A stretch of 52,950 nucleotides of DNA. Source: a virus (taxonomy: Duplodnaviria; Caudoviricetes). Location of the stretch: IMG/VR virus record IMGVR_UViG_3300009008_000050, positions 1 to 52,950 of that record; one strand, 5' to 3'. The first letter of the stretch is position 1. The number at the start of each line of letters is the position of its first letter. Positions 1 through 52,950 of this stretch are shown here, one piece after another. The notes under the pieces were generated by a model. That model saw only the letters and a list, made by a program, of their open reading frames with translations, made no database searches and was not told the origin of the DNA. Made by a program: the position numbers and the translations under genes.

Positions 1-1
1 C

Positions 2-268
2 GTGGCAGTCGCAGAACACCTGGACCAGGAGTATAACCAGGTCCACCTGTTCGAGAAACACGCCCCCCAGGTATCGGGCGGCGTCGACTTCGATGAGGCC
101 ACTGAATTCCGGCTTTATAGCTGGAATGGCCTCGAAGAGTTCCTCAACACCCTCGCCGACCCCGGCGAGGAATACGAGAAGCTCTTCCTCGCGGAGAGAA
201 GGGCCTGTAGCCACAGGCCCGACATCCGCGACCCTCAAGCAACTCGGTTCTTCTCCCGCAGATTTTAA
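2..268 (+). CDS. 3' end of a hypothetical protein (runs off the window start)
   Basis: Open frame to TAA at 266-268, GC-richer than downstream genes, followed by a terminator-like hairpin. Confidence 0.6.
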   Translation: MAVAEHLDQEYNQVHLFEKHAPQVSGGVDFDEATEFRLYSWNGLEEFLNTLADPGEEYEKLFLAERRACSHRPDIRDPQATRFFSRRF

Positions 269-284
269 AAGATCGGCGGGAGAG

Positions 285-316
285 AAAGAAGGCTCACGAC
301 GACGAGTCTTCTTTTT
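285..316 (+). terminator. Rho-independent terminator
   Basis: Stem AAGAAGGCTC/GAGTCTTCTT with an 8-nt loop and T tract, just after the upstream stop. Confidence 0.6.
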
Positions 317-324
317 GTATAAAC

Positions 325-352
325 TTGATAAATGTATAATACAAAGTATAAT
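325..352 (+). promoter_or_regulatory. Sigma70-like promoter
   Basis: TTGATA-N16-TATAAT upstream of RBS AGGAG and ATG 381. Confidence 0.6.
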
Positions 353-380
353 TGTAGTAGACTAAAAGACAGGAGCAATA

Positions 381-1052
381 ATGGAAGAACATCGTTATGT
401 AATAAGAAACCCCGAGAAGCTAGATCAATACGACATTAACACCAATACCGCCGTTGACTTCACTGACTTCTATTTCGGCCCTGGTAGACGTATTAGAGTC
501 TTCCCTAAAGACAAATACCGTGCTCTCTTTATCAAAGGCAAAACCGGGAATAAGATAAAAGAAGTTGTACCACTACGGATGGTAGAGAAGATGATTGACG
601 TAGCCCCACATATTGTGGCAAAAGAGGGCGTGGGGGAATTTATGATAGATGGGGTAAAGGCCTATGCCGAAAAGGTAAACGGCGAGACGCAGGTTGAGAT
701 TGAAGGCCCGCCCCTTTCTCAAATCCCAGATGGCTGGGAAGAGATCGCTGACGTGTATTCGCATACAAAGAAAGATATACAAAAGACAGCCCAAAATATG
801 CAAATAGCAGAATCTGGTGATAATCTTTGGAATTGGGGGTACCAAACCCCAGAGCAGATCCAAATATTCGCAGACGCCAACCCTACATGGAGTGACCCTC
901 GAAACTATCTTAACGTTGGAGACGAGTATACCCTTCCTGGCTTACAATCAACCCAAGAGGAAATAAACCCCCGTGATGCTCTTATAAACAACTATGGTTT
1001 TGAAGTTTATCCGAGTGGGCTTAATGACTATATGCGCGGATTGGTGAGATAA
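381..1052 (+). CDS. Putative virion protein with a C-terminal LysM-like peptidoglycan-binding domain
   Basis: IAESGDNLWN...IFADANPTWSDPRNYLNVGDEYTLP matches the LysM pattern (GDxL...N...DP..L.xG..L.lP) and follows a QKTA motif; RBS AGGAG. Confidence 0.65.
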   Translation: MEEHRYVIRNPEKLDQYDINTNTAVDFTDFYFGPGRRIRVFPKDKYRALFIKGKTGNKIKEVVPLRMVEKMIDVAPHIVAKEGVGEFMIDGVKAYAEKVNGETQVEIEGPPLSQIPDGWEEIADVYSHTKKDIQKTAQNMQIAESGDNLWNWGYQTPEQIQIFADANPTWSDPRNYLNVGDEYTLPGLQSTQEEINPRDALINNYGFEVYPSGLNDYMRGLVR

Positions 1053-1396
1053 TGAATATCACTCCAGGATACGAATATATCCGCCCAGAGCAAGAGATAA
1101 CAACGCCTTCTGGGGAGACCTACGTCATCCCGGCAGACACCATAAGCGCACCGGCTGACACTACTATGACCCACGGTATCATAAAAGGCGGGCCACGCGC
1201 ATACAATTGGGTAGGGGGAGGAGAGAGCGCTTGGGGTGACAATCTTTTTGAAGCTATGAGTACGATATTTGACCGCGGGAGAATGAGGCCCTTCTCGGGA
1301 ATGTATGATACAAACCGAAGGTTTCATGGTGAGCCAGAGGTATTGCCAGCCTTCCCATTTGGTGATTTGTTTGACCCTTATGGTAAGGAAAGGTAA
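1052..1396 (+). CDS. Hypothetical protein
   Basis: TAATG stop/start coupling at both ends. Confidence 0.7.
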   Translation: MNITPGYEYIRPEQEITTPSGETYVIPADTISAPADTTMTHGIIKGGPRAYNWVGGGESAWGDNLFEAMSTIFDRGRMRPFSGMYDTNRRFHGEPEVLPAFPFGDLFDPYGKER

Positions 1397-3261
1397 TGCT
1401 CTCTCAATTACGTAAACTTGTCGCAGGCTCACCACCTCACCCAGAAAAGCCCGGTGTCTTCATTCACTACATCCCCCCGGAGGCTATAGAAGACGTAAAG
1501 CGCGAGGGGTTAAAGGGAGTCGGGCAGTTATACAAAGAAGACCCCGAAGCCTACCTGGAGCGTCTTAAAACATATGCTAGGTTTCAGGATAAAGAAAACC
1601 CAACGCCAGAAGAAATAATAGAGGGCATACGACGATTTAGAGAGCAACCTCATGGTGAGAATGCCATCTTTGGTTATCCACACATGGTTGACTTGGAAAA
1701 GAGCAAGCGGCTCAAAAAGTGGCTAAAGGGCAAAGTCCCCGTTAAAGTAAATGTAGAAGAGGCTATTCTTGCGGGCATTATAGAAGGCGTAGCAGACCTT
1801 AACGCCCCACCTGTGGATTATTCTAAAGTAAAAGACAAGGGTCCTGCTTTAATAGGCATCCCACACCCGATGTTAATACCCAGAACGGGCAGAAACCTTC
1901 CCGATTCGGGTAGAATCCCTTCTAGGTTTTTGGAAATAATGGAGGGCTTTGAGAAACAATCCATGCTTGATGGGATAAGGAAGGTTATGTACCATGGATC
2001 TCCTCGTTTATTAGAGGAGATTAGCCTTAGGGATGAACATGGAGACCCTGACGTCCCGCTTGTTGTATTCGGCACACCTTCGCGTAAGTTCGCTGAGGAG
2101 CTCCGAAAGCTCTATGGGGTCCTAGAGAAGACGGCGGCGTATTCAGAAGGAGGATCATTTACTCACGACGGAGCTCGCTATTCTCTTAGAGAGGCATTCC
2201 GTGTGGCGAACACCAAGCCTACCAGACAGGTACGGGTGGACGACCTCAAGTGGGTATTGGCGTACGACCGCCCAGACCCTAAGAGACTCCGGGCAGCCGA
2301 TCTATCTGCCCCGATACTCGTAGTGCCGGACAGGAGGGGTAGGCCTACAGCGGTGGACGGCCTACATAGACTCTCCAAGGCAGTACGAGAGGGAAGAAGG
2401 ACACTCCCTGCTAAGAAGCTCAGACTGTCTGAACTCACCAAGGTGGCGTCTAGGACATTCACCGACAACGACGTCACCTACGACGTAGAGAAGCTGTGGG
2501 GCACTGAAGGCAAGGTCAGAAGGGTCTCCCCGGACAGGCTCCTGCGAGCAACAGGTAGTACATGGGGGCACGGATCCGGGAAGTATGGCTGGAGGGATGT
2601 GCTGGCTGACCCCAAGAAGTACCCGGGGGAGACGGAGCGCATTAGAGATGCGGACCTTAGATACCCTCTTGCATACCTTGGGGAGAGGTGGGGGGATAGA
2701 GATATAAACCAGAACCTCCATTACTCAGATGACTCAAACGCCCCCGACAGAGAGAGTACCATAACTTTAAGAGAGATGCGCCCCAATGCCTTCGATAGAA
2801 TCTATAAGAACAAGGCCGGATACCTCTATCATCTAGATAGTGATGCCTTCCATGGAACTAATAGAGGCGGTGATGACTATTGGGAGCAAATATCAGAGAA
2901 GCCACTCACCCCTTTAAAGGTGGAAAAGATAGATAATGTTCTCCGCGCCTTAGAAGACGCTGGGGTTGAGATGCTTCCTTATGACAAAGATGAGACTATC
3001 AAAATCATAAAGAGTGAAAGTATTCGCAAGCGCTTGGCGGCGATGACCCCAAAGGCGAGGGCACAGTATATCAGATGGATGTCCGAAGGTGCCCCAGAAG
3101 AACTTCTCTCCACAATTAACTCGTTGAGGGAAATAGAAGAGAGATACGAAGAAAATCTCAAAAAGCAATCCATGTTAGGTGGGATAAGAAAGGTAGCGCA
3201 GTCTGGAAACGCAGACTATCGGGCAGGCGGAGCGAATGCACCCTGGGGAGACGGCTATTAA
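1396..3261 (+). CDS. Mosaic multidomain protein: ADP-ribosyltransferase-like domain(s) plus inserted ParB/Srx-like domains
   Basis: YHGS...VFGTPS (ART-like); ADLSAPILV...VDGLHRL (ParB-like); repeated linker KQSMLxGIRKV; RBS upstream. Confidence 0.6.
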   Translation: MLSQLRKLVAGSPPHPEKPGVFIHYIPPEAIEDVKREGLKGVGQLYKEDPEAYLERLKTYARFQDKENPTPEEIIEGIRRFREQPHGENAIFGYPHMVDLEKSKRLKKWLKGKVPVKVNVEEAILAGIIEGVADLNAPPVDYSKVKDKGPALIGIPHPMLIPRTGRNLPDSGRIPSRFLEIMEGFEKQSMLDGIRKVMYHGSPRLLEEISLRDEHGDPDVPLVVFGTPSRKFAEELRKLYGVLEKTAAYSEGGSFTHDGARYSLREAFRVANTKPTRQVRVDDLKWVLAYDRPDPKRLRAADLSAPILVVPDRRGRPTAVDGLHRLSKAVREGRRTLPAKKLRLSELTKVASRTFTDNDVTYDVEKLWGTEGKVRRVSPDRLLRATGSTWGHGSGKYGWRDVLADPKKYPGETERIRDADLRYPLAYLGERWGDRDINQNLHYSDDSNAPDRESTITLREMRPNAFDRIYKNKAGYLYHLDSDAFHGTNRGGDDYWEQISEKPLTPLKVEKIDNVLRALEDAGVEMLPYDKDETIKIIKSESIRKRLAAMTPKARAQYIRWMSEGAPEELLSTINSLREIEERYEENLKKQSMLGGIRKVAQSGNADYRAGGANAPWGDGY

Positions 3262-3320
3262 TAATTCCGCGAGGAAAACTGAAGTATCTACAATAAGAAA
3301 CGGACAATGGGTTTATAAAT

Positions 3321-6300
3321 ATGAATAACAGCCTATCAAAAGACACCGTCAACAAAATGCTTGATAAAATCGACTCTGTGTACGTACACAAAATGGGTAC
3401 AGAACTAGAAAAAATAGGGAACCCGCTAGGCATTTGGATAGGCGATCAATACCAATTCGATAAAAAAATTGCTGAAGATTATATCTCAATGTTAAATTTA
3501 GTTCGAGGCTATATAGAAAATAATTTTAATGTAGAGGGTGAAACTCGAGATTTAATCATCGAGGATTTTAAATTAGACATCCCAAAAGACTATCCGGACT
3601 ACAAAGGGCAGATACAGGCCAAGCATATGAACGCCACATGGGGCATTCCGATCAAGGTGAAATTCGCACTTAAAGATAAGGCTGGTAAGTCTTTAGACAA
3701 GTCGGGATGGAAGACAATTCTCAACATTCCCCTCCTCACAGGCAGAGGCACATACATAGTCGACGGCCAAGAATACGCCATACGCCGCCAGCTTCGCCTC
3801 CTCCCTGGTGTATATACGGCTAAGACAGCCGAGGGTGTGGGTACGTTTATTAACACGAGTACTAGACAGAATATCAAGATGAGTTTCTCTCCAGACACTT
3901 TAAAGTTTGAGACGAACATTGGTAATCGTAAATTTTCGTTATATCCCGTGTTGTCGGCGCTAGGCGTGCCTGACGATGTAATGCGGAAGACGTGGGGAGA
4001 GAAAGTCTTCTCTGCTAATGCCGAGCGTGGTGCGCATCTCCTTGAGAGTACGGTTGACAGATTGTATAAGACGATGTATGCTTATGGTGAGCCTACGACT
4101 AGTTACCCAGATAAGGTACAGTTAATCCTCGACGCCTTCGAACAGAGTGGTTTAGATGAGTGGTCGACGAAGACTACGCTTGGCAAGCCGTACGATGGTG
4201 TAACTCCTGGGATGTTCATTGACACGACGAAGAAGATGCTTGGGGTGTCTAATGGTACGCTGAAGAGCGACAGGCGTGATGCGCTGTACTTTAGGTCGCT
4301 GTATGGCATTGACGATATGGTTGGGTTTGCTTTAAATAAGTATCAGCAGAAGCTTGACAAAAAAATTCGCTTTAGGCTAGACAATCTTGAGCGTGACGAT
4401 ATAAATTACATTGTATCGCGGCCCATTGCTATGGTTAACAAGGCTGTACTACAGCGGTTTAACCAACACGACCTTGCCTTCTTACCCATACAGGCGAATC
4501 CACTAGATGACTTTAATACGCTTTCCGAAGTTACTTTAATGGGAGAGGGTGGTATTGGGTCTGAGCATTCTATCCCAATCTCATCTAGAGCGCTTGACGA
4601 CTCTAACGTGGGAATGCTCGGGCCTCTTCAAACCCCTGCGAGTTCGAGGGTTGGTGCCAATACACATCTTACTTTAGGTGCGGACAAAGACGGCCCTGAC
4701 ATCATGGGAATGGTTGCCCCAATAGATTCACACGAGATATACCACGCTTCTGCTAGAGAAATGTATGACTTACACATTGCATTACCCGGGGAGTTTAAAA
4801 AAGTTCCAAGCGGGTGGAAGGCTAATAAGTCAAAGGTTCTCGCTGTATATAAGGGTAAGATTGGCAAAGTCCCTGCGGGTAAGATTAAGTACGTCATACC
4901 TAACCATTCGAATATGTTCACATTGTCGAGTAATACTATTCCTTTTTTGAATCACGACGCCCCGACGCGAATGAGCATGGGGACTTCACAGATGGCACAC
5001 TTGGTTAAGCTGAAGAATCCACAGCGCTCGCTTGTACAGAATATAATAGATTACGATGGCAAGAAGCCTATTACGGCCGAGGAGTCGTATTATAAAAAAA
5101 TGAACATACGCTCGCCGTTGCGTGGAGTGGTACAGCGCGTCGAGGCTGACAACATCGTTATAAAGGGGACGAAGGATGGTAAGTTGCACAAGGTTGCTTA
5201 CTATAACAACTTCCCCCTGAATACTACACGAATGATGAATACGACACCTATAGTGAAGAAGGGCGACCGCATACGTGAGGGTGATGTTATCGCGGAGAAC
5301 GGCTTTAGTGATCGTGGTCAGTTAGCAACGGGGCTTAACCTTCACATTGCGTATATGCCGTGGAAGGGGCTTAACTTTCAAGACGGGCTCGTTATATCAG
5401 ACACGGCGGCGAAGAATTTTACATCGTTACACACGTATCAAGAAGAGTATTCGAAGCACCCGAAGGATGTATATAACAAGTCGAAGTTTGTCGCCCATTA
5501 CCCTAACCTATACACTAACAGCCAGCTAAGCAAAATGGATGCCGACGGTATTATTAAAGAGGGTATGCAGATTAATAAAGGCGATCCCCTGGCGTTGAAA
5601 ATAAGCCCTCGCAAGCTTACAGAAGACGATATTCTAAGGGGGCAGATAAGCACGGTATTCAGATCGCCGATGGCTAGAGACGAGAAGACGTGGGAGCATG
5701 AGAATCTCGGCACGGTACATAAGGTAGTCAAGGGGCGAGACTTTATTAAGGTGTACGTTAAGACAGAAGAGATGCTGAGACGGGCTGATAAGCTAAGTGG
5801 ACGTCATGGTCAGAAGGGTGTCGTTGTAGCGGTGCTACCGGACGACGAGATGCCTCGTACCCAAAATGGGGACATTATAGACATTATACAAAATCCCGCC
5901 GCTGTACCTGCTCGAATGAATCTCGGGCAGATACTGGAAACCTCCGCTGGTAAACTCGCCCACCACACTGGCAAGGTGTATAAGGTAGACAACTTCAGAG
6001 ATAACATTACTCCCGAAATCTTATCCAAGCAGCTTAAAGACGCTGGCTTATCTGATCAGGATATGCTATACGACGCCGAGGGTAACGAGATTGGCTCCGT
6101 GTTTACGGGTAGACAGCATTTCTTTAAACTACGTCAACAGGCGGAGAAATACTTTAAGGCGCGTAACCAGAACGACCCCTACGACATTATATCACATAGG
6201 CCGATTAAGGGGCCGAAGATGGGGCCGCTGGGCTTCTACGCAATGCTAGCGCATGGGGCAACTAAGAACCTTAAGGAATTCGCGGGGTTTAAGAGTGAGC

Positions 6301-9300
6301 ATAATGACGACTGGTGGAGGGCTTACGAGACAGGCGCCGCCCTTCCAAGGCCTCAGACAACTTTCGCATTTGATAAACTACAGACATTCTTAAAAGGCGC
6401 CGGCATCAACGTGCGCCAAGAGAAGGACTCTTTAAGGTTACTCCCACTTACAGACAACGATGTAGACAATTTGTCGAGCGGAGAGGTACAGGATCCTTCA
6501 CGGGCGGTTAAAATAGGCGACCCCAACAGGAAGGATTTCCTGAAGCCAATCCCTGGCGGTCTATACGACCAGAAGCTTTTCGGTGGTTTAATGGGAGAGA
6601 AGTGGGGGCACATGAATCTTGCCGAGCCTATCCCTAACCCAATTTTCGAGAGGCCCATTCAAACCCTCTTAGATCTCACGCAGGGTCAATACACTCGTAT
6701 TCTAGACGGCAGGGATGGTGTACTCAAGGGAGAAATCGTCGAGATGACCCCAGAAACTCGTCCTAAGGCCATAACGGGCGGTCCGGCTATAGGAGAGTTA
6801 CTTTCGAAGATAAAGGTCACCAGCGCGCTTAAAGAGCAGGTTGACATTTCTAAGCATACCCGTGGCGACAAGCGTGATAAGGCTGTTAGAAAAATAGGCT
6901 ACCTCAATGGACTCAGGCTCGCTGGGATGAAGCCACAGGATTACATCATCTCTAAGATTCCCGTAATGCCTCCACAGTTCCGTCCGGTATACATGACCGA
7001 ACGTGGAGACATGAGGGTGTCGGACCTTACTGCGCATTATCATGACCTTGGCCGCGTTAACAACCAGATGAAAGATATGCGAGGCTTGCCTACCGAGGTG
7101 ACGGCAAATCTACGCGACGATCTTTATGATACCGTTAAAGCCTTGCAGGGAATTGGCGACCCCAACAATTACGGTCGCGCCAGGGGTGCGGCTGGTATTC
7201 TTAAGTTCATGAAGGGCAAAATACCAGCCAAGGGCCATTTTCAAGATAAGATATTCAGCAAGCGCCAGTCTATAGGTGGGCGTGCCGTGATCATGGTAGA
7301 CCCCGAACTTTCAGTAGACGACGTTGGTGTACCCGAAGAGATGGCGTGGTCGATATTCAAGCCTTTCATAATGAGAAGACTTACTACTGCTGGTATTAAG
7401 CCACTTGACGCAGACAAGATGATAGAGACGAGACACCCGCGGGCTTCTGACGCATTAGACGCAGAGATGGATTATCGGCCCGTAATATTGTCAAGAGACC
7501 CCAAGTTGCACAAGTTTAACTACCTTGCCTTCAATGGGCATCGCATTAAAGACGATGCTCTTCATATCCCGCCTCTTATTACCAAGGGGTTTAATGCGGA
7601 CTTCGATGGCGACGCAATGTCAGTCAACGTTCCTATAATGCCCGACGCGGTTCAAGAGGCGAAGTCAAGGATGCTTGCTAGTCAGAATCTCATCAAGTAC
7701 GGCAAGGATACAATCATAATGGCGCCCGAGAACGAGGCTATCGCTGGTTTATACGCGGGAACGGTAATTAAAGACGACAAGGGAATCGCGTACGGCTCGC
7801 CAGGGGAAGCATTAAGCGCATTTCATCGCGGAGATATAAAACTCACTGATGGTATTTTCGTTGCCAATAAGAAGACTTCGCCTGGCCGCGTAATGCTAAA
7901 CGAACTCTTGCCCGCTGATCTGAGAGACCATTCAAAGCGCTGGGGGAATAGTGATATCCGTGACATGCTTAACTTTGTTGCGCGAAACAACTCTAACGAA
8001 TATGTGCCAATCGTGCAGGGGATAAAAGATCTCGGTGATTTTATGGGGAACAAACTTGCTCTTTCGTTCACACTTAAAGATTTCTTCTCGATGGATAATA
8101 AAGATCTTAGCAGTATAAGTGCGAAAGCAGATAAGTTGGTGGCCATCAGTAATCGCGGCGAGGGTGACTGGACGGGCGACACTTCCTTTATGCCTGCGGA
8201 CTTCGATGCTAAGCTTGACGTAAAACTCAAAGCACACGCAAAGGACTCTACCCTTGGTATGCTTGCGGAGTCTGGCGCGAAGGGTGGCTGGGGAAATATA
8301 AAGCAAATGATATACTCACCCGTATTGATGGCAGACGTTGAGGGTGGCATAATACCTCATGTGATTAAACGTGGCTTCGCACACGGTATGGATCTTGGTG
8401 ATTACTGGACGGCAGCTAAGGGCTCGCGTGCTTCTATATTCGCATCACAGCTTGGTGTACAGGACCCTGGCTTCTTCACGAAGCAACTCCTTAGGGCTAC
8501 GCTTGGTGGCACAATTGCACCTGGTGATTACAACTCTGGGAAAGGTGTAGACTATCCCGTCGATCACCCTACGGTGCTAAACCGCTACCTTGCTAAGAAT
8601 CTCAGAGACAAAAACGGGCATCTCTTGGCCGAGGCTAACGATCTCGTTACGCAAGAGCTTGTAGAAGCCGCTAAGAAGCGTGGGGTTGAGGCAATGACCG
8701 TAAGATCGCCTCTCACATCAGTCGCCTCTCAGGGAATGTATGCGAAGGATTTCGGTAGGCTCCCCGATGGGCAGAAACCCAGAGTGGGTATGGATGCCGG
8801 AGTTATTGCAGCGCATACCCTTACAGAGCCTGCGACTCAGCTTGCTCTGAGATCGTTTCATAGCGCAGGTGCAGTGGGGCAGAATAAGAATGTCAAGGGG
8901 CTCTACTCAATCTGGCCGCTTCTCAATGGCAGGCCACCGACGGGAGCGAAGGCAGTAATGGCGACTAAGCCGGGTACGATTGAAAAGATCCACGGGCTCA
9001 AGACTGGTGGTAGCGATATCACAATGGACGACGGCACCGTATACAAGGCGACTCCGGGGCTTAAACTACACGTCAAGAGTGGTGACACCGTAACCAAAGG
9101 TCAAGCCCTTCAGGATGGATTTATGGATCCCAAGGAAGTCTTACAGTATTTAGGCATGCCCGCATTACAGCAATATCTCGTTGATCAGACTGAGGATAAT
9201 TACGGAAAAAACGCACCCGATCGTAGATATCTAGAAACACTAGTTGCATCTTTGACGAAATACAGTAAAGTAACAGATGTGGGCGAATCATCAGGATTGT

Positions 9301-9587
9301 TGCCTGGGGATATCTTACCAACAGCGCAACTTGAACAGATGAATGCTAATATGAAAGAAGAGCAGGCAAGAATAAAATCACAGCCAATCTTTACGGGGAT
9401 GGATATGTTTACCCCCAAGGTTGAGCAGGACTGGGCAGTTAAAATGATGGGGCGTGATATGATAGGCCAGCTTAGAGAATCCGCAGCAACGGGAGCTCAG
9501 AGTTTTCTTCGCGGGCCGAAACCCGTTTTGCCATTTATCGCAGGCGTTGACTTCGGTAGTCGGATAGACGATTTAGGAGTTTACTAA
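3321..9587 (+). CDS. rpoBC: Phage-encoded fused beta-beta' DNA-directed RNA polymerase (probably virion-packaged)
   Basis: Beta motifs IPFLNHD, AYMPWKGLNFQD, DKLSGRHGQKG and PARMNLGQILE, then beta' motifs PVMPPQFRP, catalytic NADFDGD (7593-7613), SGAKG and trigger loop EPATQLALRSFH, all in one 2088-aa ORF. Confidence 0.96.
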   Translation: MNNSLSKDTVNKMLDKIDSVYVHKMGTELEKIGNPLGIWIGDQYQFDKKIAEDYISMLNLVRGYIENNFNVEGETRDLIIEDFKLDIPKDYPDYKGQIQAKHMNATWGIPIKVKFALKDKAGKSLDKSGWKTILNIPLLTGRGTYIVDGQEYAIRRQLRLLPGVYTAKTAEGVGTFINTSTRQNIKMSFSPDTLKFETNIGNRKFSLYPVLSALGVPDDVMRKTWGEKVFSANAERGAHLLESTVDRLYKTMYAYGEPTTSYPDKVQLILDAFEQSGLDEWSTKTTLGKPYDGVTPGMFIDTTKKMLGVSNGTLKSDRRDALYFRSLYGIDDMVGFALNKYQQKLDKKIRFRLDNLERDDINYIVSRPIAMVNKAVLQRFNQHDLAFLPIQANPLDDFNTLSEVTLMGEGGIGSEHSIPISSRALDDSNVGMLGPLQTPASSRVGANTHLTLGADKDGPDIMGMVAPIDSHEIYHASAREMYDLHIALPGEFKKVPSGWKANKSKVLAVYKGKIGKVPAGKIKYVIPNHSNMFTLSSNTIPFLNHDAPTRMSMGTSQMAHLVKLKNPQRSLVQNIIDYDGKKPITAEESYYKKMNIRSPLRGVVQRVEADNIVIKGTKDGKLHKVAYYNNFPLNTTRMMNTTPIVKKGDRIREGDVIAENGFSDRGQLATGLNLHIAYMPWKGLNFQDGLVISDTAAKNFTSLHTYQEEYSKHPKDVYNKSKFVAHYPNLYTNSQLSKMDADGIIKEGMQINKGDPLALKISPRKLTEDDILRGQISTVFRSPMARDEKTWEHENLGTVHKVVKGRDFIKVYVKTEEMLRRADKLSGRHGQKGVVVAVLPDDEMPRTQNGDIIDIIQNPAAVPARMNLGQILETSAGKLAHHTGKVYKVDNFRDNITPEILSKQLKDAGLSDQDMLYDAEGNEIGSVFTGRQHFFKLRQQAEKYFKARNQNDPYDIISHRPIKGPKMGPLGFYAMLAHGATKNLKEFAGFKSEHNDDWWRAYETGAALPRPQTTFAFDKLQTFLKGAGINVRQEKDSLRLLPLTDNDVDNLSSGEVQDPSRAVKIGDPNRKDFLKPIPGGLYDQKLFGGLMGEKWGHMNLAEPIPNPIFERPIQTLLDLTQGQYTRILDGRDGVLKGEIVEMTPETRPKAITGGPAIGELLSKIKVTSALKEQVDISKHTRGDKRDKAVRKIGYLNGLRLAGMKPQDYIISKIPVMPPQFRPVYMTERGDMRVSDLTAHYHDLGRVNNQMKDMRGLPTEVTANLRDDLYDTVKALQGIGDPNNYGRARGAAGILKFMKGKIPAKGHFQDKIFSKRQSIGGRAVIMVDPELSVDDVGVPEEMAWSIFKPFIMRRLTTAGIKPLDADKMIETRHPRASDALDAEMDYRPVILSRDPKLHKFNYLAFNGHRIKDDALHIPPLITKGFNADFDGDAMSVNVPIMPDAVQEAKSRMLASQNLIKYGKDTIIMAPENEAIAGLYAGTVIKDDKGIAYGSPGEALSAFHRGDIKLTDGIFVANKKTSPGRVMLNELLPADLRDHSKRWGNSDIRDMLNFVARNNSNEYVPIVQGIKDLGDFMGNKLALSFTLKDFFSMDNKDLSSISAKADKLVAISNRGEGDWTGDTSFMPADFDAKLDVKLKAHAKDSTLGMLAESGAKGGWGNIKQMIYSPVLMADVEGGIIPHVIKRGFAHGMDLGDYWTAAKGSRASIFASQLGVQDPGFFTKQLLRATLGGTIAPGDYNSGKGVDYPVDHPTVLNRYLAKNLRDKNGHLLAEANDLVTQELVEAAKKRGVEAMTVRSPLTSVASQGMYAKDFGRLPDGQKPRVGMDAGVIAAHTLTEPATQLALRSFHSAGAVGQNKNVKGLYSIWPLLNGRPPTGAKAVMATKPGTIEKIHGLKTGGSDITMDDGTVYKATPGLKLHVKSGDTVTKGQALQDGFMDPKEVLQYLGMPALQQYLVDQTEDNYGKNAPDRRYLETLVASLTKYSKVTDVGESSGLLPGDILPTAQLEQMNANMKEEQARIKSQPIFTGMDMFTPKVEQDWAVKMMGRDMIGQLRESAATGAQSFLRGPKPVLPFIAGVDFGSRIDDLGVY

Positions 9588-10027
9588 TGACAAAAACGGC
9601 GGCAATACATAATCTTGCACGAGAGGTCGTTAGGCGAGAGATGCATAAGTGTGCAAATACAAATTGGAACAAATGGCCAATCGGTCGCTGGGGTTATTTA
9701 GATTATTTAGATGACCCTACCTTTGATAATGCCGTGCGCGGCGGGTCAAGCCTTGGTGCGCCGATAGGTATCCTTGGGGGTGCAGTCGGAGGGACTGTGG
9801 CTGCCGGCCCGGCAGCGGGAGCTGCTCTCGCTCCGGTGTGGGGCGGCATAGGGGGATTGGTAGGCGGGGTTCTTGGTATGCTTGGGTACCACATAGGTGA
9901 TTGGCTTGCACCGAGCGAAGAAGACTATTATTCTGACGCATATAAAGATTTTCTTAACGAGGGCCCAGACGGGTCTTCGTATAGTTTAAAAAGCAGTGAT
10001 TTAGGCGCCCCAAGGGCGAGGAACTAA
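9587..10027 (+). CDS. Leader-family protein with a glycine-zipper membrane segment
   Basis: N-terminus MTKTAA...VVRREMHKCA; run of GxxxG motifs (GGAVGG...GGIGGLVGGVLG); coupled to the RNAP stop. Confidence 0.75.
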   Translation: MTKTAAIHNLAREVVRREMHKCANTNWNKWPIGRWGYLDYLDDPTFDNAVRGGSSLGAPIGILGGAVGGTVAAGPAAGAALAPVWGGIGGLVGGVLGMLGYHIGDWLAPSEEDYYSDAYKDFLNEGPDGSSYSLKSSDLGAPRARN

Positions 10028-10041
10028 AGAAGGAGAATAGC

Positions 10042-10281
10042 TTGACAAAAAAAGAATTAATAAAACTTGCCGCGGCTCAAGTAGTCAAAAGAGAGCTTGC
10101 AAAAAGCGCCGGAATAAGAGATGCCGTAGCAAGACGCAATGAAATATACGCTAATATGGGCATAATAGAAGCGCCCGCGGATAGCGCCGCGACAGACTCT
10201 CTCTGGGTAGAGCCGGGAGAAAATGCTGACTCTAGCCCATGGAGTTGGTTCACGGACCTTTTTAAAGGGTGGGGGTCATAG
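10042..10281 (+). CDS. Leader-family small protein
   Basis: TTG start with AAGGAG RBS; KKELIKLAAAQVVKRELAKSA leader. Confidence 0.8.
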   Translation: MTKKELIKLAAAQVVKRELAKSAGIRDAVARRNEIYANMGIIEAPADSAATDSLWVEPGENADSSPWSWFTDLFKGWGS

Positions 10282-10286
10282 AGACA

Positions 10287-10700
10287 ATGAATAAAGAAAT
10301 TATAAAATTAGCCGCATCTATTATTGTGAGAAGAGATATGAATAAGACCTCGGGAATTTTTGATATCGATCTTGACTCTTTGGGCCTGTCTGAAGCGTGG
10401 CCCCAAATTAGCGAATTTTGGGAAAGAGCCCAGGGCTGGGAAGGTGGAGAGGAGCTTACGGATATCCCAGCTTCTTCTGACAATATAATTCCAGCAAATT
10501 TATCATGGATGTACAATAGGGTAAATGACGCTTACGGGGACTCTTCTGTTTTTGCTGACAGTGTAGATAAATATATACCAAACTTTTCTGAGGATTACCA
10601 GGACATAAATCTGTGGGACGCTGTTTCTCTTTTAAGAAATAAAGACGTACTAGGCAATTTGTTCTCGCTTGGGGCGCTTGGTGGTTCGGCCAGTGACTAA
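10287..10700 (+). CDS. Leader-family acidic protein
   Basis: MNKEIIKLAASIIVRRDMNKTS leader; start placed at ATG 10287 by alignment with the paralogous leaders. Confidence 0.8.
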   Translation: MNKEIIKLAASIIVRRDMNKTSGIFDIDLDSLGLSEAWPQISEFWERAQGWEGGEELTDIPASSDNIIPANLSWMYNRVNDAYGDSSVFADSVDKYIPNFSEDYQDINLWDAVSLLRNKDVLGNLFSLGALGGSASD

Positions 10701-10729
10701 ATATAGAGAAGTATATTAAGGAGAATAAA

Positions 10730-10840
10730 GTGAACAAACAAGCGGCTTTCGTCGGGTCTTATAGGGCGGGACAGCATAGCGGTAGCCCGGTAGATGCCCC
10801 TTCACAGACCCCTGCTCTCCCAAAGATGCCTTGGCGTTAA
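10730..10840 (+). CDS. 36-aa microprotein (MNKQAAFVGSYRAG...KMPWR), not in the ORF track
   Basis: AAGGAG RBS, GTG start, KQA motif, stop 3 nt before the next ATG. Confidence 0.6.
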   Translation: MNKQAAFVGSYRAGQHSGSPVDAPSQTPALPKMPWR

Positions 10841-10843
10841 TCT

Positions 10844-11647
10844 ATGAACAAAGAGTTTGCCAAACTTGCCGCAGCCGCGATTGTCAGAAACGAACTCTCT
10901 AAATCGAGCGGTATCTTTGACTGGTTTACGAACAACCCAAGTGATTATTATAGCCCTGCCTATGTTGAAAGCTTATTAAATGCAAATGTAGAATCTATGG
11001 ATGGCCTCGGATTACACGCGGGCGAATGGGCTAATCATTATGCAGGATTAGAACAGAAACGTGAAGACCTCCGACCGCGGAGTTATTCTGAGCTGGTCTT
11101 TGGGGAAGGAAACGAAGACGAGTATTCCCTTGGTAGCCCTCATGGCCATAGGCCTCGCCTCCTTATTGAATATGCTTGGGACGAAGAGACCCAGAGCGAT
11201 ATGCCTATATATGGATCATCAGAACACAGGGGGCAGGATTACAGGGCGGGCGTCGGTACTCAATTGTACGCACCCTTTGGTGGGGAGATTACTTCTAGCC
11301 ACCACGATACTGGTGGTGGGGGTAACTTAAGTTTCCTAAGCCCCTTTTATCCTGATGGCAGCCCTAGTGATTTGGCATTTAGCGCAATGCACTTAGCCGA
11401 GCCTACTGGTTATGAAAGAGGGGACGTTGTTGAACCTAGCGACCCTTGGGGCCTAGTCGGGTCAACAGGAAGGTCTAGCGGCCCGCATCTACATGCCGGC
11501 GCTAAGGTTGGCGATGCTTCGGTACATCCAGCTTTTTTAACAAGAAAACTAGATAGACTTTTTGACAAATACGAAGAAATGGGAAGGTATTCCCCATTTA
11601 CAGAAGAAGATTTCGTCAGCGATGACGATTATCTATACTTAAACTAG
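10844..11647 (+). CDS. Leader-family protein with an M23 metallopeptidase (peptidoglycan hydrolase) domain
   Basis: HRGQD (HxxxD), AMHL, GLVGSTGRSSGPHLH (HxH); leader MNKEFAKLAAAAIVRNELSKSS. Confidence 0.88.
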   Translation: MNKEFAKLAAAAIVRNELSKSSGIFDWFTNNPSDYYSPAYVESLLNANVESMDGLGLHAGEWANHYAGLEQKREDLRPRSYSELVFGEGNEDEYSLGSPHGHRPRLLIEYAWDEETQSDMPIYGSSEHRGQDYRAGVGTQLYAPFGGEITSSHHDTGGGGNLSFLSPFYPDGSPSDLAFSAMHLAEPTGYERGDVVEPSDPWGLVGSTGRSSGPHLHAGAKVGDASVHPAFLTRKLDRLFDKYEEMGRYSPFTEEDFVSDDDYLYLN

Positions 11648-11655
11648 GAGATATT

Positions 11656-12300
11656 ATGGGAAGCGTAAAAAGATTTATAAAACAGGCACAGCAACAGATA
11701 CAGCTCCCTCCCCCTCAATATCTAGAATACCCGATGCCTACTCGCCCCCGCGATCGGTGGGAGGAAGAAGCCCCCCCCTTGTCACCGGAAGAGAAGGAAG
11801 AGTCTCCTTATCAAGACCCATGGGTAGAACCCGAGAAGACAAGTTCGTTTACAACAACCCCAGGGCTAGATGTTTTTCTCCCTATATTAAGCGAGATGAT
11901 GGATAGGGCTAACGTTCCAACGATAGGAAACACTAACGTTTACGAGCCCGAAGCGATAAAGTCTATATATAACCTTCTTGCTCCTGGTATTTTAGAAGAC
12001 GAAGGGGTGCAACGAGATTGGATTAATCTCTACAACGCGTACGCCCCCGGGGAAGAAGAGCCTACCTTTGCGGATTCTCTTGAGAACATCTGGCCGGATC
12101 TCAATGTGTTTGATTATTATGGAATAAGCCCGGAGAGTAGATATGCTATTAACGAATATGTGGGCGACCAATTTCAAGCGATTCCTCCCGGCGCGCCAGA
12201 AGAAGCCGTAATAGAAATAGACGACGATTCGGACACGGGGGATGCGGTTATAGAAAAAGGTGGATCTTTCCTTAAACAATTACGTCGGCTAAAGAAGTAA
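11656..12300 (+). CDS. Acidic Pro/Glu-rich putative internal virion protein
   Basis: AGGAG RBS; starts MGSVKRFIKQA, like the 13858 ORF. Confidence 0.75.
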   Translation: MGSVKRFIKQAQQQIQLPPPQYLEYPMPTRPRDRWEEEAPPLSPEEKEESPYQDPWVEPEKTSSFTTTPGLDVFLPILSEMMDRANVPTIGNTNVYEPEAIKSIYNLLAPGILEDEGVQRDWINLYNAYAPGEEEPTFADSLENIWPDLNVFDYYGISPESRYAINEYVGDQFQAIPPGAPEEAVIEIDDDSDTGDAVIEKGGSFLKQLRRLKK

Positions 12301-12301
12301 T

Positions 12302-12329
12302 TTGCATATTATTTGCAAACGCGTATTAT
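12302..12329 (+). promoter_or_regulatory. Sigma70-like promoter
   Basis: TTGCAT-N16-TATTAT in an intergenic gap. Confidence 0.45.
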
Positions 12330-12358
12330 ATAGTTAGGAAAACCATTTAAGGAGAATT

Positions 12359-13075
12359 ATGGAAAGAAAAGAAATAATAAAGCTTGCGGCAGCCTTGGTT
12401 ATAAAAGCCGCTCAATCTGCGGCCGACGATCCCGATTCGGGCGCGGGGACGTATGAAGCGGATATAGCTCAATTAGAAGAAGAAATCATTCAGATAGGAA
12501 ATAGTCAACAGGAAGATGCTAACCTCGCTGCGACCCGAAGGGCTTTAGAGAATGCGACCATACTTCAAGAAGAAATAGATGCCGAGAAAGCAAGAATAGC
12601 CGCGGAAGAGGCTGCACGGCAGGCGTGGGAGGATGAAACTTTTTCTTCCCCAGAATACTACGCTCTTCAGCAAGAAGCCCTAGACCATACGCGTAATACC
12701 ATGAACCAAGAGTACGCAGTCCCTAGCGTTATGGATATTATAAACCAAAACGTCAAGGGGGGTGATTGGGACACACAGAGTGGATTGGAATCCATTGGTG
12801 AATGGGCAGGAACGGTAGGCTTACCAGTAGCAGCAGCGGCACTAATAGCAACGTTGCCAGGATTAGGTGGAACGTATACCCTAGGCAGCCACTTAGGGGC
12901 AATGCCAGCACTTAGTAGTATAAACGCGGGTCTCCTCGGCGCCGGCGGAAATCTCACCGGAATCGGTAAGGGTATAGGTTGGTTATGGGGCGAAGGTGGC
13001 CCTGACCTGTGGCATGGTAATTATATAGACTACGCCGACATACAAGGTTGGCTTGACAAAGAAGATTTATTATAA
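12359..13075 (+). CDS. Leader-family protein with a coiled coil and hydrophobic Gly/Ala-rich segments
   Basis: AAGGAG RBS; MERKEIIKLAAALVIKAA. Confidence 0.8.
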   Translation: MERKEIIKLAAALVIKAAQSAADDPDSGAGTYEADIAQLEEEIIQIGNSQQEDANLAATRRALENATILQEEIDAEKARIAAEEAARQAWEDETFSSPEYYALQQEALDHTRNTMNQEYAVPSVMDIINQNVKGGDWDTQSGLESIGEWAGTVGLPVAAAALIATLPGLGGTYTLGSHLGAMPALSSINAGLLGAGGNLTGIGKGIGWLWGEGGPDLWHGNYIDYADIQGWLDKEDLL

Positions 13076-13092
13076 TAACGAAAGGACACGAA

Positions 13093-13824
13093 ATGACAAG
13101 AAAAGGATTCATAAAACTCGCAGCCGCACAAATAGTGAGGAACGAGATGTGGAAGCGTGCGCAGGTAGACCCAAGAACCCAGCCCCCCGTGGAAAATAGG
13201 ACAGCTCATCCCTATTTTATTCCAGACCCGGGTGGCCTCGGCTGGGAGGGATCCGAGGAGCAAAACGCGAGAATCGGTGCAAAGAAAGAGGAGCTTGATG
13301 CAATCGCAGCAGGCGAAGCCGCTGCAGCTAGAGACGCGCGGGGTATTGTTGAAGAGGCAAGAGGTCACATGGCAAGACGTGCTAGAGGTAAAGCCGAAGA
13401 ACAGCGCAACTCTCTTGCTGATCTAATCGCTGGGAAAGGTAACGCCCCTCTCGGCATGCCGTATCCGGAGCTTGTCCAAAGATTCGAGAGCGCCCAGCCT
13501 ATGGCCCCCATTTACGCCGCTGCCGGCCGTGGAGACATATCTCACCCCGGTACGAGCTTTAGTAATAGCCTTAACACCGTATCTCGCGATCTAATAGAAA
13601 ACATCTACGGCTCTAATTTTTATGACCAAGGCTTCTTAGAAACCTTTGGCGAAACGGCTACCATTCCTATAAGCGGGCTTGCGAAGTTGATAGGCACGGC
13701 TCCCTATCAGATAAGCGATGCCGCTTCCAATGTTTGGGACGCTACTAAAGAATTCGGTTCCAATGCTTGGGACGCTACTAAAGAATTCGGTTCCAATGCT
13801 TGGGACGCTATAACTGGTTATTAG
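13093..13824 (+). CDS. Leader-family protein with C-terminal 11-aa Trp repeats
   Basis: MTRKGFIKLAAAQIVRNEMWKRA leader; SNAWDATKEFG repeats. Confidence 0.8.
   Translation: MTRKGFIKLAAAQIVRNEMWKRAQVDPRTQPPVENRTAHPYFIPDPGGLGWEGSEEQNARIGAKKEELDAIAAGEAAAARDARGIVEEARGHMARRARGKAEEQRNSLADLIAGKGNAPLGMPYPELVQRFESAQPMAPIYAAAGRGDISHPGTSFSNSLNTVSRDLIENIYGSNFYDQGFLETFGETATIPISGLAKLIGTAPYQISDAASNVWDATKEFGSNAWDATKEFGSNAWDAITGY
13725..13810 (+). repeat. 33-bp coding tandem repeat, about 2.6 copies
   Basis: Unit TTCCAATGYTTGGGACGCTACTAAAGAATTCGG at 13725 and 13758, partial at 13791. Confidence 0.92.
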
Positions 13825-13857
13825 AAATAACTATAAACATAAGAAAGGACGCTAACA

Positions 13858-14532
13858 ATGGGTAGTGTTAAAAGAATGATTGGCAACGGCATGAGAAAGC
13901 AAGCTTCACAGCAGATGCAAAAACGTGCCTATGCTAACGAAATGTACAAAAGAGCCTATGCTAACGAAATGTACAAAAGAGCATATGCTAACGAAATGTA
14001 CAAAAGAGCATATGCTAACGAAATGTACAAAAGAGCATATGTAGGAGAAATGCAGAAGCGTGCACATCTCAACGGACTCTACAAACGCGCATATGTGAAT
14101 AAAATGCAGAAGCTGGGTATGCCGGCTTCTATAATGAGGCTTCTTGGGAAACAAGCTCCGAAGGCAAAGGTTCTCCCAAAGATCCTTAAGTCTCTTGCTG
14201 CGGCTGCAGGCATCGGTGGGCTTGGTTATGCTGGATACAAAAACCAAGACGAAATATCCGACGTCCTCTCTGGGTTATTTGGTGACTCGCCACCTAGGAA
14301 AAAACCCTTTGTGCCAGATCCAGATAGACCCCCCCACCATATATCAGGAAACCCTGAGGGCGTGCGTCCAGTCAGACCAGGCGGCCCGCCTCCCTTCAGC
14401 GCTATGCCTCCGATCGTTGGAGAAGAATCAGACATAGAGGGAATACGCGCACAAATTGTGAAGTACTTAGAGAATAATAACGAGAGTCTCACGCAGGACG
14501 AAATTGATGCTCTGAAAGAGTACGGCTTTTAA
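13858..14532 (+). CDS. Protein with tandem AYANEMYKR repeats, a hydrophobic segment and a Pro-rich region
   Basis: AAAGGA RBS; in-frame repeats; SLAAAAGIGGLGYAGY segment. Confidence 0.8.
   Translation: MGSVKRMIGNGMRKQASQQMQKRAYANEMYKRAYANEMYKRAYANEMYKRAYANEMYKRAYVGEMQKRAHLNGLYKRAYVNKMQKLGMPASIMRLLGKQAPKAKVLPKILKSLAAAAGIGGLGYAGYKNQDEISDVLSGLFGDSPPRKKPFVPDPDRPPHHISGNPEGVRPVRPGGPPPFSAMPPIVGEESDIEGIRAQIVKYLENNNESLTQDEIDALKEYGF
13927..14115 (+). repeat. 27-bp coding tandem repeat (4 near-perfect plus 3 degenerate copies)
   Basis: GCMTATGCTAACGAAATGTACAAAAGA at 13927, 13954, 13981 and 14008. Confidence 0.95.
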
Positions 14533-14536
14533 ACTC

Positions 14537-14565
14537 TTGCTTTTAATCTTGGGTGTGTGTATAAT
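14537..14565 (+). promoter_or_regulatory. Sigma70-like promoter for the tail module
   Basis: TTGCTT-N17-TATAAT upstream of RBS and ATG 14601. Confidence 0.6.
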
Positions 14566-14600
14566 ACTTTCGTAGACAAATACTAACGAAAGGAATACAC

Positions 14601-15119
14601 ATGCCCAATTCTATACTTAACGGAATAGAAGATGTCAATCAGGCTCTTTTTCAAAAACACAAAGAAAAATTTAACCCCGACCAAGTAGACGAAGATATTG
14701 CTCGTATACAAGAAGGTAAGCGGGTTGTACGCGAAGTTGACGTTGGTAACCAAACTGTGGTTTTGCGCAACCTTAAGCTTAGCGAAGCCGATATTGCCAG
14801 AAACATGGGACGCCAAGTAGATGCCGAGGGTAAGATTCTTAGGAACAGTAATGGAGAGGCTATTGTTGACGAAGCCGTCTTCGGTAGAATACAATTATAT
14901 CTTTCTATATACTCTATTTCGGGGAAAGACTTAACCGCCTTCCCGGGAGACCTCGGAACAGTTGAGAATCGCCAACAGTTTGAAAAGGCCTTAGAAGAGC
15001 GGCGCGAATGGATAGAGGACCTCCCCCCCACTTGGGTTAGACCGGTGGTAGAAAACAACATTGCTCTTATAGTTTACGTTGAAAAGCTTTCTGACCCGAA
15101 GACAATAGCAAATTTTTAA
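14601..15119 (+). CDS. Tail assembly chaperone (lambda G-like)
   Basis: Lies before the tape measure gene and ends on the slippery heptamer A AAT TTT. Confidence 0.7.
   Translation: MPNSILNGIEDVNQALFQKHKEKFNPDQVDEDIARIQEGKRVVREVDVGNQTVVLRNLKLSEADIARNMGRQVDAEGKILRNSNGEAIVDEAVFGRIQLYLSIYSISGKDLTAFPGDLGTVENRQQFEKALEERREWIEDLPPTWVRPVVENNIALIVYVEKLSDPKTIANF
15110..15116 (+). other. Programmed -1 ribosomal frameshift site
   Basis: X XXY YYZ heptamer A AAT TTT immediately before the stop; the -1 frame is open to 15400. Confidence 0.75.
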
Positions 15120-15400
15120 ACAGCCCTCTCGGTTCATTAGTTGCCGACCTGTTGTACCGGGGGGTATGGAAAATCCAAGACAGCATGTCTTACTCTATAA
15201 TGATTATGTATCATCGGAGAAAACTTGCTATTGACATGATAACTGCTACGCAAGGAGCTCGGTCACAAGAACAATTCGAGGCGATTAAGTCACTCATTCT
15301 TCCGTGGGAGATGCCTACCTTTACGGGAGACGCTTATTGTGATACAATTATGCGCAATCATCCAATGATAGGCAAGAAAATACAAATCAGCAAATCTTAA
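15116..15400 (+). CDS. Frameshift extension of the tail assembly chaperone (lambda T-like)
   Basis: The -1 frame reads LNSPLGSLVADLLYRG... with no stop; the TTG at 15152 has no RBS. Confidence 0.65.
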   Translation, partial: LNSPLGSLVADLLYRGVWKIQDSMSYSIMIMYHRRKLAIDMITATQGARSQEQFEAIKSLILPWEMPTFTGDAYCDTIMRNHPMIGKKIQISKS

Positions 15401-15403
15401 CAG

Positions 15404-15431
15404 TTGAAGAATAAGAATTCTATCGTATAAT
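15404..15431 (+). promoter_or_regulatory. Sigma70-like promoter
   Basis: TTGAAG-N16-TATAAT upstream of ATG 15453. Confidence 0.5.
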
Positions 15432-15452
15432 TAACATAGCGAAAGGATTTTT

Positions 15453-18400
15453 ATGAACGGTCAAGCTTATGCGGGTTACGCAACTTACGATAATTTAAGC
15501 CAAATAGGCCAAGCGTCTACAAATCAATTAAATCAAATGAGTGTTCCTGGTCCCGTTATAGGGGCTACTGGTTATAATATGGCAGGCTCTGCAATGGCGA
15601 CATATTCTTCATTTCAAATTCAGACCGACGCAATAAATCGCCAGTTACAACAGCAGGTGGGGCAGGAGTATGCTGACTACCAAAGACGATCTTATAATTT
15701 TGACTTAATGGGTATAGCCGCGATGCCTATTTTAGGAGCTATAGGTGGAGCGTTTGCGGGCGGGCCTGGAGCCGTCGCGGGGTATGCCGCTGGCGCAGGG
15801 CTTATGATGGCGCTTCCTTCAATGGCGGCCGAGTTTGGTTTCTTGCAACTGCCTGAATCTGTAACCATAGAAGAGCAGACAAAGGCATTGATGTCCGAAG
15901 CTGTCTATGGTGCAGCATGGTCTACAATGGACCCATTCACGACACGCGGCCTTCGCGGAACATCGGTTCTACAGGCACAAGACGCCGCCGAGGAACTTTA
16001 TAGTTCTATGCGATCTCAGGGCTTCCAGGGAGCAGAACTTTCTAGACTCATGCCTGCGTTACAATCTATAGGCGCGTTCTCTGGCACTGACAATATAGAC
16101 GAAATGGTCGCCGTCGCCGAGCAGTATATAAGTTCTATACGCGACTTCATCTCTCGTACAAACGCTATGATGGAAGACGTTGTTGCGCTAGTTGGCGTTG
16201 GCGGAATGTTTGGGCTAGAGGGCGCTGGTATAGAAAACTACTTACAATCGATTAGCCGTGGAGCAGGAGCCTCTAATATGGCCCCTGCTGACTTTGCTGA
16301 AGACGCGGCAATGTCAGCGGCGAGGCTTGTAGGGCTTGGCGATGACTTAACGGGTGTCTTTGAACAATACGCTCTCACGGGGGCTTACACCAGGGGGGCG
16401 GCTCGCTTATCTAATGAAGAAACATGGGGAAGTCCGTTTACCCCTCAAGAGATGGCAAAGCAGATTGCTGGGTTGGGTATAGGTCGATTCACAGGCAGCC
16501 CAAGCGGGATGGCGCAAGCGACCGCAATGTCAGTATCCCCAGGCGCACTCGATGATTATTTGTCGACGGGCTACGTTGGCTCGGAGGCTTATAACGACTA
16601 TTGGGACCTTTCCCCCACCGAGAGATATAAAGCCAAATACAACGTAGGAGAATTCTTAGCAAATAACTCGTCTAGTTTATATTTAGGAGATGTTTCTAGG
16701 ATAATGAACCTCGCCCCGGACTTTGGCGGGGATTTAGAGGCTGGCGGAGCTTATCTTGCTGAAAGATTAAATGCCGAATACAATATGGGAATGACGCCAG
16801 TACAGGGAAGAAACATGCTGGAGACGTACGACTTCCAGCGTTCAATTTCGGGGCAGGCTCAGACGTGGGAGTATATGACACTGGTACAGCCTTACGAAGA
16901 AAAGCACCAAACCGCCTTATCGGAGATGACAGAAAGAATCTACCGAGGATTGGTAGGAACGCAATATATCACCAACAAAGAAGTGGGGTGGGGGACGAAT
17001 AACCCATGGTATGATGACGAGAAGGGGCTTAAGGTTATTGAGGGTAGTCGGAATTTTCGATTCCTGAGCGATGACGAATTATCAAAGATGGATGCCAACC
17101 TAATAGGACTAGGTAACACGGAGTCGATAAGTTATCTTGTCGGCAGAGAGGAAGGCAGGGCTGTTGATTTAGTCGGCCTAATGTATGGAGCTGGAGAGTT
17201 TGTGCCAAACGAACAGCGCATGCTAACTGCGGTAATGAATAATTCTCGGTTATACAGAAAAACTGACAACGGAGACGTCCTAGTAGAGGGAGTAAGAGCT
17301 CAGATTATCGACGGAGAAATAAGGTGGATTGTTTCAGGGGACGGGGCCTTTAACGCGGGTGCCACGAGCTCAGTTTATAAAGAAGGGGATGATGTTACGA
17401 ATTACGTCACCGGCGCCACAGGCGCTCGGTTTGGATTCCGGGGAGATGATCTTACCGATGCATTAGCGGCAATAACGGTTGGCTCTTACACATCGGAAGA
17501 AAGCTGGAATTACGCTAATAGATATGGCGTTGCTGGTACGCTGGATGAATACATCGACTTAAACTTCGAACTCGCTGACTTCGAGAGGACTAACGCTAGC
17601 GGTGCACGTAATGCCTTAGAACCACTTCTCCTTGCTCAGGCAACTCAGATTACTATTTCTAGCTCGGATTGGGATTTTGGATGGGTGGACCTTCGGGGAA
17701 GAAGTAGCCTTGATATTGCGAGAGGAATCGCATACAGAAAATTTGGAACGACAAATATATCTTCTCTAAGTGAAGGCGAGCGAAACTGGGTGGCTTCTTT
17801 TGTTACGCAGAAATACAACAGAACCTTTGATTTGGAGACGGCAACAGATTCTTATACAGACTTTATGGGCGACGAAGACATCTATAGTAGCTTATCTACC
17901 GATCAGCAAAAAGAGCGAATGTCTAACATGTCGGCAACTGATCAAAAAACGCTTTGGGATTATTTTCACGGGATAAGGAGCGATCTCCCCCTACATCTTC
18001 GAGGTGTGGTTAGCGCGATGGGGCTTACTAATGAATCAGGCGCTCAGGTTCTGGAGTCTGCGGCACATTACCAATACAGAACCGCTCTCACCGCCGCGGA
18101 AACTTTAATACGGGAAGAATTAAAATTAAATAATTTTAATATAGAGGATGCCGCTTCGGGTGGAATAGAGGGGACCGCCTTGGCTAATTACTCTGGCGAT
18201 AATAAAGAGCTTTTAGGAATTATTGATTACCTGCGGGGCGGCATAACAGCACAAGAAAGACCCGGCTTTATAAGCTCTGTTGGGCATACCCCGGTTTTAG
18301 ACATAGCGGCGTCGGGTTCGCCTGAGCTGACAGATAGAACAATTGCTGAAAATACAATGAATTACTCCAAGGAAATGGTAGATATTTTAAATCACATAAA

Positions 18401-18473
18401 AACATATGGTATACAGACTGTAGAAACCAATAACACCCCGGATACTTATAATGACACGAATGGCACTACATGA
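15453..18473 (+). CDS. Probable tail tape measure protein
   Basis: 1006 aa, Ala/Gly-rich and helical with a glycine-zipper segment; lies between the frameshifted chaperone and baseplate genes. Confidence 0.65.
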   Translation: MNGQAYAGYATYDNLSQIGQASTNQLNQMSVPGPVIGATGYNMAGSAMATYSSFQIQTDAINRQLQQQVGQEYADYQRRSYNFDLMGIAAMPILGAIGGAFAGGPGAVAGYAAGAGLMMALPSMAAEFGFLQLPESVTIEEQTKALMSEAVYGAAWSTMDPFTTRGLRGTSVLQAQDAAEELYSSMRSQGFQGAELSRLMPALQSIGAFSGTDNIDEMVAVAEQYISSIRDFISRTNAMMEDVVALVGVGGMFGLEGAGIENYLQSISRGAGASNMAPADFAEDAAMSAARLVGLGDDLTGVFEQYALTGAYTRGAARLSNEETWGSPFTPQEMAKQIAGLGIGRFTGSPSGMAQATAMSVSPGALDDYLSTGYVGSEAYNDYWDLSPTERYKAKYNVGEFLANNSSSLYLGDVSRIMNLAPDFGGDLEAGGAYLAERLNAEYNMGMTPVQGRNMLETYDFQRSISGQAQTWEYMTLVQPYEEKHQTALSEMTERIYRGLVGTQYITNKEVGWGTNNPWYDDEKGLKVIEGSRNFRFLSDDELSKMDANLIGLGNTESISYLVGREEGRAVDLVGLMYGAGEFVPNEQRMLTAVMNNSRLYRKTDNGDVLVEGVRAQIIDGEIRWIVSGDGAFNAGATSSVYKEGDDVTNYVTGATGARFGFRGDDLTDALAAITVGSYTSEESWNYANRYGVAGTLDEYIDLNFELADFERTNASGARNALEPLLLAQATQITISSSDWDFGWVDLRGRSSLDIARGIAYRKFGTTNISSLSEGERNWVASFVTQKYNRTFDLETATDSYTDFMGDEDIYSSLSTDQQKERMSNMSATDQKTLWDYFHGIRSDLPLHLRGVVSAMGLTNESGAQVLESAAHYQYRTALTAAETLIREELKLNNFNIEDAASGGIEGTALANYSGDNKELLGIIDYLRGGITAQERPGFISSVGHTPVLDIAASGSPELTDRTIAENTMNYSKEMVDILNHIKTYGIQTVETNNTPDTYNDTNGTT

Positions 18474-19564
18474 TAATTACGACACAAGAGGCTTTAGAGG
18501 ATTTCGTAGAAAGCCTAGAAGACGAGATTGAAATAGAAGAAGAGGGTGGGGCGGAAAGTTCAAAAAAACTTCTTCTTAAAAATACCGCTAACTTTATTGC
18601 GTTTGTAGAACCCGATAATTCTAACAATATACCTCCAACTACTGAAGGCTTTATATTAGAGCAGTATGCGACATTTCGTTGGCATCTTATCGACGGAGCC
18701 GCACCAGATGGCTATAAAACAATCGGCCCATTGATTGAAGCTATAAGAGGAAACGCTAGCATAATAAGCATTGACGAAATTCTTCTTCTTGACCCTGATG
18801 AAGGCGAAACATTAGACCCCACTGACCTAGGTAAGATTAATACAGCCACAGGGGGCGACTCGGCCTATATTATAGCAGATGACGTTGCGGAAGATAGACT
18901 TTATTTCGAGGAAGACTTCAGCCCAGAAGAAGAGGCGTCTGTTTCTACTGACGATTATTACACCACCGCCGGCATCTGGTCGGCAAGGCAATTCGACGGG
19001 GAGGAATTCGACCTTAACAACGTCATCGCCGCTGGCTTTAAAACTCCCGTGCGCCCTCTCAAGTATTCTTCGGACGACGTTCCTAGAAGAGAAGCCTCTC
19101 TTTATGTTGTTGGTTTAAATGGGGTGGTGTGGTTTGGTACGTCTAACTTTATTCTAGAAGCCGTACAGAAAATCGAACAAGAGGTGCCTATAACAATTTC
19201 GTCAATGGCTGGGAGTTCTATTAGCTTTGCATGTTCGCCTAACTCTACATATCGCTTTCAGGGGAGATTATTTGATGCGAGCAATTACGACTGGGCCCGA
19301 AACTGGGAATATAATTGGCAAGCGTACATGAAGGGCAAGGTTACTGCTAGAAATAATTGTAGAATCGTATTGCTTTATAACAATCAGATGATTTCTGGGT
19401 ATATGGTAAATTTTCAGTCCGCGTCTCAAGTTGGACTTCAGTTAATGGAAAGCATGATGTTTGACGTCTTTGTGTCGAATTATGAAATAATCCCGCCTGT
19501 TATAAATGTAGAGGGCGAGGAATATATTTCCGACACACTTACTTTATCCGAACGTGTGGAGTAA
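18470..19564 (+). CDS. Putative tail tube initiator/baseplate protein, paralog A
   Basis: C-terminal domain (WARNWEYNWQAYMKG) shared with the next ORF; position after tape measure. Confidence 0.5.
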   Translation: MIITTQEALEDFVESLEDEIEIEEEGGAESSKKLLLKNTANFIAFVEPDNSNNIPPTTEGFILEQYATFRWHLIDGAAPDGYKTIGPLIEAIRGNASIISIDEILLLDPDEGETLDPTDLGKINTATGGDSAYIIADDVAEDRLYFEEDFSPEEEASVSTDDYYTTAGIWSARQFDGEEFDLNNVIAAGFKTPVRPLKYSSDDVPRREASLYVVGLNGVVWFGTSNFILEAVQKIEQEVPITISSMAGSSISFACSPNSTYRFQGRLFDASNYDWARNWEYNWQAYMKGKVTARNNCRIVLLYNNQMISGYMVNFQSASQVGLQLMESMMFDVFVSNYEIIPPVINVEGEEYISDTLTLSERVE

Positions 19565-19566
19565 TA

Positions 19567-20784
19567 ATGGGAGCTGTTTTTAAAACCGTAGAAGATTTTG
19601 AAAGCGATGCCTTTTTCGACGCACTTATAGAAAACGCAGAAACGACGATAAAGTTTTTAACAGAAGAGGCTTTTCTCACAGAATCTGACGGCACTCCTAT
19701 TACAGAATCTTTCATTAATGCGAATTGGGACACTTTAATCGACGGAGAGCCCCCTACGGTTGACACTCCACACCTCGGCTTCCTTCTTGGGGCACAGCAT
19801 GTGCTTGACGAAGAGTTTCAAAAAGAAGGCTATAGACAGGAATATGATGCTTGGCAAATTTTAAAATACGAATCCGGGACCGATTCTTTTGTAGGGTATT
19901 TAGATTTAACAGTAGTGGCGCCCGAGGACGATGCCGCTATAGAAAAATGGGCGGAGATGCGATCTGAGTTATTAAGTGATATTGGGTATATTTATGAGTG
20001 GGGGGCGGACGATGACGACGGCAACCCGAAAGATAGCCCGATAAAACTAGAAGAATGCAGTTTTATAGACCGACTATATGTAGCAACGGATAGGCTTTTT
20101 GCAGAGTCACAAAACAATATTGATGCTAGCGACGACACAAATAGCCCCCACTTGCCTTTCCTTATTGGCAGCCCCCTTCGGCCTGTTAAACAGGCGAATT
20201 TCGATGGTAGTGTAGCGTGGAGTAACCTACCGACGATTAGCCGACAGATTTTTCCCCACTTCGAAAGACACCCGGGGGATAGACGCGCTACAATTAGAGT
20301 AATGACTAGTGATGGTATTATTTGGTTCAGTTCGACTAATCTTATCGTACAGGAAGTGGGGAAGGGAGACTCTGAAACAGTCGGCCCCTTGCCTACGTTT
20401 GATGGGACTACTGGAATATTTTTGCAATCAAACCCAAGGACTTTTGCTATTAAAGGTGGGCTTATTAGCGCCGACGACTATCAATGGGCTCGTTCGTGGG
20501 AATACAATTGGAGCAGGTATCTAAAAGGAAGCGAGACTCACCAAAGCGGAGCAAGGGTTTTCTTTTTTTATAACGGCTGGTTACTTGGGGGGCATTTGTT
20601 GAATTACTCGTTATCAGAAGCAGCCTCCTCTCCGCATTATTGCGCAATACAAATTTCTATATATGTTACAGACTATAAACCATTACCAAATACATCTGGC
20701 GAATGGGAAGAGTCAAGTGGGGAAAACTCAGGGAGTTACTATAGAAAAACTGGACAAACTTTAGACGAGGTAATGGGTCAATGA
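19567..20784 (+). CDS. Putative tail tube initiator/baseplate protein, paralog B
   Basis: C-terminal domain (WARSWEYNWSRYLKG) shared with the previous ORF. Confidence 0.5.
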   Translation: MGAVFKTVEDFESDAFFDALIENAETTIKFLTEEAFLTESDGTPITESFINANWDTLIDGEPPTVDTPHLGFLLGAQHVLDEEFQKEGYRQEYDAWQILKYESGTDSFVGYLDLTVVAPEDDAAIEKWAEMRSELLSDIGYIYEWGADDDDGNPKDSPIKLEECSFIDRLYVATDRLFAESQNNIDASDDTNSPHLPFLIGSPLRPVKQANFDGSVAWSNLPTISRQIFPHFERHPGDRRATIRVMTSDGIIWFSSTNLIVQEVGKGDSETVGPLPTFDGTTGIFLQSNPRTFAIKGGLISADDYQWARSWEYNWSRYLKGSETHQSGARVFFFYNGWLLGGHLLNYSLSEAASSPHYCAIQISIYVTDYKPLPNTSGEWEESSGENSGSYYRKTGQTLDEVMGQ

Positions 20785-23447
20785 GCGTAAGACAATATTT
20801 GCCAATAGTTTATATAGAGGGAATAAAATTCCCATGTCTAGGAATTACTATATCTTCAGGCATTGGGCAGCCTACTAGTATTAATATTCAACTTCCTCCC
20901 ACGAGCACAATGCGTCCGGATTGGGAAATTGAAGAGGCCACAGAAGAACAAGAAGACGACGGGTATATATGTGACTTTTCTGCAGAGGGAATTCAGCCTA
21001 AAAGCACCATACATGTTTTCTTACAAGATAAAAAGAATAAGGAAGAGATATTTCTTACGCAGGGAGTTATTTCTACTGTTGCGCAACGCGTTTCAGCCCA
21101 GGGGTTAGTTTATATGATAACGGCCGTTGGTGGCTTGGGTATTTTAAATGAAATAAGAACATATATGTTAGATTACCTACGAGGGGTAGAAAGCGCGTCG
21201 GGACAGCAGGTTGCTATTTCCGAGTTAAACAAGCTTCCTGGCTTAGAAGTGGTGCAATTACCCGCACAAATTTGGTCAACCTTAATGGAGAAAGGCTTCG
21301 GCGTCGGCATTAGAGATTATTTAGAATCGGCGGCAAAGGGGTCCAATGATTACTTAAATCTAATCTGGAGGCTTTATCGTTTTTCTCAGCGCTTTGTCTG
21401 CGTGGGAGGAAAAGAAGTTGAACAGAATATGTTCTGGGACGATAATATTCTTGAGACAGTACAGGACAAGATCCAATCGATTTTAAGCGTGGCGAATGGA
21501 ATGGCTCCGGTGGCAGATACCATTACACAGATTCTTCAATATGCTAGAATGAACCTTATTAATAATATAGCACCTAGCTTTGTCAACGTTTCGTACCCTA
21601 GCGGAATAGAAACACCTTCATTAATGATTGTATCCGAAGAAGAACAATCCAATAACGCGGTAGACGAAACGAAAGAAGGTCAGGCTTTTTGGGAGAAGGT
21701 AACCGCTACAACAGACACCTCAAAGAAAGCAACAATAGATAAAAATATTCTCCCGGATAACGAAGACACTTTAATGTTGTCAGACATATTAATAATGCCC
21801 GAACTCCCCCTTGCCCCGCCACCGAGATGTAATGTCTTATTTCCAACGCAATACCAGGGTTACGACTTTTCTCAATCCTTTTATCACAAGCCAACTAGAG
21901 GCTGGTGCCAAACGTCAGCGTCTCAAGCCTTCGTGAATAATACAAGCGATGACTCTCCGTTCCTTGTATTGCCAGAAGATATAAGAGAGGGTATTAATGA
22001 ATATGGGGTTCATTGGGCTTCCCCTGAAGAAATGTATCGCGGGATTATTTATTCTCAGTTTAATTCGTTGCGGCCAGACTACTTGCTAGATAATAATGAT
22101 GCGTTTATAAAGGGCGTGATGAAACATGCGTACGAACGGGCAAAGCATTCCGGGAACGCGCTCTCTATCACTGGAGGAGCCCTTAACTTTAACCCTGTTT
22201 TAGGCCTGCCAATACTAGTTTTAACCGAAAGCGAAAATCATATGATTGGTACGCTTGTTGGGATTTCACATACAATTACAACACAGGGAAGTCATACGGA
22301 GTATTCGATAGCAGAACCACGAGATTACAAAGAGTCTATACCAGAGTCAAGCTCGGATCTATTCTGGTCAAGCAAGGTGTTTGACAATTCGGTAATTGGC
22401 TCGTTGTTATACCACCAGATTCTTGGGAAGAATTATGCATATTCTTTAATAGAAACCGCAGAAAAATACCCTACGATAGACGAGCTTACATTAGCAGATC
22501 TACCTCACGAGATTTTAACAATTATAGAAAATAGCAACCCCATCTGGACTGAGTTGTCCGAAGAAATAGACTTGTCGGAAATAAAAATAACCGATGTATT
22601 GTTTAGCGATATGTCTATTTTAGCTCATCTAGAAACCGTTGATACCGAGACAGAATCTATAGTAGACCTACTGGGCACTGGTGGTGTTTTGGATGTAGCT
22701 GTTCAAGAGTTCTTTGGGGATAGCACTGATACCGAAACGGCAGAAGAAATGATTGATAATCTTAACACTCTTTCCTCGGTATTAGGTGCTAGTATAGATG
22801 AATACGAAGATATTACCACAAAGAAAAGAGCGCCTGACGCGATTGAAAAAGCTGTGGACGCGCTGTTTGCGGAATACAAAGATCAAGGCAGTCCGGATCA
22901 ATATGTGTATAACTACGGGAGAAGAATCCCTGTGGGTCGTGATCAACTTTTTACAGACTTCTACGGCGCGAGGGGGTCTTCCGATCGCTTTTCGTATGTG
23001 GGTGGATATAGCGTACAAAAGAACACATTAACGCCGCGTGTAGACGATACGCCCGGGACTATTGGCGAAACAACAATGCCTATATTCGGATTACCCAGCA
23101 TAGACAGCACTGAGGCGCCAGACAGCACTACTGGCAGTGCAACAGAAGAAGCTGACGGAATGGAGAACGTAGAAGCCGGAGAACAAATAATTGACGACGC
23201 TAACGACATTACTCTTGTTAAGGGCGAGCCTATTAGCGCTGACTTTGACATAGGCGGTTGTTTTTATTTAGAGAAGCAGAGGGCGTTAATAGGCCCAGCT
23301 AATACTTTGTTGACTCTCGTAGAAAATTCTATTTTTCAAGATATAACACAAATCTCAGGTGCTGGCGCTTTGAATATAGGACTATCATTGCCAAGCATTG
23401 TAGAAGAAAACACAGGCAGCTACGGAGGCGATACTAATGGCGAATGA
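20781..23447 (+). CDS. Putative baseplate hub protein
   Basis: Beta-rich N-terminus (VYIEGIKFP..ITISSGIGQP..INIQLPP) and a hub-like GTLVGISHTI segment; synteny. Confidence 0.5.
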   Translation: MSVRQYLPIVYIEGIKFPCLGITISSGIGQPTSINIQLPPTSTMRPDWEIEEATEEQEDDGYICDFSAEGIQPKSTIHVFLQDKKNKEEIFLTQGVISTVAQRVSAQGLVYMITAVGGLGILNEIRTYMLDYLRGVESASGQQVAISELNKLPGLEVVQLPAQIWSTLMEKGFGVGIRDYLESAAKGSNDYLNLIWRLYRFSQRFVCVGGKEVEQNMFWDDNILETVQDKIQSILSVANGMAPVADTITQILQYARMNLINNIAPSFVNVSYPSGIETPSLMIVSEEEQSNNAVDETKEGQAFWEKVTATTDTSKKATIDKNILPDNEDTLMLSDILIMPELPLAPPPRCNVLFPTQYQGYDFSQSFYHKPTRGWCQTSASQAFVNNTSDDSPFLVLPEDIREGINEYGVHWASPEEMYRGIIYSQFNSLRPDYLLDNNDAFIKGVMKHAYERAKHSGNALSITGGALNFNPVLGLPILVLTESENHMIGTLVGISHTITTQGSHTEYSIAEPRDYKESIPESSSDLFWSSKVFDNSVIGSLLYHQILGKNYAYSLIETAEKYPTIDELTLADLPHEILTIIENSNPIWTELSEEIDLSEIKITDVLFSDMSILAHLETVDTETESIVDLLGTGGVLDVAVQEFFGDSTDTETAEEMIDNLNTLSSVLGASIDEYEDITTKKRAPDAIEKAVDALFAEYKDQGSPDQYVYNYGRRIPVGRDQLFTDFYGARGSSDRFSYVGGYSVQKNTLTPRVDDTPGTIGETTMPIFGLPSIDSTEAPDSTTGSATEEADGMENVEAGEQIIDDANDITLVKGEPISADFDIGGCFYLEKQRALIGPANTLLTLVENSIFQDITQISGAGALNIGLSLPSIVEENTGSYGGDTNGE

Positions 23448-24153
23448 AGAACTAAAACAACACCAACAGGACCTGTGGTCTAGTTGGAGCGTTTCTAAGG
23501 ACGATACACACATGTCTAGTCTCTTAGACTCTCTACAGCCCCTCATAAAGAGCCGTATAACGAAGTTTGTGCGCGGGCCTATACCATATAGCGTATTATT
23601 GGGTCAGGCTAATCTACTGGCGCGTGACGCGCTCGAGAAGTACGACCCCGAGAAGGCGCAGCTTACCACATATCTAGTGCACCAGCTCCGCCCAATGGAG
23701 AGGTTCGTGTCTCAAAATCAAAATATTAAATACGTCCCCGAGCACGTTTCTATGGAGTTTGGTCGATATGAGAATACGCTCCGCACCCTCGAGAACTCTC
23801 TTGGTAGGCACCCTACTCATGAAGAGATTGCAAAAGAGATGGAGGTTACTCAGCGAACCGTATCTCTTATTGAGAAGGGAATCGCCCCTGAGCAGATTGC
23901 GTCGTCAGTACCTGGAGAGATGGGCGACGAGTTGCAATTCTCTGAAGAAATTTCCTCTCGACAGGGTGACCTCGCTGCTTATTTGAGAGCGGAACTAGGC
24001 GGGAATCAACTGAAAGCGTTCGACATGATTTCGGGTCGGAAAGGAAAGGCTAAGAGCCCACAGGAGATAGCAGAAAAACTTAAAGTCGAAGTGGGGGACG
24101 TCTATAATTGGAGACGACAATGGACCGATCGGCTGAAAGAAGTTGAAAATTGA
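23437..24153 (+). CDS. Sigma70-family RNA polymerase sigma factor (FliA/WhiG-like size)
   Basis: Region 2 ALEKYDPEKAQLTTY, region 3 LGRHPTHEEIAKEM, region 4 HTH SPQEIAEKLKV; GGAGG RBS. Confidence 0.85.
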   Translation: MANEELKQHQQDLWSSWSVSKDDTHMSSLLDSLQPLIKSRITKFVRGPIPYSVLLGQANLLARDALEKYDPEKAQLTTYLVHQLRPMERFVSQNQNIKYVPEHVSMEFGRYENTLRTLENSLGRHPTHEEIAKEMEVTQRTVSLIEKGIAPEQIASSVPGEMGDELQFSEEISSRQGDLAAYLRAELGGNQLKAFDMISGRKGKAKSPQEIAEKLKVEVGDVYNWRRQWTDRLKEVEN

Positions 24154-26249
24154 TAAAGTGTAAGAAAGACTCCATATTGCCAGACCCAGACCCTGGGCAG
24201 TCTCCAGGGCAGGGCCCTAGCCAGGGCTCAGGGTATGCCCCTGGCATAACCCCGGGCACCCCAGGAGCGGGGCCAGGGGCGGGGAGCGGCCCATCATCAG
24301 GTGGCTCTCAAAGTGATGTAGAACAGGGCGGTGGTGGCGGTGGTGCACAGCCAGGTAATGAGCCTAAGCTTAATGTCACGAAAGGGATGTCTTGCGCTGG
24401 GCCAAACCTTCCAGAAGGCGCAGAAAAGGTTATGGGGGCTATCCAGAACGGAGTGGGGGCCGTCTGTGCGATGGGGTGCTTTGTTAAAATGTTAATTCTA
24501 ACAGCAAGGCAGGACGTAGAGGGCCTTAATATAGACCTAAGCGAAACCTTTACTTCTCTACAAAACATGATGTTGGCTTTAGCTGGGAGCTCTCTCACAC
24601 CCGTTACCAACTACGCACTAGGGATGCTAAATACCATAGCGGCCCTTTTGTCAAATACTATAAATGAAATCGCTGATATCGTGGGGAATTTTGCTAATAT
24701 TCTTAAATCTATGGTGGCAAGCGTTGTCATGCAGTCTCTCGGAGCTTTAATAATGGCAATTGCCCAAAACACAGTAAATGCTCTGAAGCAAGACTTACAA
24801 AACAGAATCGATGTAATAGAAGACATAAAAACAGACAATGGCTTAATAAGGCGAAAAATGCAGTCTGTCTCTGGCTTAGGCTTTTGGGATGATTTAAAAG
24901 CAGCTATTATTGCTTCGCGAGGAAGCGTCCGTAGCGCTAAGAGAAACTTGGCTAGTGGCTACTCAAACCTTGGCGGGGGGCAAGATGCTTCTCCTAGGAT
25001 AGAGGCCGCTGAGCGCAATTTATGGCAGTCTGTATGGCATCTATCTTCTGATAGCGAAAAGGAGGCTTTGCTTGGAGAAGGCATGGAAAACACAGGCGCC
25101 TGGTCTATTGAGTGGGATGCTCTTAATATCTACAAGGGTGGTTTTTCACAGGTGAGTATCTATTTTTCTGAAGCCTGGGCGGCTATCCAGAGAATTTCGT
25201 CTAATTACACGTGTTTAATACGCATCGGCGGACGCCTCTCCATCTATCAAACCATTTTACTTGCCGTAGAACGCCTTGTCGACTTTGTTGTTGATTTTAC
25301 AGACGATCAATGGAGTGCTAGCGAGTTTATTGGTGCATCTCTTAGCTTTAAAATTCCAGGAGTAAGCTCTATGTTGATTGGGGTTCACGACAGGTTAGCT
25401 GGTATAGAAACATCCATGAATGATGTTGTCGCTAACGACCAAAAATACATAGCCCCCGTAATGTCTGAGACTTGGAAGACAGAACTTAACGCCCTTCGAT
25501 ATGTTTTAAATTCTCTTATAGGCGGAGCGCCTATTGTCGATATTAATATAGGCTTATTGGATCCTAGTAAATTAGTGATATCGCCACAGGCTTCACAAAT
25601 AAGCGTAGACGCTCTCAATGACTTCAACGCAATAATGCATCCAGAGTACGAGGGGGCTTTTTGTATAACTGATGCTGATTTTACCCAGGACCGTGTCATG
25701 AGCCTGGCTGAGTCTTTTGTTGGGCTAAGCCTTTCTGTACCTAATATCATATTCTCATTTGATTCATGGAAAGAAGATTCTATAAGCTTCGATAACCAGA
25801 TATCATCTGTTCAAGATTATGATATGTCCATTCTCGATTTAATAGCCCGTTTTAGCGGATACGAGCACGACTCGTTCGATACGCTATCTTATCTGCTTGA
25901 AAAAATCGGCGGGAAAGACCTTGTGGCGAGTTTAGAAAAGGGGGAGTTGGCGGAGGTTTTGTCAGCGGGGGCGGATTACCTTGGACCAATAAGCTCCGTC
26001 TTAGATTGCCTAGGGGTTGTTCTGGAGGGGTTTGATATTGACACAAGCAACCTTCCCGCTTCTCTAGGAATAGAAATAGAAGAAAAAATGGCCGTTATAT
26101 TCGGCGATGCGCAGGTAGCCCAAAGAAGCGGGATGACAATGCCAGCAATCCAATATAATATAATCAGTGACTTACAAGAAAAAATATCATCGAAGATAGC
26201 TTATATAGGTGATCTTATAGGGAGACTACAGAGGGGGTGCCCGGAATGA
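24150..26249 (+). CDS. Hypothetical helical protein in the baseplate module with a Pro/Gly-rich N-terminus
   Basis: 699-aa ORF overlapping both neighbours; the TTG start is uncertain. Confidence 0.65.
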   Translation: MIKCKKDSILPDPDPGQSPGQGPSQGSGYAPGITPGTPGAGPGAGSGPSSGGSQSDVEQGGGGGGAQPGNEPKLNVTKGMSCAGPNLPEGAEKVMGAIQNGVGAVCAMGCFVKMLILTARQDVEGLNIDLSETFTSLQNMMLALAGSSLTPVTNYALGMLNTIAALLSNTINEIADIVGNFANILKSMVASVVMQSLGALIMAIAQNTVNALKQDLQNRIDVIEDIKTDNGLIRRKMQSVSGLGFWDDLKAAIIASRGSVRSAKRNLASGYSNLGGGQDASPRIEAAERNLWQSVWHLSSDSEKEALLGEGMENTGAWSIEWDALNIYKGGFSQVSIYFSEAWAAIQRISSNYTCLIRIGGRLSIYQTILLAVERLVDFVVDFTDDQWSASEFIGASLSFKIPGVSSMLIGVHDRLAGIETSMNDVVANDQKYIAPVMSETWKTELNALRYVLNSLIGGAPIVDINIGLLDPSKLVISPQASQISVDALNDFNAIMHPEYEGAFCITDADFTQDRVMSLAESFVGLSLSVPNIIFSFDSWKEDSISFDNQISSVQDYDMSILDLIARFSGYEHDSFDTLSYLLEKIGGKDLVASLEKGELAEVLSAGADYLGPISSVLDCLGVVLEGFDIDTSNLPASLGIEIEEKMAVIFGDAQVAQRSGMTMPAIQYNIISDLQEKISSKIAYIGDLIGRLQRGCPE

Positions 26250-26707
26250 AAGATATAACAACTGTAATTTTTAGTGGCGGAGAAAATTCAAATACTTATA
26301 CGACAGCTAAGGGCCTAAGGGGCCGAGAGCTCTCTTACGGGAGAAGCGGGGCGTCTTTGTTGACCCAAATGATAGTTTCTTGGCTCTACAAAACCCCGGG
26401 GAGGGACGCGATAGACCCTTCTTTTGGGGGTGGGCTTGCAGAATTAGTATATACGAATCCGTCTGACAGAGCCAATACAGAACATAAAATAGTAATGGCT
26501 GTCGCCGCCGTAGAAAGCCAAATGAAAGCATTACAGACGGGAAAAGATTACCCGCGCGATGAAATGTTGAAACGCCTTGCAATCCATCCAACAAAGGGTA
26601 TAATTTTCCATGAGGATACACACCGCTGGGAAATAAATATTATAGCCGAGTCGTTGGCTAACGAACAGATGGTTATTAATGTACCCATAGGAGATACAAA
26701 TGTATGA
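26246..26707 (+). CDS. Baseplate wedge gp25/W-like protein
   Basis: LLTQMIVSWLYKTPGRDAIDPSFGGGL matches the gp25 pattern (L.T..G....P.FG..L); directly precedes the J-like gene; ATGA overlap. Confidence 0.75.
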   Translation: MKDITTVIFSGGENSNTYTTAKGLRGRELSYGRSGASLLTQMIVSWLYKTPGRDAIDPSFGGGLAELVYTNPSDRANTEHKIVMAVAAVESQMKALQTGKDYPRDEMLKRLAIHPTKGIIFHEDTHRWEINIIAESLANEQMVINVPIGDTNV

Positions 26708-27818
26708 GAGAATATTAAATTTTGTAAAGAATTACCTAGAAGAGTTCGAAGAATTTCAGGACATGGCGTTCCGACCAGGTACTGGTATCTGGGATTTATT
26801 CGTAAAAGCTTTTGCAATGCTATACCGCCGCGTGATGATTCTATTAGATACGGCCGTTGCTGATCTAGACATAAGAAATTATGCCACAATGACCGAGCGG
26901 GCCATGAATATGCTTGGGCGAATGTGGTTTATAGAAAGAACAGAGGGCGGCTATTCGTATGGACAAGTTAGGGTTTATTTAACTACCCCCGTTTCGGCAA
27001 ACGTACCATCCGGGATTACTTTTTCTACAGCCGATAACAAGCAGTTTAAAACTTACGAGGACGTTTCTTTTAGTGCTACTCAAGTAATGAACAATAGAAG
27101 CGGAAATGAATTTTATATATCTCTTCCTGTGAGATCTATTCAAAAAGGTACGCAGTATAACGTGCCGGCTAGATCGGTAACTAATGTAATTTCCTCAACA
27201 ACCCTTCCTTGGGCTAGCGTTACAAACCTACAGCCGATAACAGGCGGGGCCGCTAGCGAGAATAATACAGAATATTATAATCGCATTGTAAACTCCGTAA
27301 ACACCCGTGATCTTCTTATTACAAAGGGGAGCGTGGCTACTAGCTTATACGAAGCTTTCCCCACATTTACAGATATAGAAGTTGTCGCAGCGGGGGATGA
27401 TAATATGGATAGAGATCTTTTATTAGGTGTTGTAATGGGCGGAGACGGGGAAGAGCCATATACAAAATCGGACTTCTATGGAAAAACTTTAGGGTCCCTA
27501 GAAAGAAATAAAAGCGAAGCCCATTGGTATTCTATTGACACACAAACACCGACGAGCGACGACGTAGGCTCGGAGCTTGCCAACGACGAATATTGGGATC
27601 TTGCCGCTTATGATTTGGATTATTTTCAATGCAAGGGAGGCTCTTTGTTTTCAGATCAATTTGAAAACAATACAACCTTCACTGACGTTGACTCTAATTG
27701 GATTGCATACGATAACGGCTACGAATATGGGAGAACTCAATACTCTCAAAGTATACATGCCTATAATGGGTATTTATTAATAGGGGAGACTGCGTCAACT
27801 CAGTCTTCTACGATATAG
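26700..27818 (+). CDS. Baseplate J-like wedge protein (N-terminal part)
   Basis: VPSGITFST, GTQYNVPARS, VTNLQPITGGAASENNTEYYNRI. Confidence 0.8.
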   Translation: MYERILNFVKNYLEEFEEFQDMAFRPGTGIWDLFVKAFAMLYRRVMILLDTAVADLDIRNYATMTERAMNMLGRMWFIERTEGGYSYGQVRVYLTTPVSANVPSGITFSTADNKQFKTYEDVSFSATQVMNNRSGNEFYISLPVRSIQKGTQYNVPARSVTNVISSTTLPWASVTNLQPITGGAASENNTEYYNRIVNSVNTRDLLITKGSVATSLYEAFPTFTDIEVVAAGDDNMDRDLLLGVVMGGDGEEPYTKSDFYGKTLGSLERNKSEAHWYSIDTQTPTSDDVGSELANDEYWDLAAYDLDYFQCKGGSLFSDQFENNTTFTDVDSNWIAYDNGYEYGRTQYSQSIHAYNGYLLIGETASTQSSTI

Positions 27819-27825
27819 GAGTATT

Positions 27826-29562
27826 ATGACAATATTAACACAAAGCGGGGCCCTCGGGGTAGAAGATTCTAATATTATTCCAGAGACTAGCGCCGATCAG
27901 TTTATATGGACGGCCCCCGGGATGATTCGAAAATTAACAGAAGTGGATTCTTTCGAAAATACAGCTATTACAGGAGGCGGGCTTTCTACGACGGATACCA
28001 GACAGAATCCATCAGTATTCTTTTTAACAATAGCGCGCAGAGGGCCTGATGATAACGTTTCTATAGGCAGTTATTTCGATGGCTTTGGTGTTGCCCTAAT
28101 ACCTATTTCAGAGGAAGACTACGCTAATGGTAGGTTTAACCTTTATATAGTTGACAACGAGCCGGCTGCTAGAGAAGTTATTTTGGGAGAAAAATTACAT
28201 ACGGGCTGGGGCGACTACGGATATCTTGCGGCAACAAGTGTACCTTTCTATGCTACAACAGTAGACGACTCTTATTTTTACAACTTCGAGCTTTTGGTAG
28301 ACGAAGATAACGCGTTGCGCTTTTCTCTCTGGGAAAGCACCTCTCTTAAGCCAGCTTCCCCTAGTATTACTTACGGCGCACATGTTCCTTCTGGCGAGGG
28401 AAGCTATTGGGGTGTTTCTACGAGCCGGACCGATGGATATAAGTGGAGAGTCGGCAACATGGCTTTATGGGGCCGGGGTGAAAAGTATGGTGTTCTTGAG
28501 TGTAAGCTATCGACAGAAAATATATCAGAAACAGCCATTGTAAAAGCACACGCATATGCTTCAGGATATAATTCGGATGATGTAACCGACGACGCGGGTG
28601 TGAGTCTGTTTATAAAGAATCAAGAAACTGGGCTATGGGAAGAGAAAGATTCTAACGAAAGTTCTGTCGGCGGAGAAAGTGCGCTTCTCGATTCGGGAGA
28701 GCTTCTCTTGTCTACATATGCTACCGCGTCAATACCGCAGCGTATAGAGGCTACAGTCGCCCCAGCGTACCCTTCTAGTTACGGAAACGGCTATGACTCA
28801 ATTGTTAACGTAGACTATATATGGGCAGAATCGTGGGATGCCGCAGTTGCTCATATTGGCGGAAAAAGCGATGTTTATATAGAAGAAGGCACCCTACCAA
28901 CCCTGACATACATTGATTTATACAATACAGGGACAATAGAGTTTCTCGTCCCATCTAATACAAAAATCCAAGATGTAGCTGATTTTATACAGCCGATTCT
29001 ATGGGTTTCCGAAATAGAGTCTCTTGATATAAACGGCGACCCGACTGGGGTTTATTTAAGCCTTAATAGCGATTATTCGTTTAGCTGCGAAAATCCTAAT
29101 TATAGATTTTCTATAGAAGAGACAATAAAGATTATTCTCACCACCCCTAATCAAAACATTAGAGTGCATTACTATACTTATTCTAATATTAACGCGGCGC
29201 AAATCTACTGTGACGAGTCTTTACATCGCAATATAACTAATGATATTTTAGCAAAGGCTAAACAACCGCTAGAATTATTTATAACAATGACCGCAACAAC
29301 CACTCTTCTTCCGCCTACTATAAGAGGTGCTATTTCACAATACCTCACCCAGGCAGAAGATTTAGAAGTAACATTCGCTACACTCGAAGCCCTCGTCTTA
29401 GCCCTCGAAGGGGTTTCGGCAGCTTCTATAACCAGCGTTACTCAAAGATTGCATGAAATAGATGGTTCTACAGAAGATACTGAATTAACCGAAAAAATAA
29501 CCAGGACGAACATACAGCAATTTTGTCTCGTCGACGATGCGGAGCATATTGAAATTGGATAA
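27826..29562 (+). CDS. Baseplate wedge protein carrying J-like C-terminal domains
   Basis: GGKSDVYI motif and a J-like C-terminal alpha/beta pattern; own AGGAG RBS. Confidence 0.5.
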   Translation: MTILTQSGALGVEDSNIIPETSADQFIWTAPGMIRKLTEVDSFENTAITGGGLSTTDTRQNPSVFFLTIARRGPDDNVSIGSYFDGFGVALIPISEEDYANGRFNLYIVDNEPAAREVILGEKLHTGWGDYGYLAATSVPFYATTVDDSYFYNFELLVDEDNALRFSLWESTSLKPASPSITYGAHVPSGEGSYWGVSTSRTDGYKWRVGNMALWGRGEKYGVLECKLSTENISETAIVKAHAYASGYNSDDVTDDAGVSLFIKNQETGLWEEKDSNESSVGGESALLDSGELLLSTYATASIPQRIEATVAPAYPSSYGNGYDSIVNVDYIWAESWDAAVAHIGGKSDVYIEEGTLPTLTYIDLYNTGTIEFLVPSNTKIQDVADFIQPILWVSEIESLDINGDPTGVYLSLNSDYSFSCENPNYRFSIEETIKIILTTPNQNIRVHYYTYSNINAAQIYCDESLHRNITNDILAKAKQPLELFITMTATTTLLPPTIRGAISQYLTQAEDLEVTFATLEALVLALEGVSAASITSVTQRLHEIDGSTEDTELTEKITRTNIQQFCLVDDAEHIEIG

Positions 29563-29565
29563 AAT

Positions 29566-30978
29566 ATGGCGCTAGAAAAAAACCAAGAAGAGCACTCTAA
29601 TAATCTTAGTTGGCGTGGCTTTGATGTAATATGGGATAATCTCAGTAATTTCTGGGATAATATGCCCGGGAGAGAATATCTTACTATTGTATGGAAGGCG
29701 TGGGATGCTCTTGTTAATCCTTTGAAATATTATATTAGAAGAAAATCTCTCGATCATTCTATTTTTTCAGAGTCTTATAATAAAAGAAATATTTACGCAG
29801 TTCCTATAAAGCTTACATTCCCTTTATCTTCTGAGAGTCATAGCTTTTATGTTAATTCGGAATTTGCGAATATTACCGTTTTAACAGATTATATAAATTC
29901 TCCTGAAAATATTCTTAGGTCTTCAAATGGTGACTTTACTTTTGCTCGCGGTGACACAGACTCTGACCGTGGTATTATAACTTTCTCGAGCGAGAGTTAC
30001 TCTAACTCTATGTGGGTTACTCAGTATAAGTTGAAAAAAATCAACGAAATCGTCGGCCGCTTCGGGGTTTTCGTAGATTTCGATCGCAAGACTAAATACG
30101 AAACGAAGACTATAGAAGAAATTCTTGGATTAATGATGGCACAACAACTTGGGCCAACCATCCCGCGTCTTGAGGCCGGGGTAAATATTATCAACGAATG
30201 GCCCTACTCTCCCGCGGGGGGCACGGTATCGTCAGTTAATGATTCTCGTATCGTTGTGAGGAAAGACGCCGGTGGCTCTTCGTTTATCTACAACAATATT
30301 GACTTAGACTTCGAGCATCGCGAAGATGGCGATGGGGATTTAGTTGACACTACAGAAGGCTCTGTCATTATTGAATACAGCCCGCTTACAAAGGCGGTTC
30401 GCTTCGACGACGTAATTACAATGCCCGATATGCACTCTCGGTTCCCTATTAGTTACTACGAGAGATGGCACACATTCCTGGTGAGATTTGACGAAGGCCT
30501 CCCCGACACCACCTCCTTTGTTGATGCAACCACATCTGAAGTAACATATGATATAGACTGGGATTGGTCGCAGAGATTTGTCGAGCGTAATAAGCCAGTG
30601 GGTGCGAAGCCTTACTATATGGTGTATATAAACGCTAGGCCGACCTCGGGCGTTTCGGCTACGTCGTATGTAGATCTCCCCGCCCCAACCTGCGGAATTA
30701 TTACAAGCTGGACGGAGTTTAACGAATTACCGCCGACATGCGGAATTCTTACAAATTATAATATAGAGTTAAATATTCCGATCAATGGGGTGTTCACTAC
30801 CTTTGGCATTGATATAGACACCATTCCCGCAGCGTCGATACTCTTGACGGCTTTTGTTAATTTTAGTGGATTTGATATAATAACAGGGGTAGAGTCATCG
30901 CTAGAAGATGGTGGCGATGTCATTATTTATTTAGACGAAGCAGCAGAATTAGAAGAATTCTCAGAATTAGGAGTGTAA
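29566..30978 (+). CDS. Baseplate wedge protein, P2 gpI/T4 gp7-like
   Basis: GPTIPRLEAGVNII and FVERNKPVG motifs; follows the J-like genes. Confidence 0.55.
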   Translation: MALEKNQEEHSNNLSWRGFDVIWDNLSNFWDNMPGREYLTIVWKAWDALVNPLKYYIRRKSLDHSIFSESYNKRNIYAVPIKLTFPLSSESHSFYVNSEFANITVLTDYINSPENILRSSNGDFTFARGDTDSDRGIITFSSESYSNSMWVTQYKLKKINEIVGRFGVFVDFDRKTKYETKTIEEILGLMMAQQLGPTIPRLEAGVNIINEWPYSPAGGTVSSVNDSRIVVRKDAGGSSFIYNNIDLDFEHREDGDGDLVDTTEGSVIIEYSPLTKAVRFDDVITMPDMHSRFPISYYERWHTFLVRFDEGLPDTTSFVDATTSEVTYDIDWDWSQRFVERNKPVGAKPYYMVYINARPTSGVSATSYVDLPAPTCGIITSWTEFNELPPTCGILTNYNIELNIPINGVFTTFGIDIDTIPAASILLTAFVNFSGFDIITGVESSLEDGGDVIIYLDEAAELEEFSELGV

Positions 30979-30979
30979 T

Positions 30980-31213
30980 ATGGAGACAATAAACAAATCA
31001 ACAACTTGGGGCGATGCGGTAGATGATATTAATAGTAATTTTGACGATGTAGATTATTCCGAACATCTACACCTGCCACGCGTGAATGATGAAAATATGG
31101 CAACCACGGGGGGGACAAAGGGCGAGCTTGTATACAACGTGTTCGATGATTATCTTTATTATTGCACCGCGACGGCCGATCCGGGCACCTGGGCAAAAAT
31201 AAAGACATTTTAA
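30980..31213 (+). CDS. Small tail/fibre-associated protein
   Basis: AGGAG RBS; GELVYN...LYYC.....W motif is common in fibre modules. Confidence 0.55.
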   Translation: METINKSTTWGDAVDDINSNFDDVDYSEHLHLPRVNDENMATTGGTKGELVYNVFDDYLYYCTATADPGTWAKIKTF

Positions 31214-31225
31214 AGGAGGCAACTA

Positions 31226-32497
31226 ATGGGAACAATAATAATGGTAAACAAAGAAGCCGATGTGCAGTATAATCACATCAAAGTATATAAGCCGACGACG
31301 GGCACAATTTCCCCGGGGTACGGCGGCTGGGGCATAAGAGAGCGCGACGAAGGGCTGGCGTATCGCGCGCCGGTTTTGTGCGCAGCCTATCCTATACCCG
31401 GAGGCACCAGAGTAAGCAACGTTGCCTTTATGCTTTCTGACGAAGAGGGCATTGCGAGCCCATATGTTTCGTTTGGGATATGGCGAGAGAATAACTTAGC
31501 ACCCCTGGTAATGACGCGCATTGCGGGGTTTAAAATAGAAGAGGGCGATGTGGGCGCCTGGGAAATGGATGTCAGGTACACCGTTAACTTCGACTCGATT
31601 TATTTAACCCCGAGCTCGACTTATACATATTATCTATGCGTATACGGCGACGGCTTAAAATTGCACCGCACTAATAGCGGAGCCACTTCTGATGGCGCGA
31701 TGTTTTACGATGATGGCATTTTCCCTATAACTGACATCAATCTCGCCACGGCCACTACAATTGACGTAGCTGACCTAACCGACACCACTGCGGCTATCTC
31801 CGCCGAAATGTGGGGGACCGTTACTTCTTGGGAACAGGATCTAAACGGCGGATGTATTTTAGAAGAGTCTACTGATTGGCATGACACGGGAATTACAGCA
31901 AGCGACTGGAATGACCCTACTTCTATTCAGGAAGATGACGCTAATGTCGCAACGTCTAACACAACCGGGGCTAGAATTTGGATTGATTTAGGAGATGGCT
32001 TGGATCCTACTACAGCATGGGAAGATTTGCCTGCGGCTACTAGGGTATTATTCCCTGACTACGAGACCACGGGGGTTCGTGCGTGTGCTAGAGTATATGC
32101 AGAAGGAACTATAGACACAGGCGGAGAAATTTCGATAGAATGGTCGGATATAGACTCTACCTCAAGACCAGTGTCTGGGTGGCAGAATCTACTGGTGATA
32201 GATGAGCCCGGTGCGTTTGACACAACGGCCGACCTTCCCGAAATCGCCCGCTGGCTTAAAATAGAAGAAGAGGGCTCTCCGGCTATCAACGACGAAATCT
32301 CTTACTTCCGCATAGATCAATTCCGCGTTGGGATAGATGACGGTGAATTTCACGTGGATCATAGCGCTGACCCGCACCACGTGTGGGTAAAAAACTACCC
32401 GCTTGCAGACATGGTTTACAAAACCTCAATTGGCAACATTGCAGGCGCCGAGTCAGAAACGTCGGAAGAGTTCACTAACAGAATAAATAAGGACTAA
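31226..32497 (+). CDS. Putative tail structural protein (acidic, beta-rich)
   Basis: AAGGAGG RBS, synteny, composition. Confidence 0.55.
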   Translation: MGTIIMVNKEADVQYNHIKVYKPTTGTISPGYGGWGIRERDEGLAYRAPVLCAAYPIPGGTRVSNVAFMLSDEEGIASPYVSFGIWRENNLAPLVMTRIAGFKIEEGDVGAWEMDVRYTVNFDSIYLTPSSTYTYYLCVYGDGLKLHRTNSGATSDGAMFYDDGIFPITDINLATATTIDVADLTDTTAAISAEMWGTVTSWEQDLNGGCILEESTDWHDTGITASDWNDPTSIQEDDANVATSNTTGARIWIDLGDGLDPTTAWEDLPAATRVLFPDYETTGVRACARVYAEGTIDTGGEISIEWSDIDSTSRPVSGWQNLLVIDEPGAFDTTADLPEIARWLKIEEEGSPAINDEISYFRIDQFRVGIDDGEFHVDHSADPHHVWVKNYPLADMVYKTSIGNIAGAESETSEEFTNRINKD

Positions 32498-34425
32498 TGC
32501 CTGAAAAGTATATAATAAAAGACGGCGCGATTCGCGACTTAGCGGATGATTATAGCGATCTGCAGGGTGTTTTAAATAGCAACCTGCAGACTGCCGTCGC
32601 ATTATTTGCAGAAAGACCTGGCTTGCTTTTTGAGAACGAAACTGATTTCATAATCACCGTTGGCGTAGAGAGCTTAACTTGCTCCAATATCAATAAGATG
32701 ATTTTTGGCAATAACATCTGCGTTACGCCATCTGAGGCCGAGATGGGGGTTTCTGGTGGTTCGCTCCCTCTCGATACGGAGACTACGTATTATCTATATT
32801 TTTCGTTGATTGAAGTAGAATCCGATCCCGGCACTTACGAAGAAGGCTACCCAGAAGGCGACACAGAAAATACCACAATCACATACGATGTTGAGTTGCA
32901 ACTACTTGAGGGGACAAAAGAATCCGAGGCGCTTCTAAAAATCTGCTCGCTTTCATATGAATTCGTTGAAGAAGAAGAAGAGGGGGCGTGGGTTGCTAAC
33001 TACGAAGGGGTGTCCCTTAAACTTCGTAGCGATCAACAAAAGACGGGGCTGAGTGCGCCTGAGAATATTTCATATACAAATATCTTTCAGAGGCAGCTTA
33101 TTAATTCAGAGGGCGCAAATACCGTATCTCCGACAACCAACCTTTCGCTTAGCGGATTGCTTCTCAAAGTCGAATGGGACGCTCTTCTCAACAATCGTGG
33201 CATCTACGGCTACGAAGTAAAGCTAACCCCATGTCGTGGCGACGAGCCTGTTGTCAACTTCTCCGAAACAAAAATTGTCCCCGCTCAGCGTAGTGAGACT
33301 TCGCATTCTATACACATGGAGGTTTGCGAGGGTGTATATTATAGATTAGAGGTTCGTGCCATCGGTACGGGCTTTTCCCCTGGCGACTGGAGCAATCCTA
33401 TATTGTTATTGGCGGGAAGTAGCGGAGAAATTCCAGACGTACCTGATCTTTCAATAACTGAGGAAGCCCCGCCTAGCGTATTAAACATCATGACTTCAAT
33501 ACCAAATCCGCCTTCAACACCGTATTTTATACAGATATTCAAAAACGCAGAAGTGATTTATGAGGGTGCGCCAGGCCTACATAGCCATATGCTAGCCCCG
33601 ACAGATACTAATGTAGAAATAAAAACCCGCGTGGTAGCCGGCGGCGGAGTGTGCTCGGGATTTGCAACATTTTCCGAAACATTTACGGCGGTGATCTTTG
33701 ACGGCGCACTTGCCACGGAAGTTGGTATGCTTGCAATACCAATAGACTTAATAAGCACACATGAAGATCATTTTTATAGTGAAAACACTTTAACATGCGA
33801 AGCCACTGTCCCCAGCGGGGGAGATGATATTAAAGTTGAGATAGGTGATTACGAAAAAGAATTGGTAAGCATCCAAGAAGGCGTAGTAATTACAGCCGTT
33901 ATATCTAATTCGTCAAAGCCGCTTATTGTCCCGAATGGCGCCTATACTATAACTAAAATAACAGAAAATGATAACGAATGGTCTGTTTTTTTTGAAGGCC
34001 AGGGCATTAGCGCCGCTGGAAGCGGTACATGTGATTTAGAAATTTATAGTCCGGTTGGGGTATTAAACGAACCAATCTCAATATTTTCTATCCCCGGCGA
34101 TATAAAAATCACAAGAATGAGCTTTGTTTCTCGAGCCTGTTCGATAATAGATGGTGCCGTCGAAAACTTAAGTCTTCAAATAGACACGGAAAACCGGGAA
34201 TCACCATATTCCCTAACGCTTTCGGGCAATCGACCGGGGCTATATGTTGGCTCGTCCAATCCTTACAACACGGATGACTGTATGCATATTTACCAGCGGG
34301 GTAATATAGAAGACCCCTGCGTCTTAACAGATTCTGCAACGTGCCGAATAGTAGCTGACTATTACGGGGGGACATTAAATGTAAATGGCACTCTCTTGCT
34401 TTACTACGAAAAGGTGAGCGAATGA
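32497..34425 (+). CDS. Putative tail fibre/appendage protein with an Fn3-like domain, paralog 1
   Basis: LKVEWD...GYEV...YRLEVRAIG....GDWS Fn3 signature. Confidence 0.6.
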   Translation: MPEKYIIKDGAIRDLADDYSDLQGVLNSNLQTAVALFAERPGLLFENETDFIITVGVESLTCSNINKMIFGNNICVTPSEAEMGVSGGSLPLDTETTYYLYFSLIEVESDPGTYEEGYPEGDTENTTITYDVELQLLEGTKESEALLKICSLSYEFVEEEEEGAWVANYEGVSLKLRSDQQKTGLSAPENISYTNIFQRQLINSEGANTVSPTTNLSLSGLLLKVEWDALLNNRGIYGYEVKLTPCRGDEPVVNFSETKIVPAQRSETSHSIHMEVCEGVYYRLEVRAIGTGFSPGDWSNPILLLAGSSGEIPDVPDLSITEEAPPSVLNIMTSIPNPPSTPYFIQIFKNAEVIYEGAPGLHSHMLAPTDTNVEIKTRVVAGGGVCSGFATFSETFTAVIFDGALATEVGMLAIPIDLISTHEDHFYSENTLTCEATVPSGGDDIKVEIGDYEKELVSIQEGVVITAVISNSSKPLIVPNGAYTITKITENDNEWSVFFEGQGISAAGSGTCDLEIYSPVGVLNEPISIFSIPGDIKITRMSFVSRACSIIDGAVENLSLQIDTENRESPYSLTLSGNRPGLYVGSSNPYNTDDCMHIYQRGNIEDPCVLTDSATCRIVADYYGGTLNVNGTLLLYYEKVSE

Positions 34426-36041
34426 TTACAAAATATGTACAGACGGGGTTGATTATTAGCTTCACCGACTTCTACGACGAAATTCAAGACAATGCGATTG
34501 CTAATCTCCAGGAATTTCTTTCTATTGTTTGCAAGACCCCTGGCGTTAAGGTGGCGGATGAAGAATTCGAATGCAGTGTTGACCGTGGGGTGCTTAAGGT
34601 CGACATCGGCCAGGCGGTCTTCCCCAATTACGTCCCATTCTTTCCCGGCACCGAAAGACACGTCGAATTAGACCTGTCGACGATAAACCAACTTAATGAA
34701 TACGAGGTCGTCTTTCAACTTACCGCCGACGATGTGCCCGAGAGTCACCCATACCCCTTTGTTCCAATAGGCAACCCCGATCCCGCTGAGACTCCGCAGT
34801 CAATGCGGCATTACGCAATGGAGTATAGGGCGACTAGAATTATAGTAAGAGAAGAAGAGGCGCCTGACAACTACACACTACAGCTAGCCAGACTTTATTA
34901 CGACAATGGTTGGGTAATAGAAGATATGCGTACCCAGCTTGAGTTGGTTAAGCCGCTGTCTTTTGACGGACATGACGAGCCTAATCTTCTAGCCTCGTCG
35001 ACTAATTTGTCTAAATTAAGACACGTGCCTGAGGGGCGGGCTGATATTACTATAAATAATCAATCTGACATTACTAATATCGCCCCGGGTTCGAGAGCGA
35101 TTGTATCATGGGACCCCATGGATGAAATGGGATTTTACATTGCAAGAATTCACATTCACATCGATATTCTAGCCCCGGACGGCAGTGATCTTCTTTCGCA
35201 GTCTAGGCTCATATTTCATTACGGAGGCACGGAGCGCATTTACACATCTATCCCCTGCGCAAATGGGGTAGATTACATAGCGAAGCTTTTCTATTCCCCA
35301 TCTCTTCTTAACCCGCGCTTTGTTAACCTTGGCGAAGCAAACTTCCGCGGTGGGGCACAGAATTATTCGGACGAGATTGCGACGCCTGCAACATCATATT
35401 CAATAGAATATCTTTATAATACGAGTCGTATAATACGATATACCCCCGGTGAAATTCCGAGCAATGCGGAATTAATGAAAGTTTATATTTATGATCGATT
35501 TGAGGGAGACGATGCCGCACCACCAACACTTCCTTATCAGTATTTATACAAAGAAATGTCCCCCGGGCCATTTACATATTTCGCCAGCGAAGATTCTGTA
35601 GATATAACAATAGAGGTTGTCTTCTGCGACGGAGGGCAACAAAACGTAGCACATTCTTCACAACAAACAATTGAACTCTCACGGGAGCCTATGAATTCGA
35701 ATCAATTAGTTATTCCCATTTTTATCCCTGATGACGACGATGATGCCGTGGGAGAAGAAACAATATACGAAATGACAGCCTGGCGTAATTTTGTAATAGA
35801 CAGAATCCGAGTGGTGGGGACCGGGGACTCTCAATCTGGTGACGACACGTTAGACGTAAAAGATGGCGATGGGAACGTAAGGTATTCCGTTGATTTTGAC
35901 GAATATAACAACGGTGTCGCCGCATTTTCTGGCAGCGATCTGTATTTATTCGAAGAAGATGATGACATTGAATTTACTATAAGTAATGGTGCTGATCTTA
36001 GAGGTAGTACAATATACCTTACTGTAAGGGTGGTAGAATAA
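34422..36041 (+). CDS. Putative tail fibre/appendage protein, paralog 2
   Basis: N-terminus and domain layout resemble both neighbours; ATGA overlap. Confidence 0.55.
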   Translation: MITKYVQTGLIISFTDFYDEIQDNAIANLQEFLSIVCKTPGVKVADEEFECSVDRGVLKVDIGQAVFPNYVPFFPGTERHVELDLSTINQLNEYEVVFQLTADDVPESHPYPFVPIGNPDPAETPQSMRHYAMEYRATRIIVREEEAPDNYTLQLARLYYDNGWVIEDMRTQLELVKPLSFDGHDEPNLLASSTNLSKLRHVPEGRADITINNQSDITNIAPGSRAIVSWDPMDEMGFYIARIHIHIDILAPDGSDLLSQSRLIFHYGGTERIYTSIPCANGVDYIAKLFYSPSLLNPRFVNLGEANFRGGAQNYSDEIATPATSYSIEYLYNTSRIIRYTPGEIPSNAELMKVYIYDRFEGDDAAPPTLPYQYLYKEMSPGPFTYFASEDSVDITIEVVFCDGGQQNVAHSSQQTIELSREPMNSNQLVIPIFIPDDDDDAVGEETIYEMTAWRNFVIDRIRVVGTGDSQSGDDTLDVKDGDGNVRYSVDFDEYNNGVAAFSGSDLYLFEEDDDIEFTISNGADLRGSTIYLTVRVVE

Positions 36042-37651
36042 TGTATTTACATCGCGACGGCTTGCAAATATCCATATCTGATTCAATCGCCCTTCTTCAA
36101 GAATCCGTTAATGATGACATCCAAAATACTATTAAGTTACTTTCAAATAAAGCGGGATGCTTTACTGACTCATATCTTATTACAGAGACAATAGCCCCCA
36201 TCAATAGCAATGCGCCCAAGGCCCTTGCCATTAGAATAGGGAAAATAGTCTTCCCTAGCGGCGAAGTCTTTTTAGGAGAGGATTTTCTATACCAGCTTCC
36301 TATATATGAATCAGAATCAAATCAATACCTTATAGCTACGTACCAGCCGTTAAAAGACGAAAAGGCCGATTACCTTTGTGATTCAGTAGAAGAATATTAC
36401 TTCCGTCGTAATGGTATTAAGCTTGAACTGCAAAATAACTTTATACAGACAAATCTCAACCAAGCGGTATTGGCAAAAGTAACGTTTTTCCCAGGAGAAA
36501 TCTTAGAGATAAACGACTGGCGGCAGATGTTTTCTCCATATCACAAAACCGTTATGTCAGAAATTACCGCTTCAATTACAGAACAATACGAATCGGATTA
36601 TCTCGCCTTCGCCCGCCTGCCGTTTAATATAGAGGGTAAGCTTGTCTCAAGATATTCTTTGCCAACGCGCCTTGCGGACATGTATAAACTTAGACACGAG
36701 ATTTTAAACGACGCAACTAAAATCGCACAAATTGACAATACTATAATTAACTGTGTCGACGCCGACGGCTTCTCTTTGCCAGTCAACCTAATTCCTGTCG
36801 AATACTTACCCGCGGGAGTGAAGGTCGAAACATATATTAAGTCTCTCAACCCATATGATGCCAATGACGAATCCGAATGGCTAGAAATGCTTCCGCGTAC
36901 CACTGGAGAAGATGAAGAGCCCGCCGGGGTAACCCCATCAATTTCTTGGTGTAAAAACATACCTGCGTTTACATATAGGCTGTCTACTGCTGATGGTATA
37001 GACAATCAGGTATATGGTCAGACGTGGTTTGCCGTAGATGTTGGCTGGTATGGTCTATTGGCAGATATTGATATAACAAAGCCGCCTACGAGTGAGAACA
37101 AAGTTGTCTTTCAGGGAGGCGTCGGCACGCCCGGAGAATCGTTATTCTTCCCACGAGAAAGCGACGGGGTTAAATTAGGCGCCCGCGCCGTGGGTGATGG
37201 TAATGTTACGGGGGTAATTACTGGCATTAATGAAACTTCAACGGTATTTACCGAGCCGATTCTGATGAAAATCCCATTTAGGGGACATGGAACTATTGAT
37301 GATGACTACGCTGCCCAGCGATGGTACTCCTGCACAGATGGCAGCGTGCCCGTATTTCAATTACACAACCCATCAGAGAAAGGCATGTATATTACTAGGG
37401 TAGATGTAATAAACTACGGAACGGGAACTGGAGAATCCACTCTATATATCGGCGACGAAGAAATCTGCAGCGTTGATGAAGCGGCTGTTGCCTCGCCCAT
37501 AGTGCCATTTACCGATAGCGCAACCGAGATTGAGATTTTTATTACGGGTCTAGGCGGACGAGATAGCAATAAAATCTTTTACATTAAATCAGATGATAGT
37601 TACATAAACTTCGATGGGGAGCTAACACTGCATGTCTGCTATTATCGATAA
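36041..37651 (+). CDS. Putative tail fibre/appendage protein, paralog 3
   Basis: N-terminus and domain layout resemble the two preceding ORFs; TAATG coupling. Confidence 0.55.
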   Translation: MYLHRDGLQISISDSIALLQESVNDDIQNTIKLLSNKAGCFTDSYLITETIAPINSNAPKALAIRIGKIVFPSGEVFLGEDFLYQLPIYESESNQYLIATYQPLKDEKADYLCDSVEEYYFRRNGIKLELQNNFIQTNLNQAVLAKVTFFPGEILEINDWRQMFSPYHKTVMSEITASITEQYESDYLAFARLPFNIEGKLVSRYSLPTRLADMYKLRHEILNDATKIAQIDNTIINCVDADGFSLPVNLIPVEYLPAGVKVETYIKSLNPYDANDESEWLEMLPRTTGEDEEPAGVTPSISWCKNIPAFTYRLSTADGIDNQVYGQTWFAVDVGWYGLLADIDITKPPTSENKVVFQGGVGTPGESLFFPRESDGVKLGARAVGDGNVTGVITGINETSTVFTEPILMKIPFRGHGTIDDDYAAQRWYSCTDGSVPVFQLHNPSEKGMYITRVDVINYGTGTGESTLYIGDEEICSVDEAAVASPIVPFTDSATEIEIFITGLGGRDSNKIFYIKSDDSYINFDGELTLHVCYYR

Positions 37652-38342
37652 GATTAAAAAATACTCCAAGAATACCCTCATTATAATTCTCGTAATCGCA
37701 CTTGGTATAATGCTAATCCTTCGAGGGTGTTCGGGCGACCACAACGAGAAAATAATCAAGAAGATTGCACAGAATACAATCGGAGAAATTAAAGAGAACT
37801 ATTTCGAGAAGCCTAGCATATTTACACACGGAAAAGTTAGGGTTGACACAGTCTACGTCATTGAGTATTTAGACCCCCCTCCCACCGTAAATGTCTCAGG
37901 AGGTACCATAACCTCCTCAGGAGACGTTTCTTTTGAAATCGGGTATGGCAGCGCCTATTCGCTTTTAAATTGGCGTACGGGCCATTACTACGGCTTAGGG
38001 AGGATTTCTGTCCCTGACTCCAATCATATTGAGATAAATTACCCACGAATTGCTTTCGAGCCAATTCTGTCCGCGGGTTTGTCATTAAACGGCCCAGGTG
38101 TTAGTATAGAGACATTACATTTTAATAACTTTTTAACAATGGAGACAGCCTTGCATTTCCCAGTATTGTACATGGAGACGGATTATAATACCGAAGAGTT
38201 TAATGTGGGCGTCGCTGCCTCGATAGATATCTTCCCAGAGAACACCAATCTTCGCATCGGTGCCGCAGGGACAGTCGATCTCGGGGATCTTTCGCAGCGA
38301 AGATTCACGGTGTTTTTACATACAGATTTGGTGGGGTTTTAA
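37632..38342 (+). CDS. Membrane-anchored protein or lipoprotein
   Basis: Basic N-terminus, hydrophobic helix, lipobox-like LRGC, beta-strand-rich C-terminus ending in Phe. Confidence 0.6.
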   Translation: MSAIIDKIKKYSKNTLIIILVIALGIMLILRGCSGDHNEKIIKKIAQNTIGEIKENYFEKPSIFTHGKVRVDTVYVIEYLDPPPTVNVSGGTITSSGDVSFEIGYGSAYSLLNWRTGHYYGLGRISVPDSNHIEINYPRIAFEPILSAGLSLNGPGVSIETLHFNNFLTMETALHFPVLYMETDYNTEEFNVGVAASIDIFPENTNLRIGAAGTVDLGDLSQRRFTVFLHTDLVGF

Positions 38343-38343
38343 T

Positions 38344-39054
38344 ATGAAAAAAAATATTATTATTACAACCTACTTTACAACAAAAAAAGATCCCCAGCGC
38401 AAAAGGAAAGTTGAGCCAAATAATTTTAATTATATAAAAAGTTGGTATAATAGCATAAAAAAACTAGGATTAAATGGTATTATTATTCACGATGACTTAA
38501 GCGATGAATTTGTTGAAAAATATACTTCGCCAAAAATTAAATTTAATTACTATCCAAACAAGAGCAGGCGATCTACAAATGACGAGAGATTTGTTGCTTA
38601 CTATAAATTTCTCAAAGAGAGAAAAGATATAGCAAATATTTTTCTAACAGACTTACATGATATTACTTTTTTAAAAAATCCTTTTCAATTAATAGATGAC
38701 AAAAAGTACGATTTGTATGCCGGAGACGATAAAGGGATTAAAATTATGAATAGTAGTTTTATGAAAAAAAGAATGACAAGGGCTTATGGAAAGGTTTTGT
38801 ATAAAAAAGAGACCAAATTAATTGCGGGAATTATTGGCGGGTCTTATAAAAATATAATGAAACTATTAGATCAAATAATATTAGATTTACAGGATTTACA
38901 AAAAAAGAAAATTTTCAGCAATCTCAATATGGGCATTTTTAACAAGTGCGCTTATCAGTTGTTTGGGCCCGAAAGAATAATGTATGGCGAGCCACTTAAC
39001 AGCAAGTTCAAAAGACGTCAAAAAACTGGCAATTTTTGTATCAGACATAAGTGA
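38344..39054 (+). CDS. Putative GT-A fold glycosyltransferase
   Basis: FLTDLHDITFLKNPF (TDxxD..f..NPF) motif; ATG 38344 directly follows the upstream stop. Confidence 0.55.
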   Translation: MKKNIIITTYFTTKKDPQRKRKVEPNNFNYIKSWYNSIKKLGLNGIIIHDDLSDEFVEKYTSPKIKFNYYPNKSRRSTNDERFVAYYKFLKERKDIANIFLTDLHDITFLKNPFQLIDDKKYDLYAGDDKGIKIMNSSFMKKRMTRAYGKVLYKKETKLIAGIIGGSYKNIMKLLDQIILDLQDLQKKKIFSNLNMGIFNKCAYQLFGPERIMYGEPLNSKFKRRQKTGNFCIRHK

Positions 39055-39055
39055 A

Positions 39056-39649
39056 ATGATTAATTATAAAGATAAATATATTTTTGTTAGGGTACCGCGC
39101 ACGGCCTCGCGAGCTATTTCTAGTATTTTAGATTGTCCTTTTCTGACACACACTCCGATTGAAAAACTAAAGACAAAAAAAACGAAAAACTTTTTTTCTT
39201 TTGTGTTTGTTCGCAATCCTTGGGATCGTTTAGTTTCATCATTTTTTTATTTAAAAAAAGGTGGGCTCCAAACCAAAGGGGACTTAAAACGAAAAAAAAT
39301 ATTTATTGATTCTTGCAATGGAGATTTTTCAATTTTTGTACATAAATTTTTTAAAAACAACGACGAGAAAAACCTCGTAGCCCAAAGCCCTATTAACCCC
39401 GTGCATTTTAGACATCAAGGACACTGGCTTAATATTAATGGTGTATTGGCAGTAGACTATGTCGGAAGATTTGAAAATATAAACAAAGATTGGGAATATA
39501 TTTCAACTATAATAAAAAATAAAAACGAATTAAAAAAGACAAATTCATCGGAGCATTGTTTCTATAAAAAACATTATGATAAAGAAACAAAAGAAATCGT
39601 CGGAAAATTTTATGCCAATGATGTGCTACAGTTTGGATATGTTTTTTAG
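39056..39649 (+). CDS. Sulfotransferase (Sulfotransfer_2-like)
   Basis: 5'PSB-like IFVRVPRTASRAI, 3'PB FVRNPWDRLVSSF, HFRHQ, VGRFENI. Confidence 0.85.
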   Translation: MINYKDKYIFVRVPRTASRAISSILDCPFLTHTPIEKLKTKKTKNFFSFVFVRNPWDRLVSSFFYLKKGGLQTKGDLKRKKIFIDSCNGDFSIFVHKFFKNNDEKNLVAQSPINPVHFRHQGHWLNINGVLAVDYVGRFENINKDWEYISTIIKNKNELKKTNSSEHCFYKKHYDKETKEIVGKFYANDVLQFGYVF

Positions 39650-39655
39650 GATGAA

Positions 39656-40084
39656 ATGAAACTATATACAGAGGATAGCCAAATTCAATATTTTGCAGAT
39701 AAGCACTATAAAGGTAGGCGCAAGGGGACAAGCCTGAAAGAACGGCTATGTGGAATGGATAAAGTATTTACACTTATAGATAAAAATGATACCATTTTAG
39801 ATATCGGGTGAGCAGAGGGTTTAATTTTGAATAGATTTGGTGATTTTACGCTAGGCAAAAAGGTTGGATTAGATTTGCAGAAACTTTCAATAAAACTTGC
39901 AAAATCTAAATTCCCGCATTTAATTGATGATAAAATAATTTCTTATATAGGCAATCCCAATGGGAAAACACCGCCAAATACCAATGTCAGAATTTTACAC
40001 CTCAAATCAGATACCTATGCAAAGGAGATAAAAGACCGCCTAAATATGCCATTTGCAAAGAAGTATGTGGAAAAATATTTATGA
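39656..40084 (+). pseudogene. SAM-dependent methyltransferase-like gene interrupted by an in-frame TGA
   Basis: Frame from ATG 39656 reads ...DTILDIG*AEG...VGLD; TGA at 39809-39811 lies within motif I. Confidence 0.7.
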
Positions 40085-40677
40085 TCGCCATATGTATACC
40101 GACCTGGAACAGAAAAAAATTTACCGAAGAATGTCTTGAATCATTTAAAAAGTTTACTAATTTTGATTTAGTAACTAAAGTTATCATATATGATAATAAT
40201 TCATCTGACGGAACCCTAGGCATTGTGAAGAACAGTGGTATAAATTACAAAACAGGAAATTACCCTGGGGCCTGGGTGGGGTTTAATGAACTGTTTAAAG
40301 ACATAAAAAAAGTCCCTTCAATTAAATATATTGGAAAAGTTGATAATGATGTTGAATTTACACAGCCTTGGATAGAAGAAATCATCGAGGAGTTTGAAAA
40401 AAGGAAAAAACTTGGAAGTATTCGCTATGGGCTCTCAAGTAGCAATGGGGGCACGCATCCATTTGAAAGCGGAGGATATCATGGCGGCCTAAAGATTTTT
40501 AGAAAAGATGTTGTTGTTCCCATAAAAGGAAAGGGACGTTGTGGCTCTAATCCAATTAGTGATAATATACAAAAGAAAAATATGACAATGGGGACATTAG
40601 GTGTTGGAATCCGTATGTTGGATAAAAAATATCCATACTTAGCAAAAGAATACAAGGGGGAAAAATGGCAAAGGTGA
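40081..40677 (+). CDS. Glycosyltransferase family 2
   Basis: ICIPTWNR, YDNNSSDGT, KVDND. Confidence 0.85.
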   Translation: MIAICIPTWNRKKFTEECLESFKKFTNFDLVTKVIIYDNNSSDGTLGIVKNSGINYKTGNYPGAWVGFNELFKDIKKVPSIKYIGKVDNDVEFTQPWIEEIIEEFEKRKKLGSIRYGLSSSNGGTHPFESGGYHGGLKIFRKDVVVPIKGKGRCGSNPISDNIQKKNMTMGTLGVGIRMLDKKYPYLAKEYKGEKWQR

Positions 40678-41354
40678 AGCACCTTATTCTAACAAAATTC
40701 AACATCCCCATGTTTAAAAACAAAGATGGCGCTAGTGAAAAATGGATGAAAGATCGATTTAAAATATTTAACGCGGCTTGTTACCCATCAATAACCAATC
40801 AAATAAATCAGAATTTTCAATGGCTTGTATTTTTTGACCCAAAAACAAAACCAAGGTGGAGAGATAAAATTAAAGAATATAAGAGGATAACACCCATTTT
40901 CTGTGACTGGAAAGATAGATATAAAGAAATTAGCAAAAAAACAGAAGGTTATGACCATCTTATAACAACTAGACTTGACAATGACGACGCCTTGGAAGAA
41001 AGAAGTATTGAGGCCATACAAAGAGAATTCAAAAGCCAAAAATATCAATATCTAAACTTTAGAAAAGTATTAATAACCAATGGTAAAAAAATTAAACTTA
41101 GTAACGAGCCATCCAATCCATTCATTACCTTAATTGAAACACGCCCATTTAAAACTGTATGGTATCTTCAGCACGGGCAAATTAAAAGAGAGCGGGCAAC
41201 AAAACAAATCGAAAATATGTATATGGGACTAAGAATAATTCACCAGGATAATGTGAGCAATCAATTTATAGGAAAAATGTTAAATATTGATATTAAGGAG
41301 ACTCTTTCTAAATTTAATATTAAACATGGGAAATTAATAGATGCTATCCAATGA
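40665..41354 (+). CDS. Putative rhamnosyltransferase-like glycosyltransferase
   Basis: HLILTKFN, PSITNQINQNFQWLVFFD, TTRLDNDDA. Confidence 0.75.
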   Translation: MAKVKHLILTKFNIPMFKNKDGASEKWMKDRFKIFNAACYPSITNQINQNFQWLVFFDPKTKPRWRDKIKEYKRITPIFCDWKDRYKEISKKTEGYDHLITTRLDNDDALEERSIEAIQREFKSQKYQYLNFRKVLITNGKKIKLSNEPSNPFITLIETRPFKTVWYLQHGQIKRERATKQIENMYMGLRIIHQDNVSNQFIGKMLNIDIKETLSKFNIKHGKLIDAIQ

Positions 41355-43434
41355 TATAATAGTTTCTTTGGTTGTTCCAATGGGGCCTAATGACTCAAGA
41401 CATTTTGCCATTATGTTACAGACTCTTGAACACCAAACCGCGAAAAAATTTGAAGTGATTGGGGTTGTTGACGGAGGGGACGAAGAAAAAATACGAAAGC
41501 AAGCAAAAGATCTCAATTTGTCTTTCCCTTGTAGGGTTATTAAGTCCCCTAGATTATCTAGAACAGATCTCCCGCACCGCAATCACGCAAGAAATGCAGG
41601 ATGCAAAGTAGCCAAATCTCCACTCATTTGGATAATAGATGTTGACCAAATTATTTCATCTAATGCTATTGAGCAAATAGGAAAAGAACAAAAAAAGGAC
41701 CTAAAAAACAAAACTCCTAGTATTTATGTTATTCCTTTGTTTGACGTAAGTTTATCTCCTCGGCAGTGGGTAAGTTATTACAAAGATTGGGAAAAAAGCA
41801 AAAAATCCATTCAGTCTCTTTTTGACTCTGTAAAGAAAGACGGAGCCGGCTTTGGGCGTTTAGGGAAATATTATCGGGAAAACGGGGATACCGTTAATAT
41901 AAAAAAAATACAAGAAAATATGCCTATTATTCCCAATCAACTTTTCGAAGCTCTTAAGGGCTTTGATGAGTCTTTCCTCGGATGGGGAGGGAATAAACAC
42001 GAATTTTGCACAAGACTAGAGGCTTTGGCGCAGAAAGAAATAATAACAATGAAAATTATAAAATCCGCACGGCTTTTGCATCAAGCACACATTCAAGATA
42101 AAACCAAAACAAACAAAAAGCACAGAGAAAAAAATTCTCGTAAGCTCAACACAAAAAAAAAAGATATGAAAAATAATGCACCATGGTGGATAGATCAGGT
42201 CAACAACGCCAAGAAGACAATTGACAGTGTTTTTGGTAATTTTACGACCATTGTCATCCCTGATATGTGCTCCGAAATCTACAAAGAACTAGGCGATGCC
42301 GATGTAATTGCCATTAATTCAACCCTTCGCAAGCCCCACGATAATCTAACACTTCTACGCACCGCACCTCACCTTACAGAGATGGATCAGCTTGCGCTTG
42401 CTATACCCTACGCTGAGTCTGGGCGATTAGTCATAGTGCGCCCGGGCAAGAGGCCCTCGGCGGAAGAAATACTTTCTGCAACAACGACTACTAGTAACGT
42501 AATCTGCATATCAAAATACCGCCTTGCCGAATTAGGCAATTACCCTTCATATATATCAACCTTTGATGACCTTGCTCAGGTTTTAAGTGATGGCACTCAG
42601 TTTTTAAGCAGCACCCCATATCGCCAACGCTTGCCAGAAATTTCCGCATTTCGTCCGGCTATCCTAAAGAGGAAGCCTAAGATATCTCTTGGTATAATCA
42701 CATTTAATCGTAAGGGCATATTAAAAAAAGCGCTAGACTCCCTCCGAGAAAGTATGCGCCCCGATCTATTTGAGTACGATGTGTTTATAGTAGACGACGG
42801 ATCTACCGATGGGACGGTTGAATTTCTTAAGGGACAGGAATTCCCATGGGAGGCCTTTAAACGCGGCGGCGTACATCGACAGAGTAATCGTATTCTTAAA
42901 CACTTTAACGGTAATGTAGAATATGGCTTTCTTTGTAATGACGATCTTACCTATAAAGAGGGTTGGGAAGAAGCATATATTGCCGCAATGAAGCATACCC
43001 CTTACGAACATATTGTCTATATGGATCATGGATTTGAAAACAAACTTCGCAGCGGAAGTCTCAAAACCCCGCAGGATATTAAAATCTTCGATGGCGTACC
43101 GCTGGTATGCTGGCGCACAAATCGCATACAGGGGGTCTTGCTTACGTTTACACAAAAAAGCATTGATAAAATCGGCGGAATGGATGCGGCAAACCTTGGT
43201 CTTTGTGGGCATGGGCATGTAGATTATACATTACGTAATATCAAGGCAGGGATGGCGCCTGGGAGCAAGTCTACCTCAACGGGTGTTTATGATGTAATGG
43301 GGAGTAATAATGTCTTAAGGCTCACCTTGGCACCCCACGCCGCGCCGGGAAGGCCGGGTTCACAAAAGTCAGCATCATATTTTAACAAGGTTAAAAATAA
43401 GACAGGACGAATAAAGGTGGGGATGGTAACATGA
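41341..43434 (+). CDS. Two-domain glycosyltransferase family 2
   Basis: Domain 1 VVDGG, ARNAG, IDVD, GFDESFLGWGG; domain 2 ITFNR, VDDGSTDGT, CNDD, IGGMD. Confidence 0.85.
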   Translation: MLSNDIIVSLVVPMGPNDSRHFAIMLQTLEHQTAKKFEVIGVVDGGDEEKIRKQAKDLNLSFPCRVIKSPRLSRTDLPHRNHARNAGCKVAKSPLIWIIDVDQIISSNAIEQIGKEQKKDLKNKTPSIYVIPLFDVSLSPRQWVSYYKDWEKSKKSIQSLFDSVKKDGAGFGRLGKYYRENGDTVNIKKIQENMPIIPNQLFEALKGFDESFLGWGGNKHEFCTRLEALAQKEIITMKIIKSARLLHQAHIQDKTKTNKKHREKNSRKLNTKKKDMKNNAPWWIDQVNNAKKTIDSVFGNFTTIVIPDMCSEIYKELGDADVIAINSTLRKPHDNLTLLRTAPHLTEMDQLALAIPYAESGRLVIVRPGKRPSAEEILSATTTTSNVICISKYRLAELGNYPSYISTFDDLAQVLSDGTQFLSSTPYRQRLPEISAFRPAILKRKPKISLGIITFNRKGILKKALDSLRESMRPDLFEYDVFIVDDGSTDGTVEFLKGQEFPWEAFKRGGVHRQSNRILKHFNGNVEYGFLCNDDLTYKEGWEEAYIAAMKHTPYEHIVYMDHGFENKLRSGSLKTPQDIKIFDGVPLVCWRTNRIQGVLLTFTQKSIDKIGGMDAANLGLCGHGHVDYTLRNIKAGMAPGSKSTSTGVYDVMGSNNVLRLTLAPHAAPGRPGSQKSASYFNKVKNKTGRIKVGMVT

Positions 43435-43976
43435 GAAGCAAAAGGTCTATAACTACGAAAAATAGACCCGCTAAAGCAAAGAAGGCAAAGCACTCAAGAG
43501 CGCTTATTCCTAAGGGTAGCGCACATAATAAACGACGTGCAAGGGCCAAAGGTCTTCGTATATTTTCAGCATCACATAACAAGCCTGTGCCCAGGCCAAG
43601 CCGCCACTCATCTTCCTCTAAATATAGTTTTGACACAAAGCGCGTGCGCGGATTAAGTATACCTGTTTTAATGTCAGAATTTAATATTAAAGAGATCGAC
43701 GCCCTAGACTATGACGTGTCTATAATGCTAACTGGCAGCAAGTTACCTAAGCACCCTTCGGTAATCGGCTGTGTTGCTACCACGGGCGACTATGTGCAGC
43801 CTTTCTTAGAATCCGTATATTCTTCTATAGCGATTATAGGCAGCCCACCTGAAGAGGCGACTATAGACGCATTTGAGAAAAGCGATAATGACTACCAAGA
43901 AATCCCGGGTGGTTATTTAGTCAAGCCGGGTAGACCTGGCTTACCTTTGACAAAATTTGCAGAGATATTAGATTAG
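43431..43976 (+). CDS. Hypothetical protein with a highly basic N-terminus
   Basis: ATGA overlap; fills the operon gap. Confidence 0.6.
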   Translation: MRSKRSITTKNRPAKAKKAKHSRALIPKGSAHNKRRARAKGLRIFSASHNKPVPRPSRHSSSSKYSFDTKRVRGLSIPVLMSEFNIKEIDALDYDVSIMLTGSKLPKHPSVIGCVATTGDYVQPFLESVYSSIAIIGSPPEEATIDAFEKSDNDYQEIPGGYLVKPGRPGLPLTKFAEILD

Positions 43977-43994
43977 GGGGGGGAAGGAGATACA

Positions 43995-44339
43995 ATGAAT
44001 GTACATGCAATAATTACAAATCCCGTAGTAAAACAAGGCAGCGCGCCCGATCTTGAGATTATACTCTATGACGACGATGGACTTAGAATAGACCTTGACA
44101 CCGCGGAAGCTGTTTCTGTTATTTTTAAGCGCTGGCATGCTAGCGATACTGCGATTATAAATCAGCTTTGTGAAATAACTGATTCTACAAGAGGTGAGTG
44201 CGTAATTCCTTTGCTAGAAGAAGACACTAGTGCATTTGAGTTAGGCCGTTTCTTTGGGGAGATTCAGGTTGACTTTAGCGATGGTGTAATCGAGCGAACG
44301 GAAGATCTCGTTCTATGGGTCAAAAAATCGGTTAGATGA
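43995..44339 (+). CDS. BppU N-terminal-like Ig-fold structural protein
   Basis: KQG..P.L...L.D.DG..IDL...G.F.GEIQV.F.DG pattern; AAGGAG RBS. Confidence 0.6.
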   Translation: MNVHAIITNPVVKQGSAPDLEIILYDDDGLRIDLDTAEAVSVIFKRWHASDTAIINQLCEITDSTRGECVIPLLEEDTSAFELGRFFGEIQVDFSDGVIERTEDLVLWVKKSVR

Positions 44340-45508
44340 AAGGCATACGCTTTTTAAAGGCTAACCCCAAAGTCATAATGAAATCGCAATTCGATCTCGT
44401 AGGGGAACATCTTTGGTTTCCCGACTTCCTTAAAAGCGCGCTAGTCAATAACATAGCGCACAAACACCCCGATCAATTAGTGGATTTAGAAGTAATTGAG
44501 CCCACTGTCCCTCGCTATAATGGCGAAGAATTACACGGAAAGCATCTTGGCGTAGCTCGCACGGGTGGCGCCGGGGACATTATAATGATAGGCGCATCCC
44601 TGCAAAAGCTTAAGAAACTCTACCCAACCTGCGAGATCACCTTCATGACAGACGCTAAATACGCTCAGGTAGCCGAAGCTGTTACCGCCGTCGATGGCGT
44701 TGCCACATATCCCGTAAGAGAAGAAGTACACACTACCTTCGATTACTGGACAGACTTCGTTGGGTCGATAGAAGCGCCCTCTTGGGATGCGCGTAATATA
44801 CACGGAATTGATTTATTTGCAGGCCTAATGAGTGTTAAACTCAACGACGACGAGAAGTTACCACATCTTTCGGTACCCTTCGAGGCGCAGAAAAGAGCAG
44901 ACGCTCGTTTAAAGTCAATAGGCTGCGAAGGCAAGAATCTCATTGCTGTGCAATTCAGAGCAACTAACGTGAATCGCTGTTTTGATCAAGAAAAGATGAT
45001 TAACATAATCGCCGGACTTGCTGCTAAAACAGAAGATGCACACATTATAATCATGGGCGGAAAGCGTACCGTGATGGATAAAGACAATAATAAAACAAAA
45101 GAAAGAGATTGCCCTATAGACTTTTTCACAAACATAGGTGGAAAAAAGATGAAGCACCCTCAGATCCACAATCTAACCGGGCAGACGGACTGGCTTGAGT
45201 CAATGGCGATTCTCTCAAAATGCAAACTTGCACTTGGTCCAGACAGCAGTATAGTACATATTGCAGGGAGCATGAAAATACCCTGCTTGGGTATTTACGG
45301 TCCCTTCCCAGCCAGGATTAGGACGACGTACTACCCGGAATGCGAGACTATTGAGTCAAATTACAAATGCGCGCCATGTTTCTCACATGGATCGATGCCT
45401 TGTTCTCATATGGATCGCAAAAGAATGGTAGCCCCCTGCTGGGAGGAAATAACTGCTGATATGATAATCGATAAGGCTCAATCAATGTATACGAAAGGAC
45501 AAACATGA
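44336..45508 (+). CDS. Glycosyltransferase family 9 (heptosyltransferase-like)
   Basis: RTGGAGDII, NLTGQT, GPDSSIVHIAGSMKIPCLGIYGP, C-terminal Cys cluster. Confidence 0.88.
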   Translation: MKGIRFLKANPKVIMKSQFDLVGEHLWFPDFLKSALVNNIAHKHPDQLVDLEVIEPTVPRYNGEELHGKHLGVARTGGAGDIIMIGASLQKLKKLYPTCEITFMTDAKYAQVAEAVTAVDGVATYPVREEVHTTFDYWTDFVGSIEAPSWDARNIHGIDLFAGLMSVKLNDDEKLPHLSVPFEAQKRADARLKSIGCEGKNLIAVQFRATNVNRCFDQEKMINIIAGLAAKTEDAHIIIMGGKRTVMDKDNNKTKERDCPIDFFTNIGGKKMKHPQIHNLTGQTDWLESMAILSKCKLALGPDSSIVHIAGSMKIPCLGIYGPFPARIRTTYYPECETIESNYKCAPCFSHGSMPCSHMDRKRMVAPCWEEITADMIIDKAQSMYTKGQT

Positions 45509-46629
45509 ACGTAAGAGGAATTATCCTGGATGCGTATGACATGCTTAGTGCGAAGCAGATCTCGTCGGAAGACATGCAAAAAGTGGCGCTGGACCACAAA
45601 GAAAGTGTACACACACAAGAGGACATCTACCGCCAAATAGATCGTGACTTCGGTCTTATTCTTGTCTTTAAAAACGGCGACAAATTGAGGAAGTTCCCTC
45701 TTAATTCAAAAACAAACGTGACTTTCAGCATGAATGCTTTCAAGAAGAATAAGCATAAGCTGCCCGATGCTGCGAAAAGAATGACAGCCGTACGCATAGT
45801 TGCCGCTTGTGAGCGTTATGCTATGGATTGTGATGAAGATATTAAGGCAATTGCCAAGGGCGCAATTGACGACGGTAATTATTATCATGTAAGCGAAGAT
45901 ATGATGAATATGCTTAGCGGGCTTGCTGATATAAAAGACGAGAAAAAGACAGATGACGCAACCGCGCCGAACGAGGTTAAAGAAGCCGAATGGGGCATAA
46001 ACGAGACTATTAATGGCGTCTCTGTGCGCAAGTTTCCTCTTCGTACCCAAGAACAGGTAGAGAAGGCGCTAGGAAGATTCCCGAAGACAGCTTCTAGGCT
46101 TCTTGCTAAATATGCATTCAACCTTGCTGATAATATAAAGAAGAAGGCTGAGATACTTAACGTAGTCGTCCCCAAGGATTCGCTAGTTAATCAGTATACG
46201 AGCGATGCATATTCTCCGCTTTTCAAAATGGCTATGCGGGCTAGGATTGCTTATTCAAATGCTAAGAAGAGTAGCCCGGGCCCGTATATGTCATTGCTTG
46301 CAAAGACATCTAATCTCGCCCCAAGAGATGCTGCTGTAATTCTCGAAGGCATCGATATGGACCAGGCGTTTCATCACCGCTATGGCACATCTTTCCCAAG
46401 CGCAGTTAATAGCGTAATGGACAAGACGGCTAAAGAATTTAGCACGGGCGATGCTATGGTTGACATGAGCCGCCTGAGAGAAGCCATCGTCAATCATAGA
46501 CATGTATTCGAAGAGCATTTTGAGAAAGATCTGCTTGACGGCCTCGAAAGAAATACCGACACCGTATTTAAATCCCTCCCCGCGCCGGTAAGGCAGCTCA
46601 TTGGTAGGATTCTTAATACGCTGTCATGA
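45505..46629 (+). CDS. Hypothetical head-region protein with two RKFPL repeat domains
   Basis: LRKFPLNSKTNV...F and VRKFPLRTQEQV...F; several K-x-A motifs. Confidence 0.7.
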   Translation: MNVRGIILDAYDMLSAKQISSEDMQKVALDHKESVHTQEDIYRQIDRDFGLILVFKNGDKLRKFPLNSKTNVTFSMNAFKKNKHKLPDAAKRMTAVRIVAACERYAMDCDEDIKAIAKGAIDDGNYYHVSEDMMNMLSGLADIKDEKKTDDATAPNEVKEAEWGINETINGVSVRKFPLRTQEQVEKALGRFPKTASRLLAKYAFNLADNIKKKAEILNVVVPKDSLVNQYTSDAYSPLFKMAMRARIAYSNAKKSSPGPYMSLLAKTSNLAPRDAAVILEGIDMDQAFHHRYGTSFPSAVNSVMDKTAKEFSTGDAMVDMSRLREAIVNHRHVFEEHFEKDLLDGLERNTDTVFKSLPAPVRQLIGRILNTLS

Positions 46630-47249
46630 AAAGTATTTTAACCCTATTAGTTAATACCGAAAGCACGCCTGCACAGCTCCTCGCTGCAATGAATGAAGCG
46701 TTTGGCGAGGGTTGGCTTAAGTGGGAGCCGGCAACGATTAGGGCTGAATTAGAAGATATTGGCTTTGATTTTAACACGCTTCCCAGGGGTTCGTGGGACA
46801 AACTAATGGCAACCAAGGCTGCCTTTATGAACAACGCCCCCTGGAAGGACTGGACGGCTTTTCTCACCTTCGCACAGGCGATGAATAATTACCAGGTAGA
46901 CTTTAATGTCGCCAGGGTATGCTCGCCGGCGGAGGCTGCGTGGACAGTTGAGTGCTTAAAGCTAATTCGCCCCGACGAGAAGTTTTCTCGCGAGGTGCAG
47001 GCGATGATAGGGTCAATTTTTCTTAGCAATGGTATTGTAGTTCCCCCGGCGGGATTAGAGCTCGTTAAAGATGAGATGAAAGAAATGCAAGACAAGACAA
47101 TGGCTATGGATGAATTTACAAAAATAGCTGAAGAGCGTTATACTCTACATAGAAGTCAGAGCACCGCGCCCGAGGGCGACTCTGCATTAGATATACACAC
47201 AACGAAACTCTTAGCAATAGATGAATATATAAGGAGCAAGAATGGCTGA
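46626..47249 (+). CDS. Hypothetical protein
   Basis: Overlap-coupled to both neighbours. Confidence 0.75.
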   Translation: MKSILTLLVNTESTPAQLLAAMNEAFGEGWLKWEPATIRAELEDIGFDFNTLPRGSWDKLMATKAAFMNNAPWKDWTAFLTFAQAMNNYQVDFNVARVCSPAEAAWTVECLKLIRPDEKFSREVQAMIGSIFLSNGIVVPPAGLELVKDEMKEMQDKTMAMDEFTKIAEERYTLHRSQSTAPEGDSALDIHTTKLLAIDEYIRSKNG

Positions 47250-49305
47250 TGGCAGTAATTTTGAGACTAGTACCAATTATAATCTAATCGCATCCGGGGA
47301 CAATCCCTTTCTTGACATTAGCCAACTTTACTTCCCTCGCAATATAAAAGACGCCTTCCCGCTTGCGCGTACTATATTCTATACCAATGGTTTAGTACGG
47401 CAGGCTATAAAAAAATTAGCAGAGTATTCAATTACCGACCTTGAGTTTATCGCCCCCGAAGAAGGCTCTGGCATGCGCAAGGAAGAAATACAAAATGTAT
47501 ACAAGCGTATATTCTCGAAGCAATTAGATATAAAGAAATTCCTTATCTCTGTCGGACTCGATTACTTCGTATACGGCAACGCCTTCGTGTCGATCTACTT
47601 CCCATTTAAAAGAATGCTTACCTGCAAGAGTTGTGAAGAACAGATGCCGCTTTCGCTAAACGAGATTGCAGACTGGGAATACACTGATAAGGGTTATCGT
47701 GGCACCTGCCCGCGTTGTAAGAAAAAGGTAGAGTTTACCGCACAGGATAAAACTATACAGCAAGAAGACAGAATGCGTCTTATTCGCTGGAATCCCGAGA
47801 ACATCGACATAGAATATTATCCCTTTAGCGGCGAGAGAATCTATACATACGATCCCCCTGAAGAGATTCGCGCCAAGATACTAGGTGGCGACAAAGAGGC
47901 TATACTTCGCACGCCTACGCTTATTCTCAATGTAATCAAAGACGATAAAGTAGTAAAACTCAACCCACACGATCTCTTTCACTTCGTTGCGGAAAGCCCG
48001 ACTGATGAACAACAGGCCTGGGGTAAGGCTTTAATTATATGTGCGTTTAAAAACATTTTCTACGCATCCGTACTGCGTAAGGGCGCTGAGGCAATTGCGC
48101 TCGATCACATTATCCCCCTTCGAGTGCTTTTCCCACAGATCACGGGCTCTGAGGGCTTCCACTCGACTAGCGTAAGGCTTAGCAAAATAGAAAGCAAGCT
48201 GCGCTATGAGTTCACCGAGTGGAGGAAAGATAAAAACCGTGTTATCATTTCTCCTTTCCCCATGGGTATGCAATTCCTGGGCGGCCAAGGGCGTGGTCTT
48301 CTCCCCACGCCAGAGATTCAACAGGCGACTGAAGAAATCTTCCTTTCTCTAGGCTTACCCCAGGGATTGCTCATGGGTAGCGCACCGTGGGCTGCCAATA
48401 GCATCGCGATGCGTATTGTAGAGAATGCCTTCCTTACATATCGCAATCAATTACAGACAATTCTCGACTTCGTAAAAGACAGACTTAGAGACTACCTAGA
48501 CCTCCCTGACTGTACCGTACGGATGAAAGAATTTAAAATGATGGACGACGTACAATATAAGCAGCTTATGATGGGCCTTGCACAGGGTAGATTGATTTCT
48601 AAGCGTAGATTGCTTGAGATGTTTAACATCGATTACGAAGAGGAAATGGGCATTGTGCGCGACGAAATGAAAGATGAATCCATCTTCCAGGCAGAAGCAC
48701 AGGGCGAGATGATTAAAATCCAAGCCGGTATGCAGGATGAAATACAGGCATCACAGTCAGCGTCTATGATGGAACAGCAGAGCTCGCAAATGGAAGAGGT
48801 GGCTGAAAACTTCCTCTCAATTACGCAAAAATTCATTGACTCAGGCTGGCCTATGGATCAAGCTATTGGTATTGTTAATAACGTTATGCAACAGCAGATG
48901 TATATGCAAATGCAGCAGGCCGAGAAAGCCAAGGCAGACCAGGCAAGAGCCCTCTTTATGCAGGATCGTATGGCGTCTACCGGATGGAGCCTTGCAAGGG
49001 CACAGAGGCAGCTTAAGATGTTCGATGTTATGGATCAGTTTAACCCCGCGCCGACCCCGCAACAGTTCCAGGACGAAGGGCAATATGTTAATAGCCTCGT
49101 AAGTTATCTAATGCAACTCCCTGGCGACCAACGAGAAGCTCAGCTAAATAGTATTAAGAATAAAGACATCGCCTTCTTCGAACGCCTCGTAAATTACCTC
49201 AATGGTATGGGGATGAATGTAGGCGCACAGGATGGCGGAGGAACGAATAATAATATTAATCCATTACCGCAGGATAATGCACCCAGACGACAAGGATATA
49301 AATGA
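47242..49305 (+). CDS. Probable portal protein with a zinc-ribbon insertion and Gln/Met-rich C-terminus
   Basis: NGLVRQAIKKLAEY, LDYFVYGNAFV and LFHF...WG motifs typical of portals; CKSC...CPRC. Confidence 0.65.
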   Translation: MADGSNFETSTNYNLIASGDNPFLDISQLYFPRNIKDAFPLARTIFYTNGLVRQAIKKLAEYSITDLEFIAPEEGSGMRKEEIQNVYKRIFSKQLDIKKFLISVGLDYFVYGNAFVSIYFPFKRMLTCKSCEEQMPLSLNEIADWEYTDKGYRGTCPRCKKKVEFTAQDKTIQQEDRMRLIRWNPENIDIEYYPFSGERIYTYDPPEEIRAKILGGDKEAILRTPTLILNVIKDDKVVKLNPHDLFHFVAESPTDEQQAWGKALIICAFKNIFYASVLRKGAEAIALDHIIPLRVLFPQITGSEGFHSTSVRLSKIESKLRYEFTEWRKDKNRVIISPFPMGMQFLGGQGRGLLPTPEIQQATEEIFLSLGLPQGLLMGSAPWAANSIAMRIVENAFLTYRNQLQTILDFVKDRLRDYLDLPDCTVRMKEFKMMDDVQYKQLMMGLAQGRLISKRRLLEMFNIDYEEEMGIVRDEMKDESIFQAEAQGEMIKIQAGMQDEIQASQSASMMEQQSSQMEEVAENFLSITQKFIDSGWPMDQAIGIVNNVMQQQMYMQMQQAEKAKADQARALFMQDRMASTGWSLARAQRQLKMFDVMDQFNPAPTPQQFQDEGQYVNSLVSYLMQLPGDQREAQLNSIKNKDIAFFERLVNYLNGMGMNVGAQDGGGTNNNINPLPQDNAPRRQGYK

Positions 49306-49589
49306 AAGGTAACGCTGTAATTGGGATGAGTGTACCTACGGAAAAGCCTGACAACGTTAGGCTAACTAGACACTGTAAGCTTATTAATCTAACTGCCGAT
49401 GTTAATGGCGCGATGTATGAAGCTGCCGTTAATGAGCTTAGTGATAATGTAGATATACTCATAACTGATAAGGAGCTGCACTGGTCCGACGAGGGCGACT
49501 GTTCCCTTGTTATTTTCTATGAAAGGTATGAAGAAACGCCAGAGAAATCACCTAAGGCGCCTAAGGCAATGCAAAGTGCCATCCGCTGA
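49302..49589 (+). CDS. Hypothetical protein
   Basis: Start overlaps the portal stop; AAGGA RBS. Confidence 0.65.
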   Translation: MKGNAVIGMSVPTEKPDNVRLTRHCKLINLTADVNGAMYEAAVNELSDNVDILITDKELHWSDEGDCSLVIFYERYEETPEKSPKAPKAMQSAIR

Positions 49590-50343
49590 TTTTGATATAA
49601 AGCTCTCTGACTTCGACACGCTAACCCTAGAGGAAGAACTAGAGTTAGGAAAGTTAATTCAAGAAACCGACGACGTCGAGGCTCAAAATAAACTAATAAA
49701 AGCTAATATACGCTTCGTGTATTACATCATAAAGAAAAATTACAAAGTAACCGCCCGCCTTACCTTCGAAGATATGGTAGGTGAGGGTATGCTAGGCCTT
49801 GCAGAGGCGGCGAAGCGTTTCGATCCTAAACATGGGTGTAGATTCTCAGCATATGCACGACACTGGATACAGAAGCTATTGAATAAATATATCTACTCAC
49901 AGGCAACCGCCGTACACGTCCCTATTACAAAAATACGCACAATACATCGCCTACATAAACTTAGCGGGGAACTTGAGAAAAAAGAGGGCCGTGAAATCCG
50001 AGATGAAGACCTTGCCGAGCAATTAGGCCTTGACACCCTCTCTATATCGGGGGTTAGAGGAGCTTTCCAACCGATAGAAATAGAAGATCCTGACCATTTA
50101 GAAGGCAAAGAAATCGAAAGCGAACATTTTTCTATGGGCGTGCCACTAGGACACTTAGAAGAAGCTTTAGAAGCCCTCCCGGATTTAGAAAAAGACATCG
50201 TTTGTCGATATTATGGGGTTAACTGCCCAATGCAGACACTTCAGGAGATTGGAAAAATCTACGCACTCTCAAGGGAGCGTATACGACAACTCAAAAAAGA
50301 GTCCCTAGAAGCGCTTCGCAAAAAGTTAGACCCTGGGGCGTAG
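49576..50343 (+). CDS. RpoD/RpoS-like sigma70-family sigma factor
   Basis: Region 1.2 LTLEEELEL, region 2 KLIKANIRFV...GLAEAAKRFDP..G.RFSAYARHWI, region 4 TLQEIG...LSRERIRQL; GTG 49576 is the likely start. Confidence 0.92.
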   Translation: MPSADFDIKLSDFDTLTLEEELELGKLIQETDDVEAQNKLIKANIRFVYYIIKKNYKVTARLTFEDMVGEGMLGLAEAAKRFDPKHGCRFSAYARHWIQKLLNKYIYSQATAVHVPITKIRTIHRLHKLSGELEKKEGREIRDEDLAEQLGLDTLSISGVRGAFQPIEIEDPDHLEGKEIESEHFSMGVPLGHLEEALEALPDLEKDIVCRYYGVNCPMQTLQEIGKIYALSRERIRQLKKESLEALRKKLDPGA

Positions 50344-50408
50344 TCTAACTGGCAAAACACAGGGTTTTGGTCCCTGACTTGGAGGTTCGAGCCCTCCCGC
50401 CCCAGCCA
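50334..50408 (+). tRNA. tRNA-Gln (anticodon TTG)
   Basis: Acceptor TGGGGCG/CGCCCCA, anticodon arm CAGGG-TTTTGGT-CCCTG, T arm GGAGG-TTCGAGC-CCTCC, encoded CCA. Confidence 0.93.
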
Positions 50409-50897
50409 TTACTTTAATAAATATTTTTCAATCGCCCGCTGTAATTCAACATTCATATGAATCACTGTTTTTATGATGGGTAGTAATTTATACAAATTGT
50501 CCCCCGGACAATCTGTCTTCCCTACGTCTCTATGTGCAAGTATATCTTCAAGTGGATTAAGATTATATTTCTGACACAGCTCGGTTACAAGGCGAATTAA
50601 CGACGCTATCTGTAGCGGAGTAGGCTCTGTTTTCATAAAGGTACCAATAAGACTTACGCCGATAGACCCTTTATTAGACCCCCTAGCATGCGCACCCATT
50701 TTCTCTACGGGGCGACCCTCTTGAATCTCGCCATCTTTACCAGCCTTCCATTCGCCATTCTTTTTCCCGTTAGTAATAAGATAATGATAGCCTATATCTG
50801 ACCACTTATTGCGATCTACGTGAAGATAGCGAATAAATTCCCTATCGCCGCCTTTGGATTCGGTGTGATGGATGATTATTTTGTTTATTTTGCGCAT
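50409..50897 (-). CDS. N-acetylmuramoyl-L-alanine amidase (Amidase_2, T7 lysozyme-like endolysin)
   Basis: IIIHHT, WSDIGYHY, GAHARG.N..SIGV, AHRD...TDCPG; ATG 50897 has an AGAAAGGA RBS. Confidence 0.92.
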   Translation of the reverse strand: MRKINKIIIHHTESKGGDREFIRYLHVDRNKWSDIGYHYLITNGKKNGEWKAGKDGEIQEGRPVEKMGAHARGSNKGSIGVSLIGTFMKTEPTPLQIASLIRLVTELCQKYNLNPLEDILAHRDVGKTDCPGDNLYKLLPIIKTVIHMNVELQRAIEKYLLK

Positions 50898-50933
50898 AAC
50901 ATTCCTTTCTAAAAATGACGTTTTTACGTTATA

Positions 50934-50961
50934 ATTATATTCCGGGACATGTTTTTTGCAA
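50934..50961 (-). promoter_or_regulatory. Sigma70-like promoter of the amidase gene, with -35 inside a 24-bp palindrome
   Basis: Minus strand TTGCAA-N16-TATAAT. Confidence 0.55.
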
Positions 50962-50990
50962 AAAACATGTTTTGGTGAGCAGCGGAGTTT

Positions 50991-51296
50991 CCCCCCCCGC
51001 CCCCCAATCACAAAACGAAAAAGGGGGGGCGGGGGGGGCTCATTTCATTCGAAAGGAGGTGAAATGAGCGTGAAAAAGGCATCCCGCAAGCGCGGGGGGC
51101 GCATTCACCGAAGCGGCAGAACAAGCCGCCGGTGAACACGCCCCTCCCACTCTTCTACCCAAGAGTGGGAGTGCTAAAGCACAACACACGAAAGCATGCT
51201 AGTGTGTTGTGTATTATTAGCCACGGGAGAAATTCCCGGGCAAGTGGTAGTTGCATGTAGAGAGAGGGGGGAGGCCAATCCCCCCTCCTTTTTTTT
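50991..51296 (+). ncRNA. Candidate structured non-coding RNA or cis element (array of hairpins)
   Basis: At least six consecutive stem-loops ending in a plus-strand terminator. Confidence 0.4.
51264..51296 (+). terminator. Rho-independent terminator, plus-strand orientation
   Basis: GAGGGGGGA-ggccaa-TCCCCCCTC followed by C and T8. Confidence 0.7.
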
Positions 51297-51306
51297 ACAA
51301 CTTCCC

Positions 51307-51759
51307 CTAATATATTACAATCGAGTTATCCACAAGATACTCAACCCACTCTTCAAACCTATCTCCCTGGGAAGCAAGTGCTTCTACATATCTACAAGTG
51401 CTTGTTTCTACCACCACAAGGCAGTCTTCAAACACCATAACAAGGAAGTCCGAACTCCAAGTAACATCCCTGCTGACCCTACCAATAGCGCCTACTGCAA
51501 TGATAACTCTCTGTGTATCTTCGTCCTCAATTTTGGCGTGGTATAGGTCAGGGTATCCAAAATACCTATTTTCAAATCCAATTACATAGCATCTACCATA
51601 CTCGGGGGTATCTACGATGTTAGAATTGCACTCTACTCCCATTCTTCTTAGTTCCTGATATACAGCGTTAGCATCGCTCCAGTAAAGCGTACCATCCATT
51701 ACACCAGCCGATGCTGTTATTGCGAAGAACAGCATTAGAGTTAATATTGTCTTTTTCAC
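51307..51759 (-). CDS. Hypothetical secreted protein
   Basis: GAAAGGAG RBS, GTG start, Sec signal MKKTILTLMLFFAITASA. Confidence 0.8.
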   Translation of the reverse strand: MKKTILTLMLFFAITASAGVMDGTLYWSDANAVYQELRRMGVECNSNIVDTPEYGRCYVIGFENRYFGYPDLYHAKIEDEDTQRVIIAVGAIGRVSRDVTWSSDFLVMVFEDCLVVVETSTCRYVEALASQGDRFEEWVEYLVDNSIVIY

Positions 51760-51784
51760 TCTAGCGCTCCTTTCGTGTTAGTGT

Positions 51785-51807
51785 TTTCTACCAACGGTTG
51801 GTAGAAA
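51785..51807. promoter_or_regulatory. Operator-like inverted repeat
   Basis: TTTCTACCAAC-g-GTTGGTAGAAA; half-site TCTACCAAC recurs at 51868-51876. Confidence 0.45.
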
Positions 51808-51912
51808 GCGTTCCGGGGCTTCTGTACGCTTCGCTCCGCGTCAGACACCATATTAAAAACAATGCTATCTACCAACCCCTCTCAGCACATTTGGGCTTTG
51901 TGTAGTTAGCCA

Positions 51913-52278
51913 TTAATTTTCCTCCTCAAAGGCTCGCACCACCTCCCACAACTCCCCAGGATTTCTGGGGGCGTAGGTGATATTCTTTTCGGAGTCATGT
52001 ACAAAATACACACTATCTTCATCTGCGCATCCATCTTTTTTGAACCAATCGTGGGTAAGATCACCCTCTATTCCGTTGGCTTCGTAGAGCCACCACTCCA
52101 CCCAATCGTGGTAATGGGGCCATAACTTGCCTATAACGGCAAACAACGGCCCGTCCATAGTAAACACTGGAAAACCATCCATGGCGCTTTCTACCCCCGC
52201 CATAAACGTTTTTACGTTGGAGTGATGATCCCGGATGAGTTCGACCATCTCTACGAACTTCTCTTTGCTTATGTCCAC
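51913..52278 (-). CDS. Hypothetical phage protein
   Basis: Overlaps the upstream gene end; AAGGGG RBS. Confidence 0.75.
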   Translation of the reverse strand: MDISKEKFVEMVELIRDHHSNVKTFMAGVESAMDGFPVFTMDGPLFAVIGKLWPHYHDWVEWWLYEANGIEGDLTHDWFKKDGCADEDSVYFVHDSEKNITYAPRNPGELWEVVRAFEEEN

Positions 52279-52772
52279 ATGAACCCCCTTAGTTTAATTA
52301 GTCTCTCTAACGCCTCCTGGTCCTCTCTCTCGAATAGACGCTCTTGTTCTGCGCACCTTTCTAGAACCTTAAAGTATTCCTGGAAGTTTCCCCTTACGGC
52401 AGACATGTCGTCTCCGTTGCCGTCTAGTTGTCTGAGAGCGCTAGGGCGTCTTATCCCTTCGAAGTGGTCATCTGCGTAGGGGTCTTCTCTTTGTGGGCGC
52501 TCCTCTGTCCACCAGATGTAGAGTCGTTTAAGCTCTCTTAGCCCTTCGTTCATCACGCAATGCTCTTTGGGCTTCTCTTGCTCAAAGAAGTTTACGAGAA
52601 GTTGAAAGCAGGCGTGTAACATGATGTGGTCTTTATCCCACCAGCGCTCATCAAGGGTTTCGATGCGTAGTTTAAGTTTTAGCGCAGACTGCCAGTATTC
52701 CTTGATGTGTAACCATAAAATTAAAATCCACTTGGCTAGCCACTCCCAGATGGTTTGCTTCTCTTCTTTCAT
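52269..52772 (-). CDS. Hypothetical phage protein
   Basis: 167-aa ORF with WWDKDHIMLHACFQLLVNF motif; plausible RBS. Confidence 0.75.
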   Translation of the reverse strand: MKEEKQTIWEWLAKWILILWLHIKEYWQSALKLKLRIETLDERWWDKDHIMLHACFQLLVNFFEQEKPKEHCVMNEGLRELKRLYIWWTEERPQREDPYADDHFEGIRRPSALRQLDGNGDDMSAVRGNFQEYFKVLERCAEQERLFEREDQEALERLIKLRGFMWT

Positions 52773-52950
52773 CTCTATATACCATCCCCGCCCTCTTTAT
52801 GTTCAGTATGTTGGTCATTATCTTGTTTACCGTCCACCATGCTAACCCTTATCCCTTTCTTTCGTAAGGTTACGAAGGGTAAGGGACGGAACCTCGCCCC
52901 AGTCAAAATAACTTTCAGAAATCGCGATATCGATTTCGTCACCCTCTTCC

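Follow-up and report, generated by a model that had tools for sequence, protein, structure and literature searches.

A cysteine-free, single-chain beta-beta' RNA polymerase from a phage-only family and its possible carriage in the virion

The polymerase gene and its neighbours

The window analysed here, that is, the whole stretch of 52,950 bp, carries a predicted portal gene, showing it to be a piece of a tailed-phage genome, together with a gene for a bacterial-type RNA polymerase (RNAP) and two sigma factor genes (Table 1). The RNAP gene is one ATG-to-stop ORF encoding 2088 aa without a single cysteine. No TGY codon occurs in its reading frame, compared with 56 and 75 in the two alternative frames of that strand, and the cysteine rate elsewhere in the window would predict 20.1 residues (Poisson P(0) = 1.9e-9). 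The initial annotation had described a single chain in which beta runs directly into beta' near 6410-6430, and both points were confirmed: the junction was kept in all 33 aligned intein-free fused homologues, and it aligns with the beta C-terminus and then with the start of beta', beginning at residue 18.

Table 1. Features of the window (positions in nucleotides; aa numbering of the RNAP where given)
Feature	Position	Strand	Evidence
Single-chain beta-beta' RNA polymerase gene	3321..9587	+	ORF call, Cys count, Pfam, PDB phmmer
Beta module, aa 1-1036	3321..6428	+	AF2 model, Foldseek
N-terminal extension, aa 1-45, ending ELEKIG	3321..3455	+	Alignment, model, leader HMM
Beta/beta' junction GINVRQEKDSLRLLPL, aa 1028-1043	6402..6449	+	Conservation, cellular alignment
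Beta' module, aa 1037-2088	6429..9584	+	AF2 model, Foldseek
Scar of deleted beta' zinc ribbon, aa 1079-1103	6555..6629	+	Cellular alignment
Beta' clamp helices, aa ~1223-1267, predicted sigma-docking surface	6987..7121	+	Cellular alignment; complex-model interface
NADFDGD catalytic Mg2+ loop, aa 1425-1431	7593..7613	+	Alignment
Y1737, in place of first ligand of second zinc site (E. coli C814)	8529..8531	+	Alignment
Second-zinc-site remnant VRSPLTSVASQGMYAKDFGR, with S1800, Y1807, D1810 for C888, C895, C898	8700..8759	+	Alignment
Block of 14 same-strand, nearly Cys-free ORFs, including the RNAP gene	381..18473	+	Cys count
Six small ORFs with a common ~25-aa N-terminal leader	9587..13824	+	Leader HMM
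M23 peptidase domain ORF (one of the six)	10844-11647	+	Pfam M23, 1.3e-9
1006-aa Cys-free protein, probably tape measure	15453..18473	+	Position relative to Arash genes
Cys-free sigma-70-family factor, 238 aa, Arash Gp10 orthologue	23437..24153	+	Alignment, profile search
Portal protein	47242..49305	+	Match to Arash portal gp204, 29% identical, 1.8e-82
Second phage sigma factor, 278 aa, 4 Cys	49507..50343	+	Pfam, PHROG

Pfam matches above cut-off comprised Rpb2_6 (aa 600-964, 3.6e-56), Rpb1_2 (aa 1384-1451) and Rpb1_5 (aa 1821-1858), with Rpb2_3 and Rpb1_1 below their cut-offs, and phmmer searches of the PDB returned beta' 8i23_D (2.3e-97) and beta 8i23_C (5.3e-72). The AF2 models of the beta module (pLDDT 82.5, pTM 0.77) and the beta' module (pLDDT 82.9, pTM 0.75) had as top Foldseek matches the beta subunits of bacteria (TMq 0.72-0.76, lowest E 7e-72) and their beta' subunits (TMq 0.82-0.89), respectively. 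The NADFDGD loop, bridge helix, trigger loop and beta SGRHGQKG motif are all retained; across the 33 sequences 85 alignment columns are invariant, with D1427, D1429 and D1431 among the invariant residues. The best explanation of these motifs and models is that the protein is a catalytically competent bacterial-type two-barrel enzyme. It is shorter than cellular beta plus beta', as first described (1342+1407 aa in Salmonella), but the accompanying idea of streamlining was overstated, since most of the gap is, in the alignment, due to absent enterobacterial lineage-specific insertions (beta 221-354, 932-1036 and 1126-1179; beta' 963-1153), the core not being trimmed.

The N-terminal extension likewise exists, although nothing was found to support the point about its ELEKIG ending. 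It recurred in just one of the 33 aligned homologues (P0002, 82% identical), was modelled at low confidence (pLDDT 32-57), and is unconserved. The leader HMM matched only the six small ORFs starting at 9587, 10042, 10287, 10844, 12359 and 13093, and gave no match to the RNAP N-terminus, an observation that was counted against packaging.

Both zinc sites have been lost, in line with the earlier description. When the protein is aligned with five cellular beta' subunits, that of Salmonella included, residues 68-99 of Salmonella beta' (including C70, C72, C85 and C88) have no counterpart, and GGLYDQKLFGGLMG is joined directly to EKWGHMNLAEP; the zinc-binding domain is thus deleted. At the second site, C814/C888/C895/C898 are replaced by Y1737/S1800/Y1807/D1810 within an intact VRSPLT...G.YAKDFGR context, modelled at pLDDT ~90. 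The cysteines of this site are also missing from two sampled cellular beta', and judging from the alignment the second loss alone is not unique to the phage enzyme.

The 14-ORF block holds 1 cysteine in 5772 aa (0.017%), compared with 100 in 10,386 aa (0.96%) for the other 26 ORFs (55.6 expected; Poisson P(<=1) = 4e-23), and includes the M23 peptidase and Gly-rich membrane-like segments. Its 1006-aa protein lies where Arash gp4 (1097 aa, 0 Cys) does with respect to the genes for sigma and baseplate J, and is probably the tape measure; Pfam and PHROG searches with it gave no match, and Atlas tape-measure families appeared as leads only (0.84-0.85). The genes flanking the RNAP in relatives carry normal cysteine, which makes the 18-kb block a peculiarity of the present phage.

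The 238-aa sigma factor shares 33% identity with Arash Gp10 (1.4e-21), its profile matched SigA in the PDB (6e-10), and 8 of 8 homologues are cysteine-free. The second sigma factor matched Pfam Sigma70_r2 (2e-11) and r4 (2.8e-13) and PHROG 351 (1.1e-45). The cysteine-free sigma is the predicted partner of the RNAP: their complex model scored 0.78, with 0.01 for the best of 3 controls. Of 80 solved complexes 58 attain that mark, as do 2 among 110 mismatched pairs, counts that apply only roughly here because own alignments were used. Contact agreement between runs was at least 60%, partner pLDDT was at least 74, and the modelled interface is the canonical one of sigma region 2 on the clamp helices. 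The model supports binding without demonstrating it; as sigma-beta' complexes have been solved many times, the pass may reflect likeness only.

A phage-only family with few cysteines

A relative of the RNAP is encoded in 620 of 709 IMG/VR candidate stretches. The best 150 representatives at 50% identity (all E<=3e-127) comprise 64 plain fusions, 57 longer and 29 shorter proteins. Against every cellular beta' the RNAP shows 24-31% identity, compared with 48-59% between cellular beta' of different phyla, and in the tree one long branch with support of 100 divides the phage rows from the cellular rows; the enzyme therefore does not nest among cellular RpoB/RpoC. These comparisons place it in a large family confined to phages, probably the published mReC RNAP lineage. 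As far as the sequences compared indicate, the family as a whole shares the fusion and the zinc-ribbon deletion and lacks genes for alpha and omega: the deletion is present in 7 of 7 phage-family rows of the cellular beta' alignment, and the CxC...CxxC motif was found in 0 of the 64 plain fusions.

Cysteine is scarce throughout. The 64 plain fused representatives among the best 150 have 0 (6 sequences), 1 (2), 3 (1), 4 (32), 5 (13), 6 (6), 8 (2), 9 (1) or 13 (1) cysteines, a frequency of 0.207%, and at the IMG/VR loci the RNAP has 0.173% compared with 1.196% in neighbouring ORFs. Close homologues of the present enzyme have 0-1 cysteines outside inteins and so are not cysteine-rich. The second-zinc-site motif is retained in 55 of the 64, and by alignment the cysteines kept by most members are exactly four, the ligands of that site. 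The clade of the present RNAP lacks them, as does another clade with other replacements (x-(S/T)-Y-D, 14 rows; P-D-S-S, 3 rows), suggesting that they were lost at least once, and probably twice, within the family.

The window contains no alpha gene, as first noted, which by itself says little as the record consists only of the 52,950-bp contig. In five complete or near-complete relatives, alpha (PF01000, PF01193) was found in 0 of 5 and omega (PF01192) above cut-off in 0 of 5, with controls matched in 14 of 14 genomes, and each of the five has one RNAP beta gene.

A proposed virion-carried enzyme and its alternatives

We propose, with a probability of roughly 0.6, that the RNAP is built into the virion with the cysteine-free sigma, is injected alongside the genome, and then transcribes the earliest genes of the phage. 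Polymerase and sigma (23437-24153) would be packaged together and enter the host along with the phage DNA, and the enzyme would then transcribe from sigma-type promoters, neither awaiting nor needing the host polymerase. The beta-beta' fusion would assume the assembly role of the cellular alpha dimer. The cysteine purge, including that of the second zinc site, would be the same adaptation as in N4-type virion RNAPs: proteins held in an oxidising particle and crossing the periplasm would have to avoid disulfides and to unfold and refold without metal. Indirect support for virion carriage comes from the Arash virion proteome, where the RNAP homologues are the proteins detected most, the N4-type cysteine-free rule, and the cysteine-free block and sigma. 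In that proteome, the published account gives the beta homologue Gp206 the most spectra (3516, coverage 100%), with 1210 for Gp216 and 100% coverage of the sigma Gp10 (PMC10585845). Among Schitoviridae, N4 gp50 and DEV gp71 are described as lacking cysteine, and the ejection operon is reported to show conserved cysteine suppression.

Several of these points can be read otherwise, and the existence of the RNAP is explicable without packaging. The Arash virions were prepared by sucrose gradient and pelleting, and the 116 'structural' proteins reported include ribonucleotide reductase, kinases and helicases, for which the authors themselves raised carry-over of abundant proteins (PMC10585845). 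The RNAP spectra exceed those of the capsid protein, which is hard to reconcile with a few packaged copies. Ordinary Arash virion proteins are cysteine-poor too (MCP 0/307, tail 0/283, gp229 2/2548), so cysteine-poverty points to 'virion' and not specifically to 'ejected'. With one RNAP per genome, as in 5 of 5 relatives, the enzyme must function in the cell anyway, and must also serve later if the phage is independent of host RNAP. A less probable but substantial alternative is a non-virion RNAP, made after infection for middle or late genes with the phage sigmas, its cysteine-free state having some other cause, such as resistance to oxidative or thiol-reactive conditions while infection proceeds, protection from a phage weapon against host RNAP zinc sites, or drift once those sites were dispensable. 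The normal cysteine content around relatives' RNAP genes and the missing leader would also fit. What speaks for virion carriage instead is the extreme family-wide purge (0.17-0.21% vs ~1.2%), in which only the four second-site cysteines are kept and even these are lost in places, a pattern published for ejected N4-type proteins; the contrast between the partner sigma with its 7 homologues, all cysteine-free, and the second sigma with four cysteines; and the position of the gene in the nearly cysteine-free block beside a peptidoglycan peptidase.

Two further readings concern what the enzyme is. The chain might not be self-sufficient and might recruit the host alpha dimer, perhaps with omega, like a cellular core; overall it folds like bacterial beta and beta', and the absence of a phage alpha is equally compatible with borrowing. 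We consider this improbable, given the low identity to cellular subunits across diverse hosts (Salmonella, Vibrio and many environmental contigs), the lack of any aligned equivalent of the tail at the beta' C-terminus (E. coli 1368-1407), and the phiKZ- and AR9-type phage RNAPs reported to function without alpha and omega; the covalent link would also make an assembly platform largely unnecessary. Despite unambiguous Pfam and PDB matches to bacterial subunits, a recently captured cellular rpoBC, whether as an auxiliary gene taken from the host or through contamination with a bacterial fragment, can be regarded as refuted: the best cellular matches among 5.8 billion proteins reach 25-28% identity over 31-43% of the query, the phage branch is long and separate, portal, baseplate, amidase and sigma genes lie in the window, and the record is classed as virus.

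Comparison with known systems

The family has probably been known since 2020 from metagenomes, and in 2023 the enzyme of a cultured relative was reported from virions. The mReC RNAPs are phage beta and beta' alignable to COG0085 and COG0086, with an NADxDGD motif and a clade separate from Bacteria, on contigs of tens to ~200 kb with Caudovirales hallmark genes, and two related loci share IMG metagenome number 3300017989 with two named examples (Weinheimer & Aylward 2020, PMC7481178). Unlike the present chain, they were described as two subunits, and in the main text of that paper 'fused' or 'fusion' applies to crAssphage only, while 'cysteine', 'zinc', 'virion', 'sigma' and 'alpha subunit' have zero occurrences (PMC7481178).

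The cultured relatives, Salmonella phage Arash (OQ632216) and Vibrio phages D69, D148 and D181, have proteins 29-31% identical to the present one across 70-89% of the query. They share the junction and the zinc-ribbon deletion identically in the family alignment and lack alpha and omega, and Arash has the orthologous cysteine-free sigma. However, their chain is split after ~aa 1523 into beta plus N-half beta' (1525-1527 aa, Gp206 in Arash) and C-half beta' (606-609 aa, Gp216), the four second-site cysteines are present (4/606 and 4/609), and in Arash the RNAP gene follows the portal gene, which here lies 38 kb away. The Arash RNAP and sigma were reported from virion preparations (PMC10585845).

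N4 gp50 and DEV gp71 resemble the proposed mode, being described as giant single polypeptides, virion-carried, ejected and cysteine-free with the ejection operon, but with their T7-like single-subunit fold, no sigma factor and no sequence similarity they are functional analogues, not relatives. The phiKZ and AR9 RNAPs are likewise two-barrel enzymes from phages reported to lack alpha and omega, one set being virion-packaged; they consist of 4-5 highly divergent polypeptides without a sigma-70 factor, whereas the present RNAP is single-chain, readily aligned to bacterial subunits and accompanied by sigma-70-family genes. The cellular RpoBC fusions of Helicobacter and Wolbachia are natural covalent beta-beta' chains in the identical order, of ~2,900 aa, with both zinc sites and many cysteines, and operate with alpha2 and omega. 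The gp66-type RNAP of crAss-like phages is, like the present one, a single-chain two-barrel phage enzyme. It is reported to have no detectable similarity to the COG0085/COG0086 models (PMC7481178), whereas the enzyme described here matches Pfam Rpb2_6 at 3.6e-56.

The polymerase and its phage family

The initial annotation described the gene product as a single-chain, bacterial-type beta-beta' RNA polymerase (RNAP), and this identity was established by one uninterrupted reading frame, a conserved join between the two subunits, and sequence matches to both of them. Among the Pfam models, Rpb2_6 matched at 3.6e-56 (191 bits, cut-off 23.4), Rpb1_2 at 66 bits (cut-off 25.3) and Rpb1_5 at 47 bits (cut-off 28.5); the matches to Rpb1_1 and Rpb2_3 fell under their Pfam cut-offs. 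In phmmer searches of PDB sequences, the best beta' match was 8i23_D (2.3e-97, query residues 1149-2011) and the best beta match was 8i23_C (5.3e-72, query residues 296-1051). Both catalytic motifs are present, NADFDGD at aa 1425 (the beta' Mg2+ loop), whose Asp triad is invariant across 33 homologues, and SGRHGQKG at aa 826 (the beta barrel), and the beta/beta' join at aa 1028-1043 is kept in all 33 aligned intein-free fused homologues. Alignment with cellular enzymes further revealed retention of the bridge helix, trigger loop, clamp helices and catalytic loop, together with a flap tip that is a little shorter. AlphaFold2 modeled each half with confidence (pLDDT 82.5 and 82.9; pTM 0.77 and 0.75), and in Foldseek comparisons the predicted beta half superposed on bacterial beta (TMq 0.72-0.76) and the predicted beta' half on bacterial beta' (TMq 0.82-0.89), with compact Firmicute and cyanobacterial forms as the nearest structures to the models. 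Sub-threshold Pfam matches to Peptidase_M23, Biotin_lipoyl and RnfC_N at aa 595-678 and 1905-1930 are most likely due to barrel-sandwich hybrid folds in beta and beta' rather than to extra domains.

In a collection of 5.8 billion proteins, the phage-type homologues (P0002-P0049) were 29-82% identical to the RNAP over most of its length, versus 25-28% over 31-43% of the query for the best cellular beta'. Within one alignment, cellular beta' proteins from across phyla were 48-59% identical to one another, whereas the phage proteins were 24-31% identical to any of them. The phylogenetic check suggested by the initial annotation placed the RNAP outside cellular RpoB/RpoC: both FastTree (33 phage rows, 13 cellular) and a quick run of IQ-TREE (31 and 10 rows, two phage rows with long branches and three nearly duplicate cellular ones having been removed) split phage from cellular sequences by one long branch (support 100, length 0.94-1.12), for a small cellular sample of 10-13 rows that were mostly Bacteroidota.

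The family is large. An HMMER search of 1.84 billion representatives returned 2007 matches at E<=1e-30, the best 150 of which (all E<=3e-127) comprised 64 plain fusions of 1950-2200 aa, 57 longer proteins and 29 shorter ones. In IMG/VR, a relative was encoded by 620 of 709 candidate stretches when the family alignment served as query; the alignment was needed, since the single RNAP protein retrieved none. Mobile elements have invaded many homologue genes: of the top 150 representatives, 57 exceed 2200 aa, the intein and homing-endonuclease families PF14528, PF14890 and PF05204 are precomputed on many long homologues (P0005, P0011, P0012, P0022, P0031, P0035, P0036 and others), and the RNAP gene of Vibrio phage D181 (locus L004) lies in pieces around an annotated homing endonuclease gene. 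At 29% identity and 89% coverage, the Vibrio phages D181, D148 and D69 are cultured relatives, as is Salmonella phage Arash (31%); all of them encode the chain as two proteins, of 1525-1527 aa and 606-609 aa, divided after about aa 1523, whereas here it is unsplit. As far as the available text of that study allows, the family is probably the mReC lineage of Weinheimer and Aylward (2020; PMC7481178), the only link to their examples being two related loci that have the same metagenome number as two named ones. Two characteristics of mReC were found here, namely a clade apart from cellular RNAPs and a Caudovirales genome with hallmark genes. In the portion of the main text available, cysteine, zinc, the virion, sigma and the alpha subunit do not appear, and "fused" is used for crAssphage alone (PMC7481178).

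Loss of cysteines and zinc sites

As annotated, the RNAP is devoid of cysteine: TGT and TGC do not occur in frame, versus 56 and 75 occurrences in the other two frames, and about 20 cysteines would be expected at the rate of the window's other ORFs (P=1.9e-9). The proposed loss of both zinc sites was likewise upheld. In an alignment with Salmonella beta' and four other cellular beta' proteins, the 32 residues of the zinc ribbon (Salmonella beta' 68-99, with C70, C72, C85 and C88) have no counterpart in the RNAP, and the ribbon motif was found in none of the 64 plain fused representatives. The ligands of the second site (E. coli C814, C888, C895 and C898) are replaced by Y1737, S1800, Y1807 and D1810 within a conserved surrounding context, and 55 of the 64 representatives retain the motif. 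The ribbon scar and the former second site are both modeled at a pLDDT of about 90. The second-site cysteines are also missing from two of the five aligned cellular beta' proteins, P0050 and P0090, which have the N-terminal ribbon; some cellular lineages can therefore also do without this site.

The suggestion that the enzyme had been streamlined was overstated. The RNAP is indeed shorter than its cellular counterparts, lacking segments 221-354, 932-1036 and 1126-1179 of the enterobacterial beta subunit and segments 68-99 (the ribbon), 158-175, 963-1153 and the C-terminal 1368-1407 of beta', but the large absent segments are what we take to be lineage-specific insertions of E. coli, and therefore much of the shortness is not trimming of the core.

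Close homologues are not rich in cysteine. Of the 33 homologues aligned, 15 carry Cys in each of the four second-site columns and no more than one elsewhere, one reads C-C-C-D at that site, and 17 have zero or one Cys overall. Over the 64 plain fused representatives, the number of cysteines per protein was 0 (6 proteins), 1 (2), 3 (1), 4 (32), 5 (13), 6 (6), 8 (2), 9 (1) or 13 (1), a frequency of 0.207%; Salmonella beta plus beta' have 22. Intein-free fused RNAPs from IMG/VR contain 0.173% Cys versus 1.196% in neighbouring ORFs, as computed for the 37 of 77 loci with a distinct intein-free fused ORF (one duplicate was dropped, and the other 39 had an interrupted, split, truncated or motif-variant gene). 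The counts across homologues thus indicate a family from which cysteine has been purged except for four structural ligands. Two well-supported clades, of 14 and 3 rows, show the zero-Cys state, with x-(S/T)-Y-D at the second site in the former versus P-D-S-S in the latter. Although FastTree joins the two low-Cys clades as sisters (support 96), the IQ-TREE backbone is unresolved and the replacement residues differ, which disfavours a single origin. Judged from these sequences, the second-site cysteines were probably lost twice independently, which would argue for selection rather than drift.

Gene neighbourhood and a predicted sigma partner

The stretch, classed as virus in IMG/VR, is a piece of a tailed-phage genome with a portal homologue, baseplate J, an amidase, two sigma-70-family genes and many glycosyltransferases. 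Features with coordinates are collected in the table.

Features of the window around the RNAP gene and its candidate sigma partner
Feature	Position	Strand	Description
Promoter match	325-352		strong sigma-70-like match (TTGATA-16-TATAAT) bordering the Cys-poor block
Cys-poor block	381-18473	+	14 same-strand ORFs including RNAP; 1 Cys in 5772 aa
Cys-free protein	1396-3261	+	621 aa; immediately upstream of RNAP gene; PHROG 17560 (unknown function) at aa 249-349
RNAP	3321-9587	+	single ORF, ATG to stop; 2088 aa
Leader-bearing ORFs	9587-13824	+	six consecutive small ORFs, starts 9587, 10042, 10287, 10844, 12359, 13093
ORF with sole Cys of block	9587-10027		Cys at residue 22
MGSVKR ORFs	11656, 13858 (starts)		both start MGSVKR
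Tandem repeats	13725-13810, 13930-14095		in frame, within two Cys-free ORFs
Sigma (Gp10-type)	23437-24153		238 aa, Cys-free
Low-GC island	38001-42000		32.6-34.5% GC vs about 45% elsewhere
Glycosyltransferase run	38260-45508		encloses the low-GC island
Portal homologue	47242-49305
Second sigma-70-family gene	49507-50343		product with 4 Cys

The RNAP gene lies in a Cys-poor block; the other 26 ORFs of the window have 100 Cys in 10,386 aa (P=4e-23 for the block's count), and outside the block the only Cys-free ORFs of more than 150 aa encode a 156-aa protein and the 238-aa sigma. Encoded within the block are an M23 peptidoglycan peptidase and several proteins whose Gly-rich segments resemble membrane stretches. 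Another of its products, of 1006 aa, is a probable tape measure, an assignment based on synteny with Arash gp4 (1097 aa, 0 Cys) and on Atlas leads. No comparable block surrounds the RNAP in the loci of nine relatives that were inspected, where flanking genes are of normal Cys content. By synteny with Arash, the 621-aa protein was considered as a candidate portal and rejected, the portal homologue being encoded elsewhere in the window; its Atlas leads are weak (ART-PolyVal "polyvalent" injected proteins at 0.84, and ParB/Srx-like structure rows below the bar). A promoter and terminator scan of positions 1-19000 found 41 promoter-like sites versus 24.5 expected, the best being that upstream of the block, and yielded no interpretable pattern. 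Of the two tandem repeats, one (33 nt x 2.6) encodes ...NAWDATKEFGS... and the other (27 nt x 4.1, 98% matches) encodes AYANEMYKR. The low-GC island, with genes for a glycosyltransferase, a sulfotransferase and a rhamnosyltransferase, may have been acquired laterally as a module that modifies the surface or DNA.

The six small ORFs downstream of the RNAP gene have in common an N-terminal leader of about 25 aa, K-E-(I/F)-I-K-L-A-A-A-x-I-V-R-x-E-(L/M), which may be a capsid-targeting peptide or a propeptide cleaved after Glu. A leader HMM built from these ORFs and scanned against all six frames of the window matched them only, the next best match having E=4.1. The N-terminal extension ending in ELEKIG, to which the initial annotation had drawn attention, does exist, but among the 33 aligned homologues only the nearest, P0002, has it too. 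As a packaging signal it was rejected, because it is confined to these two proteins and the leader HMM has no match on the RNAP N-terminus. We know of no other capsid-targeting or propeptide signal for this RNAP lineage.

The Gp10-type sigma is an orthologue of Arash Gp10 (33% identity, 1.4e-21) and belongs to the sigma-70 family (SigA match 6e-10); no Cys occurs in any of 8 homologues. Its complex with the first 480 residues of the beta' module was predicted with a score of 0.78, the best of three controls reaching 0.01. Among 80 solved complexes 58 attained the score mark, as did 2 of 110 mismatched pairs, counts that apply only roughly to a prediction made with our own alignments. The runs share at least 60% of contacts, with a partner pLDDT of at least 74, and the modeled interface places sigma residues 23-63 on residues 187-231 of the beta' module (aa 1223-1267 of the full chain), which would be the canonical contact of region 2 with the clamp helices. 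The model lends support, short of proof, to binding of this sigma to the RNAP. Sigma-beta' complexes of this kind have been solved many times, so that the pass indicates likeness and may come from memorisation of those structures by the predictor.

Proposed packaging and ejection, and comparison with known systems

Cysteine suppression is known from phage ejection proteins. According to the available parts of a study on Schitoviridae, N4 gp50 and DEV gp71 are Cys-free, gp71 homologues contain 0.00075% Cys versus 0.865% in proteomes, and the suppression is conserved throughout the ejection operon; the idea cited there is that transit through the periplasm, with its disulfide catalysts, selects against cysteine (PMC11445570). 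Such suppression is present here in both the RNAP and its gene block. In the accessible account of an Arash virion preparation, the beta homologue Gp206 was the most-detected protein (3516 spectra, 100% coverage), the C-terminal half of beta' (Gp216) gave 1210 spectra, and the sigma Gp10 was covered to 100% (PMC10585845). Arash proteins highly detected in virions include several that are Cys-free or nearly so (gp4, 0/1097; gp229, 2/2548; MCP, 0/307), together with the gp217 "helicase" (0 Cys in 472 aa), whose gene adjoins that of the beta' C-half; the terminase (13/532) and the ribonucleotide reductase alpha subunit (11/764) are not Cys-poor. These counts cover 72 Arash genes lying outside the stretch 50-118 kb. 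As ordinary Arash virion proteins are also Cys-poor, poverty in cysteine says "virion" rather than "ejected".

From the Cys pattern and the virion evidence on Arash homologues, we infer that the RNAP is an injected holoenzyme, packaged in the particle and ejected from it, with a probability of roughly 0.6. The main alternative is an RNAP that stays outside the virion and is Cys-free for another reason, which we consider distinctly less probable but not remote. The Arash virions were obtained by sucrose gradient and pelleting only, a preparation of moderate purity whose 116 "structural" proteins include obvious nucleotide-metabolism enzymes, and the authors name carry-over as an alternative (PMC10585845). 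It is also consistent with such an enzyme that the neighbours of the RNAP gene in relatives have normal Cys content and that the leader of the six small ORFs is not on the RNAP. Moreover, exactly one Rpb2_6 gene was found in each of five relatives, and with one RNAP per genome the enzyme must work inside the cell anyway.

The initial annotation saw no alpha gene in the window, an observation that held but is weak alone, the record being just a 52,950-bp contig of an incomplete genome. The alpha models PF01000 and PF01193 had no match in any of the five complete or near-complete relatives (three IMG/VR records of 90-100% CheckV completeness and the complete genomes of Arash and D69), and the omega model PF01192 had none above its cut-off, with one sub-threshold match at E=0.028; control searches matched in 14 of 14 genomes. 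Alpha-less phage RNAPs are known from phiKZ and AR9, as far as the sources available describe them, and the covalent beta-beta' link would substitute for the assembly platform. Two further readings carry little weight. One is dependence of the RNAP on host alpha. The other, a cellular origin of the RNAP, would have to accommodate both the low identity to cellular subunits and the long separate phage branch, which argue that it is not a recent capture.

The injected-holoenzyme reading can be extended to a joint reading, to which we give slightly less than even odds: a sigma-dependent bacterial-type holoenzyme would travel inside a myovirus-like particle and be injected together with the genome. 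The single-chain, alpha-less, zinc-free and Cys-free core and the Cys-free sigma would together form a complete packaged holoenzyme, and selection against cysteine would have deleted one structural zinc domain in the common ancestor and erased the second twice independently.

The lineage itself (2020), virion detection in one isolate (2023) and the cysteine rule for N4-type ejection proteins (2024) are already in print. In the literature covered, incompletely and in part through excerpts, with PMC12153180 and PMC7824862 included, we found no description of the RNAP fusion, zinc losses or Cys purge in this lineage. Within that coverage, four points appear undescribed: that the single chain is standard in the family, that the zinc ribbon is deleted throughout it, that cysteine has been reduced to the four second-site ligands, themselves repeatedly lost, and that a Cys-free gene block and a Cys-free sigma go with these features.

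Textbooks present bacterial RNAP as alpha2-beta-beta'-omega, with beta' holding two structural zinc sites. The present enzyme is a 2088-residue single chain without alpha, omega, zinc ligands or cysteine, of a form conserved over hundreds of sequence clusters, and it could serve as a minimal, easily expressed and redox-insensitive model for core assembly, folding and the purpose of the zinc sites. If the joint reading is true, a bacterial-type RNAP can work without either zinc site. Should the enzyme be injected, the rule of no cysteine in ejected proteins would apply, beyond N4-like podoviruses, to a large lineage of 150-200-kb phages, most of them uncultured, and would provide a simple sequence criterion for predicting which proteins are ejected. 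If its own sigma is injected along with it, the enzyme would parallel the N4 virion RNAP by convergence, on the cellular two-barrel scaffold, and would be a second, independent phage route for bringing transcription into the cell, via a cellular-type polymerase.

Follow-up and report, generated by a model that had tools for sequence, protein, structure and literature searches.

In an uncultured phage, the products of six neighbouring genes share a 23-residue N-terminus but are otherwise unrelated, which raises the question of what a common leader does on such different products. The genes lie within a 52,950-nt stretch of an IMG/VR record (IMGVR_UViG_3300009008_000050; hereafter the window), just 3' of a gene for a 2088-aa fused beta/beta' RNA polymerase, which adjoins the cluster so closely that its stop codon overlaps the start of the first leader gene (TAATG). 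The genes considered here are as follows.

3321..9587, + strand: fused beta/beta' multisubunit-type RNA polymerase, 2088 aa (Pfam RNA_pol_Rpb2_6, 3.6e-56, and Rpb1 domains 1, 2 and 5)
9587..10027, + strand: g9587, 146 aa; divergent leader at residues 1-23 ending EMHKCA, with a Gly/Ala-rich hydrophobic cargo
10042..10281, + strand: g10042, 79 aa, TTG start; leader with ELAKSA at its end and a cargo that is short and acidic
10287..10700, + strand: g10287, 137 aa; leader with DMNKTS at its end; the acidic cargo matches no family
10844..11647, + strand: g10844, 267 aa; leader with ELSKSS at its end, followed by a metallopeptidase domain of the M23 family
11656..12300, + strand: g11656, 214 aa, acidic; N-terminus MGSVKR, inside the leader cluster
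12359..13075, + strand: g12359, 238 aa; has the leader core (IIKLAAALVIK) but no K-x-[AS] ending
13093..13824, + strand: g13093, 243 aa; leader ending EMWKRA, then a cargo without assigned function
13858..14532, + strand: g13858, 224 aa, basic; second shared N-terminus, MGSVKR, then a tandem leader-end motif
45505..46629, + strand: g45505, 374 aa; conserved in the clade, encoded 5' of the portal gene; residues 23-28 read DMQKVA
47242..49305, + strand: portal protein, 687 aa; 29% identical to the protein at the portal position of phage D181, and matching the annotated portal of phage Arash
50409-51011: a separate amidase gene

A conserved leader and its cargos

The initial annotation quoted six N-termini and described them as one leader grafted onto unrelated proteins. 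All six were present in the window sequence at residue 1 (6/6), and a profile built from them and run on the window (1448 stop-to-stop frames, 73,388 residues) scored the six at 50-62 bits against 7.4 bits (E 0.34) for the next best frame. Leave-one-out profiles recovered five of the six leaders (E 6.7e-12 to 1.6e-3, the latter for g12359), with the best frame outside the family at E 0.19-0.31. For g9587 the second half alone was recovered (E 0.45), and we therefore treat it as a divergent member; its leader resembles those of a related locus, L003. Pairwise identity in a set of 17 family members averaged 0.51 over columns 1-23 (136 pairs); it was 0.14 over columns 24-60 (106 pairs) and 0.18 further on (135 pairs). 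The claim that similarity largely stops after K-x-[A/S] holds insofar as identity falls to 14% there, but g10042 and g10844 remain alignable to residue 62 (37% identity), and g12359 lacks the ending that had been ascribed to all six. The leader ending can be written E-[LM]-x-K-x-[AS], and the lineage-specific upstream part of the window leader K-E-x-I-K-L-A-A-A-x-I-V; in the family A11 is invariant and K21 is more than 90% conserved.

Conservation acts at the protein level, as originally proposed, because identical leader residues use the same codon in just 6/14, 4/11, 7/10 and 7/14 cases and RNA folding around the six start codons gives z from -1.27 to +1.09. The description of the leaders as basic amphipathic helices did not survive: in 16/16 leaders the helical hydrophobic moment was matched or exceeded by 217-995 of 1000 shuffles, so the leader offers no structural hint of surface binding. 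The cargos are acidic as noted (pI 4.1-4.8), although this is not distinctive given a median pI of 4.9 for all window proteins. In 21 scanned proteins, no 19-residue segment with a mean hydropathy of at least 1.2 started before residue 24; the leader is thus without a signal-peptide-like hydrophobic core near the N-terminus, and a Sec/Tat signal peptide was rejected. Homology to T4 internal proteins found no support at the family level: a PHROGs scan of the cluster genes yielded no internal protein (IP) family, matching just the M23 domain in g10844 and a Gly-rich stretch in g9587, and a Pfam scan of the same genes returned nothing besides Peptidase_M23.

The cargos themselves are diverse. The Peptidase_M23 match of g10844 (38.5 bits, cutoff 28.7) retains intact zinc ligands in HxxxD (H128) and HxH (H215), and an ortholog, P0006 (64% identical), keeps the leader. 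Several cargos, including g9587, g12359 and several relatives, carry hydrophobic segments of the glycine-zipper type: those of g9587 fall at residues 56-99, with 18 small-xxx-small repeats, and g12359 continues after its leader with an acidic helical region and then a C-terminal Gly/Ala hydrophobic segment (residues 146-175). The ATG of g10287 at 10287 is situated inside a longer GTG frame from 10269. An ortholog of g13093, P0019, is 40% identical in the cargo, while an Atlas search with that cargo returned nothing usable. A homolog search with g11656 returned itself alone, and this protein has nothing in common with g13858 except the MGSVKR N-terminus. The leader itself is conserved, N-terminal and modular.

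Portability and leader versions in related phages

We searched the leader profile against 1,835,955,588 proteins (E<=1e-3) and obtained 18, of which 17 matched from residue 1-2; the remaining match, in P0014, is an internal repeat. After the leader was stripped only five cargo pairs were similar at E<=1e-2, leaving at least 10 unrelated cargo types, and the expectation that such a search would find the leader at the N-terminus of varied proteins was borne out. Turnover was evident in the contig carrying locus L003, which keeps the RNA polymerase end (34/37 residues identical) and the M23 gene (64% identical) of the window but has between them three leader ORFs with cargos matching none in the window. 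Carrier genes hence vary between close relatives while the flanks are conserved, which extends the leader's portability beyond the window. Leader genes adjoin the RNA polymerase gene in six records, the window included, and, with the portal used as a marker for collecting the clade (120 homologs), many leader genes were located directly upstream of the portal gene in 80 related loci. Cultured members of the clade are Arash and the Vibrio phages D181 and D69.

Other lineages place their own leader versions, ending in h-x-K-x-A, on unrelated enzymes, and the terminal E-h-x-K-x-A motif is the best-conserved part across lineages. Among 1347 plus-strand ORFs of the 80 portal-related loci, [AG][FM]x[DENQA]E[LMIV]xKx[AGS] occurred 24 times in the first 40 residues and twice elsewhere (0.45 versus 0.007 per 1000 residues), an N-terminal enrichment that is partly circular since the clade motifs were defined after viewing N-termini. 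The complete 166-kb genome G002 contains an FWxGFEK core 12 times, nine of them at ORF starts, and bears MxxFWxGFEKxA on nine unrelated proteins (0/36 cargo pairs similar), including an SNF2 helicase, a thioredoxin and a NUDIX hydrolase. One of its leader genes is on the opposite strand, distant from the structural genes, and one carrier has a Gly-zipper and holin-like Pfam matches that are sub-threshold (under curated cutoffs). A further genome, G003, has seven ORFs starting with an AFxDELxK[IV][AG]-type sequence.

The terminal motif in head proteins and the link to virions

The leader ending is not confined to leaders. Window proteins contain 17 copies of [DE][LMI]xKx[AS], where shuffles give 3.1 +/- 1.6; the cluster accounts for 14 of these copies, three of which fall within the leader core and not at the leader end. 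Gene g13858 encodes an array of YANEMYKRA (x4, plus degenerate copies; five E-M-x-K-R-A matches) on a tandem repeat of 27 nt x 4.1 copies (13930-14041, 98% matches). Homologs of g45505 were detected in 34/80 related loci, with an h-x-K-x-A-type stretch at the matching column in most of 31 aligned N-termini (judged by eye, uncounted); its AF2 model (pLDDT 80.2) gave no fold match. The related motif [LMIV]xKx[AS][AGS] occurred 25 times in 15 examined portal-to-capsid ORFs of D181 (4.2 +/- 2.2 expected from shuffles) and 15 times in 13 examined ORFs of Arash (3.4 +/- 1.8). In four distant relatives (D181, Arash, L088 and G002), the major capsid protein has an h-x-K-x-A-type stretch at residues 21-25 and the head protease has one at residues 25-28; the D181 identities of both proteins are taken from PHROGs, and the L088 capsid stretch (GKEKIA) was read by eye and lies outside the regex. 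Scaffold-like proteins of relatives have 7-9 motif copies. Among RNA polymerase N-termini, the strict motif was found in one of 36 distinct ones. Taken at the level of sequence, this recurrence of the leader end E-[LM]-x-K-x-[AS] as h-x-K-x-A in relatives' head proteins is new here, and h-x-K-x-A is probably a maturation cleavage site.

One leader-bearing protein can be related, indirectly, to virion data. The SNF2 helicase of G002 shares 38% identity across 476 aa with Arash gp217, for which virion mass spectrometry yielded 1148 spectra (PMC10585845). Homologs of the window's fused polymerase, the Arash subunits gp206 and gp216, were among the most abundant virion proteins (3516 and 1210 spectra; PMC10585845). 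Arash gp217 is itself without any leader though found in virion preparations, and the Arash proteome, which lists 116/272 proteins with ribonucleotide reductases among them (PMC10585845), may include contaminants. The word 'protease' appears nowhere in the Arash paper (PMC10585845). The capsid-targeting propeptide of the initial annotation is thus plausible, with indirect support from the motif shared with relatives' capsid protein, head protease and scaffold-like N-terminal regions and from the ortholog detected in Arash virions; packaging and cleavage are predicted steps.

A candidate head-loading propeptide

We consider it somewhat better than an even bet (roughly 55%) that the leader is a two-part propeptide of virion-internal (ejection) proteins, analogous to the capsid targeting sequence (CTS) of T4, with a lineage-specific targeting part followed by a protease site. 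We infer binding to a prohead component, cleavage at the motif and the presence of the cargos in virions. The upstream part, K-E-x-I-K-L-A-A-A-x-I-V, would bind a prohead assembly component, so that any leader-bearing protein would be co-assembled into the head; the head-maturation protease of the clade would then cut off the tag at its site in the last six residues, and the cargos would exit with the DNA at infection. In this phage the set would comprise a cell-wall peptidase (M23), membrane-active proteins of the glycine-zipper type and small acidic proteins, travelling alongside the RNA polymerase encoded next door. An M23 protein without a signal peptide, together with a separate amidase gene, fits a virion-borne wall hydrolase. 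Counting against this proposal, the RNA polymerase, the likeliest packaged protein, lacks the leader in the window; g12359 keeps the leader core without the K-x-[AS] ending; and the proposed protease and receptor are not among the recognisable genes of the window (CheckV 38% complete), where no protease, scaffold or capsid gene was recognised.

Capsid targeting sequences have been described, in the literature searched, for T4 only and inferred for phiKZ-type giant phages. Those of T4 are N-terminal propeptides of 10-19 residues with targeting and processing parts, present on diverse internal proteins (PMC9026906 section 2.6, PMC3012670), and the window leader resembles them (IPI-III, Alt) as a short N-terminal propeptide on unrelated proteins with fast gene turnover (PMC9026906, PMC3012670, PMC5694885) and in the order of its putative targeting and processing parts. 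It differs in being 23 residues long, in a putative Lys-centred site (h-x-K-x-A) where T4 and phiKZ-type sites are cut after Glu, and in its phage, which comes from another clade, one that is nearly uncultured and has a fused beta/beta' RNA polymerase. As described in PMC5694885, giant phages of the phiKZ/SPN3US type likewise package a virion RNA polymerase and many ejection proteins, and SPN3US gp53 and gp54 are diverged proteins with an identical 15-residue N-terminus that the authors call CTS-like. The propeptides of these phages contain several cleavage sites; most of them, however, exceed 100 residues, use an A/S/G-x-E motif and are on paralogs. The window tag, by comparison, is short and on clearly non-homologous cargos.

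Other readings are less likely. The leader could be a processing propeptide only, removed by the head protease or another phage protease to activate or release proteins without capsid addressing, its upstream part being conserved for protease recognition or for keeping the cargo inactive. The strong conservation of E-h-x-K-x-A across lineages, with K21 and A11, would suit this, and the M23 peptidase could be kept as a zymogen; yet a bare site needs no 16-residue lineage-specific core at ~51% identity on cargos at 14%, a helicase, a NUDIX hydrolase and a thioredoxin are unlikely all to require one inhibitory peptide, and the equivalent T4 peptide does target (PMC9026906), so we regard it as rather unlikely. 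Docking on another hub (portal or tail, RNA polymerase complex, or an intracellular phage factory) is suggested by the position of leader genes beside the polymerase gene in six records and just 5' of the portal gene in many loci, and the G002 helicase, NUDIX hydrolase and thioredoxin would suit a transcription complex, whereas an M23 peptidase and glycine-zipper proteins would not, and the terminal motif is common to the capsid protein and head protease; this seems improbable.

Two further readings we rate as very unlikely. An envelope-acting or lysis module, with the leader as a membrane-association or export signal for the M23 peptidase and small hydrophobic proteins, would accommodate the glycine-zipper segments and the holin-like matches of one G002 carrier, but is at odds with the hydropathy scan, with the same kind of leader on cytoplasmic-type enzymes and with the sharing of the motif by head proteins. 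Decaying tandem paralogs, whose N-terminus is the slowest-evolving remnant with no addressing role, would explain the g10042/g10844 alignment, the SGIFD that follows the leader in both g10287 and g10844, and a weak full-length alignment of g12359 with g13093; but an M23 domain cannot be paralogous to 79-aa or glycine-zipper proteins, leaders stay while cargos swap between close relatives, and the pattern recurs independently in G002 with different Pfam folds.

Returning to the two-part propeptide, a broader and more tentative extension, which we think somewhat likelier to be wrong than right, is that a large clade of 140-210-kb myoviruses, nearly all uncultured, has diversified address tags into 12-23-residue dialects ending in h-x-K-x-A. 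Tagged genes would become capsid-loaded and ship with the DNA an enzyme kit for the first minutes of infection (RNA polymerase partners including an SNF2 helicase, NUDIX hydrolase, thioredoxin, wall peptidase and membrane-channel proteins), with g13858 as a sacrificial multi-site core or scaffold component. If true, this would be a second, unrelated tag system, with a different protease motif, lineage-specific dialects and nine unrelated tagged proteins in one complete genome, and capsid loading by address tag would be a general strategy of large phages. A simple sequence rule could then be applied to metagenomic contigs from an uncultured clade to predict which proteins are injected, and the tags would be a new source of short peptides with which to load phage heads with foreign proteins.

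Short, portable peptides that direct diverse enzymes into a protein shell are also found as encapsulin cargo-loading and bacterial microcompartment encapsulation peptides, and encapsulin shells belong to the same fold class as phage capsids. Unlike the proposed leader, those peptides are often C-terminal and are not removed by a protease.

A shared leader on unrelated cargos

The six N-termini quoted in the initial annotation (genes g9587, g10042, g10287, g10844, g12359 and g13093, named by start coordinate) were all found in the window sequence, and the shared-leader observation is confirmed and extends to the whole clade. A profile of the six 23-residue leaders scored its members at 50-62 bits, compared with 7.4 bits for the best other of 1448 window frames, and leave-one-out profiles recovered five of the six (E 6.7e-12 to 1.6e-3), with only the second half of the g9587 leader matched (E 0.45). 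Conservation acts on the protein, as had been proposed: depending on the pair, identical residues differed in codon in 30-64% of cases. An RNA-level explanation was dropped, as RNA structure in the start regions of the six leader genes gave no signal (z -1.27 to +1.09). Two further properties ascribed to these proteins did not hold. The leader is a hydrophobic core, I-K-L-A-A-A-x-I-V, flanked by charged residues, and its hydrophobic moment was not above that of shuffles in 16 of 16 leaders, contrary to the amphipathic helix described earlier; the acidity of the cargos (the protein parts after the leader) is unremarkable because the proteins of the window have a median pI of 4.9.

A database profile built from eleven leaders returned 18 of 1,835,955,588 representative proteins at E<=1e-3. 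Seventeen matches begin at residue 1-2, which bears out the predicted N-terminal placement; these carriers are the six window genes, database protein P0008 and ten new proteins, and the 18th match is an internal repeat of a 986-aa protein. Mean pairwise identity in the 17-member family alignment was 0.51 over columns 1-23, 0.14 over columns 24-60 and 0.18 beyond. With the leader removed, similarity was limited to the groups {g10844, P0006}, {g13093, P0019, weakly P0008} and {P0013, P0017} and a weak P0009-g11656 match; there are therefore at least ten cargo types, in agreement with the claim that the cargos are unrelated. The same arrangement is seen on L003, a 1465-b metagenome contig on which the RNA polymerase end is identical to the window's in 34 of 37 residues, the M23 gene is 64% identical to the window's, and three leader ORFs with different cargos lie between the two. 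In both the window (9584-9589) and L003 (111-116) the polymerase stop codon overlaps the start codon of the first leader gene (TAATG), which suggests translational coupling.

Searched as a degenerate DNA pattern, the leader gave no match in IMG/VR outside the record of the window itself; GTDB genomes gave three matches, each a chance match inside a bacterial frame. The whole genomes of the cultured relatives Vibrio phage D181 and Salmonella phage Arash contained no match to the leader profile, and neither did 80 portal-related loci (1.24 Mb). RNA polymerase was dropped as a tag carrier, the tag being present in 1 of 36 distinct N-termini.

Genomic setting and cargos

The window is an entire IMG/VR record, linear and 52,950 b long, with an estimated genome completeness of 38%, and nearly all of its large ORFs are on the + strand. 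Its main features are as follows.

Annotated features of the window
3321-9587: fused beta/beta' RNA polymerase, 2088 aa (Pfam Rpb2_6 3.6e-56 plus Rpb1 domains)
47242-49305: portal, sharing 29% identity with the Vibrio phage D181 protein in the portal position
50409-51011: amidase gene, likely endolysin, separate from the M23 gene g10844
Within the window: baseplate-J protein
Within the window: two sigma-70-like proteins
Within the window: glycosyltransferase/sulfotransferase block

An early assignment of g1396 as the portal was rejected in favour of g47242. No protease or capsid gene was found in the window. A low-GC island at 38000-45500 (GC 0.33-0.35, versus about 0.46 elsewhere) contains genes for several glycosyltransferases, as well as for a sulfotransferase and a heptosyltransferase-like protein.

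Blastn of the window against phage records gave zero matches, and portal matches among cultured phages were limited to Salmonella phage Arash, Vibrio phages D69, D148 and D181 and, very distantly, Bacillus phage G. Proteins of the window also occur on other contigs, of up to 58,820 b. Used as queries against IMG/VR, P0006, P0008 and the C-terminal end of the RNA polymerase returned zero loci, and a 50-sequence portal alignment was used to collect 80. In 50 of these the portal is followed by RNA polymerase. Homologs of g45505 and g46626, a clade-conserved pair directly upstream of the window's portal (45505-47249), precede the portal in 34 and 51 loci, respectively. The confident g45505 model (pLDDT 80.2) comprises a helical domain and two repeats, each a beta-hairpin plus two helices; Atlas and PDB profile searches gave no identification, Foldseek against the PDB gave zero matches at E<=1e-3, and the best hit of a wide VIA search (Z 6.0 over 56 residues) identified nothing. 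The portal homologs P0070, P0080, P0104, P0109 and P0123, 1000-1176 aa long, carry PF14528 or PF14890, which are intein/homing-endonuclease families. The D181 RNA polymerase gene (L002 8914-16896) is in pieces with homing-endonuclease genes between them.

Pfam places g10844 among the M23 peptidases (38.5 bits, cutoff 28.7); HxxxD and HxH are present in it and a signal-peptide-like core is absent. Gly/Ala-rich hydrophobic segments occur in g9587, g12359, P0008, P0010, P0013 and P0018. Several are also found in a leaderless 1006-aa protein after the cluster (window 15453-18473; residues 85-133 and 237-260). The remaining cargos had no family match; none of 10 new window-lineage carriers matched Pfam, and an Atlas search with the g13093 cargo gave no hit. 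The g13093 C-terminus contains a 33-nt x 2.6 tandem repeat (98% matches, window 13725-13810) encoding WDATKEFGSNA.

The terminal motif and related leaders in the clade

Five of the six window leaders end in E/D-[LM]-x-K-x-[AS], and that of g12359 lacks a terminal site. The pattern [DE][LMI]xKx[AS] occurs 17 times in the window, versus 3.1 +/- 1.6 in shuffles, and 14 of the 17 occurrences fall in the cluster. The basic protein g13858 (window 13858-14532, pI 9.7) contains a near-perfect 27-nt x 4.1 array of YANEMYKRA (repeat 13930-14095) together with degenerate copies, so that the motif recurs with a spacing of roughly nine residues. This protein may serve as a protease substrate with multiple sites, or as a core or scaffold component. 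The related pattern [LMIV]xKx[AS][AGS] was found 25 times in D181 (shuffles 4.2 +/- 2.2; 15 ORFs examined, portal to capsid gene) and 15 times in Arash (shuffles 3.4 +/- 1.8; 13 ORFs examined). With D181 protease and capsid genes assigned by PHROGs and the L088 capsid stretch GKEKIA read by eye, the motif occupies residues 21-25 in the capsid protein and residues 25-28 in the protease of D181, Arash, locus L088 and the complete genome G002, and scaffold-like proteins of relatives have 7-9 copies. The motif is a putative maturation protease site, for which such a pattern would be expected: a capsid propeptide, self-processing of the protease and breakdown of the scaffold.

Outside the window lineage, where leader dialects were defined by regular expressions only, the leaders that open ORFs adjoining the polymerase or portal in the 80 portal-related loci include ..AFxDELxK[IV]A. 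Among 1347 plus-strand ORFs, [AG][FM]x[DENQA]E[LMIV]xKx[AGS], a pattern defined only after the N-termini had been inspected, had 24 hits within 40 residues of the N-terminus and two elsewhere (minus strand, 0 and 3). A six-frame search of G002 (166,638 b) gave 12 occurrences of the core FWxGFEK, nine of them at ORF starts. The nine proteins begin with MxxFWxGFEKxA, and among them are an SNF2 helicase, a thioredoxin and a NUDIX hydrolase (L091 159-1992, 7590-7913; L097 13269-15087). Four of these genes are consecutive at 82.7-84.5 kb, and none of the 36 cargo pairs was similar. The G002 helicase shares 38% identity over 476 aa with Arash gp217, which has no tag. At its N-terminus the helicase is 18 residues longer than gp217, and its leader lies inside this extension; the Arash protein accounts for 1148 virion spectra in the data of PMC10585845. 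The record behind locus L092 holds four such leader-type ORFs. A second complete genome, G003 (201,921 b), has seven ORFs with an AFxDEL-type start, none of which matched Pfam. At L089 5534-6205 (G003 132230-132904, minus strand), a leader-like MQAAFDDEMEKISAA lies in frame within a 947-aa ORF beginning MEKAAA, where it could mark either an internal start or a processing site inside the protein.

Proposed capsid loading and its alternatives

The initial annotation proposed a portable capsid-targeting propeptide. A portable leader on unrelated cargos is what we found; targeting itself is plausible and partly supported, and we give a capsid-loading mechanism a probability of about 0.55. The simplest account would be a propeptide in two parts resembling the capsid targeting sequences (CTSs) of T4, in which the lineage-specific part would have an affinity for some component of the prohead, and cargo release would depend on the protease site. 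T4 CTSs, as described in section 2.6 of PMC9026906 and in passages of PMC3012670 and PMC5694885, are 10-19 residues long and sit on diverse, fast-changing internal proteins; their upstream residues serve targeting and their last residues processing. The RNA polymerase of the clade is probably virion-borne, since two polymerase pieces (3516 and 1210 spectra) are among the most abundant proteins in the Arash virion mass spectrometry reported in PMC10585845; the preparation lists 116 of 272 proteins in that report, so some contamination is possible.

Caution is called for by the window's lack of protease and capsid genes, by the untagged polymerase and gp217, and by the siteless g12359 leader. 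A propeptide serving processing only is an unlikely reading, and docking of the cargos to another hub is slightly less probable again. An envelope or lysis module would have the M23 cargo and the hydrophobic segments in its favour, against which stand the thioredoxin and NUDIX cargos in G002, and seems very improbable; we consider decaying paralogs just as improbable as such a module.

Searches for g11656 homologs returned only g11656 itself. Its weak similarity to P0009 (26% over 100 aa) is no more than a hint of possible leader swapping. Otherwise unrelated, g11656 and g13858 share the N-terminus MGSVKR (window 11656-11673 and 13858-13875) followed by a Gln-rich stretch, which may be a second tag.
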